A DNA stretch of 41,864 nucleotides from the IMG/VR virus record IMGVR_UViG_3300030333_005104, positions 1-41,864 of that record; one strand, 5' to 3'. The DNA is from a virus. Lineage: Duplodnaviria > Caudoviricetes. Position 1 is the stretch's first letter, and the number at the start of each line of letters is the position of its first letter. The translations under genes were made by a program, and so were the position numbers. The notes beneath the pieces were generated by a model, which was given only the letters and a program-made list of their open reading frames with translations, was not told where the DNA came from and searched no databases. Shown here piece by piece: positions 1-41,864 of this stretch.

Positions 1-2
1 GC

Positions 3-209
3 ACGCTGATACAGACTGGCATTCAGGCAGCTAGGTCTGGCGACTGGAAGAACCTGAAGCTAGCTACTGAAACGTGGAGGTCGTGGGATGAGCAGATGCG
101 AAAGAATCACGGCATTGATGAGAGGAAGGATAAGCCGCTTATCAACATTAACGTCATGGCAGCACTGCCTCCTAAGTCCCAACTGAAGCGGGCTGAGGTA
201 GATGCTTAA
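3..209 (+). CDS. 5'-truncated ORF, possible terminase small subunit C-terminus
   Basis: Frame open from base 3 to TAA at 207-209 (TLIQTGIQAARSGDWKNLK...DKPLININVMAALPPKSQLKRAEVDA). Helical segment followed by a short beta-like ININV tail as in many TerS proteins. No start codon in the window. Confidence 0.4.
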   Translation, partial: TLIQTGIQAARSGDWKNLKLATETWRSWDEQMRKNHGIDERKDKPLININVMAALPPKSQLKRAEVDA

Positions 210-223
210 CGGTTGCTGAAGGG

Positions 224-466
224 TTATCTAACCGTTTTAACCTCGGTTATCATTCCCGTAGGCAGGACTGTGTAGTCCCCTGAATCGCCATCTTTGTACT
301 GCGAGGTGGCTATAACGATAAAGTTATCCTCTACTCTTTTGAGTCTCCCGATGGTTTCGCATGATGATGGCTTTGCGTTTTTGGCTGATTCGCCTATGTA
401 CCCCACAGCATCGAGCCAAGTTACGGCTACGATCTGTCCTTTTGCGCGTGGAATCCTGACACCCAT
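224..466 (-). CDS. Hypothetical phage protein (small beta-rich fold)
   Basis: 80-aa ORF with VxWxD...TIG...IATS...LPxGMI pattern seen in small phage hypotheticals; last gene of the - strand operon. Confidence 0.75.
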   Translation of the reverse strand: MGVRIPRAKGQIVAVTWLDAVGYIGESAKNAKPSSCETIGRLKRVEDNFIVIATSQYKDGDSGDYTVLPTGMITEVKTVR

Positions 467-581
467 TCTGTGATGATACCAGACGGTGCGGTGGTGTCAT
501 CAATCTATCCACTCCCACCCGTACAGAGAGAACAGAGGAGGGGGGTGTTATATAGGATATAGGATATAGGCGGAGGATGAG

Positions 582-764
582 TTAGAGCTTGGGAAGCCGT
601 TTACGGCGTCTAGCAGCCTCCTCACGGCATTTTTCTGCCAGCTCAGGGTCATCGCGGCGGAGGGCTATGTAGGACGAGTCTAAGGCTGTGCTAGGGGCGT
701 TCCTGTCCATTAGGAACCCCCAAGCCGTTTTCTGCCAGTATTCCTTGTCGTATGGGCGTTTCAT
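582..764 (-). CDS. Hypothetical protein
   Basis: ATG at 764 (MKRPYDKEYWQK...) overlaps the stop of the upstream small ORF (ATGA coupling). Confidence 0.6.
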   Translation of the reverse strand: MKRPYDKEYWQKTAWGFLMDRNAPSTALDSSYIALRRDDPELAEKCREEAARRRKRLPKL

Positions 765-856
765 GTGAAGCACTGTGCGAACATCCGGTACAGCAGGTAG
801 GCGAAGGCGCAGGCTATCGCCATTTCGATTATTAGCTGTGCGGTGGACGGCTTCAC
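761..856 (-). CDS. Small putative membrane peptide (31 aa)
   Basis: GTG start coupled to the upstream stop (GTGA) and stop coupled to the next ATG; hydrophobic core LIIEMAIACAFAYLLY. Not in the ORF track. Confidence 0.45.
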   Translation of the reverse strand: MKPSTAQLIIEMAIACAFAYLLYRMFAQCFT

Positions 857-1113
857 CTTTTGGCCATTTCCTTCCACCTCTCCACCTCTGCTTCGAGCCT
901 AGCTATCCTGCTATCCTTTTCATCCATCTGATGGCGGACGGCCTCAAGGTAGAACCAAAGGTCAACCGCCTCATTTCGGCACTCAGTAACGATGTCGTCT
1001 CTCTCGTCCAGTATGCCGCCGTGTTCTTCCTGACCAGCGTTGTACTTGTGTGGGGCTATCTGATTGAACGCCTTCATGGCGTGGTCGCGAATTTGGTCTG
1101 GTGTCCTGCTCAT
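853..1113 (-). CDS. Hypothetical protein, possibly all-alpha NTP pyrophosphatase (MazG-like) fold
   Basis: Likely start MSRTPDQ at 1113; KY..G...G..L...D....E..NEAVDLWFYL pattern (ExxD-type helix) followed by a coiled coil. Confidence 0.55.
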   Translation of the reverse strand: MSRTPDQIRDHAMKAFNQIAPHKYNAGQEEHGGILDERDDIVTECRNEAVDLWFYLEAVRHQMDEKDSRIARLEAEVERWKEMAKR

Positions 1114-1115
1114 GT

Positions 1116-1289
1116 TTAACCTTCGGTTGTGATTCGTTGTTCGTCGGGTTCTTCTAGTCCGAGGCATGACCTGCAACGCCAGCCACTCCTTCCGTCCCAT
1201 TCCATCGGCCTGCCTATTCCGCTACAGTCGTAGCATAGGGGCGGGTCGAATAGCTCGTCTATGCTGAAGTCGTATTCCTTGAAGCTCAT
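1116..1289 (-). CDS. Small zinc-finger-like protein (57 aa)
   Basis: MSFKEYDFSIDELFDPPLCYDCSGIG...WRCRSCLG: two CxxCxG motifs; fills the gap between neighbours. Not in the ORF track. Confidence 0.6.
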   Translation of the reverse strand: MSFKEYDFSIDELFDPPLCYDCSGIGRPMEWDGRSGWRCRSCLGLEEPDEQRITTEG

Positions 1290-1456
1290 GCTTGGCTCCC
1301 CTTTTTAGCAGCCTTCTTCAGATAGCGTTTAAACTCCTGCTCCAGTTTTCGGCGGGATTCTCTGGCGGACATCCGTTCCTGATTTTTGTGTCCAACACCG
1401 TACTTGTCGTGGCTCAAGTCACCTGACCATACCATTCCTTCTTTTCCTTTACCCAT
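1286..1456 (-). CDS. Small basic hypothetical protein (56 aa)
   Basis: MGKGKEGMVWSGDLSHDKYGVGHK...KKAAKKGSQA; overlaps neighbours at both ends. Not in the ORF track. Confidence 0.5.
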   Translation of the reverse strand: MGKGKEGMVWSGDLSHDKYGVGHKNQERMSARESRRKLEQEFKRYLKKAAKKGSQA

Positions 1457-1853
1457 TGCTGGCTCCCTCCTGCTTGATTGCTGAGAGTGGGCGACCGCAG
1501 CAATGGCAGAACCGTTCGGGCATTGCGTCGTTGTCCATGTTGGCGATTCGGTCGCGCATTCTTGTCACTTTGACTTGGAGTCGCTTGTCCACTGAGGCCC
1601 AATCCCTAATGCGCCTACACCCGTTTAGCACTGAGCCGTGATCCCTGTTGGTCATCTTCCCGATGCTGCTAAGGGAATGGCCCATTTCACGCATAAGCCA
1701 GTAGGTTAGCATTCTCGCCTGAGCGATGTCGTCAGGGCGTTTCCTCCCAAGAATCTCCTCACGGGTTATTCCGGTTACGGACTCAACCAGACCGATGATC
1801 TCGTCGAAGTCCTTTCTAATGTCGCGAATAGTTGCTTCTGTTGTTGTTGTCAT
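1449..1853 (-). CDS. DnaA C-terminal (domain IV)-like HTH protein with C-terminal CxxC
   Basis: I...V....GITREEILGRKR...IAQAR....WLMRE..SLSSIG...RDHGSVL.G.RRI matches the Bac_DnaA_C signature (RDHxTV); ends with CHCCG. Confidence 0.85.
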   Translation of the reverse strand: MTTTTEATIRDIRKDFDEIIGLVESVTGITREEILGRKRPDDIAQARMLTYWLMREMGHSLSSIGKMTNRDHGSVLNGCRRIRDWASVDKRLQVKVTRMRDRIANMDNDAMPERFCHCCGRPLSAIKQEGASNG

Positions 1854-2443
1854 AATATCTTGAACTGTTTGGCTTCAGTCATGTCGATAAAGGCGTTAAG
1901 GCCAGTCATTTCACCGCCATTAACTGATGCGCTTGTTTTCGTTACTTCTTCTCGGAACCCGCAAGTCCAGTTCCCGTCCTTGTCAGATATTTGCTTGCTA
2001 AGGCAGATGCCTGAATTGGGGAGGACTAGCAGCCCCACGAACGGGCAGCGTAACCCCAAGGCAAGCTGCATCCCCCGATCCAGCTTGCTTTTAGTGATTA
2101 GCCACTCGCCGTTGTACGGCCCCATGAGCTTATCCAAGGTCATGTAGCGCGTTTTTATTTCCACCACTCCCTTGATGACGTTGCCCTTGAGAACCGAATA
2201 AAGGATGCCGTCAACATCTGCCGGTTCTTTCTGGTCAGTCTCAGCTAGGTTCAGAGAGGGGTAGGCGCGTAGGAATGCTTCTGATCCCTTACGCGCCCAT
2301 CGGATCGCATCTCGCCCTCGGGGCGTGTCAGCGTCCAAAGAGGAGGGGCCACAGCTGCGAACGTGAGAACCTGACGGAGATGGTAGGCCGTCAGGCAAGG
2401 AGGTGTCCGCATCGAGAGAGTGCTGTGGCCCCTTTGAACTCAT
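1850..2443 (-). CDS. PD-(D/E)XK-type nuclease-like protein
   Basis: PADVDGIL...VVEIKTR core. The first ~33 codons coincide with a large RNA hairpin, so the true start is uncertain. Confidence 0.7.
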   Translation of the reverse strand: MSSKGPQHSLDADTSLPDGLPSPSGSHVRSCGPSSLDADTPRGRDAIRWARKGSEAFLRAYPSLNLAETDQKEPADVDGILYSVLKGNVIKGVVEIKTRYMTLDKLMGPYNGEWLITKSKLDRGMQLALGLRCPFVGLLVLPNSGICLSKQISDKDGNWTCGFREEVTKTSASVNGGEMTGLNAFIDMTEAKQFKIL

Positions 2444-3123
2444 GGCCGAATGATCTCCTTCTTCAAGCCATTCGGGCCGTAATTAACTTTCTTGTTTGCT
2501 GGCAACTTTTCAGGAAGCCAATCTTTAAGGGCTTTGTGGAATGTAAGCCCCCAATCCAAATACTTTCTCGGCGTGTTCGTGGCCCAATCTTTGAACTCCG
2601 AAACAGCCGCGTCAAAGTCGATCCCTTCCTTCAGGCAGTACGCTCTGTGGGAATCGTTAGGAACCCAGCTAGCTGGCAACCTCCCAGCTACCCTACTCTC
2701 TTTTTCCTTATCCTTATCCTTATCCTTATCCTTATCCTTAATACTTGCCGAACCCTTTGGTAAGGGTTTGGCAAGGGTTTCTGTTTCCTTTAGGATTACG
2801 GGGAGTTTATGCTTTTCCAGCAGCTTAATCACTGAGGCGTGAGGCTTACTTGTGGTTGAGAGTTTTCCGTACTGGAACTCCACGAAGCCCCGAAGGTAAA
2901 CCTTGTTGTTGCCAAGGACTTCAACCCTATCACCAAAAGCCAAGAGATCACCCTCAGCTACCTCCTCTCCGATGCAAAAGCCCGCGAGCCGGTAGTTCGC
3001 TTCCCAAACCCCTGCATGGTCGCAGCGATCCGTCATATATTGCCAGAAGCATTTCAGGCGCGGACTGAGGTCTTGGAACCATTCCTTGTCCCACTTCTCA
3101 GTGCTTGTAAACCGCTTGGCCAT
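2440..3123 (-). CDS. Phage replication initiator (replisome organiser)
   Basis: N-terminal MAKRFT..EKW...WF..L...K.FW.Y..D.CDHAGVW winged-helix-like domain, KDKDKDKDKDKE linker, C-terminal helical domain (F..W...DW..TF...L); lies in the DnaB operon. Confidence 0.8.
   Translation of the reverse strand: MAKRFTSTEKWDKEWFQDLSPRLKCFWQYMTDRCDHAGVWEANYRLAGFCIGEEVAEGDLLAFGDRVEVLGNNKVYLRGFVEFQYGKLSTTSKPHASVIKLLEKHKLPVILKETETLAKPLPKGSASIKDKDKDKDKDKEKESRVAGRLPASWVPNDSHRAYCLKEGIDFDAAVSEFKDWATNTPRKYLDWGLTFHKALKDWLPEKLPANKKVNYGPNGLKKEIIRP
2706..2779. repeat. Putative origin: six CCTTA(T) hexamer units plus AACCCTT/AAGGGTT iterons inside the initiator gene
   Basis: CCTTAT units x6 at 2706-2740; palindrome AACCCTT-tggt-AAGGGTT at 2751-2768 and a further AAGGGTT at 2773-2779. 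Lambdoid-type origins lie inside the initiator gene. Confidence 0.7.
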
Positions 3124-4199
3124 TACGAAGCCCTCCTGATCCGAGGCTCCTGATGCTTCTCAGTCATTGCGCCCGAGAGAACTTCACTCATCCTGCGCTT
3201 GGCTTCCGTCGGCCCCATGCCAGTATGCTCCACGATTTCTCGCTGAAGCTTAGTCACCGACACTGAGCAGCTAGCTAGGAACCTCTCCGCACTGATCATC
3301 GACTCATCTTCCAACTCCTTGAAGGCCGATTCGGCACTGGAAATTGTTCTGGTCGGTGCAGGGGAAGATAGCTCCCAGCCTTCTATGGCATTAGGATTTT
3401 CTCGTAATAAATCTTTTGCGTGTGACTTAATAGCCTTGCACTTGGCCTCGATGGCGGGTATCGCGACCAGCAGCTCGGACAACTGGGAAGTAGAAAGCTC
3501 CGCTGCGTCACTGACCCTGCTGATTGCCTCCTGCTTTTTGTTTAACTCTGGGCAAAACCCCTTAGCCTTGCAGTATTTGCACTGCTTTTCGCCAGCGGAT
3601 AGGCTCGGATTCTCGGCCTCCATCTTGCGAAGCGTGTCAGTCACCCTCCTGCGAGCCTTCTTTATGCCCTTCAGGTCGTAGGTGAAAACCGTTGGGGTGC
3701 TACATCTGGGCTGAATCAGGGCCACCGTGATGTATTCCAAGTCATATTCGCAGTCCAATAGGGCCACATTCCACCTCATTTGGCCGTTTACACGGGCATG
3801 AGACACGGGCACTCTGCCGCATTTATAGTCCACAATTAGGGCTTTTTTGCCGTTAATTGCTACAAAATCAGCCTTTCCTGAGTAGCGATTGCCGCGATAC
3901 CACAGCCTTTCCTCCTTGATGATGATGGAAGGGGGGTTATCCCTCCACTCAGGAAATACAAAATCCATTACATCACATCGCTGCGACTCCATCTCCTTGG
4001 CTAAGGCCAGCTCGTCCCCTGATAGCTCGATGGCTTGGTCGTCCTCCAGCCATAAATGTATCCGGTTCCCCTCCTCAGCAGCTGCACTGCTAGTGTCCTT
4101 CAGCCCGCTTTCCATTTGGTGCTTACCGTGGCAAGCCTCATAGTCCTCGCCCTTGCTGGCGGATGGCTTACCCCCTCTCTCGTCCTTCAATTCTTTCAC
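3123..4199 (-). CDS. DUF2800 / Cas4-like PD-(D/E)XK exonuclease
   Basis: AAEEG..IH..LE, EERL, GKADF, IVDYKCG, NGQM, IQPR and GEKQCKYCKAK..CP motifs; adjacent to the SSB gene as usual for this family. Confidence 0.85.
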   Translation of the reverse strand: MKELKDERGGKPSASKGEDYEACHGKHQMESGLKDTSSAAAEEGNRIHLWLEDDQAIELSGDELALAKEMESQRCDVMDFVFPEWRDNPPSIIIKEERLWYRGNRYSGKADFVAINGKKALIVDYKCGRVPVSHARVNGQMRWNVALLDCEYDLEYITVALIQPRCSTPTVFTYDLKGIKKARRRVTDTLRKMEAENPSLSAGEKQCKYCKAKGFCPELNKKQEAISRVSDAAELSTSQLSELLVAIPAIEAKCKAIKSHAKDLLRENPNAIEGWELSSPAPTRTISSAESAFKELEDESMISAERFLASCSVSVTKLQREIVEHTGMGPTEAKRRMSEVLSGAMTEKHQEPRIRRAS

Positions 4200-4440
4200 T
4201 TGCTTTACTCCTTATTGCTATTGTTGAAATCTTAAACCCAGCGATGTCTAGTGCCGCCTCTAGTCCGCCGCTCTCGAAGAATGAATACAGGTTCATAACT
4301 ATTTCGGCGTCCTTGGATTTGAGGTTCTTGGCTGGGTTCGTGTCATCGTCGATTAGCCGCAGCGTCAGTGCTAGTCGGCGGTCGTGAACTGCTTGTTCAA
4401 TGACCGCCGCTAGCATCCGACGTGCGCCATAATCATCCAC
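4168..4440 (-). CDS. Hypothetical protein
   Basis: 90-aa ORF with L.AVI.QAV.D helix motif; GTG start directly after the SSB stop. Confidence 0.7.
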   Translation of the reverse strand: MDDYGARRMLAAVIEQAVHDRRLALTLRLIDDDTNPAKNLKSKDAEIVMNLYSFFESGGLEAALDIAGFKISTIAIRSKASERIEGRERG

Positions 4441-4929
4441 TTAGAACGCAACATCGTCCTCAGCGACTGCTTGTGCTAATGCAGGCTGAACATAGCCTCC
4501 ATCCTGCTTTTCAAACATATCAGCCGCCCCGCGATATTCTTTGAGTTCAACTATTTGGATTCCCTGAAGGCCGCACCCAACGCCCTTCTTGTTCTTGAAC
4601 GTCCAGTCATACGGACGAACGATTACGTTGGCAATCGTGCCATTGCCGATCCTAGCCAACTCCTCGCCCTCGATGGACTTCTTCATCGAATCAACCACCA
4701 TCACAGGGTTCTGCGCGGAGGGGGCGATGTAGTTGCCAACCTCAAGGTTAGGCTCTTTCTTGTCCTTGCCGTTCTTGACAGTTATGCCAGCGGCCTTCAG
4801 CTCCTTGACTTGTGCATCGGTCAACTTGATTACGTTGACGGTGTACTTATTGCTCAAGTCGGAGGGTTCATGGAGTTTAGCCCATTGAAGCTCAACTCCG
4901 TCCAGTCTTATGTTTTTATGTTCAGACAT
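4441..4929 (-). CDS. Single-stranded DNA-binding protein, T7 gp2.5/DUF2815-like
   Basis: WAKL.EP....KY, P..VD, IGNGT..NV, KGVG.GLQGIQI..L.EY and an acidic tail ending DDVAF. Confidence 0.88.
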   Translation of the reverse strand: MSEHKNIRLDGVELQWAKLHEPSDLSNKYTVNVIKLTDAQVKELKAAGITVKNGKDKKEPNLEVGNYIAPSAQNPVMVVDSMKKSIEGEELARIGNGTIANVIVRPYDWTFKNKKGVGCGLQGIQIVELKEYRGAADMFEKQDGGYVQPALAQAVAEDDVAF

Positions 4930-4961
4930 GTTTTTGGTTTCTGTTTTTTTGGTTAACCTCC

Positions 4962-5309
4962 CTACACGGGAGAAATTTTCGTTAGGCGCACAATGGCCCC
5001 CTCGTCACCCTTTTCCACCCTCCTTACTTTCACCGTTATCTGCGGTATCTGCTGCCAGTTGTCGTCCGACGGCCACGATGCAATCGCAGATTGTTGCCAA
5101 GGCTCCGTCGAGGTCGCGCCTTCGCCGGTCTGATACAAGGATTTCAACTTCGAGTACATATCCTTCGTAGCCAGCTCCATCCATTGCCGTGCTTTTGGGG
5201 CGGTTACTAGCCTTTTCCCAGCGATTATTTTTTTGTTTTTGAACGCTGGAACGTGTCCGATCCCATGGATGAGGATGACCGTTGAGTCTGAAGTATTCAT
5301 CTGCTTCAT
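4962..5309 (-). CDS. RusA-like resolvase, frame A (N-terminal P..KN motif and C-terminal DD/beta strands)
   Basis: GHVPAFKN...KARQW at the N-terminus and SDDNWQQI...V.KGDEGAIVRL at the C-terminus; lacks the central DxD motif. Confidence 0.65.
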   Translation of the reverse strand: MKQMNTSDSTVILIHGIGHVPAFKNKKIIAGKRLVTAPKARQWMELATKDMYSKLKSLYQTGEGATSTEPWQQSAIASWPSDDNWQQIPQITVKVRRVEKGDEGAIVRLTKISPV

Positions 5310-5331
5310 GCTGCGTCAGCTTGTGCGTCAT
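5005..5331 (-). CDS. RusA-like resolvase, overlapping frame B (central catalytic motif)
   Basis: VLEVEILVSDRRRRDLDGALATICDCIV matches the RusA DRRRRDLDN...D segment; 108 codons open with its own ATG. Confidence 0.6.
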   Translation of the reverse strand: MTHKLTQHEADEYFRLNGHPHPWDRTRSSVQKQKNNRWEKASNRPKSTAMDGAGYEGYVLEVEILVSDRRRRDLDGALATICDCIVAVGRQLAADTADNGESKEGGKG

Positions 5332-6628
5332 TGGTTGAGAAGTATTCAGGGTTGCTGTACTTGGTGAGTGTCGCGTCCCACTTCAGCTCAACGATTCCAG
5401 TGGGGCCGGTTCGGTGCTTAGCTATGTCTAGCTCAGTAATTGATCCGCCTTTCTCCCGACTAAGCAAAAGAACAACATCCGCGTCTTGCTCGATTGCACC
5501 AGAATCCCTCAAGTGCCTAAGTGATGGCTTACCGTCCTCAGCTGTCCGAGATAGCTGGGACAGCACGAGGACAGGTACGCCAAGCTCCTTCGCTACAGAC
5601 TTTATTGCGCTGGAGATACGGCTGACTTCTTGAACGCGGGACTCCGCTTTCGCCTGTAGCAGCTGGAGGTAGTCAATTACTAGCAGCTTCACTCCGTCTC
5701 GGAGAACCATCCGCCTGCAAATCGCAGCCATCTCCATAATGTTCAGGCCCGCCCTGTCGTTTATGAAGAGTGGGGACTTGGACGCCTTCCCAGCAGCAAC
5801 AGTTAGATTGACTAAATCCCTCTCGGAGAGGTTTCCCGTCATCAATTTATGCCCGTCAATCTGGCTCTGTGAGGAAAATATCCTCTTCATCAACGAGGCC
5901 GCTGTCATTTCCAAAGAAAGAAAACCGACGGGTATGCCCTTCTCAAAGCAAGCATGTTCGGCTATATTCAGCGCGAGAGCCGTCTTGCCCATGCTAGGTC
6001 TAGCAGCTAGGACAATCATGTCGCCCGATTGCAACCCGCCGGTTTGTTTGTCGAGGGCAGCGAAGCCTGTAGGGACACCAGTGCATTTGCCCTTTTGTTC
6101 AAATGCACTTTCGATTTGGCCTAAAGCCTCACGAACTATGTCCTTAGTGGTGGCTTCGCTGCCCGCATCGGCATCGTGAAGCAGGGGGGTCAGGGTGGAA
6201 CCTGCCTCGCTCAACCGAAAATCATCATCTCCCTCGCCGCTTATAGTCTGTAAAATAAGGTGCGCTGCTGACTGATAATCCCTCAATTTGGCCTTCTTTT
6301 TAATCGTGGCCAATGCTGGGGAGTATGAGGGGCTAGCTGCATTGTTAACCATGCCGATAACGTAGGGCACATCGCCAATAGCCATTCGCCCCCCGTCAAG
6401 TGACTTAGCCTCCTCAAGAACCGAGGGGACGGTGACAGGGATTTGCCGGTCGCGCATATCACATAAAAGGTTGTACAGATTGGCGTGCCTCAAATCGTAG
6501 AACTCTTCTCCGCGCAGCTTCACTGCGGTATCGTCTATTAGCTCAGGGTCGAGAATTAGTATGCCGAGCATCTGACGCTCGTACTCCTCGCTCCATGCCG
6601 CCGCTTTATTTTGCATCTCCCCGACCAT
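5306..6628 (-). CDS. dnaB: Replicative DNA helicase, DnaB family
   Basis: N-terminal DnaB domain; GVPTGF..LD, LAARPSMGKT (Walker A), SLEM, VIDYLQL, LSQLSR, LRDSGAIEQDAD, AKHR.GP.G. Confidence 0.97.
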   Translation of the reverse strand: MVGEMQNKAAAWSEEYERQMLGILILDPELIDDTAVKLRGEEFYDLRHANLYNLLCDMRDRQIPVTVPSVLEEAKSLDGGRMAIGDVPYVIGMVNNAASPSYSPALATIKKKAKLRDYQSAAHLILQTISGEGDDDFRLSEAGSTLTPLLHDADAGSEATTKDIVREALGQIESAFEQKGKCTGVPTGFAALDKQTGGLQSGDMIVLAARPSMGKTALALNIAEHACFEKGIPVGFLSLEMTAASLMKRIFSSQSQIDGHKLMTGNLSERDLVNLTVAAGKASKSPLFINDRAGLNIMEMAAICRRMVLRDGVKLLVIDYLQLLQAKAESRVQEVSRISSAIKSVAKELGVPVLVLSQLSRTAEDGKPSLRHLRDSGAIEQDADVVLLLSREKGGSITELDIAKHRTGPTGIVELKWDATLTKYSNPEYFSTNDAQADAA

Positions 6629-6779
6629 ATCTCTCCTTTAGTTTCTTTAATTCAGCCTGTATGCACAATCGGATCAGGCTTGAGATCGGTGATTTAGTTA
6701 ACTCCTTCACCGCCTCAAGCTCGGCTCTCGTCTCCTCGTCCACCCGCAAGCAGATGGCCCTGTCCTTTTTTGATCGCAC
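6606..6779 (-). CDS. Ribbon-helix-helix (Arc/CopG-like) regulator
   Basis: KDRAICLRVDEETRAELE......SPISSLIRLCI is a beta-helix-helix pattern; likely GTG start at 6779, 7 nt downstream of a -10-like hexamer. Confidence 0.75.
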   Translation of the reverse strand: MRSKKDRAICLRVDEETRAELEAVKELTKSPISSLIRLCIQAELKKLKERYGRGDAK

Positions 6780-6786
6780 AGCGCGT

Positions 6787-6814
6787 ATAATAATGTATGC
6801 CGTTTGTAATGCAA
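6787..6814 (-). promoter_or_regulatory. Sigma70-like promoter for the replication operon (probably leaderless)
   Basis: - strand TTGCAT-16 nt-TATTAT-7 nt-GTG in an AT-rich divergent intergenic region; overlaps the near-palindrome TTGTAATGCAA. Confidence 0.5.
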
Positions 6815-7108
6815 ACAAAAAAGTGACTAATCTGGGCATAAGTTATTCACATGTTTGGGATAGTGCCGCCACTCCCAGTGTAATACAAAATAATTGCAGC
6901 GGGGTGCTGGACAATTTAGCTGTTTATGGTAAAAAGGAACTGCACCCGCGAAGTGCCTAAATTCGCAACTGTTAGCCCTAAGCAGCTTGGCGACCTGCAC
7001 GGCCCTATTTCGGCGTGGCCACCGGAACAACACGGGAGAGGTATGTACCCGTGCCGAGTGGCCGACTTCATATCCTTCTGTTTAACCTAAAACAAAAGAT
7101 AAACCGAT

Positions 7109-8305
7109 ATGGCTAATTCATTTGACGCGATGAAAGTCGCGACCGAGAGCCTAAGCTCTCAAGTGCATCGCCAAGCCACTGCACAATCTTTGTGGCTGTC
7201 TGCGATTCCTCGCGGATCGTACAACAAAAACACTGGACTAACTCAAACCACTTTCACTGTGGAGAACAGTCAGCCCGTGGATGACACCGAAAGCTGGTCA
7301 GCTATCGCCCTGTCAACCGGCAGTAGCGATAACTTTGGCGCATGTGCCAACTCGTACACAGACGTAGAGGTGGGCTTCACGGAGACTACCTACAGCCCAC
7401 AGCAGTTCCAACTGCGCGGGCCGGTGGTTTGCTCGACCGACCTGATGTTTGATCACAACCCTCAAGTGTTCCTTTCCGCCTATGTGCAGGAAATGGTGAA
7501 ACGCTCGAAGAAGTCGTGGGAAAACAAGCTCATCCAAGAGTATTTGAAGCAGGCCGAGAAGGTGACTGTGGGTGCTAGCGGTGCAATCACCGTTGACTCC
7601 ACTCGCGCCGATTTGGCTACTGTCTCCACTCTGTCCAACTCCACCACCGCCTTGGATCAAGATCACCTTGATGCGCTGGCCGTGCGTCTGATTGAGAACG
7701 GAGCAACCGAGGGCGACTCCAACGGGTTTATTAACCTTGAGGATAATGGCCCCGTGTTCCCGTTGATCATCGGCATGGAGGCTAGCCAAAAGCTGGCCAA
7801 GGACAACTCTAGCCTTCGCGCTGACCTTCGCTACGGCGAACCTCATCAGCTCCTGAAGGCTATGGGTGCTAGCCGTGTGCTGAACAACTTCCGCCACGTT
7901 CCCACCGTGAACCCGTTGCGCTTCAACTACGATGCGTCGGCTAACAGTGGTTCGGGTGGTTTCGTTCAGGTGAACCAATACACCGAGGGAAGTGCCACTA
8001 AAGGCAAGAAGTACACGATCAACTCCGCATGGCGCACAGCCACGCATGAGGCTGCTATCGTGCTGAACCCGAACGTGTTGACCACCGAGATTGTTACCCC
8101 TGCTGGTTACGGTCTGGACTTCGACCCCGAAAATTACGGCGGCGAATGGAGCTGGATCACTGGCGGTGATCGCATCGGTGCAACCACGGTAGGAAGTGAT
8201 CCTCAGGAAACTCTGGGGCGTCACTTCGCCAAGTACATGGCCGCGTTCCGTCCGGTTCGTCCGCAAGACGGCGCAGTCATTCTCTTCGACCGCGACGGTG
8301 CTTAA
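7109..8305 (+). CDS. Major capsid protein
   Basis: 398 aa, strong codon bias, A-rich leader, followed by a strong terminator; no other capsid candidate in the window. Call is from size and context. Confidence 0.8.
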   Translation: MANSFDAMKVATESLSSQVHRQATAQSLWLSAIPRGSYNKNTGLTQTTFTVENSQPVDDTESWSAIALSTGSSDNFGACANSYTDVEVGFTETTYSPQQFQLRGPVVCSTDLMFDHNPQVFLSAYVQEMVKRSKKSWENKLIQEYLKQAEKVTVGASGAITVDSTRADLATVSTLSNSTTALDQDHLDALAVRLIENGATEGDSNGFINLEDNGPVFPLIIGMEASQKLAKDNSSLRADLRYGEPHQLLKAMGASRVLNNFRHVPTVNPLRFNYDASANSGSGGFVQVNQYTEGSATKGKKYTINSAWRTATHEAAIVLNPNVLTTEIVTPAGYGLDFDPENYGGEWSWITGGDRIGATTVGSDPQETLGRHFAKYMAAFRPVRPQDGAVILFDRDGA

Positions 8306-8329
8306 ACCGTAGTCGTTGTTGTCTGACAC

Positions 8330-8357
8330 GGTGGCCCCCTTCGGGGGGCCACCTTTT
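8330..8357 (+). terminator. Rho-independent terminator
   Basis: Perfect 10-bp stem GGTGGCCCCC/GGGGGCCACC with a cUUCGg loop, followed by TTTT. Confidence 0.92.
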
Positions 8358-8368
8358 ACACCAACACC

Positions 8369-8533
8369 ATGAGCGACATGACGGACTGGCTGAAGATGTT
8401 CGGGGTTAACGGCGGCGTATTCGCGGCTGTTTCTCTCTCAGATATTGAGATGATCCTGAAGATAACCATGCTAATCCTGACATGCGTCTGGACAGTTATT
8501 AAAATCCTAAAGCTCCTGAAGGAGACTAATTGA
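8369..8533 (+). CDS. Small membrane protein, holin/antiholin-like (54 aa)
   Basis: MSDMTDWLKMFGVNGGVFAAVSLSDIEMILKITMLILTCVWTVIKILKLLKETN: hydrophobic segments, basic C-terminus, two close Met starts. Not in the ORF track. Confidence 0.7.
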   Translation: MSDMTDWLKMFGVNGGVFAAVSLSDIEMILKITMLILTCVWTVIKILKLLKETN

Positions 8534-8535
8534 TT

Positions 8536-8775
8536 ATGCCTAACTCAAAGAAAAAAGAAGCGGCCCCCGTAAAGGCGGGCTGGAAAACGACCGAATTTAT
8601 ACTTAGCACTGCTGCGGCAGTGCTAGGCATCGCCATTGCTGGCGGCTTTGTAGACCCTGAGGGGATTACTTCAGCTGACCGCATAGCTGGCATTATCTGT
8701 TCCGCCCTCGCGGCACTGGGCTACTCCGTTGGCCGATCCAACGTGAAGGCCGCTGCCTCAATGGAGGACAAGTGA
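8536..8775 (+). CDS. Holin-like two-TM protein
   Basis: GWKTTEF motif, two hydrophobic helices, GY..GR..VK tail. Confidence 0.7.
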   Translation: MPNSKKKEAAPVKAGWKTTEFILSTAAAVLGIAIAGGFVDPEGITSADRIAGIICSALAALGYSVGRSNVKAAASMEDK

Positions 8776-8999
8776 ACCCCGTAATCGCAGCCTTGCAGGG
8801 GCTAGCAGCTCTCCCCAAGCTGGTTGACCAGATCAACTCACTGGTTGACCGGCTTGGGTCAATCGAAAGGAAGATGAATGAAAAGAAGGTCATCGAACGT
8901 ATGGCTGCTAAGCGTGGCCGTAACGCTGCTGCTCTCAACAGGGTGCTTGCATCCCCGTCTGGATCGGGGGGAGGAACTGATAAACCACCCCCAGTTTGA
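8772..8999 (+). CDS. Putative inner-membrane spanin (Rz-like)
   Basis: Weakly hydrophobic N-terminus plus coiled coil; overlapped in another frame by a lipoprotein ORF. Confidence 0.5.
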   Translation: MNPVIAALQGLAALPKLVDQINSLVDRLGSIERKMNEKKVIERMAAKRGRNAAALNRVLASPSGSGGGTDKPPPV

Positions 9000-9084
9000 G
9001 GCGGCGGCAACCGCTGCGCCCGATTGGGTGGCCGAGGCTCTTGATATAATTGTAGAGCTTGAGGCTGAGGTGGAGCGGAAATGA
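8878..9084 (+). CDS. Putative outer-membrane spanin lipoprotein (Rz1-like)
   Basis: MKRR-hydrophobic stretch-LSTG|C lipobox; starts inside the preceding ORF in the +1 frame. Confidence 0.7.
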   Translation: MKRRSSNVWLLSVAVTLLLSTGCLHPRLDRGEELINHPQFEAAATAAPDWVAEALDIIVELEAEVERK

Positions 9085-9090
9085 GATTGG

Positions 9091-9522
9091 ATGGGGGCAT
9101 CCTCTCATAACAAGATACATGGTGCTGCCGCAGAAATGCTGGTGGCGCATGACTTAATGAGGCTAGGCTACGGCGTGGCCCTGCCGCTTTCTGATTCTGA
9201 GCCTTACGACCTTATTGCTATACGGGGCGGAAAGCTGTGGCTTCTCCAAGTGAAGGCAACAACGCAGCCTTATTGCGGGAACTACCGAGTCTTATTCTCC
9301 CACGGTAGGAAGTCAAAGACTCGGTACACAAAAAAAGACTGCGACTTCATCATCGCAGTCATTTATTACCCCACAGGAACTGGAGTCTACGTCATCCCTA
9401 TCGACAAGGTTAAGACAGGGAAGGGCATATTCTGGGAGGTTGGGAAGCACGCCCGCTATCCCGATAAGTGGCCGCGCTGCAAGTACGAGGACTACCGGAA
9501 CGGCTGGAATCAGCTAGCCTAG
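9091..9522 (+). CDS. PD-(D/E)XK endonuclease (I-Ssp6803I/PDDEXK_5-like)
   Basis: G..AE......L...GY.V..P......YDL.......L.QVK...Y....CDF signature. Confidence 0.85.
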   Translation: MGASSHNKIHGAAAEMLVAHDLMRLGYGVALPLSDSEPYDLIAIRGGKLWLLQVKATTQPYCGNYRVLFSHGRKSKTRYTKKDCDFIIAVIYYPTGTGVYVIPIDKVKTGKGIFWEVGKHARYPDKWPRCKYEDYRNGWNQLA

Positions 9523-10622
9523 TTTCCCATCGCCTCATTGAATGCGGCAATGAAATCCTTAGGGGCTTCCTTACTTGCTCCCCCCGCGCTCTTAACTGAC
9601 GGGTTTGCATCGCCCTGATCAGATAGCTGCTTTTGCAGCCTTCGGTTAAGCTCTATTTGCTGAACCAGAAGTTCTCGGTACTTTGGCGCGGCAGCTGCCC
9701 AAAGGCTGGCACGAGCAAGCTCTTTGGGGTCGTTCTCTCCAGAGAAAATGCTGCGAGCCATATCGACCCGATCCTTAACTTCACTGTTCCATTCGTCGTC
9801 CCCGTCGCGGCTTGCAAAAACCTCAAGCTTGCTAGCCTCCCCTACCACGTTGTCGAACAGTTTGTGAGTCTCAGCTATCTGGGCCTCGCGCATCTGTGTT
9901 TGCTCCTGAAGCATTTGCTGGTAAGTCTGCTCGGCGTTCTCCAGAGCAGCGGAGCGTTCGCGCCGAACCTCGTCAATGCGTGTAAGCAAGGAGCCTAGCT
10001 GGGCCTGCTTGGTTGTGGAAAGCTCCATCATAACCTCGTCCAGCGAGTTGTTCCGATAATCGGACTCAGACATGTTTAGCAGTTCTTCTACTCGGTCGGC
10101 GTTCTCGCTGCCTACGATTCTTTTAGCCTGCTCAATCACTGAGCCTACCTTCTCCTGAAACTCCTGCTGGAACTTTGGGTGACGCTCGATTGCGGCCAGC
10201 TTTAAGCGTTGGCTCAAATCGTCACGCTCAGCCTTAATCTGCTCCATGATCTTATCCACATCGCTGTTTTCAAGGTCGGCCAGCTTGGATTTCAAGTCGT
10301 CAAGCTCACGCCTCGCGTTGTCACGATCCTCCTTAATCTTCTTGAAGTCAGAGGACGACCGAGACTCAGGTGCGCTTTCCTGCTCCCCAGACGGCTTCTC
10401 AGGCTCTTTCTCGTCCTCGGAGGGTAGTTTAACCTCACCGTCCGACAAAGCCTCGTTAAAGGCGTCTGCGAATGATTTCAGCCCTTCCGTGCCAGATTCT
10501 CCTGCCTCGCCTTTAGGTTCGGTTTCGGTAGACTTAGCCTCTTCGGCGGGGGTGTCTTTGTTTTCTGAGGATTCGAGGTTGATCGCCTCAACGTCCTCCA
10601 TAGTGAATGTATCTTCAGCCAT
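9519..10622 (-). CDS. Putative capsid scaffolding protein
   Basis: Acidic low-complexity N-terminus and long coiled coil; lies downstream of the portal gene. Confidence 0.65.
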   Translation of the reverse strand: MAEDTFTMEDVEAINLESSENKDTPAEEAKSTETEPKGEAGESGTEGLKSFADAFNEALSDGEVKLPSEDEKEPEKPSGEQESAPESRSSSDFKKIKEDRDNARRELDDLKSKLADLENSDVDKIMEQIKAERDDLSQRLKLAAIERHPKFQQEFQEKVGSVIEQAKRIVGSENADRVEELLNMSESDYRNNSLDEVMMELSTTKQAQLGSLLTRIDEVRRERSAALENAEQTYQQMLQEQTQMREAQIAETHKLFDNVVGEASKLEVFASRDGDDEWNSEVKDRVDMARSIFSGENDPKELARASLWAAAAPKYRELLVQQIELNRRLQKQLSDQGDANPSVKSAGGASKEAPKDFIAAFNEAMGN

Positions 10623-10635
10623 AGTTAGTTGTTGT

Positions 10636-10917
10636 TTAGTCGTTTGTTGTCGGTGCGAAGGTGGCTTCTACCTCCTCCGCAGATTGTTGCGGCTCCATTG
10701 TCATTGACTCAAGAACGGCCAAAGCCTGCCGGTATCCGATTTCGACACCGTAGGCGTAGGCAAAATCCTCAGCGGACGCCCCCATTGCGGGGAGCGTCCG
10801 GTTGCTGGGCAGCTCCGTCTTTGCCACCTCAAGCATGGTGGCGAAGGTCTTGTTAGATCGTAGTTTTATGGCCGATTTAATTAAGGTCGGCTCTTGACGA
10901 AATGTAGTAAGGGTCAT
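10636..10917 (-). CDS. Hypothetical head-module protein
   Basis: 93-aa ORF between portal and scaffold with a G...GY...L..L helix. Confidence 0.7.
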   Translation of the reverse strand: MTLTTFRQEPTLIKSAIKLRSNKTFATMLEVAKTELPSNRTLPAMGASAEDFAYAYGVEIGYRQALAVLESMTMEPQQSAEEVEATFAPTTND

Positions 10918-11113
10918 TTATTATTCCATTTTTCTGCCCCTTGAGAATGGCGCAGGCCGCAATCTTTAGCATGACTTGCTTACTCATTGCTAGACTTTGC
11001 GCTGCCTCAATGCTGTCTGGCTCTTCCTCAAGGTAGTGTTCCATGCCCATCATGTCCTCCCGAAGAAGTTTAACAATGTGCATCATATCATCTGCTTCTA
11101 TGCTTATGTACAT
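10877..11113 (-). CDS. Hypothetical protein
   Basis: 78-aa ORF starting 5 nt after the portal stop. Confidence 0.55.
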   Translation of the reverse strand: MYISIEADDMMHIVKLLREDMMGMEHYLEEEPDSIEAAQSLAMSKQVMLKIAACAILKGQKNGIINDPYYISSRADLN

Positions 11114-11117
11114 ACCC

Positions 11118-13364
11118 TTACCCCATTAGTAATCGAGAGGATTTAGCGTCCTTTAACGCCATATCCTGCTCTGTTTTTGCTGTTTTTCGCGCCAAGTCGT
11201 TTTGCGCCTTAGCGTCCTTGCGTGCTTCATCTCGTTCGGCACGCATCATTGAAATCTGATCCTTAATGTCGCCCCCGCTCTGAAGCTGCTGCATCTCCGC
11301 CATAGCGGCTTGCTGCTGCTGCTGCTGCATAGCTGCCTGCTGGGTTTGCTGGGACACCTCTTCCATTATTTGGTTTGTGGCTTTTTCAATCTCTGCCAGT
11401 CGCTCAGTGTATTCAGCGATTAACTGCTTGCGTGTCGGGTCTTGCCCTAGCTCCTGTAGGTGAGCAACCACATGGTCAATTAGCAAGTCAGCGTAGACTG
11501 CAATTTCAGCTGGGTCGCCAGCTCCCTGCATAGCGGCCTGCACTGCCTCGGTGGCCCCCTGAATGTGAACCTCCACATGTACGGCGTGATTATCTCCGCC
11601 AGCGATTGGAATGCTAGCACCAGTTTTAAACAATGCGTTCTCACGGGCGGCTTCTTGCTGCTGCTCCTGCGTATCAATATCCTGCTCAGGCATTGGGTAA
11701 TAGCGACCAAGGCTATGGTAGCCAGCTAGGCTAGCTACATGATCCTCGATCACGTTCTTGCGACCGCCCTCTGGAAGCATTCCCACCACGTTCATAAGCG
11801 CGTTGCTTATGGCGCGGCGTTCCATTGCTGAACCGCGACCAGCTGTTCGGGTTGATTGAACAAGCTCAACCTTGTCGAAGCACTCCTTAGGGCAACCTCG
11901 ATCTATGCAACGCTTTTGGAACTCAAGGGCGTCAGCCGCTCCTGCCATGTCCTTAGTTAAATTAGGATTGATGGCGCGTCGGTATCGTTCGGCAAACAGC
12001 ACGTCAAGTTGAGCGTAGTATCTGTTTAGTTGTGTTTTACCGAGAACCGACTGCTGCGCCATCAAAGCCTCAATCTCAGTCGCCGTGCGGGGGTTTCCCT
12101 GCTTCTCCAGTCGTTGCCGGTACTGAGATAAATTAGCCTGCATCAACCCCTCAAGCTCTCGCTCCACTGCTAGCGGTGCGTCCAGCACGCCAGCACTGTT
12201 GGTCTGGGTCACGTTGTAGCCAGACGGGATCACGCTGTACGGCCCCATCTGGATCACGTTCATGCGGTTTAGATCATTGGGGCTGTTGGGTTGTAGGTGA
12301 ATGGTGGTTCGGGCCATCGCGGCATCAACTAGGCTGCACTTCAGCCGGTTCTTTAGCTCAAGGGCAGAGAACATCTTAACCCCCATACCCTTAACTGAAT
12401 GATGCTGTCCGTCCCCTTTATCATAATACATGGGGTGGACGACTTCGCTCCACTTACTAAACCTATTAACCTTACGGAAAAGGAACTCCTTATTGTCGCC
12501 CCTCTCATCAATTATGCAGTGGGAGATCGCCCCTTCAGGGTTCTTGTCGGTCGGGAACTCGCGATAAAAAACATGAGCTACGCTAACTACGTCGCACTTA
12601 CTTGAGTAGCTAAGGTCATTGTTTCTCAGCTCTTGCTGCGCTTTCTCCCAAGTATGATTACTTCCAAGCGTGTCTGGGTGCGCGGCGATAATTGACTTCT
12701 TAGCAGCCGCCACCGTCCAGCCAGCACTGGCCGCTGCTTTTTCATTCCTGATGAATTTGTAAAGTTCATGCGCCCGATACTGACTGCGAACCACGCACAT
12801 CTCCCAGTCCTCAGCGTTTGAGCTAGTGCCCTCGGGTACTAGCAGGTTAGCTGACTTCATCGGCACACACCGCCAGTCGGTGTTATCCTCAAACACCATC
12901 GGCCCAGTGCCGTACAGCACCATCTCGTGCTGAGACAGCTGCATCATATAGTCAAACCGCCCGTCCTTTTTTTGCAGCCGGTCAAATTCCTCGGTGATGA
13001 TTCGGCTATACATCTCAGAATCATTGGCGTCACCGTGGTTAATCCGAACCGTCGCGTAGGTTGGAACCTCTGAGAACACATCAAAAAAGGCAGACATACC
13101 CATATTGAGGAATGACTCGCCCTCTCGGAAGTTCACGTTAGTCCTGAAGCTTTGTCCGGTTCTCTGAAGCTCCGTGGAGGAGTATGGCGCATTGCCGTCA
13201 ACCAGCCCCTTGACCTTGGCTCGCACTTTGCTGCGCCGATCATCGGCGCGAACCAGTGACTTAACCATTGATTGAACGGATGCGGCGTCGTTGAGGCGGC
13301 TTTCAGGGACGCCATCTTCAGTGATGTTTTCGAGTTTTATCGAGCTGTTCATTTTTTCCAGCAA
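11118..13364 (-). CDS. Portal protein
   Basis: 748 aa, RTATEI motif typical of podovirus portals, Q-rich coiled-coil C-terminus; downstream of TerL. Confidence 0.85.
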   Translation of the reverse strand: MLEKMNSSIKLENITEDGVPESRLNDAASVQSMVKSLVRADDRRSKVRAKVKGLVDGNAPYSSTELQRTGQSFRTNVNFREGESFLNMGMSAFFDVFSEVPTYATVRINHGDANDSEMYSRIITEEFDRLQKKDGRFDYMMQLSQHEMVLYGTGPMVFEDNTDWRCVPMKSANLLVPEGTSSNAEDWEMCVVRSQYRAHELYKFIRNEKAAASAGWTVAAAKKSIIAAHPDTLGSNHTWEKAQQELRNNDLSYSSKCDVVSVAHVFYREFPTDKNPEGAISHCIIDERGDNKEFLFRKVNRFSKWSEVVHPMYYDKGDGQHHSVKGMGVKMFSALELKNRLKCSLVDAAMARTTIHLQPNSPNDLNRMNVIQMGPYSVIPSGYNVTQTNSAGVLDAPLAVERELEGLMQANLSQYRQRLEKQGNPRTATEIEALMAQQSVLGKTQLNRYYAQLDVLFAERYRRAINPNLTKDMAGAADALEFQKRCIDRGCPKECFDKVELVQSTRTAGRGSAMERRAISNALMNVVGMLPEGGRKNVIEDHVASLAGYHSLGRYYPMPEQDIDTQEQQQEAARENALFKTGASIPIAGGDNHAVHVEVHIQGATEAVQAAMQGAGDPAEIAVYADLLIDHVVAHLQELGQDPTRKQLIAEYTERLAEIEKATNQIMEEVSQQTQQAAMQQQQQQAAMAEMQQLQSGGDIKDQISMMRAERDEARKDAKAQNDLARKTAKTEQDMALKDAKSSRLLMG

Positions 13365-13936
13365 TGCTCCGGTAGAGCTTCGCGTATTTCAGGTTTAATA
13401 TGGTTTTGTAAAATCTCCAGCGGGAACCAGATTTGTGCGCGGTTTAAGCAACCACAGAACTTGCAGCTCTCCAGCATGGAATCAAACTTCGTCGCGCCTG
13501 CCTTTGTTAGCTTCCCAACAATCTCGTCTATCCTCTTCGAGTTGCAGCCGCCGCAGCCATCTGCCTTGATGTTTGCGGGACACCCAGCGCAGATGGAACC
13601 ACGGCGGTCTGCTTCTTCTTGCCCCACCCGTGGGTTTCCTTTGAGGATTGATTCACCTAACGTCTTGGTAAAAGCCACCACGTTAGCTATGGTAAGGCGG
13701 GGAGGTATTAGGTCGGTGTGCCCTTCCTTGCAGGCTTCAGGAACCTCCTTGCAAACACCTTCTTCAATTTCTAGCTCCATATCCATTTGGATAGGGTATC
13801 CGTTGGCCATCCGGTGTTCCCGCACCGCCACCACAAGGTTCATAAATGAGGTAGCCGTGATCAGCTTCCCGCTTTCGCGCTGGCGATACCTCCAACCGTT
13901 AGGCGGAGTGGTCTGTTTATCACTCAGTCTCAGCAT
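13349..13936 (-). CDS. Cys-rich hypothetical protein between TerL and portal
   Basis: PPNGW.Y start; C..VP..C, CAGC, CGGC, CKFCGC and terminal HCWK; overlaps both neighbours. Confidence 0.8.
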   Translation of the reverse strand: MLRLSDKQTTPPNGWRYRQRESGKLITATSFMNLVVAVREHRMANGYPIQMDMELEIEEGVCKEVPEACKEGHTDLIPPRLTIANVVAFTKTLGESILKGNPRVGQEEADRRGSICAGCPANIKADGCGGCNSKRIDEIVGKLTKAGATKFDSMLESCKFCGCLNRAQIWFPLEILQNHIKPEIREALPEHCWKK

Positions 13937-15599
13937 ACATTGAACCTTCGTTGTAGATGCTATCGTACTTTAACGATAGAGCTTCCCATTCTTTATCACC
14001 TTCAAGCTGTTTCTTCAAGGAGCCTGATCCTAGCTCGCGGGCTAAATGCACGCAGATAGCTGCTGCGTCCGCTAAATCAGGGCTTTCCCCTGTGCGAACT
14101 TTCATTTCCGCCTTCCGCTCCACAACTATCTTGCGCTTCTGATCATCAAACATGCGGGAGCAAAACTCTATCTGAGTCTCGCTGTCCATGCCCTTGACCT
14201 GATCGCGGATCACCCACTCACGCACACTGAACCACAGCTCAGTCACCTTATTGGCGTAGGCTTCGTGGCTAGTCCTGCTGTCCTGATCTGACACAGGAAG
14301 GTCGGAAGCTCTTCCACCAAACTCCACGCGGTTAATTTTGTTCGACCACTCTTTTGCCATTATGTCGCACAGGCCACCGCCTTCGCCGGTACTATCGACT
14401 GCTAGATACTGCGGCTCAACCCCGCGATCTTCACATGCCTTCTGAACCTGATTAGCTATCTGGTAGTGGATAGGCTCGTCGGAGTTGGCATTGATTTGTA
14501 TTTGTATTACTTCACCAAACTCAATGCCCATTAGCCCGTTCTCAAGGTCGCCGTATTTTGCGAACCTCAGCACGCACCTATCCCCGCCGAATGCGGGGTC
14601 AAGCCCAGCTATGACTCGCGACTCCCTCTCGAATGTATGCCTCCCAGCTACGGCGTGTTTGTGGCACATTGTAGCAGATAGCACTGTTTTTACGATGCCT
14701 GATGGCGACCAGAAGCCACGGGTGTACTTCCAGAATCGAGGGCTGTCCTCCCCTTCGTACTTGATTGCCGCATCTAGCTGCTCTTTCGTGATTAAAAATT
14801 CCCATTTAGTTTCACCAGCTAGCACATTAGGGGAGCGCATCCCATCAAACCGGACGCACATTCCCCTTAAAGTCTCCCACTCTTGCGTGTCGATGTTGAC
14901 TGAATCCCATCCATGCACTGGCTCAGAGAATCTGCCATGCTCGTCGAGCATGGAGTGCGGGTTCCCGATAGCTAGGAACTGAAACTCACGGCAACCTTTA
15001 CTTAGGTTCGACGCCGCCTCGAAGGCCGCTGGTGGGGTATCTGTGGCTTCGTCCACGATACATAGGATACGCTCTGAATGTATGCCTTGGATGTTGGCAA
15101 CTGCTTTTGATGTCGCACCATCAAGTACGGCCACTGCGAAAATAGCGTTCTTATCATCACCTTTAGTCGCTTGAAGCGTCGTCTTGGAGTCTACCATATT
15201 GCCGACGAATTGGCTGCTAGCACTATTCCACAGGTGCTGAACATTCGCCCAAGCACGCTTCCTGATCATCTTAGCAGTGGTAGAGGTTAGGATTACCGAG
15301 CTGTGCTGCGGGTCAGCTAGCCACCAGACCAGCGCATACAGCGAGGAGCCATAGGTCTTTCCGCTAGCAGCGCAGCCAGTCCAGCTAACCCACTGATTCT
15401 CACAGAGAGATTCGATCTGCCTCTCCAGCCAAGGATGCCAGATCAGGTCAGGCCAGATAATGTCGGCGGCATTCTTGAAATGCTGGTACTTGCCTAACCC
15501 TCCCTCCTCTGGGGTGATGCCCTCACGGAAGGCGTATAGCTCAGCTTCTAGCTGAGTAATTTCGTGATCAAAGGTATAACCATATATTGTGGTACTCAC
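13920..15599 (-). CDS. terL: Terminase large subunit
   Basis: Walker A GCAASGKT, Walker B LCIVDEA, coupling motif IGNP, nuclease GLDPAFGGD and SPDLADA; likely GTG start at 15599. Confidence 0.95.
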   Translation of the reverse strand: MSTTIYGYTFDHEITQLEAELYAFREGITPEEGGLGKYQHFKNAADIIWPDLIWHPWLERQIESLCENQWVSWTGCAASGKTYGSSLYALVWWLADPQHSSVILTSTTAKMIRKRAWANVQHLWNSASSQFVGNMVDSKTTLQATKGDDKNAIFAVAVLDGATSKAVANIQGIHSERILCIVDEATDTPPAAFEAASNLSKGCREFQFLAIGNPHSMLDEHGRFSEPVHGWDSVNIDTQEWETLRGMCVRFDGMRSPNVLAGETKWEFLITKEQLDAAIKYEGEDSPRFWKYTRGFWSPSGIVKTVLSATMCHKHAVAGRHTFERESRVIAGLDPAFGGDRCVLRFAKYGDLENGLMGIEFGEVIQIQINANSDEPIHYQIANQVQKACEDRGVEPQYLAVDSTGEGGGLCDIMAKEWSNKINRVEFGGRASDLPVSDQDSRTSHEAYANKVTELWFSVREWVIRDQVKGMDSETQIEFCSRMFDDQKRKIVVERKAEMKVRTGESPDLADAAAICVHLARELGSGSLKKQLEGDKEWEALSLKYDSIYNEGSMYAETE

Positions 15600-15600
15600 C

Positions 15601-15638
15601 TTGACTTTATCGTTACCGCACACTATACCTAGTGTCAA
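15601..15638. promoter_or_regulatory. Overlapping divergent sigma70-like promoters between terL and the tail operon
   Basis: + strand TTGACT-17-TATACC; - strand TTGACA-17-TAACGA, both within the 58-bp gap. The -10 matches are imperfect. Confidence 0.45.
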
Positions 15639-15657
15639 CTGTTGCTAATACACAGCT

Positions 15658-17733
15658 ATGCCAAGGAAGCTATCCAAAACATCCACTGACGGATCAAAGT
15701 TTTCAGGAACAACTAAGCGTATCAAGGTCGGCACAGATGGCTCCGGTTTCTCAGGGTCGGCAGTGCATACCACGATGACCACTAGCTACACCGGCCCAAA
15801 GGGGGACAAGGGCGACACGGGCGACGCGGGAGCGGCGGCAACTATAGGGGTCGGAACCGTAAGCACTGGGGCGGCTGGCGGCAGTGTTACCGTTTCAAAT
15901 AGCGGAACCTCATCGGCTGCTGTTTTTGATTTCAGCATCCCGCAGGGGGCTACCGGCCCTGCTGGAGCTACCGGCCCGCAAGGCCCAACCGGAGCAGCGG
16001 GCGCGGATGGGGCGGATGGGGCGGATGGGGCGGATGGCGCGGATGGGGCGACAGGGGCGACAGGGGCGACAGGGGCGACAGGGGCCACGGGTGCTACAGG
16101 TGCTACAGGTGCAGACGGAGCAACATGGAGCAGTGGCTCCGCCTCGCCGTCTGGGGGAAGCGATGGGGATTTCTACTTCAAGACCGACGATCATACGGTT
16201 CATAAGAAAACTAGCGGTAGCTGGGGGCAGATAGCTGACGTTACCGGCGATACAGGTGCTACAGGGGCCACAGGGGCCACGGGTGCCACAGGCCCAGCGG
16301 GGGCGGATGGAAGCGATGGTGCTGATGGTGCAGACGGCGCAACAGGCCCAGCGGGAAGTGATGGAGCCGATGGCAAGACGGTGTTAAATGGCTCAGGTGC
16401 GCCAGCTTCGGGTACGGGATCAGATGGCGACTTTTACATAGACACCGACAACGATAACATCTACGGGCCTAAATCAAGTGGGGCGTGGGGTTCCGCCACT
16501 TCTCTGGTTGGCCCAGCAGGGGCTACTGGAGCTACTGGAGCTACTGGAGCTACTGGAGCTACTGGAGCTACTGGCGCACAAGGCCCAGCAGGCCCAGCAG
16601 GGGCTGACGGGGCTGACGGGGCTGACGGGGCTGACGGGGCTGACGGGGCGACTGGGGCGACTGGGGCAACTGGAGCAGCGGGTGCTGATGGGGCAACTTG
16701 GAGCAGCGGGTCGGGTGCGCCATCGGGCGGAAGTGACGGGGATTTTTATTTTAAAACCGACGACCACAAGGTCTACAAGAAGTCTAGCGGTAGCTGGAGC
16801 GAGATAGCGGATGTTACCGGAGACACGGGCGCGACGGGGCCAACCGGAGCCACTGGCGCACAAGGCCCAGCGGGGAGTGACGGCGCAGATGGCGCAGATG
16901 GCGCAGATGGTGCAGCAGGGGCCGCTGGTGCAGACGGCAAGACAGTCTTAAACGGTTCTGGCGCACCAGCTTCAGGGACAGGATCAGTCGGTGACTTTTA
17001 CATCGACACGGCTAACGACAACATTTACGGCCCCAAGGATAGCAGTGGAACCCCGTGGGGCAGCGCGACCAGCTTGGTTGGCCCAGCAGGAGCGACAGGC
17101 GCAACGGGCGCAACTGGCCCAGCGGGAGCAGATGGAAGCGATGGCGCAACAGGGCCACAGGGGCCAACCGGAGCAACCGGAGCAACGGGGGCAACGGGGG
17201 CAACGGGGGCAACAGGCCCAGCAGGAGCCGACGGGGCCGACGGAGCCGACGGAGCCGACGGAGCCGACGGAGCGGCGGGCGCGGGACTGGCTAGTGGCGG
17301 CACTGCTAACCAGCTTCTAAAGAAGGTTGATGGAACGGATTACAACACCGCTTGGTTCACCCCCAGCTACGCAGCTAGCAGCCACGACCACGACAGCGAT
17401 TACATATTAAGGTACTCAGCCGAGGCTGGGGCCGTCTCCGGTGACGCCGCAGTTCTGCCAGCGGGAGGGACTTCAGCCAGACCGGACACTGGATCGGCTG
17501 GCTACTTTAGGTTCAACACTGACACCACGGAGTTTGAGGGATATGACGGCTCCGCTTGGGGCGCAGTCGGCGGTGGAAACACGACCAGTAGCGGCTTGTG
17601 GGAACACGCGCACACGATTTCAGCAAACTATACAATCGGAACAAATAACAACGCAATCAGTGCTGGGCCTGTTTCGGTCGGCAGTGGCGTGTCCGTCACG
17701 GTTCCGTCAGGAAGCACTTGGGTAGTGGCATGA
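15658..17733 (+). CDS. Collagen-like tail fibre protein
   Basis: Long Gly-X-Y runs (GAT, GAD, GPA) interrupted by GDFY-containing knob modules; C-terminal ANYTI...SAGP...VTVPSGSTWVV fibre domain. Confidence 0.9.
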   Translation: MPRKLSKTSTDGSKFSGTTKRIKVGTDGSGFSGSAVHTTMTTSYTGPKGDKGDTGDAGAAATIGVGTVSTGAAGGSVTVSNSGTSSAAVFDFSIPQGATGPAGATGPQGPTGAAGADGADGADGADGADGATGATGATGATGATGATGATGADGATWSSGSASPSGGSDGDFYFKTDDHTVHKKTSGSWGQIADVTGDTGATGATGATGATGPAGADGSDGADGADGATGPAGSDGADGKTVLNGSGAPASGTGSDGDFYIDTDNDNIYGPKSSGAWGSATSLVGPAGATGATGATGATGATGATGAQGPAGPAGADGADGADGADGADGATGATGATGAAGADGATWSSGSGAPSGGSDGDFYFKTDDHKVYKKSSGSWSEIADVTGDTGATGPTGATGAQGPAGSDGADGADGADGAAGAAGADGKTVLNGSGAPASGTGSVGDFYIDTANDNIYGPKDSSGTPWGSATSLVGPAGATGATGATGPAGADGSDGATGPQGPTGATGATGATGATGATGPAGADGADGADGADGADGAAGAGLASGGTANQLLKKVDGTDYNTAWFTPSYAASSHDHDSDYILRYSAEAGAVSGDAAVLPAGGTSARPDTGSAGYFRFNTDTTEFEGYDGSAWGAVGGGNTTSSGLWEHAHTISANYTIGTNNNAISAGPVSVGSGVSVTVPSGSTWVVA

Positions 17734-18389
17734 GTACGCTTTATTCCAACAACATTAGGCCGGTGTCAGGAACGACTGATGCTATTAGCATTGATTCGGA
17801 CGGAACACTCGACCTTAAATCCTCCAAGCTGAAGTTGGATAGCTCCTCTGGAAGCGATGGGCAGGTTCTTACCACGGACGGAAGCGGCGGCGTAGCTTGG
17901 GAGACTGCTAGTGGTGGCGGGAAACTTTTACAGGTGGTACACACTACCGTTACTGCGGAAAGTTTTTCAACCAGCAGCACCTCGGACACCGAAATTACCG
18001 GACTGAATGCTACCATCACCCCTAGTGCAACGTCCTCTAAAATTAGAGTAACCGCGATGGTTACTGGCGGCAGCAGCACGGGCAGTGGCGACCCATTTTG
18101 TGGGTTTGGTCTAAAGCGTGACAGCACTCAAATCGGTTCTTCAACCAATGCGTCTGGGTCACAGCGTAACGCGATACTCAACCAATACGCCTACGGCACT
18201 GCGGACAACCTAAACGTCATGTATCAGTATATTGATTCCCCGAATACGACCAGTGCCACCGAGTACAAGGCGACGGTTAGCTGCCGAGACGGTTACACTT
18301 TTTACCTAAACAGGTCACATGGAAATTTTGACGCTCAGTATACCGTGAAAACGGTGTCTAACATAATTTTGGAGGAGATTGGAGCATGA
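17730..18389 (+). CDS. Tail fibre / receptor-binding subunit, paralog 1
   Basis: ATGA-coupled; GQVLTTDGSG..W linker, GKLLQVV...ITGL.ATITP...SKI...DSP.TTSA..YK...LEEI domain. Confidence 0.85.
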   Translation: MSTLYSNNIRPVSGTTDAISIDSDGTLDLKSSKLKLDSSSGSDGQVLTTDGSGGVAWETASGGGKLLQVVHTTVTAESFSTSSTSDTEITGLNATITPSATSSKIRVTAMVTGGSSTGSGDPFCGFGLKRDSTQIGSSTNASGSQRNAILNQYAYGTADNLNVMYQYIDSPNTTSATEYKATVSCRDGYTFYLNRSHGNFDAQYTVKTVSNIILEEIGA

Positions 18390-19021
18390 GTACCGTAGCG
18401 TCATCCAACAGCAACCTAACCATCAACGCCGATGGGTCTGGCAATGACATTAAGTTTCAAAGCAACGGCACAGAGGTTGGTTCCATTAACTCATCGGGGA
18501 CAATGACGGCTACTGCGTTTGCTGGGGATGGTTCCTCGCTGACAGGAATCTCTGGGGGCGGCAAAGTCTTACAAGTAGTAAACACGATTGTGACCGCCGA
18601 GAGTTTTTCGACAACAAGTACGTCTGACACAGAGATTACTGGATTGAACGCCTCAATCACCCCTAGCGCGACTACCAGTAAAATACGAATCACCGTGATG
18701 ATTACAGCCGGTGGCAACTCCGGTAACACTCTCGGCTTCGGCCTGAAGCGGGACAGCACGCAGATAGGATCGTCCAGTAACGCCACCGACTATCAACGAA
18801 ACGCGATGGCATCGGAATACACTCCAGACAGTGGGTACAGCCACACCGTCACATACCAGTACCTAGACTCGCCAAGCACGACTAGCGCGACCGAGTACAA
18901 GGCAACCGTCAATAACCGATACAGTTACGGGTTCTATCTAAATAAACCACCAACCAGCAGCACTGATGACTATGTGGTTAAGGGGGTATCAAATATAATT
19001 TTGGAGGAGATTGGAGCATGA
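18363..19021 (+). repeat. 27-bp perfect direct repeat at the 3' ends of both paralogs
   Basis: ATAATTTTGGAGGAGATTGGAGCATGA at 18363-18389 and 18995-19021. Confidence 0.95.
18386..19021 (+). CDS. Tail fibre / receptor-binding subunit, paralog 2
   Basis: Different N-terminus but a closely similar C-terminal domain (GKVLQVV...SNIILEEIGA). Confidence 0.85.
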   Translation: MSTVASSNSNLTINADGSGNDIKFQSNGTEVGSINSSGTMTATAFAGDGSSLTGISGGGKVLQVVNTIVTAESFSTTSTSDTEITGLNASITPSATTSKIRITVMITAGGNSGNTLGFGLKRDSTQIGSSSNATDYQRNAMASEYTPDSGYSHTVTYQYLDSPSTTSATEYKATVNNRYSYGFYLNKPPTSSTDDYVVKGVSNIILEEIGA

Positions 19022-19293
19022 ATATAAATCACGAAGCGGTTTACGCGCTATACCCAAGCGTCGTCACAATATCAGACGATAAGCCGATTGACGGAGACGG
19101 TAATCCAGTTGAGATAGACCTAGCTGCGGTTAATGCGTGGGTTCCGCCCGACCAGTACGCCCGCGATAGGCGCAAGGCTTATCTCCCTGTAGCTGACCAG
19201 CTAGACATGATGTATTGGGATAATGTGAATGGAACTTCAAACTGGCAGAATCATGTCAGTGAAGTTAAGGCGGCTCACCCCAAACCGGACTAA
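19018..19293 (+). CDS. Tail fibre assembly chaperone-like protein
   Basis: Y...R...Y..V.DQLDM.YWD......W......VK...PK motif that typically follows such fibre genes. Confidence 0.75.
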   Translation: MNINHEAVYALYPSVVTISDDKPIDGDGNPVEIDLAAVNAWVPPDQYARDRRKAYLPVADQLDMMYWDNVNGTSNWQNHVSEVKAAHPKPD

Positions 19294-19298
19294 AGACG

Positions 19299-20459
19299 AT
19301 GCCAGTTAAATTAAAAACAGCAGGAGGAGGTAGCGTATCGCTGCAAGGCCATGCAAGCCAAAGCAGCGACACCACGCTTACCCTTCCCAATGGCACTGGT
19401 TCTAACGCTCAGGCGTTGACCACGGATGGTAGCGGCAACCTGTCTTGGGCGGCTGCGGGTGGTGGTGGGGTCATGCCGAATATAGTCATCAACGGAGGAA
19501 TGCGGATTTCGCAGAGGGGAACCTCATTAACTTCAGATGCCGACAGCAAGTATCTAGTAGATAGGTTTCAACTGAGGACTAATCAAGGAGGTGCGGGAAC
19601 TGGGTCGTTCACACAAGAACAATCTTGGACACACCCTGCTGGCTTCGTAAACTCTTTAAAGGTTACTGCGCCGTCTGACTATGAGGCGAACGGGATGGGG
19701 GACGGCACTGACTTTGTGGCTATCGAGTACCGCCCCGAAGGCTGGGACTGGGAGGCAACTTGCAGCGGCACTTCTGACGCACAGACCATAACTATTTCGT
19801 TTAGGGCAATGTCCAGTGTCGCGGGAGACTACACCCTAGCCGTAAGGTCGAGTGATGGCGGAAAGAGTTACGGCACAAGCTACACGTTAGCCGCTGACAC
19901 TTGGACTGAGGTTACGAAAACCATAGCACTCCCCACCGATGGCACTTGGGGTACGGGGACTAACTGCGCGTGCTACATTGATTGGACGCTCTACGCGGAG
20001 GCTTACAGGCAGTTCACTTCTGCGGATACATGGGAGTCTTACAATATGCTTAAATTAAGCGGCCAGACGCAATGGGCAGAAACCTCTGGTGCTACCTTCC
20101 ACTTAACGGGGGTTAAGATCGAGATTGGCTCATCTGCTACGGATTTCACGCATGATACCTACGCAGAAGATTTATCGAAGTGTGAGCGGTACTACCAGAC
20201 ATGGCACTCTGGATGGTATGGACACAGTGAGGGTGCAGGGTGGTACACTAGCGGCAGTGTTCAATACTCCACGGAGATGAGAGCATCCCCAACCCTTACT
20301 TTGGATTCATCAGCCAGCACATTCGGCACACGTTGGCCCGAAAGCAACTGGGCAACTGCCTCTGGTGGGGCGAATGGCTTTCGTGGCCTGTGCGGGGCAA
20401 CCTCCGGTGGCGGGAATGATGGTTGGGTGGCACTAGGAAGTGCTGAAGCGGAGATTTAA
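19299..20459 (+). CDS. Tail fibre protein with carbohydrate-binding-like domain
   Basis: TLTLP...G...QALTTDGSGNLSW linker; N.VINGGM.I.QRG...DR and GV.IE.G..AT.F.......L..C.RYY motifs. Confidence 0.85.
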   Translation: MPVKLKTAGGGSVSLQGHASQSSDTTLTLPNGTGSNAQALTTDGSGNLSWAAAGGGGVMPNIVINGGMRISQRGTSLTSDADSKYLVDRFQLRTNQGGAGTGSFTQEQSWTHPAGFVNSLKVTAPSDYEANGMGDGTDFVAIEYRPEGWDWEATCSGTSDAQTITISFRAMSSVAGDYTLAVRSSDGGKSYGTSYTLAADTWTEVTKTIALPTDGTWGTGTNCACYIDWTLYAEAYRQFTSADTWESYNMLKLSGQTQWAETSGATFHLTGVKIEIGSSATDFTHDTYAEDLSKCERYYQTWHSGWYGHSEGAGWYTSGSVQYSTEMRASPTLTLDSSASTFGTRWPESNWATASGGANGFRGLCGATSGGGNDGWVALGSAEAEI

Positions 20460-20460
20460 C

Positions 20461-20652
20461 ATGGCTAGGCTAAACATTACATCGGCTGAATACGTTAACC
20501 TTGAGGGACTGCCCAAGAATCAAACGATTAAGGTTAACGCGGGCGGTACTATCTATTTCATTCCCACAGACCCGAACAACACTGACTACGCAGAATTGAT
20601 GAAGTTGGTGGAGGAAGGTAAAATAACCATAGAAGAAGTAACGGAGGAATAA
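20461..20652 (+). CDS. Small tail-associated chaperone-like protein
   Basis: FIP.DP.N.DY...M..V..G...I motif; ATG 1 nt after the preceding stop. Confidence 0.7.
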   Translation: MARLNITSAEYVNLEGLPKNQTIKVNAGGTIYFIPTDPNNTDYAELMKLVEEGKITIEEVTEE

Positions 20653-20653
20653 T

Positions 20654-20776
20654 ATGCCAAAGGTTGCGAACAAGAAGTTTAAGTACACAGCTAAAGGGAT
20701 GAAGGCAGCTAAAGCCTACGCAAAGAAAACTGGTTCAAAAGTTAAGTCCAGTAGAAACAAGAAGTACAGGCCGTAG
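20654..20776 (+). CDS. Small Lys-rich protein (40 aa)
   Basis: MPKVANKKFKYTAKGMKAAKAYAKKTGSKVKSSRNKKYRP with GGAGG upstream; exactly fills the gap. Not in the ORF track. Confidence 0.8.
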   Translation: MPKVANKKFKYTAKGMKAAKAYAKKTGSKVKSSRNKKYRP

Positions 20777-20778
20777 AT

Positions 20779-22638
20779 ATGTCAATCGTAGACAGAGGAA
20801 GGCTGGTTGATGGCGTCACTGAGCTAAGCGGCGGAATGGACAGTGGCCGCTCTCCCAGCATGATTGCGTCAAATCAGGTGCAATATGCTGGCAATGTGTC
20901 TTTTCGTGGCGGGTTCGCAAAGACTCGTCCAGCCTACAAGCGCATTAACGTAACCGGATTCTCCACTCCTGCTGCTGCTAAGTTCCAAGGCTGCGGGTAC
21001 TTCGACTACTCAGACGGGCAAATCATATTCGTAGCGGGCGGGAACACATACAAGATAGAGCCGCCAGCTAGCGGCACTGATTGGGCCTGCACTGACATTA
21101 CTAACAGTAAGACGCTTTCAGCCACTCGCGACCGCGTGCATATGGTTCAGGTCGAGAATAAGATTGGCAGCGGCAGCGCGACCAGTCACATGGTCATTCA
21201 GGACGGGTCTACATCCCCATACATTTGGGACGGCAGCTCAGCTAGCTACGCAAGCGATGCCACCAACTCTGTTCCGATAGGCACTGGCCCAATGGCGTTC
21301 GGCCACGGTCGTCTTTGGGTAGCCAAGGGGCGAAGCTACATAGCCTCTGACATATATGGCGGCAGCAATGGAACTTTGCAGTTCACAGAAAACACTTACC
21401 TAGCTGGTGGTGGTGCTTTCTCTGTGCCGGTGTCAGCGGGAAACATCACGGCCATGAGGTTTGCCGCTGCTCCGAACACTGCGTTAGGGCAAGGGGAGCT
21501 GATTGTGGCTACCGATGACGCCGTGTTCACGGTGAGCGTGCCGCTAGACAGGACTAGCTGGTCAGCCCTTACCGACCCTGTGCAGCGAGTCGCGTTAATC
21601 AATAACGGCTCGATGTCGCACTTTAGCACCGAACTGGTCAATGGAGATGTGTTCATGCGTAGTCGTGACGGGATTCGCAGTGTGATTCAGGCTGTGCGGG
21701 ACTTTACGCAGCTAGGAAATACTCCTATCAGCTCCGAGATGTACCGCGTTTTTAAGTATGATGATGCTAGCTATTTGAAGTACAGCTCTGGTGTTTTGTT
21801 TGATAACCGATACCTGCTAACCAGCCAAAGCAGCTACGATGCCACTAAAGGGGTGGCGTTTACGGGCCTAGTCAGCTTGGACTTTAACCAGATCAGCAGC
21901 ATGAAGGGGAAAGCCCCTCCTGCATACGACGGCTTCTGGACAAGTGAAGTGACTCGCTCCAGTGTTAAGTATGATCTTCAAGTCTACCAGCTAGTTAAGG
22001 GCAGGTTCAACGGGGTGGAGCGTTGCTTCGCGTTTATTCGGCCTAAGTACCTGTCAGGTTCCACGGTCACATACGGTGATACCGAGTTGTGGGAGATTAT
22101 GCGGGACGACAGCTTGGTCGTTGACGATGTGGACATCGTTAGCAGCGAGAGCGTTGGTAATGAAATAACCTCCGAGATTGAGACTCCCAGCTTCGACTTC
22201 AACCAGATGGGAGCCGCTAAAGTCCTTGAGTCTGCTGACCTTTGGGCTGATAACCTTACGGGCGGAACGGTCAGCTTTAGTGCTGATTTCCACCCTGACC
22301 AGTATCCGTGCTGGGTTAACTGGCAGTCATGGTCAGTTATCTCAGAGTCGTCTAGCGATAATTGTAATGATTTGGTAGAGTACCAGCGGCAGTACAGGGC
22401 GAGGATGCGGTTAGGCACTCCGTCATCGGCTGAGGAACCCGCAGTTGGTAAGCCATTTAACTACGGGTGGGAATTTGCAGCTCGCCTGAAATGGACGGGC
22501 AGAGCGAGGGTTAAGCTGTTTAGGCTTAATTGTCGCGAAACACAAGAGGAACCATATGCAGACGTTAACATCGACGGCGGGAGTAAGGCTATAGCCTGCG
22601 ACTGCCTGAGCGGCGTCAGCTCAGCAACTAATCAATAA
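20779..22638 (+). CDS. Putative tail tubular / stabilisation protein (nozzle-like)
   Basis: 619 aa, beta-rich; GGM.S...P..I......AGNV..RGG...TRP start and GRLWVA; size and position fit a podovirus tail hub. Confidence 0.65.
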   Translation: MSIVDRGRLVDGVTELSGGMDSGRSPSMIASNQVQYAGNVSFRGGFAKTRPAYKRINVTGFSTPAAAKFQGCGYFDYSDGQIIFVAGGNTYKIEPPASGTDWACTDITNSKTLSATRDRVHMVQVENKIGSGSATSHMVIQDGSTSPYIWDGSSASYASDATNSVPIGTGPMAFGHGRLWVAKGRSYIASDIYGGSNGTLQFTENTYLAGGGAFSVPVSAGNITAMRFAAAPNTALGQGELIVATDDAVFTVSVPLDRTSWSALTDPVQRVALINNGSMSHFSTELVNGDVFMRSRDGIRSVIQAVRDFTQLGNTPISSEMYRVFKYDDASYLKYSSGVLFDNRYLLTSQSSYDATKGVAFTGLVSLDFNQISSMKGKAPPAYDGFWTSEVTRSSVKYDLQVYQLVKGRFNGVERCFAFIRPKYLSGSTVTYGDTELWEIMRDDSLVVDDVDIVSSESVGNEITSEIETPSFDFNQMGAAKVLESADLWADNLTGGTVSFSADFHPDQYPCWVNWQSWSVISESSSDNCNDLVEYQRQYRARMRLGTPSSAEEPAVGKPFNYGWEFAARLKWTGRARVKLFRLNCRETQEEPYADVNIDGGSKAIACDCLSGVSSATNQ

Positions 22639-22639
22639 C

Positions 22640-23542
22640 ATGGGAAACTGTAGCAACATCTCAAACTTACAAACTGTATCGTTATCGTCTGGCACGATAA
22701 CCGGCGGCTTCTGCCACACCAGCTTGCAAACAACCTACGAAGAGTTTATTGCCCGCACGACCGCAACCTTGAGTGGGAACGTAGCTGGCTTTACTGCGGG
22801 GGACGAAACGCCCGATGCCGGTGATCAAGACAAGTTATGGTTTAAGCAAAATGCCAGTGACTGCAATGATGCCTTAGGGTGGTATTATTACAACACCACT
22901 AGCACTTCTTGGGTTCCGCTCAAAACCCCAGTATCAAGCCTAGCTGACAACACTCAGGGCGACATTATTTATTATGGAGCTTCAGGTGCGCCAGCGACGT
23001 TAAGTGCAGGCACTGATGGCTACTATCTTAAAACAAGGGGTGCAGGCCAAAACCCTGAATGGAGCGAGGTTTCCGTTACGCCGTCAATCAAGGCTATCCG
23101 ATCAGAGATTGCTGGATCGGACACTTACTACGGAACCGCTGATATTAATGACGGAGCCGCTAACTTGGCTACTGGGACAGCAATCAGCCTAGATGCGAGC
23201 AGTTCATACTACCTAGAATGGGCCGTGAATGTGGCTGAAGATGCTGACCCCACAAACGTGGTGGACTCGATGGATGGTGAAGTTCAAATATCCACGGACG
23301 GAGCTTCTTACACAAAAATGTTCGACGTTAAACTTTACGAACGCCGCCAAGGCAGCGCAGGAATGGCCCAACACCGAACCTGCCATGTCGGTTTCTGTCA
23401 CAAGTTGATAACAAACTCAACTGGCGGTAGCTACTACTTTAGGTTCGAGACTAATGACGGAACTCTGTGGCACGTTCACGACTTCACCTTGAAGGTGATG
23501 GAGGGCGTGGATTACGCGGGGCAGACTTACACTCAGTCATAA
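22640..23542 (+). CDS. Putative tail-associated structural protein
   Basis: QGDIIYY......L.AGTDG..L...G....P.W fibre-type linker; within the tail operon. Confidence 0.65.
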   Translation: MGNCSNISNLQTVSLSSGTITGGFCHTSLQTTYEEFIARTTATLSGNVAGFTAGDETPDAGDQDKLWFKQNASDCNDALGWYYYNTTSTSWVPLKTPVSSLADNTQGDIIYYGASGAPATLSAGTDGYYLKTRGAGQNPEWSEVSVTPSIKAIRSEIAGSDTYYGTADINDGAANLATGTAISLDASSSYYLEWAVNVAEDADPTNVVDSMDGEVQISTDGASYTKMFDVKLYERRQGSAGMAQHRTCHVGFCHKLITNSTGGSYYFRFETNDGTLWHVHDFTLKVMEGVDYAGQTYTQS

Positions 23543-24513
23543 TGAAAATAACACTTGGCGACATTAAAACAAATGTAGCACGAATGCTCAGCATGAGCGG
23601 CACAGACGCCCGTGTAGTTGATTACATCAACGAAGCGCAGGAGCGGCTTCTCTACAAGGGCAAGTGGGTTGGCACTTATGCACGCTACGCAATAAACTCT
23701 TCCAACGGCACAATTACATGGCCGCGAGAGTTGGAGACTATTGAGTCAGTAGCTGTCGCTGATGATCCAGCTATCGTTCGCAATGAGTGGTTTGAGTTTC
23801 TTGAGACGGGATACGGAATACAGGACAGCCAAGACTCCGACGCTAAAACGCTCATTGATCGCGGTGAAGCGTGTGTCTTTAGCGACATAGCTGGAACCGA
23901 CAAGAAGCTTCGGCTGTACACGGGACACACAAGTGATGCTGGCAAGAGAGTGCTGCTTCAGGGCTACGACCAGAACGGTGAGTGGGTTCGCTCGCAAGAC
24001 GGGACTACTTGGGTAGACGGCGAGTATGTTACGCTTACCACCACGTTTGTTGACACTAACTCGCTGTTCGCTGAGCTGGTTGCTGTCCAGAAAGATGACA
24101 CTGCGACCAACGTAAAGGTGTATGAGCTGAAGCCTAGCGACAGCACTACGAGGCTGATCGCTGAGTATCAACCCAATGAATCCCGTCCAGTCTATCGGCG
24201 CAGCTTGATAGCTGGCCTAAAGGACAGTGGCGAGGATCGCGTTGTTACGATTGTCGGCAAGCTAAGGTTCGTCCCAGCTAAGGACGACACTGACTGGTTA
24301 ATGATTTCAAATGAGCCAGCACTGAAGGAGATGGTGCTGTCTATCCGCAAGGCGGAAAACAATCTACCGCAGGAGGCTATTATCTATGAGCGTCGAGCTG
24401 TTAGCTTGCTTCAGGATCAGTTACTGCACTACATAGGTGACGGGGCGGTGGGAGTACCACGGTTCCAGAATGTAGCAACCTTCGGCGGTGGCGGAGTTAG
24501 CAATTTACAATAG
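23542..24513 (+). CDS. Putative head-tail adaptor / tail tubular protein A-like
   Basis: Start MKITLGDIK at 23542 (TAATG coupling); helical N-terminus with YINEAQERL. Confidence 0.65.
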   Translation: MKITLGDIKTNVARMLSMSGTDARVVDYINEAQERLLYKGKWVGTYARYAINSSNGTITWPRELETIESVAVADDPAIVRNEWFEFLETGYGIQDSQDSDAKTLIDRGEACVFSDIAGTDKKLRLYTGHTSDAGKRVLLQGYDQNGEWVRSQDGTTWVDGEYVTLTTTFVDTNSLFAELVAVQKDDTATNVKVYELKPSDSTTRLIAEYQPNESRPVYRRSLIAGLKDSGEDRVVTIVGKLRFVPAKDDTDWLMISNEPALKEMVLSIRKAENNLPQEAIIYERRAVSLLQDQLLHYIGDGAVGVPRFQNVATFGGGGVSNLQ

Positions 24514-24521
24514 GATAAGAT

Positions 24522-25436
24522 ATGGGATTTTTCTCTTCACTATTCGGCAAGAAAGTTAAGCTTCCTGCGTTTGAGCCTGTCGATTTCGACAAGGAGTATG
24601 ACGCAGCGTTCGCCTACAACAAAAAGAAACTCCCCGAGTTTGCTGATCTAGCTAAGTCGATTCAGTCAATGGATCAGGAGACGTTGATGCAGGGCATTCG
24701 CTCCGTCATGCCTGATTACGACGCCTCGGTTAAAGCCCAAGCTGACATACAGGAGTCGCTTTTGAGGGGAGAAATGACCGAGCAGGAGAAGCGGGATGCG
24801 TGGGACACCCGTGCTGAAATAGGTCTTGCTCAGGGGCTTCAGGATTCCGACAGGGTAAAGCATGACTACGCCCGCGACCTTGGCATTACGAGGCGTCAGA
24901 ATATAATGACGGGATTAAACCTCCTGCAAAGTCGCCTTTCCCAAAGCAGGCAACTAACAGTGGACGGCCCAAGGGTCGTGTCCTTTTTTCAGGACGCAAG
25001 ATCGCGCATTGAGCAGAAGATGCAGGAAAGAAACGCCAAGCTAGCTAGGGATTCACAGCAGGCTAGGTACGACGCGCAGGGCAATCCTATCACGCAGGGC
25101 ATCGTTGGCGGCATATTGTCCGCCGCTGGTGGTGGTGCTTTTGATAACTTTTCTAGCATGACGGGAGGGCAACGATTTGGAACCATCCTCGGCTCTACGC
25201 TTGGGTTCGGCGGCGCACAGCTAGGTGGGCAGCTAGGTGGATTCTTGGGCGGGGCAGGCGCGGCGACAGGCGGGCTTCCGTTCGGCGCGTCAGGGATGGC
25301 TTCTCAGCCAGTATATGCGCCGTGGGGCATAAGCCAGCCTCAAGGGTATGGATGGAACATGGGGCAATCCTACCAAAATAACCCTGCTTGGCTCGTCGCT
25401 CCACAAGATCAAGCGATTCCCCAGCTCCCACTTTAA
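24522..25436 (+). CDS. Putative internal virion (ejection) protein 1
   Basis: MGFFSSLFG start and Gly-rich hydrophobic C-terminus; first of three genes of increasing size. Confidence 0.65.
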   Translation: MGFFSSLFGKKVKLPAFEPVDFDKEYDAAFAYNKKKLPEFADLAKSIQSMDQETLMQGIRSVMPDYDASVKAQADIQESLLRGEMTEQEKRDAWDTRAEIGLAQGLQDSDRVKHDYARDLGITRRQNIMTGLNLLQSRLSQSRQLTVDGPRVVSFFQDARSRIEQKMQERNAKLARDSQQARYDAQGNPITQGIVGGILSAAGGGAFDNFSSMTGGQRFGTILGSTLGFGGAQLGGQLGGFLGGAGAATGGLPFGASGMASQPVYAPWGISQPQGYGWNMGQSYQNNPAWLVAPQDQAIPQLPL

Positions 25437-25459
25437 ACAACTTTAACAAATAAATTATT

Positions 25460-28090
25460 ATGGCTAACCCGTACAGATTTGATTCAACAGCAGCATACCA
25501 GCAGGGGGTGAACCTTGCTGAGCAGCGTCTGCGAATGAAAGATAGGCGTCAGCAAATGAGGCAATCTCGGGAGCTGCACCCTTGGCGAGTTAAGGACGCG
25601 CAAAGCGTTATCGAGAGCAGGGATGCTAGCACCAACCTAGCGAAGCAGAGTTTTAGGTTCAACGAGCGCACGGAGGATGACCGCGCATCATTGGTTAAGT
25701 CTAGCGCACGCCAGCAAGAGACAAAGGCTACATTAGGCGAGAGGACTCTTGAGGATGAAATTAAGAAAAATAGAGCCGTGGCCAGCAAGCTTGAAACAGA
25801 AGCAAGCATCGCTAAGAAAACTGAAGAAGCAACTGTAGATATGAAGAGAATCGCGGCTTGGAATGCTGCCCGTGACCGCGATGTTAGGGAGGGGGTTGGT
25901 GTAGACCTTGAAAGAAACGCACAGTCCGCTCGGCTAAACAGGATCATCACAGATCAGACGATCAACGAGCGCACGCGGGAATATCAAATTGAACGTTATA
26001 AGCATGATACTAGGCTAGCTGATCTTAATTCTCAGATTCAACAACTCAAGTTAGAGCTCTCTCAAGCTACGCAGGAGGAGCAGAAAGCCGCTATCGCGGC
26101 GCAGCTTAAAGCTGCCCGTACCCGAGCGGAGGAAGTGGTGGCCGCAGCAGATAGAGATAAGAAAGGCAGGCCAGTGCTTCAGGCGTCTATGAGTGAGATG
26201 GCGGCGTTCGCTAGGGAAGGTAATTGGGACGCGATTGACTCGATGGTTATCCCTGAGGGGCTGACAGCGAGTCAGAAAGCTGAGTGGGCTAAGGCCAAGT
26301 CGCACTACAAAAACAACAAGAACGGACAGTTGTACGAAGTTGGGCAAGCCGCAGGGATGGAACATGCTAGCAGTGTTTATGTGAAGGCGCAACGCCACCA
26401 ACCTTGGCTTCAAGAGCTTGGGCTTATGAATGAAAGGGGTGAAATCCCTAAAAGTAAAATCCATACTGTTGGGCGGCTTATAGATAACCGCGAGAGGCAG
26501 AAGAAGATGCTGGAGGGGCTACCAATAGAGGCCCAAGACAAACTGTTAATGGAGGCATCACGAACCACTGACCCACTATCCCTGTTTGCAGACGACGATG
26601 AGGGGGTTGGCCCGATGTATGCCCCTCAGGGATCATTAGCTGGCAAGAATGCTTCAATGTACGGCAAGAAATATGGCGACGAATTTGTTCTGAATGAGCG
26701 CGGCCTCGAACGCCTCGCTCCGCTTGTTAGCAAGCTGAGAGCGGAGGCAGCATTCGCGGACGACTTGAGTAAACAGCAAGCGCAGGTAAGCCATCTTCAA
26801 GCGTGGGGATTGAGCGTAAGCAAAGCTGCCATTGAGGACGGCAAGATAACTTTAGATTTTGACTCAAAAAAGATGTCCCCAGAGCAAAGGGCGACTCAGA
26901 CTAACGCGCTTTACAAGACCCTTCAGGACGCGGCTCTGGAAGCGTCGGGCGGTGAGCCGCTTTCAGCAGCGCAACGGGCGCAGCTAATGGGCGAAGCGAG
27001 GCGTCATGTGTACGCCGCAGATTTACAAGTTGCTACCACTGCTGCGGAATTGCGGGGTATGCCCCCAGCCATGCCTGTGTGGAACCCGTTGGCGCGAAAT
27101 GCGGACGGCTCAGTTGGCGGCGTCCGCACCCCCGTGACTATCAATCAAAGCGGGCTTGATTTCCAAGGTCGGCCAGCAGGTGGCGGCAGTCCTACTGGGC
27201 AGGCTCCGTTGGGAGGCACTGGCACAGAGGTCGTTCAGAGTTTGCAGGCGAATGACCCGAGCCAGCTGGTGGATCAAAGCCAAAGCAGCAGTACCAAGGG
27301 TATGAACATGGCGCAGCATAAAGTTGGGAAGTTAATTTTCGGAGAGGGTTTTCATCTTGGCCTATCTGAATATGGTGATGGCGCAGAGGAGCAATACCCT
27401 CTTAATGGCACTGGCGTTGCTAAGCTTATTGAGAACGGTGACTCCGATATAGTTGCAAACGCCGAGCAGATATTTAAGGGGCTTTCAGAACATGTTTCTC
27501 ATCCAAATGTGGCTAGGCGCATGTTGGTAAGGTTGATTAACACCCAAGCTGGTGACGGCTTTGGGACGTTCACCGATGATCCTGATTTTAGTGATAGCGA
27601 TTTCTATGAGAACGCGGTGGAAAAGATTAGAAAGGAGAACCGAGATTACTTGCTTGAGGAGCAAGCGGAGTTCTATGCCGAGGCGGCGGGCGAACAAGCC
27701 GAGCCGAATTTGGGTGATCATGTAAACGGCAATAGGCTTGATATACCGTGGCGTCAGCTAAGAGCCTTAAAGGACAAGCCGCAATCCGAGTGGCCTTCGC
27801 ATATTACTTTTACCTTCACTAAAGCCTACGGCACTGGGCGGCAAAAGAAATCGGCGTGGCGGGTGGAAGTGGATCAGAGGTTCATTAAAACAGTCAGATC
27901 GCGTGGCGAACATTTGTTCGCCCGCGAGCAAATGGACATTGAAAATAATGAGGCACTATTGAGCATTAAGTCGCCAGTTGGGAAAGTTCCTCGTGAAAAC
28001 GAGGACTTACTGGAGAAGAAGCGGCGTGAAGCGATGGAGCGCGACAAAAAAGCGATGGAGCGCGACAAAAAAGCGCAACCTAAAAAATAA
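25460..28090 (+). CDS. Putative internal virion (ejection) protein 2
   Basis: 876 aa, helical/coiled-coil N-terminal half; a 21-bp tandem duplication near 28029-28075 encodes AMERDKK twice. Confidence 0.65.
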   Translation: MANPYRFDSTAAYQQGVNLAEQRLRMKDRRQQMRQSRELHPWRVKDAQSVIESRDASTNLAKQSFRFNERTEDDRASLVKSSARQQETKATLGERTLEDEIKKNRAVASKLETEASIAKKTEEATVDMKRIAAWNAARDRDVREGVGVDLERNAQSARLNRIITDQTINERTREYQIERYKHDTRLADLNSQIQQLKLELSQATQEEQKAAIAAQLKAARTRAEEVVAAADRDKKGRPVLQASMSEMAAFAREGNWDAIDSMVIPEGLTASQKAEWAKAKSHYKNNKNGQLYEVGQAAGMEHASSVYVKAQRHQPWLQELGLMNERGEIPKSKIHTVGRLIDNRERQKKMLEGLPIEAQDKLLMEASRTTDPLSLFADDDEGVGPMYAPQGSLAGKNASMYGKKYGDEFVLNERGLERLAPLVSKLRAEAAFADDLSKQQAQVSHLQAWGLSVSKAAIEDGKITLDFDSKKMSPEQRATQTNALYKTLQDAALEASGGEPLSAAQRAQLMGEARRHVYAADLQVATTAAELRGMPPAMPVWNPLARNADGSVGGVRTPVTINQSGLDFQGRPAGGGSPTGQAPLGGTGTEVVQSLQANDPSQLVDQSQSSSTKGMNMAQHKVGKLIFGEGFHLGLSEYGDGAEEQYPLNGTGVAKLIENGDSDIVANAEQIFKGLSEHVSHPNVARRMLVRLINTQAGDGFGTFTDDPDFSDSDFYENAVEKIRKENRDYLLEEQAEFYAEAAGEQAEPNLGDHVNGNRLDIPWRQLRALKDKPQSEWPSHITFTFTKAYGTGRQKKSAWRVEVDQRFIKTVRSRGEHLFAREQMDIENNEALLSIKSPVGKVPRENEDLLEKKRREAMERDKKAMERDKKAQPKK

Positions 28091-28111
28091 AGAAAAGTAG
28101 AGACACACACG

Positions 28112-31100
28112 ATGGCGGACGACCCAATTAAAGACTACTTGGCTGATCATGGGATGCGCGAACACATGCCCGACTACGAGAAGTTCACTGGCCCAACCAC
28201 TATTGAAGAGTATTGGGCCTCGCAGGGGCTTGTGTCGGAGGAGTTCAAGGGCTTAGCTGCTCCGCCTACTGCGGAGCTGCAAGAAAAGCCGAAGGAAGAA
28301 GATACCGAAGAGTCTGGGTGGTTTTATGGGCTGGGGCAAATGCGTGGCCCGCAGGCTTACGGCAGTCTAGTGAGGGGGATCATAGACCCCTTCTCAGCTA
28401 TACCAAAGCAGATAGGAATCCTCGCGTCAGACTTGATTGACACTGACCCAAGGGAGGGGTGGGGCTACTCTATCGGTGGTGGTATGGATTGGGTAGGTGG
28501 CGCACTCGCCCCTGATGTCAACCCTGATTTTCAAGGCGAGTTTCTAGCTGACCACGCCCCACGGGCCATTGGTAACATGTTCGGAATCGTTTTCGGAACC
28601 CGAGGCATCGGCGGCGTGGCGTTGGCGTCGAAGATTGCATCAAGGGCTGGAAGCCGAGGCGTAACTGTTGGCGGGGTTAATGTTCTCAAGGGTGCTGCTG
28701 GAACCTCTAAGGCAGCTAAGGCTAGCGTGGCGGCAAAGGCGGCTGCGCTGGGGGCTAAGCGTGGCGTACCATTAAGCCCCACCGCGATCAAGGCGGCGGG
28801 CCGTAAGGCGGCAAGAAGAGACGTTGCCGCAATGAGTAAGCGTTACCAGACAGGCACTTATGCGGTGGTTGGCGGGGAGTTAGGGGCAGCTCAGGCTATG
28901 GTTGGGGGCTGGGAGGACGCTATGTACACCCTCGAAGCCAGAGCGCAATCCGAGGGGCGCGAGCTTACTGACGAAGAGAAGTCGATGGCCTTCCGTTCCT
29001 ATATGTGGAACAGCCTCATAGGTCTGTCCGAGGTAGCTCCGGTGTTTAAGCTTCTGAAGCATTTGGACGGAGTGGTTCCGAGGGGTAAGTCCAGAATGTT
29101 TGAGGCTTTAAAGACTGGTGGCTACGAGGCAGCGCAGGAATTTTCGCAGTCAATGTACGGAAACTATGTAGCCTCCCACTTGGTTGGCTACGACAAGGGG
29201 CGGAAGCTACTTGAAGGGGCGTACACTGCGGCTGGTGCGGGAGGCGTTGCTGGTGCTGTCATGGGCCTGCTTACCTTTACTCTTGGCAGGCGCGTCAAGA
29301 TGCACCGAGACATAGAAAAGCTTGAGGCAGACGCTGCTGAGTTCAGGAAAAAGGGGATGCCCAAGAACGCCGCGATGCTTGAGGAGAAAGCTAATAGGCT
29401 TCGCGCACTTATAGAGAGTTACGACAGGGATTCTGGCGCGGCGGAGATTCGTTCCCGCGAAGAGGCGACCACGACGGAGACAGCTCCAGCGGCTGAGTCT
29501 GCTGGGATACTCGACCCTAGCAGGCGATTCGAGCAAGACCTAACAGACGTTGCTGACCCAGCCGCTGACCCAGCCGTCACCCCTGTTGACCCCGCTATTG
29601 CTCCTGCCGTTGATCCCGTTGTTGCCCCTGTTGATCCACTCGCTGACCCCGAGGCCGCTCCTGCTGATACTGTTGTTGCCCCCGTTGATCCTGTTGTTGC
29701 CCCCGTTGATCCTGTTGTTGCCCCTGTTGATCCTGAGGCTGAGGTTGTGGCGACTCCCGAGGCTGAGGCTGAGCTTAGTGCAGGGTGGGCTGAGGCGGAA
29801 AGCCAGCTGCAAAAGGGGACTGACAAGGAACTCTTCACTGAAGCCCAAGAGGCTGACGTTGACCCGTCAAAGATAAGGCGGACTAAGCACGGCAAGATCA
29901 CAAACAAGGCGTTACGCGATGCTATAGCTGACAGGCGCACTGAGCGCGGGCGTGCGCTTCTCGGTGCTGAAGCGGCGGATAAAGATTTTAGCCTCCCATA
30001 CGAGGGCGCGACTCCTCAGGATGTGGAGACGGAGCTAGCTGAGGGGGGCGCACTTAGCGTGCTGCAAGAGCCAGAGGCGAGGCCCGTCGAGGATGTTGAT
30101 AAAGGGGAAGCGGAACATGCCCTGCTGGAAGAGTACAGCCCGATGGATGTCGAGGCGGGGGAGCTGGCTGCGGATAGCCCGTCCCTTAATCTCCCATATG
30201 AGGGCGCGACCACTCAGGATGTGGAGACGGAGCTAGCTGAGGGGGGTCAGCGAGACTTAACGGAACCTGCTGGGCCAGACGTTGAGGTTGAAGGCCCAGA
30301 GGGGCGCAACTTTACTCTGGTCAGCCAGCCAAGCGGCGAGGTTAGCGTCGAGGTTGACTCTCAGCCTGTGCTGGACGGCAAGCAAATGCCGCGTGAGGAG
30401 GCCGAGGCGAGAATTGAGAGCGGCGAGTTCAATGTTCTTCACGATGCCGTCAAGGAGGAGGGCGGTGAAGATTTCGTGCCAGCAGAGGCTCAGGAGCAGG
30501 AGCCGTCGCAAGAGCAAGAGCAACAACAGCAAGAGCAAGAGCAGCCAGCTGCCGAGGAGCAATCACAGGAGGAGCAATCACAGGAGCCTGACGCAGACGC
30601 AGAGCGCAGGGAGAGGGTTAATGCCGAGCAGCGAGTGCTAATGCCTGACGGCAATTTGGTTTTAGTTATCGAGAAGGGTGTTGATCCTGAGTCTCCTGCT
30701 GTAGTTGCTGCCATCGAGAAAGCATACGGTGCTTATCTAGCTGGGGCAAGGAGCCTTGGGTTTAGGGGGAATGAGTCTGATCCTATTGAGCTTAGGTTTA
30801 AGCAGGGGCATACAGTAGGAGGCCCGATGTATGCCGACCCACTCAATAACATTAACGCTATTTTCGTGGGTGTTGACAACATTGCTAATGCTCCCGAGGG
30901 GATGTTCGACCTTAACGGCGTAGCCTCTGAGGAAATATGGCATGTAGTTGAGGCTCAGGCGTTGATGGATGACTTCCTCACGAACAACCCAGACGCCACG
31001 GTAGGAGATTTTAAGGCGTATTTCACACAGCACTACGTTGACATCTACAACGACATGACTGAGGCGGAAGTTAATGAGGCTATTAGCACTTATTACACGA

Positions 31101-34100
31101 GGGAGGAAAGGTCTGGGGATGGGGTCGCTTCTAAAAAGACTCTTAACAAGAAGGAAAGGGAAGGGGGCGAAGAGTGGGACAGGCACAGAATGACAATAGC
31201 AGCTGAGTACACCCGCATACGGGGGCAGCAAGCTTTGCGCGGGAAGGTCACTGAGCAGGGATACGGGAACCGAGACATCGCCCCGTCCATGCACCGCCTC
31301 TTGAAGAAGGTTTTAAATTGGGTCTATAAGCTAACAGGGAGAGGGCACTGGGTGAAGGTGTCCACTTCATCCGAGCTGGCATATAAGCGAGTAGAGGAAA
31401 CCAAGGCGATGCTTCAGCTCCTTAGCGGGCTAGCAAATGTGAAGAAGGCTGAGGCTGAGGCGGCTGCTAGGAAGAAGTTGCAGGACACTAAGGCAGAAGG
31501 AGGCGAGGATTACAAGTTCAGGATTGGGTCAGGGGGGCCAGACAGCTTCATAAGGGCAGGCGATCCAGACTTTATACCCAAAACCATACCCAACAAAAGG
31601 CTACCCTCGCCCTTAGCTGAGGACGAGGAGATAGTCTACAAGGGCGTTAAGTCTGATGGCACGCCTAAATCTGTGATCAATCCAGAGATGCCCATCATCA
31701 TATATGATGTCAGAGGGAAAAGAATTGTTGGGGTAGGAAAGTACAAGAACAAGAAGGCCGCAACAACAAGGGCTGAGAAGTACAATCAGGGTTACGGGGC
31801 GCATAGGTACAGCGTCGAGATGTACACTAACGATTGGGTGCGGTCGCACGAGGAACAGATAGCGGCGGAAAGCGTTCAGGCAAGCGGCTCCATGCTTCGC
31901 TCGGGCACGGGCGGTGGTGCTGCTAGCACCCAAAGGGACGCGGAATACCTCAGGCTAGCTAGCGACCCAGAAGCCAACACGAGTGAGCTTCAGCGTATGG
32001 TGGATGAGGCGGCGGCGGCAGCGGGGTATACGATTGGGCCGGTGTATCATGGGAGGACAATCCCTCTTGGTGAAGATAAAGGTTTCACTGTATTTAAGGT
32101 AAATCATCTTGGTCATATTATGACTTCAGACAGTAAGGACACTGCCGGTAGTTTTGCGGGTAAGCAACCGATCACAGGAAAGGCAGATGTGATTGAAGCA
32201 TATCTTGATTTGCGGAATCCTTACGATTACAGAAACTCATCCCACCTTAACGATGTGATTTATGCTATTAATGAGTGGGGCGGGAAAGAGTTAGTTAAAA
32301 GTCTAGAGAGGAGGTCAAAAATCGCATTAGATGATTCGGTTGTGCAGGAACCAGAGTTCAACTCTAGGCTAAGGAAGTGGATACTCTCAGGAGATTACGG
32401 GTTCTTTGAGACTAAGGGCGTTACTAAGTTACTCAAGATGCTTGGGCATGATGGGTATATAACAACCGAACGAAAAGGCACAACCTACGCCGCATTCGAC
32501 CCCAACCAAATCAAATCCGCAGACCCGATCACCCGCGATGACGCTGGTAACATTATCCCCCTCTCCCAACGGTTTGACGACACAAGTGATTCCATACTTC
32601 GCTCGGGCACGGGCGGTGGTGCGTGGTCAGCTAAGAAGTTGTCAGAGGTTGCAGAGAACATGCCGTTAGGGGAAGCATTCTGGCTCGGCCCTAAGGGTGA
32701 AATCATTGATTTAAATTCTGGGATGGGGTCAGCTAGGGATGTACACGAAAGGGCTTTGCGCCACTACCTTGAAAGCAAGGGTAAGACTGGCAAAAAGCAG
32801 CATGATAAGTTAATTCAGTTTGCTGAGGAGGAGGCTCAAGTCGATGTAGATAATGGCGTAATTGACGAAATTCAAGACGCCTACACTGAGTACGTTGACA
32901 CTCTCACTGGCCACGTTGGGTATGAATTAGACTCCGAGTACATTACTAAGGCAGCTAACAGGATGGGCTGGATTAGGGTTACGGAATCTACTGACTCCAA
33001 GAGCGTTTACTTTGAGGGGATGCCTAGCAAGGATCAGACCGCCGTGTTTAGCATGGCTGCTAACGACAAAAAGATGGCCATGTACAGGGAGGGGAGTGAT
33101 GGCAGGGCTAGACTTTGGAAGGGTATAGACTTCACTGGATCAGACATCGTTGAATACGGTGTCCTCCGGTCGGCTATTGGCAACGACATCAGTGCTAGCC
33201 GCGTTGCTAGGGCCAAGGAAATCTTAAATGCGGACACCCCTTTAGACATGAGGAAGGCTATAGAGGGTTCCCGACCTGACCTGACCAGTGAAGAAGTTAC
33301 TGCCGTTCATAACGGACTCAAGCTGTACCACGGAACCGACCTTCTTGGTTCCGAGGGCATCCATGAGCAAGGGTTTCAGTCGGGCTTTACTGGGGGGAAA
33401 GTTGGTGGGGCGATATACTTATCGACCGATAATAAAACTGACCCGTTCGGCCAGCCAAGCCAGCCCCGACACTTCGCTACTAACAAGGGGCAAGGTGAAA
33501 TCTTAGAACTTATCGGGGACTTCAGCCTTCTCATAAACGGTGACAAGCTAGCACTTGAGGAGAACGGCGAGCTAAGCGAGGAGGCTGTAACCTTATTCGA
33601 GGCAGTAGCTGATGTGGGCGGGTTGAATGGGCACAACGGAACGCCTCGGGAAATCTTCGATTCGGTGATGACAGTTGAGCGAGTGGAGGGCAACAACATT
33701 GGTGAGGTTGACCCTGATCTTAGAAACCTACCGATTTGGCAGGTGATAGGAAGGCTTGAGCAGAACCCTGAGTACCTTAGTGCAAGGCTCAAGGAGGCAG
33801 CTAACCTAAAGGAGACTAAGGGTAACAGCAACGCCTTCAAGCGGAGGCTAGTGGAGAAGGGCGTTGATGGGGTGACGTTTTATTCTGGCGTGGTTCACAG
33901 CGGCCTCGGCAGGAATATCAATTCTGGCTACGCTGGCAGGGAGATTGCTGTATTCCGAGGGCTTGAGGAAAGTCTGCTTCGGAATTATGTCAGGGATGTT
34001 CTGTACCTGAATATCAATGGCAAGTATGAGCTTCGCTCGGGTACGGACAGCGGCGGAACCATCACTGAGAGCGAGGCTCCGGTGGCCCCCGTCCCCCATG

Positions 34101-36703
34101 ATCGCACCGCAGTGGGCGTGATTGGCAGGATGGTGTCCCCTCACCGATGGGCACTTGGCGGGGAGGACTTGCTTCGCAGAGCGGGCCTGCACAACCTAGC
34201 AGATTCTCTTCGGGAATACTACGACGCAGAATCAATACTGCTCGGAAGGTTCTTCGATGGCTACCGCGACCTTCAGGAGAAGTACACCTACAAGGAGTGG
34301 GAGACTGCTAAGTCAGAGTTCAATGATTACATGACAATAAGGGAGCGTGGCCCTAAGAGCGACGAGGACGCAGGCAACTTCAGGGAAGAGGCCGAGACTG
34401 CGCTAGCAGGTATGTCAAAGGCCACCAAAGATTTGGTTGCTTGGCAGAAGTCTACCGCTCAAGACACGGGTGCGCTTAGCAGCGAGCTAGATGTTCATGT
34501 GTATGATCCGTCGCTCAGGGGCGGCAAGGGTGGGTGGCGAAAGATTGGCGACCTTGGTGAGTGGCATTTCCCGCGCATGTTCAAGCAGGAAACATTCGAC
34601 ATAATCACTAACCGGAACCTCCCGCAGTACAGGGAAAAGTACCGCACGCTACTGAACGACATGGTAGCTAACGGTAACGCGGAGACGGTCGAGGAGGCAC
34701 ATGAGTCGTTGCAGAAGGATTACAGGGACACCACGGGCGGCGACTACTTTGCCAACCTTGAGAGGGCGCGTGGCGTCAAGCTGCCTGATCAGTATTACGA
34801 GAACAGCGTCGAGGCTTACCTTCACTTCCTTCGCCGCTACTCCGAGCGGGCCGCACAGATACAGGCATTCGGCCAAAGGATTGACGACGGGGGCAAGAGA
34901 GTTAAGGACGCTTGGGACATTGCTAAGGACGAGGTAGGTGATGCTTCCTTAGCGGAAGATATTGACCTAATCCAAAAGACCGTCTACCGGCAGCGGCCTA
35001 AGTGGGAGGGGTGGCAGAACGTGGCTAGCTGGGGCACTGGAATCAGCAGTATGCTGTACCTCTCTGGCCCGCTGACATCCCTGCGTAACTTAACGTCCGC
35101 GTTAAGGATGAACATGGAATCGTTCGGGTACATCAACACAGCTGGGGCGTTAGGGAAAAGCCTCCTCCAATCAACCAAGGCCACAGCCTTAACGGCGCAG
35201 AAGATTTTCGGCGGAGAGTGGACTGCTAAGTTCTGGAAGGAGGGAGCTAAGACTGCCACCCCTGAGATGGTTGCTGAGGCTCACGCTGTTGGCGCACTGC
35301 GAATGGACTTCCAGACTGCTCAGCTACTGGACTTATACGAGGACAGCCCGTGGTACGATAGTCGCTCAGCTAGGGCAAAGCTGATGAAGGGGAACACGAT
35401 GGCCCTATGGATGCACGGCGTGACTGAGCGGATGGGCCGCTCGATCAGCTACACCGCTGGGTTGCAGTGGCTTCGCGCTACGCGCACGCTGGTTGAGAAT
35501 GAGCAGGGCGATTACAAGAGACGCCTCGCGTTAATGAAGCGGATGGGATTCCATACCGAGTCGGATCGTCAGGCCGTCTTGAACGGGGACGTTAGGGAGG
35601 TTCGAAGATTCCTTCGCGCTACGGTAAGGGAGAAGCAGTACAGCTACGACGTAAGCCAAAGCCCGCTATTCTTCTCAAGCCCTGTGGGCAGGATGTTCTT
35701 TCAGTTTCAGAAGTGGGGCTACCAAAGGTTACGCGACCTTGGCAGGAACGTGATCGGCCCTGCGCTTGGCGGAGAGAAGGTCTACCACAAGGGGCGTGAG
35801 CTACAGGTTGAGCGGGACTTCAAGCCCCTCTTACGCATGATGATTCTCTCAATGGGGGCCGGTGAGTTGTACTCACAGCTGCGCGAGGCGTTGACTGACA
35901 AGGAGCGCAAGGAAGCAGGGTTCGGTGAGATAGCTGAAACCTACAGCGTGGATGAGCAGCGTGCCATGATGCTAGCCTTCGAGAGAATGGCTAACAACTT
36001 CGTGCTGGACGGCGGCTCTGGAATCATTGGCGACTACTACCAGCTAAGCAAGGACATGGCTACTCGCGGCTGGCGTTACAAGAACCCACTTGAGCCTCCC
36101 ACTATCCAGACGGGCAAGGAGATCGTTGGCTTGGTGACTGACAGATTTAATCGGGAGAGCTTAACTGAAGGGCTGGGCAGGGACTTGAAGGACTTCTTCC
36201 TTCGACTGCCAGCACTGAAGCAGCCGCCGCTATCCTCAGTGACTGAGGGCTTAATGGATAACACTATTGACGAACACTGGAGCGCGAAAAAGGATGCCTC
36301 CATTCAGGTCGGCAAGCTTCGGAACGCAGCTAGGCGGTTTGCTGACGAGTTTGAACTTGATGAGGCTCGCTCCATGAACTTCATTATGGATGCAAAGAAT
36401 CCTAACTCGTACCTGTATGATTCAATACATGATGCGCTGCTAGTTGGCGACCATGAGCTAGCTCGCGACCTTCGCAGGAACGCGATTGAGGAAGCGGAAC
36501 CAAAGGAACGCAGGAAGAAGCTGCTAGCAATGAGAACTTCTGTTCGCAATCGCCAGCCGCTCAAGGTTGGCGGGGTAGAAAACGAGAAGGTGAGGCGTCA
36601 GTTCTACCTCTGGCTGAAGGAACGTCGGCCCGCCGAGGCGGCGTCCATGATGGAGGTTCAGAGACGCTACCTAAAGTCAGCAGCATTAGCTGGACTCAGG
36701 TAA
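28112..36703 (+). CDS. Giant polyvalent internal virion protein with two ADP-ribosyltransferase-like domains
   Basis: 2863 aa. Gly/Ala-rich N-terminus, acidic repeats, zincin-like EEIWH, ART-like VYHG...YL.L.NP...GHDG...FDPNQIKSA (about 31921-32590), second ART-like LYHGT...IYLS...GVDG...EIAVF (about 33182-34030), helical C-terminus with FFQFQKW. Confidence 0.85.
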   Translation: MADDPIKDYLADHGMREHMPDYEKFTGPTTIEEYWASQGLVSEEFKGLAAPPTAELQEKPKEEDTEESGWFYGLGQMRGPQAYGSLVRGIIDPFSAIPKQIGILASDLIDTDPREGWGYSIGGGMDWVGGALAPDVNPDFQGEFLADHAPRAIGNMFGIVFGTRGIGGVALASKIASRAGSRGVTVGGVNVLKGAAGTSKAAKASVAAKAAALGAKRGVPLSPTAIKAAGRKAARRDVAAMSKRYQTGTYAVVGGELGAAQAMVGGWEDAMYTLEARAQSEGRELTDEEKSMAFRSYMWNSLIGLSEVAPVFKLLKHLDGVVPRGKSRMFEALKTGGYEAAQEFSQSMYGNYVASHLVGYDKGRKLLEGAYTAAGAGGVAGAVMGLLTFTLGRRVKMHRDIEKLEADAAEFRKKGMPKNAAMLEEKANRLRALIESYDRDSGAAEIRSREEATTTETAPAAESAGILDPSRRFEQDLTDVADPAADPAVTPVDPAIAPAVDPVVAPVDPLADPEAAPADTVVAPVDPVVAPVDPVVAPVDPEAEVVATPEAEAELSAGWAEAESQLQKGTDKELFTEAQEADVDPSKIRRTKHGKITNKALRDAIADRRTERGRALLGAEAADKDFSLPYEGATPQDVETELAEGGALSVLQEPEARPVEDVDKGEAEHALLEEYSPMDVEAGELAADSPSLNLPYEGATTQDVETELAEGGQRDLTEPAGPDVEVEGPEGRNFTLVSQPSGEVSVEVDSQPVLDGKQMPREEAEARIESGEFNVLHDAVKEEGGEDFVPAEAQEQEPSQEQEQQQQEQEQPAAEEQSQEEQSQEPDADAERRERVNAEQRVLMPDGNLVLVIEKGVDPESPAVVAAIEKAYGAYLAGARSLGFRGNESDPIELRFKQGHTVGGPMYADPLNNINAIFVGVDNIANAPEGMFDLNGVASEEIWHVVEAQALMDDFLTNNPDATVGDFKAYFTQHYVDIYNDMTEAEVNEAISTYYTREERSGDGVASKKTLNKKEREGGEEWDRHRMTIAAEYTRIRGQQALRGKVTEQGYGNRDIAPSMHRLLKKVLNWVYKLTGRGHWVKVSTSSELAYKRVEETKAMLQLLSGLANVKKAEAEAAARKKLQDTKAEGGEDYKFRIGSGGPDSFIRAGDPDFIPKTIPNKRLPSPLAEDEEIVYKGVKSDGTPKSVINPEMPIIIYDVRGKRIVGVGKYKNKKAATTRAEKYNQGYGAHRYSVEMYTNDWVRSHEEQIAAESVQASGSMLRSGTGGGAASTQRDAEYLRLASDPEANTSELQRMVDEAAAAAGYTIGPVYHGRTIPLGEDKGFTVFKVNHLGHIMTSDSKDTAGSFAGKQPITGKADVIEAYLDLRNPYDYRNSSHLNDVIYAINEWGGKELVKSLERRSKIALDDSVVQEPEFNSRLRKWILSGDYGFFETKGVTKLLKMLGHDGYITTERKGTTYAAFDPNQIKSADPITRDDAGNIIPLSQRFDDTSDSILRSGTGGGAWSAKKLSEVAENMPLGEAFWLGPKGEIIDLNSGMGSARDVHERALRHYLESKGKTGKKQHDKLIQFAEEEAQVDVDNGVIDEIQDAYTEYVDTLTGHVGYELDSEYITKAANRMGWIRVTESTDSKSVYFEGMPSKDQTAVFSMAANDKKMAMYREGSDGRARLWKGIDFTGSDIVEYGVLRSAIGNDISASRVARAKEILNADTPLDMRKAIEGSRPDLTSEEVTAVHNGLKLYHGTDLLGSEGIHEQGFQSGFTGGKVGGAIYLSTDNKTDPFGQPSQPRHFATNKGQGEILELIGDFSLLINGDKLALEENGELSEEAVTLFEAVADVGGLNGHNGTPREIFDSVMTVERVEGNNIGEVDPDLRNLPIWQVIGRLEQNPEYLSARLKEAANLKETKGNSNAFKRRLVEKGVDGVTFYSGVVHSGLGRNINSGYAGREIAVFRGLEESLLRNYVRDVLYLNINGKYELRSGTDSGGTITESEAPVAPVPHDRTAVGVIGRMVSPHRWALGGEDLLRRAGLHNLADSLREYYDAESILLGRFFDGYRDLQEKYTYKEWETAKSEFNDYMTIRERGPKSDEDAGNFREEAETALAGMSKATKDLVAWQKSTAQDTGALSSELDVHVYDPSLRGGKGGWRKIGDLGEWHFPRMFKQETFDIITNRNLPQYREKYRTLLNDMVANGNAETVEEAHESLQKDYRDTTGGDYFANLERARGVKLPDQYYENSVEAYLHFLRRYSERAAQIQAFGQRIDDGGKRVKDAWDIAKDEVGDASLAEDIDLIQKTVYRQRPKWEGWQNVASWGTGISSMLYLSGPLTSLRNLTSALRMNMESFGYINTAGALGKSLLQSTKATALTAQKIFGGEWTAKFWKEGAKTATPEMVAEAHAVGALRMDFQTAQLLDLYEDSPWYDSRSARAKLMKGNTMALWMHGVTERMGRSISYTAGLQWLRATRTLVENEQGDYKRRLALMKRMGFHTESDRQAVLNGDVREVRRFLRATVREKQYSYDVSQSPLFFSSPVGRMFFQFQKWGYQRLRDLGRNVIGPALGGEKVYHKGRELQVERDFKPLLRMMILSMGAGELYSQLREALTDKERKEAGFGEIAETYSVDEQRAMMLAFERMANNFVLDGGSGIIGDYYQLSKDMATRGWRYKNPLEPPTIQTGKEIVGLVTDRFNRESLTEGLGRDLKDFFLRLPALKQPPLSSVTEGLMDNTIDEHWSAKKDASIQVGKLRNAARRFADEFELDEARSMNFIMDAKNPNSYLYDSIHDALLVGDHELARDLRRNAIEEAEPKERRKKLLAMRTSVRNRQPLKVGGVENEKVRRQFYLWLKERRPAEAASMMEVQRRYLKSAALAGLR
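29549..29735 (+). repeat. Degenerate 21-bp tandem repeats encoding DPVVAPV
   Basis: CTGTTGTTGCCCCCGTTGATC-type units, including near-perfect copies at about 29670-29732. Confidence 0.9.
29993..30246 (+). repeat. 56-bp direct repeat encoding LPYEGATxQDVETELAEGG
   Basis: 29993-30048 versus 30191-30246, 53/56 identical. Confidence 0.9.
31889..32622 (+). repeat. 32-bp direct repeat (SxLRSGTGGGA linker) flanking the first ART-like domain
   Basis: 31889-31920 versus 32591-32622, 31/32 identical; partial third copy starting at 34031. Confidence 0.95.
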
Positions 36704-36707
36704 TCCC

Positions 36708-36781
36708 AACCCTTACCAAACCCTTGCCAAAGGGTTTAGTAAGTATTAAGGATAAGGATAAGGATAAAGATAAGGATAAGG
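36708..36781. repeat. Non-coding inverted copy of the 2706-2779 iteron/hexamer element
   Basis: 68/74 identity to the reverse complement of 2706-2779. Confidence 0.95.
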
Positions 36782-36784
36782 GTA

Positions 36785-36931
36785 CTACCTTATGTGGGGT
36801 CGCATCTTTTTGATTAGCGCGAGAATCTTCTCGCACCGCTCCTCGCAATCTTCTTCCCTGTCCCAATACCCCACTGACTTATCTACCTCTGCTAGCTTGT
36901 AAATCTCCTTTATTATCTCGTAATTACTCAT
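36785..36931 (-). CDS. Small hypothetical protein (48 aa)
   Basis: MSNYEIIKEIYKLAEVDKSVGYWDREEDCEERCEKILALIKKMRPHIR; starts 5 nt after the upstream stop. Not in the ORF track. Confidence 0.55.
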   Translation of the reverse strand: MSNYEIIKEIYKLAEVDKSVGYWDREEDCEERCEKILALIKKMRPHIR

Positions 36932-36936
36932 AACTC

Positions 36937-37275
36937 TTACCTTGGTAACGCCTCAGAAATGTTCTCGCCAAAGGCTGGGCGTCCCGTTACGGCGGCGTAG
37001 AACTCACGGAGATGCCTCACTCTCTCCCTAGATAGCTTGTTAGCCTTGCTCCGCCCCCTAGGGGGCGGCTGTAGGGTTGGGTAGTGTCGGCACATTTCAC
37101 TGAAACTAGCCCAGCCCGTGTACTGGCCGACCAGCCACTCCGCGTAAGCTAGCTGATCTTTCGTAAGGACGGACAGCCTATCCTCTAAGATGTAGTCATA
37201 CTCAATCGGAACCGGCTGCTCAGGGTTATGGAACGACCTGCGCTGCCAGCTATCCTTGTCCAATTTATCGCTCAT
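36937..37275 (-). CDS. Hypothetical protein
   Basis: 112-aa ORF with GGAG upstream, in the early operon. Confidence 0.7.
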   Translation of the reverse strand: MSDKLDKDSWQRRSFHNPEQPVPIEYDYILEDRLSVLTKDQLAYAEWLVGQYTGWASFSEMCRHYPTLQPPPRGRSKANKLSRERVRHLREFYAAVTGRPAFGENISEALPR

Positions 37276-37301
37276 TATTTTCAGTCTCCTTCCGTGATTT
37301 A

Positions 37302-37868
37302 TTAATGGTCAGGCTTCATGCTAAGAGGCTGCTGGCACACGTTTTCATCCTCCAGCATCCGCTCATATCTGCTGCGATTCAAGCGGCTGTCTTGAAACAC
37401 CAAGCAAACATTCAGTGATTTGCGATCCTCCTCGCTCAACGCTTTAAGCAGGCTCAGTCGAGCCACCTCATCAGCCTTGTCTTTATCCAGCCCGAAAGCC
37501 CCTGTGCCAATGGCTGGCACAGCTAGCATATCAACCCCAGCTTCCCTGTTTAGGTACATGCCTAGCTGAGCTATGGATATGTAGCACCTAGCTAACGAGT
37601 CCCACTTGCCAATGCTGTCATAGCGAGGGGCTAGCGTGTGTATGATCCAGCCACACAAGTCATGCCCCGAGGTGATAACAGCAGACCCCTCGGAAATTCC
37701 CCTCAAGTTATGAAGGTCATGGTCGAGGTTGACAGCACCTGCGTGGTGATAGATTTCACCACACAAAGTGCCACCCTCCACTAGCTCATGGTTAGCAGGA
37801 TTAACAATCGCGCTGCTACTCCAGCCCTTGACTAGCTCTATTATGTCTCCGCAGTACGCGCTGATCAT
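37302..37868 (-). CDS. Macrodomain protein (ADP-ribose binding/hydrolase)
   Basis: GDI......AIVNPAN..L..GG...G.I...AG, G.AVITSG..L...IIH...P and VPAIGTGAFG are the canonical macrodomain loops. Confidence 0.93.
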   Translation of the reverse strand: MISAYCGDIIELVKGWSSSAIVNPANHELVEGGTLCGEIYHHAGAVNLDHDLHNLRGISEGSAVITSGHDLCGWIIHTLAPRYDSIGKWDSLARCYISIAQLGMYLNREAGVDMLAVPAIGTGAFGLDKDKADEVARLSLLKALSEEDRKSLNVCLVFQDSRLNRSRYERMLEDENVCQQPLSMKPDH

Positions 37869-38236
37869 TTCGCCTCCTCTTTCGGGGCTTCTCTTTCCCC
37901 CCTAATCATAGGCTCGAACATCTTTTCGTACCCGTTTGTCCACACGGCGTTGATAAGCTCAGCCATGAAGAAGTGTTCGTTCTCATTGCTAATGGAATAG
38001 ACCCCCTTCCTGTCTGGGACATCCGAATCAACCGCCACTTCTATGCTGTCAGGCTTGATGGCTACAATTAAGTCATCATCACCTGAGCTTACCTCAATGG
38101 CTGCTATGTGTTCCATAGTCTCTCGGTCAATTCCCAGCTTGATTACAGGGGCTGTCTCGCACCCCTCCGTTGCTAACTCCAGCAAGCTCGCTCGCGTGAC
38201 TTGCCACTCGTTTAATTCGTATTTAGTATTCGACAT
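37865..38236 (-). CDS. Hypothetical acidic protein
   Basis: Likely ATG at 38236 (MSNTKYEL); stop coupled to the macrodomain start (ATGA). Confidence 0.7.
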   Translation of the reverse strand: MSNTKYELNEWQVTRASLLELATEGCETAPVIKLGIDRETMEHIAAIEVSSGDDDLIVAIKPDSIEVAVDSDVPDRKGVYSISNENEHFFMAELINAVWTNGYEKMFEPMIRGEREAPKEEAK

Positions 38237-38298
38237 ATCTTTAGTGTTAGCAGGGTGCGCCACCCCGCAGTATAAAAAAGTGACGCACCCTGCGGTTG

Positions 38299-38502
38299 CT
38301 ACATACCTGCGCCCAGTCGGGCTGCTCTGGCCTGTAGATCGTTGTACAGTCTATCGACTGCAATAGTTTGTGATTGCTGCGTACCTTTCAGTCGCAGTGT
38401 TACGGTCGTGCGGTCAATGGTGACGCACACTTCCCTATCCTTGCCACGATCCCTGACCGTAGCATGTGTCTCTCTGGACACTGGCTTATTAGCTTTCGTC
38501 AT
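38299..38502 (-). CDS. Small basic hypothetical protein
   Basis: MTKANKPVSRET...LRLKGT pattern; operon context. Confidence 0.7.
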   Translation of the reverse strand: MTKANKPVSRETHATVRDRGKDREVCVTIDRTTVTLRLKGTQQSQTIAVDRLYNDLQARAARLGAGM

Positions 38503-38626
38503 GTTTCTCGTCTACTCGCACAGTGAAGCCGTTCACCAGAAGCGACTCCTCTTCAGCGGTTGTTATCATCTCCAAGAGGGTATCCTTATCCTCTTCGGTC
38601 ATTAAGATATTTATACTGTATATCAT
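38489..38626 (-). CDS. Small hypothetical protein (45 aa)
   Basis: MIYSINILMTEEDKDTLLEMITTAEEESLLVNGFTVRVDEKHDES; ATG abuts the upstream stop. Not in the ORF track. Confidence 0.55.
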   Translation of the reverse strand: MIYSINILMTEEDKDTLLEMITTAEEESLLVNGFTVRVDEKHDES

Positions 38627-38962
38627 CTATTCCTCCCCCTCCTCTTCTTCAAGGTCGTTTATGCGCTCGCTGATCTCATCAGCCAAATCCGACACCGCCG
38701 CCTCAGCTTCCTCGACAGCCCAAGCGTCAGCGTGCAAGTCATCGCACGTTATGCCGAGCTTTTCAGCCTCACTGAGCTGGCTCTGAGCCTCGTCGATGGC
38801 TTGCTCCAGCTCAGAGTGCGCCGAGCCTAACTGATACATAACATCAGTAACCCCGTCATACGCCTCGTTCAGCTCGTCCAGCGTCATGTCCACTATCCTG
38901 CGACCCTTGTATTCAGCGGTGCTGCTGTCGCTAGCTCGCACCTTTTCCTTTACCTCAGCCAT
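38627..38962 (-). CDS. Highly acidic helical protein
   Basis: 111 aa, D/E-rich coiled coil ending EEEEGEE. Confidence 0.75.
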   Translation of the reverse strand: MAEVKEKVRASDSSTAEYKGRRIVDMTLDELNEAYDGVTDVMYQLGSAHSELEQAIDEAQSQLSEAEKLGITCDDLHADAWAVEEAEAAVSDLADEISERINDLEEEEGEE

Positions 38963-38963
38963 A

Positions 38964-39152
38964 TTATTTATCCTCCACTTCAGCTACTTCCAGTAGTTCA
39001 CCAGTCTCCGCAAAGTGTGCGATGACCGGCCAATTTTGCACGATCTGCTGCGCCTTCGCCCTGCCGAATTGGAAGGGGAATTTAGCATCAGGGTTCAGTA
39101 CCAAGAGGGTGTGCCCCTTGTACTCCGACGTTTTAGGTTGTTGCTCTTTCAT
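38964..39152 (-). CDS. Small conserved-type protein, possibly PC4-like nucleic-acid binder
   Basis: EYKG...L.L......F.FG..KA..I......I..F pattern. Confidence 0.65.
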   Translation of the reverse strand: MKEQQPKTSEYKGHTLLVLNPDAKFPFQFGRAKAQQIVQNWPVIAHFAETGELLEVAEVEDK

Positions 39153-39153
39153 G

Positions 39154-39291
39154 TTATGTTATCTGACTCCTATGTTTTGGGTTCCTGCGAAACGAGCCTT
39201 TGCCCTTCCGCACTCTGTGTTCTCTGCTGGCACTGCCCATAAACCCATCTAGGTTTACCCGTGCAGCAATTCTTTTCGTTTTCGTTTTCAT
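39154..39291 (-). CDS. ArfA-like (alternative ribosome-rescue factor A motif) peptide, 45 aa
   Basis: MKTKTKRIAARVNLDGFMGSASREHRVRKGKGSFRRNPKHRSQIT contains KGKGS[F/Y]xRxxKH. Not in the ORF track. Confidence 0.7.
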   Translation of the reverse strand: MKTKTKRIAARVNLDGFMGSASREHRVRKGKGSFRRNPKHRSQIT

Positions 39292-39299
39292 AAAGTAGT

Positions 39300-39615
39300 G
39301 GGACGGCTGGACTTCTTGAATACCAGCAACTACTCTCGGGCCAAGATCAAGTTCATTTAACCCTACAACACTTCGTACCCTACTCGCATCATAGCCTTGC
39401 CCTTACGGACGGTGCTACTCGGCTCCCAGAGGTTGATGACCTCCTGCCTCCTGTTTCGGTGCGCTAGCCCTCCTGTAAAGGCTTGTTACGCTACGTCCCT
39501 TGGAAACCCCGTCGAGTCTCCAAATTGTAAATTCAAATCAGATCGGGCTGTTCACCCCTCTCCCTTATCTTTTCTCTCTTCACTTCGTTCAGAGAGAAAA
39601 GTAAGGGGGAGGGTG
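39300..39615 (-). ncRNA. Candidate structured non-coding RNA / leader
   Basis: About 330-bp gap with no credible same-strand ORF and many stems (see findings). No family recognised. Confidence 0.5.
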
Positions 39616-39620
39616 TGGTG

Positions 39621-39968
39621 TTAGAACGCCCCAACAATCACGCCCTTGTCATGGTGGATGACAACGGTTCGGTCATCCAGCCAGTTAAGTGCCTTCTCCT
39701 CAGCTTCTTCAGCATCCTCAGCCCCCAGAACCTTTTGAGCCAGCAGTTCCACCATGCCGTTGTGAGTGCAGTAAGCGTCCAATGCTGACTCGTACTCGCT
39801 GTACTCGCACCGCAACGCTACGGTATCTAGCTCGTACTCAGCCCCGCAGTCCTCCTCTAACTGCTCCAGCCACTCGGCCAAGGCTTTCGCCCCCTCGTAG
39901 CTCCAGCCAGCGTACTCGTCGCGCATCAGCGCATCGACTATATCATGTGTTCCTAATGTTCTTTTCAT
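39621..39968 (-). CDS. Acidic early phage protein
   Basis: WSYEG..AL..WLE.LEED.G...ELD.VA.RCEYSEY motif typical of a recurring early phage protein of unknown function. Confidence 0.8.
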   Translation of the reverse strand: MKRTLGTHDIVDALMRDEYAGWSYEGAKALAEWLEQLEEDCGAEYELDTVALRCEYSEYESALDAYCTHNGMVELLAQKVLGAEDAEEAEEKALNWLDDRTVVIHHDKGVIVGAF

Positions 39969-39972
39969 AACT

Positions 39973-40311
39973 CTACTCAGGTTCCTCCCATGTGGCAGCT
40001 AGCTTGCCAAGTACGGCATCAGCTACCTCTTCGTTCTGGCACACAAGCCAAGCAGCCGTCCATCGACGCTCGAACATGTGCCTCTGTTCGTCTGACTCGA
40101 ACAGACGTTTATCGTATTGCTCCCTGCAATCCACCACAGGTGGAAAGTCAGGGTGAACTATGTGCTGCGCCCTTGATGGGGAGCAGCGGATGCACCGACG
40201 GCGAGCGAACAGCCCAATGTAAGGCTGATCCCAAGCAATGCAGTGCATCGTGATGGCACAGTTCTTGGTCGTTACCTCACCGCCGCAGGTGTCACAATTT
40301 TCTTCAGCCAT
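39973..40311 (-). CDS. Hypothetical zinc-binding protein
   Basis: CDTC and CIRC motifs. Confidence 0.7.
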   Translation of the reverse strand: MAEENCDTCGGEVTTKNCAITMHCIAWDQPYIGLFARRRCIRCSPSRAQHIVHPDFPPVVDCREQYDKRLFESDEQRHMFERRWTAAWLVCQNEEVADAVLGKLAATWEEPE

Positions 40312-40313
40312 AG

Positions 40314-40505
40314 TTAGTCCTCCAGTTCTCCGTTATTATGGCAATTAGCCCAGTCACGCTCCTCTTCGTGCCACATCAAGTTTGTGAGGTGGTGAAGCAA
40401 GTCGTGGAGCCTGTAATGGTAGTCATCCATGCGTTGATTATCTGGCATCTTAACCACCATGTTGCCAAGGTGGTCGTACCATCCTCTTCCCTCGAATTTA
40501 GCCAT
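40314..40505 (-). CDS. Hypothetical protein
   Basis: 63-aa ORF with GGAGG upstream, tightly packed between neighbours. Confidence 0.65.
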   Translation of the reverse strand: MAKFEGRGWYDHLGNMVVKMPDNQRMDDYHYRLHDLLHHLTNLMWHEEERDWANCHNNGELED

Positions 40506-40507
40506 GA

Positions 40508-41065
40508 TTATTTGTCCTCCAGTTTGTAAAAGATGTGCTTCTTATATGTGAGCCGTGGCCTCTCGCCCTTCGCCCAGCTAGGTTTACGTATGTAGCTAGC
40601 ATGGTAATGATCGCACCCCTTCGCATTCACCTTGCCGTACTTAGGCGGTGAGGAAGCAATGGCAACGGCTTGATCCCACATCGAGCTACGCTTAGCCCTT
40701 GCGATAGCCTGTGCCTCACTCACTCCATTAAGGCAGCTGAACTGCAACGGCTGGCGGCATACCCCAGCTGGCGTGGCCTTCCAGCGTTTGCTGCTAGCCC
40801 TCTGCCACACCACCTGCCACACCAGCTCCATGCCTAGCCGCCCTTCGCCCTGCGCCTCCAGCACAAGGACTGCGGCACACAGATTTAAATCACCCCCTGA
40901 CGGGGCGGACGGGGTGGCTGAGTTAGCCGCCAGTGCCAACGCCATGAAGCTAGCGGCAGCTATGCTGCTAACGTGACGCTCAATCATGCGGGCTATTGCC
41001 TTGATCTGATCAACGCTGCGAGGCTTCTCCGCAGTGTCCATGTAATTGCGAATAATGTTGTCCAT
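40508..41065 (-). CDS. Cell wall hydrolase, SleB/Hydrolase_2 family
   Basis: EAQGEG..GM..V..VV..R, VC.Q..QFSCLN, HYHA......P.WA, HIFY motifs preceded by a hydrophobic segment; likely start MDNIIRN at 41065. Confidence 0.9.
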   Translation of the reverse strand: MDNIIRNYMDTAEKPRSVDQIKAIARMIERHVSSIAAASFMALALAANSATPSAPSGGDLNLCAAVLVLEAQGEGRLGMELVWQVVWQRASSKRWKATPAGVCRQPLQFSCLNGVSEAQAIARAKRSSMWDQAVAIASSPPKYGKVNAKGCDHYHASYIRKPSWAKGERPRLTYKKHIFYKLEDK

Positions 41066-41206
41066 GTTGTTGTTGCTTCCTGTTAGGTTCGGGTGGCAAG
41101 CTCCTATTGCGCCCGCCACGGCTTGTCTTTCGTTGTTGTTGTGGCACAAGCCGCCAGCAGCAGGGAGGAGTTGACCATAACCTCCCTGCTGTGGCGGGGG
41201 CACTAC

Positions 41207-41749
41207 CTACAGCACCTCATGCTTAATCACCTTGGGCACAGGGTGTATCTGGTATCCCAAATGCCTCAACGCACAGCTAGCTGCCGCCCACTCTCCGCTT
41301 GCCTCAATCGAGGCAACGGGCTTGCCTGAGGTGTCCACCAATAGGTAGGCACTGCCCTCTGCCGAGGCCGAGCTAACTCCGCAGCTCGCGCTTTGGTCGC
41401 CGTTAAACTGCTTGAGTGAATGAGTCCGCTTGCCAACGTGGCTGTGCTTCTTCTTCCTCATCAAGCGGATAGGGCCAGTAGTTTTAACCGCTTGCTCAAT
41501 CCACGCCATGATGTACTCCTCCGCCTTGTCCATGTGAATCCATGTGACATGGGGCGACTCTTTAGCACCGTCAATGTACCCCCTGTGCAGTGCGTTATGC
41601 AGGTTGCTGTACATTGACTGCCAGCTTTTGAATGCTGGCGTCCCATCAGCACGCTTCTCGTCCTTGACCAAATCATACAGCTGCTCGGCTGCTTGCTTGA
41701 TCTTAATGTACCGACCTTCCTTACCGTCCTTTACGCTATTGTATACCAT
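41207..41749 (-). CDS. Hypothetical early protein, possibly DNA-binding
   Basis: 180 aa with strong AAGGAGGT RBS; YIKIKQAAE...IDGAK pattern is reminiscent of excisionase-type HTH. Confidence 0.7.
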   Translation of the reverse strand: MVYNSVKDGKEGRYIKIKQAAEQLYDLVKDEKRADGTPAFKSWQSMYSNLHNALHRGYIDGAKESPHVTWIHMDKAEEYIMAWIEQAVKTTGPIRLMRKKKHSHVGKRTHSLKQFNGDQSASCGVSSASAEGSAYLLVDTSGKPVASIEASGEWAAASCALRHLGYQIHPVPKVIKHEVL

Positions 41750-41864
41750 AACTTAAACCTCCTTGTTTGTTTGTTTGTTCACTAACTTTTTGTTTTCCTT
41801 ACCAGCTGCATCCTTCCGCAAGCATTCGATTGTGTCCAGAGCAGTGGATCGAGAAAGGCACTGC

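What the first reader, a model, noticed from the sequence alone, without database searches (positions are those of the whole stretch)
4962..5331. RusA resolvase motifs are partitioned between two overlapping open reading frames
Seen: frame A (4962-5309) has the RusA-like N-terminus (GHVPAFKN...KARQW) and C-terminus (SDDNWQQI...EGAIVRL, DD at 5061-5066). Its middle (GEGATSTEPW) is the out-of-frame reading of DRRRRDLD, which sits in frame B (5005-5331; motif at 5107-5130). Both frames have an ATG and stay open across 305 shared nt. Known: E. coli RusA has DRRRRDLDN..K...D...G...DD on one chain, with catalytic D70, D72, D91 and K76. Neither ORF alone has the full set, and the N73/K76 positions are G/A. 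Inference: two overlapping genes encode complementary parts of a split resolvase, or the enzyme is made by programmed recoding (an A-run lies at 5228-5240), or a frameshifted descendant is under dual-coding selection. A simple double frameshift would leave both linkers too short, which favours a two-polypeptide model.
Basis: partly seen in the sequence, partly recalled or inferred. Interest (0 to 1): 0.88.

Follow-up and report, generated by a model that had tools for sequence, protein, structure and literature searches.

The report
Resolvase interleaved across two reading frames
One 370-base stretch of this marine phage is kept readable in two overlapping frames, one giving the beginning and end and the other the middle of a RusA-type DNA-junction-cutting enzyme, so the enzyme is likely assembled from two separately made proteins.

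Summary
Confirmed, on the minus strand, and not an assembly error. ORF A (115 aa) and ORF B (108 aa) share 305 nt between DnaB and SSB genes. Across 63 related loci, selection switches frame: A at both ends, B in the middle (DRRRRDLD helix), both over about 7 codons. Each frame also stays stop-free where it has no amino-acid constraint (B: 3 stops against about 119 expected), the opposite of a frameshift signature; no slippery site is conserved. A's model best matches E. coli RusA (Z 5.1); the A+B prediction gives weak support (0.53, controls 0.00). The family is large (422 clusters). Three relatives carry the C-terminal part on B, so the tail likely swapped frames. The best reading is a two-chain RusA-like nuclease; expression and activity are untested, and K76 and N73 are missing. 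The layout has one precedent I found in print, methyltransferase M.EcoHK31I; I found no such RusA. The scan noted split RusA on three other genomes; its index returned no sequence look-alike of this A.

The parts
4962..5309 (-). ORF A, 115 aa: first and last parts of a RusA-like fold, joined by an unconstrained linker; its ATG overlaps the DnaB stop
5005..5331 (-). ORF B, 108 aa, frame -1 to A: leader, unconstrained linker, RusA-like strand, Arg loop and helix, unconstrained tail; its ATG lies inside the last codons of DnaB
5136..5285 (-). A residues 9-58: first strand, P-[AS]-F-K-N-x-K motif, hairpin and long helix; selected in frame A
   Evidence: K24 100%, N25 98%, K27 94%, T36, P38, M44; pN/pS 0.23 for A9-44; model
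5139..5159 (-). Truly dual-selected bases: A51-57 (helix end, S-Q-L) read at the same time as B58-64 (strand)
   Evidence: B third positions fixed at A51 and A55; pN/pS A 0.55, B 0.65 over A45-58
5065..5160 (-). B residues 58-89: strand, S-D-R-R-R-R-D-L-D-G loop (D73 and D75 = RusA D70 and D72) and helix (D83 = D80)
   Evidence: pN/pS 0.18; 1Q8R, E 0.0013; E 5.7e-8
5076..5135 (-). A residues 59-78: linker read out of frame across B's catalytic loop; variable, never stopped, low model confidence
   Evidence: pN/pS 0.86; pLDDT 64-66 for residues 61-80
4974..5075 (-). A residues 79-112: P-x-D-D (D82, D83 = RusA D90, D91) and the two last strands; selected in frame A
   Evidence: pN/pS 0.27-0.29; matches the B C-termini of L079, L130, L165
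5272..5331 (-). B leader (residues 1-20), of the M-x-W-T-x-x-E type seen in many relatives; lost in a few
5182..5184 (-). In-frame internal ATG of B (M50), a possible second start just before the conserved core
   Evidence: partly forced by A's W43-M44 codons
5306..6628 (-). DnaB-like helicase, upstream neighbour; likely couples translation of A and B
   Evidence: PF03796, E 1.8e-84; synteny
4441..4929 (-). Gp2.5/Enc34-like single-strand binding or annealing protein, downstream neighbour
3123..4199 (-). DUF2800 / PD-(D/E)XK exonuclease of the same module

Best explanation
Two overlapping genes in different frames are likely each translated in full, and their products are predicted to assemble into one RusA-type fold that would cut branched DNA during phage replication and recombination. 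Shown: A is conserved as protein at residues 9-58 and 79-112, B at residues 58-89, and both frames are kept open across each other's core. Inferred: A supplies the first strand, the long helix, the D90/D91 pair and the last two strands, and loops its 20-residue linker out; B inserts the missing strand, the arginine loop with D70/D72 and the second helix. Each metal site would draw acids from both chains, in an A2B2 equivalent of the RusA dimer. A's invariant K24 may stand in for the missing K76 (untested). Ribosomes ending DnaB would restart at either ATG, 22 nt apart (inferred). The layout likely came from a simpler split form (A = front only) through an 8-nt loss that moved the C-terminal part from frame B to frame A.
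For: Frame-switching selection in 63 loci (pN/pS A/B = 0.23/1.29, 0.55/0.65, 0.86/0.18, 0.29/1.06, 0.27/1.77 along the gene; 49 pairs from 28 loci). B stops under A9-43: 3 seen, 119 expected, 61 of 63 stop-free against 8 expected; the third frame has 176 against 152; B under A's C-terminus has 77 against 109. Ordinary contiguous RusA genes are stop-free in the matching frames in only 3 of 40 and 11 of 40. B has its own upstream start in 60 of 64 loci. A scan by the B motif alone gave 43 relevant loci of 48, all with A in the +1 frame and none contiguous. 118 of 150 distant A proteins carry the out-of-frame shadow of R-D-x-D-G; the shuffled mean is 0.8. B profile to 1Q8R E 0.0013. A model (pLDDT 83) has 1Q8R as the only Z>=5 match among 48161 chains: Z 5.1, rmsd 3.5, 82 aligned, next 3.7. 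Complex: score 0.53, best control 0.00, runs agree in at least 89% of contacts, partner pLDDT at least 67, A's pLDDT 63-65 against 39-42 with unrelated partners (weak support: 116 of 157 solved and 2 of 215 mismatched pairs reach the mark, and a RusA-like pair may pass by likeness to the solved structure). Tail-swap relatives L079, L130, L165. Precedent M.EcoHK31I.
Against: No expression, interaction or activity data. K76, reported critical in E. coli RusA, and N73 are replaced in all B sequences. Neither ORF hits Pfam RusA. The structural match is below the tool's own note of Z 7-8 for typical chance best hits, and Foldseek gives only E 1.1. L017 has two stops in B's upstream part, and L003 and L009 lack an upstream start, so they need internal starts. 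The loci share ancestry, so stop counts are not independent trials. Why the simpler split form also keeps A's tail open (28 of 31) is unexplained.
Confidence: 0.78

Rival explanations
1. A and B do assemble, but the complex is not a Holliday-junction resolvase: it is a catalytically weak or dead junction binder, or a nuclease of other specificity.
For: N73 is G in 100% and K76 is S/A/T. The genome has other PD-(D/E)XK nuclease genes that could resolve junctions (9091-9522, PF11645).
Against: R69, D70, D80 and D91 equivalents are invariant, D72 92% and D90 97%. A has an invariant K24 next to the stretch that corresponds to RusA's DNA-contacting residues 13-16 (correspondence inferred). The close clade keeps the helicase-SSB-exonuclease setting.
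Confidence: 0.12
2. One chain is made by two programmed shifts (A to B, then B to A), or by a backward ribosome hop, and the two full ORFs are by-products.
For: The segments lie in RusA order. L017 has B closed upstream. 17 of 64 loci, the window included, have a -1 slippery-type heptamer.
Against: Those heptamers lie at scattered places and 47 of 64 loci lack one. Helix end and strand use the same bases, so a forward shift would drop one of them. The second linker would be 3-4 residues short. Both unused stretches are kept stop-free, which a shift model does not need.
Confidence: 0.07
3. Only A is functional, as a new protein born from a doubly frameshifted RusA, and B is a relic; or the locus is a pseudogene or an assembly error.
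For: Gene callers record A more often than B (79 against 32 hits). One record is a natural A-to-B fusion (P0246) and L077 has several frame changes.
Against: B's core has pN/pS 0.18 with free third positions. The arrangement spans 422 clusters at 50% identity. No indels in independent contigs.
Confidence: 0.03

Closest known systems
RusA Holliday-junction resolvase (E. coli; PDB 1Q8R, 2H8C, 2H8E; Pfam PF05866)
   Same: Arg loop with D70/D72, D80, the D90/D91 pair, order of elements, best structural match of A, phage recombination setting.
   Different: Two ORFs instead of one chain; acids divided between them; N73 and K76 replaced; an invariant K in the N-terminal motif; no Pfam hit.
M.EcoHK31I heterodimeric C5 methyltransferase (passages of PMC2836561)
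   Same: One enzyme domain interleaved over two frames of the same DNA: the large chain has motifs I-VIII and X, the alternative-frame chain supplies internal motif IX. The chains must associate; the small chain's N-terminal 42 residues can go and internal Met starts are suspected to serve.
   Different: Unrelated fold. There the catalytic domain is on one chain and beta is wholly nested. Here the catalytic acids are on both chains, B starts 22 nt upstream of A, about 7 codons are selected in both frames, and the arrangement spans hundreds of clusters.
Simpler split RusA-like genes (front part in the +1 frame, rest in frame B): L079, L130, L165 and 49 loci of a T-P-S-L-N subfamily; probably what earlier scan notes describe
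   Same: Same frame relation, same overlap of helix end (S-x-L) with the strand, similar B leaders, both frames kept open.
   Different: One hand-over instead of two; all catalytic acids on B; the T-P-S-L-N subfamily keeps N73 and K76 and has contiguous members (25 of 74).
Programmed -1 ribosomal frameshifting in phages (recalled: tail chaperone genes)
   Same: Two same-strand frames offset by -1.
   Different: No conserved slippery site; the post-shift frame is open upstream with its own start and the pre-shift frame is open downstream.

Membership tests
RusA (PF05866) | Profile match above the curated cut-off | tested here: not met
   No Pfam family for A or B, none in the genome; relative L079 B scores 21.2 against 22.8 bits
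RusA (PF05866) | Catalytic acids D70, D72, D90/D91 | tested here: met
   Present but on two ORFs: B D73 100%, D75 92%; A D82 97%, D83 100% of 63
RusA (PF05866) | Catalytic K76 and N73 | tested here: not met
   G at 73 in 100%, S/A at 76 in 84%; substitution by A's K24 untested
RusA (PF05866) | Arginine-rich loop 65-69 with R69 | tested here: met
   B D68 97%, R70 97%, R72 100%
RusA (PF05866) | Four-stranded sheet with two helices | tested here: inconclusive
   A alone: 1Q8R ranks first, Z 5.1, rmsd 3.5, 82 aligned, Foldseek E 1.1; complex gave weak support and no contacts
RusA (PF05866) | Single chain acting as a homodimer | tested here: not met
   No frame holds all elements; 0 of 43 B-motif loci contiguous
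RusA (PF05866) | Mg-dependent cleavage of Holliday junctions | not testable with these tools
   needs bench work
M.EcoHK31I-type two-frame enzyme | Second chain encoded in an alternative frame over the first gene | tested here: met
   305 of B's 327 nt lie in A; open and selected
M.EcoHK31I-type two-frame enzyme | Second chain supplies an internal conserved motif that the first lacks | tested here: met
   B matches RusA 57-87; no A protein has that motif in frame (0 of 150)
M.EcoHK31I-type two-frame enzyme | Both chains are made and both are needed for activity | not testable with these tools
   only selection and a weak complex prediction
Programmed -1 frameshift gene | Conserved slippery site at the hand-over | tested here: not met
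   17 of 64 loci have a heptamer, at scattered positions; stimulatory RNA structures were not tested
Programmed -1 frameshift gene | New frame closed upstream and old frame closed downstream of the shift | tested here: not met
   both stay open

The most novel reading that the evidence does not exclude
A widespread phage nuclease whose active site is built from two proteins written on the same DNA in different frames, with its catalytic lysine moved to the other chain; the split arose in two RusA lineages and, in this one, the C-terminal part later changed frames, so structural elements can be traded between overlapping genes without loss of function.
Probability: 0.55. Interest if true: 0.9.

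Novelty: new variant of a known kind. Interest (0 to 1): 0.8.

Why it matters
If right, one small enzyme domain is divided in sequence order A-B-A between two overlapping genes and kept so across hundreds of phage lineages. The one comparable case I found in print is a single methyltransferase. It gives a natural series (contiguous, split once, split twice) for testing how overlapping genes arise and how frameshifts are rescued by complementation rather than recoding. It also shows a blind spot: gene callers keep one frame, neither half matches Pfam, and 422 clusters sit unannotated. The claim can be tested with two small proteins and a standard junction assay.

Tried and rejected
Assembly error: no indels. 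A-run as shift site: it codes K-N-x-K; longest A/T runs vary from 3 to 7 across loci. Antisense genes: stop-free in at most 3 of 63 loci. Pfam and PHROGs gave nothing for A (4 of 148 members touch a RusA-like PHROG at E>=0.037) and E 0.17 for B. The first A model from 78 close sequences was poor (pLDDT 66) and gave no Foldseek hit. A's profile finds no RusA by sequence in the PDB; profile comparison of A's C-terminus to contiguous RusA is marginal (E 0.015-0.02) and its N-terminus did not align. ESM Atlas: no usable hit. No A relative among 50,697 GenBank phage records (one query). In 401 genomes of one phylum only the known locus matched clearly, plus two weak hits I did not inspect. Searches with L079 B found only itself. 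No RNA holder listed. One origin of the split for both lineages is neither shown nor rejected (p-AU 0.23; 108 columns, 92 of 146 rows). Literature searches for a split or overlapping RusA found none; the library lacks most subscription papers and I read no supplements.

Full report
Observation. The feature lies on the minus strand. ORF A runs 5309->4962 (115 aa) and ORF B 5331->5005 (108 aa), one base upstream in phase; they share 305 nt. The window is a 41.9-kb virus record, 87% complete, with a terminase and tail fibres. The pair sits between a DnaB-like helicase and an SSB and DUF2800 exonuclease, an order kept in the close relatives. No intact RusA was found in the record. Contigs of four runs show no indel; X3 spans 4831-5296 without a gap (X1 may be the source). 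The best holders are marine metagenomes.

Family. A has 79 close relatives among 80 candidates. A profile finds 422 clusters at 50% identity, 309 at E<=1e-10. B has 32 called relatives. I fetched DNA through A and, independently, through the B motif alone. Of the 48 loci of that scan 5 looked like chance; the other 43 (26 already held, 17 new) all had an A-type ORF in the +1 frame and none was contiguous. After removing near-copies there were 71 loci: 62 of the window's type, 3 with the C-terminus on B, and 6 unclassified (3 cut by contig ends, 1 mis-anchored, L074 added by hand, L073 broken). L077, with several frame changes, never entered. For proteins without DNA, 118 of 150 carry the out-of-frame shadow of R-D-x-D-G at the right distance from DD (shuffled mean 0.8, maximum 4), and none has the RusA motif in frame.

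Selection. In 63 loci the variable codon position changes with the region. pN/pS for frames A and B over 49 close pairs from 28 loci: A9-44, 0.23 and 1.29; A45-58, 0.55 and 0.65; A59-78, 0.86 and 0.18; A79-83, 0.29 and 1.06; A84-112, 0.27 and 1.77; the third frame 0.84-2.08. At A51 and A55 the third base of B's codon is fixed although B's residue would allow change, so these bases are selected in both frames: A's helix end and B's strand use the same DNA. Under A9-43, where B has no amino-acid constraint, B has 3 stops against 119 expected; the controls show no such loss (third frame 176 against 152; B under A's C-terminus 77 against 109). A has no stop under B's core against 70-121 expected. 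That count is partly circular, because the type was defined by an open A; but among all 71 only L073 has a stop there, and it is of the other type. Contiguous RusA genes are stop-free in the matching frames in 3 of 40 and 11 of 40. Shared ancestry means these are not independent trials. B has an upstream start in 60 of 64 loci; one of the other four is cut by its contig end, and L003, L009 and L017 have an in-frame ATG before the core. L017 has two real stops in B's upstream part, the best single point for a shift model.

Identity of the pieces. The B profile hits E. coli RusA (1Q8R, E 0.0013) and contiguous RusA (E 5.7e-8). A has no sequence-level family hit. Its model from 148 sequences has pLDDT 83, is confident except in the linker, and leaves residues 91-100 confident but without strand pairing, as expected if a neighbouring strand is missing (that reading is mine). 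1Q8R is the top match in both structure searches (Z 5.1, rmsd 3.5, 82 residues, 7-113 onto 1-118, next 3.7; Foldseek E 1.1), modest scores. The link for A's C-terminus comes through relatives: L079, L130 and L165 carry A's front part in frame A and A's C-terminal part at the end of B (profile E 3.7e-14 to 1.8e-7 among 40 sequences), and L079's B matches Pfam RusA positions 58-124 (E 4.7e-4, under the cut-off) and aligns to 1Q8R with the normal 20-residue D70-D90 spacing. The A+B prediction gave weak support: 0.53 against 0.00 for the best control, contacts agreeing in at least 89%, partner pLDDT at least 67; 116 of 157 solved and 2 of 215 mismatched pairs reach the mark, both mismatches at 0.60 or under, and likeness to solved RusA may drive the pass. 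No contacts were returned. The strand and helix assignments are my inference from these alignments.

Mechanism. Shown: two open, selected frames with complementary RusA-like parts. Inferred: two chains; A as a clamp lacking one strand and one helix, B as the insert; acids from both chains forming the metal site (E. coli uses D70, D72 and D90/D91, with K76 and R69; passages of PMC1636454); restart after DnaB at either ATG. A double frameshift is disfavoured by the shared bases, by a D70-to-DD distance of 49-52 nt against 60, by the open unused stretches and by the lack of a conserved slippery site (17 of 64, scattered). Against plain resolvase activity: N73 is always G and K76 is S/A/T. A's K24 is invariant and could replace it; I could not test that.

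History. A scan with a motif of another RusA subfamily (recalled motif; 80 of at least 120 matches fetched) gave 74 distinct loci: 49 split with the front part in the +1 frame, 17 contiguous by rule and 8 more by eye. Front motif to D70 is 52-58 codons in contiguous genes and 37-45 in split ones. Both frames are again kept open. In trees of concatenated segments (108 columns) the window's lineage and this subfamily form separate supported groups (100/94 and 100/99), but one origin of the split is not rejected (p-AU 0.23). L079 branches first in the window's lineage in both trees. The window's type was one clade in the quick tree, broken by L130/L165 in the careful tree, and the tree holding it together scored 5.8 log units higher (p-AU 0.73). 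A tail swap from the simpler form is therefore likely but not proven.

Comparison and novelty. It works like RusA but is not filed as a regular member: the profile cut-off, K76/N73 and the single chain fail. The layout matches M.EcoHK31I, whose beta chain, carrying motif IX, is encoded in another frame inside the alpha gene, and whose chains work when expressed apart (passages of PMC2836561; I did not see the original 1995 paper; one passage of bioRxiv 10.1101/2020.03.09.983320 names it and M.AquI). A review of viral overlaps notes 11 pairs whose products interact, as whole proteins by its examples (passages of PMC8227390). PMC12707154 had nothing relevant in the passages shown. Searches for a split or overlapping RusA found no such paper (listings only); subscription papers and supplements were not seen. 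Three earlier scan notes describe split RusA on other genomes; I had reached this reading before opening them, and look-ups by sequence with A and with P0088 returned nothing.

Verdict. A real, conserved dual-coding locus; most likely a two-chain RusA-like nuclease interleaved over two frames (0.78). New variant of a known kind. Interest 0.8.

Noticed in passing
   Followed up: yes
split loci among L171-L250; L079, L130, L165: In the simpler split form frame A stays open to about the end of B although its tail shows little conservation of its own (28 of 31 stop-free, against 3 of 40 contiguous genes). The tail is Ser-rich. Unexplained; it would pre-adapt the tail swap.
   Followed up: partly
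L075, L149 against L173, L215: B leaders of the L-x-x-x-G-Y-x-x-x-x-D-G-S type occur in both split lineages, although these fall apart in the tree; the leader may have a function of its own.
   Followed up: no
window 5306-5331: DnaB's last codons overlap B's start, and its stop overlaps A's ATG; neither start shows a Shine-Dalgarno motif by eye.
   Followed up: partly
L073:1292-1828: Simpler split type whose A stops in the middle and whose C-terminal part looks partly deleted; broken copy or assembly fault.
   Followed up: partly
L077:2001-2318: Several frame changes within the gene; probably broken or mis-assembled; left out of the counts.
   Followed up: no
window 9091-9522 (+) and 1850-2443 (-): A PD-(D/E)XK endonuclease (PF11645) and a 197-aa ORF that looks like another by eye, with no family hit; possible further nucleases.
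   Followed up: no
window 28112-36703 (+): A 2863-aa ORF with no PHROG match; most structural-region ORFs from 20779 to 28090 also have none.
   Followed up: no
window 7109-8305 (+) and 7313-8329 (-): A 398-aa ORF without a family hit, capsid-like by position, has a 338-aa antisense ORF over it.
   Followed up: no
L082: The only genome hit is a 4.3-kb contig in a Verrucomicrobiota bin; a weak hint at the host group.
   Followed up: partly
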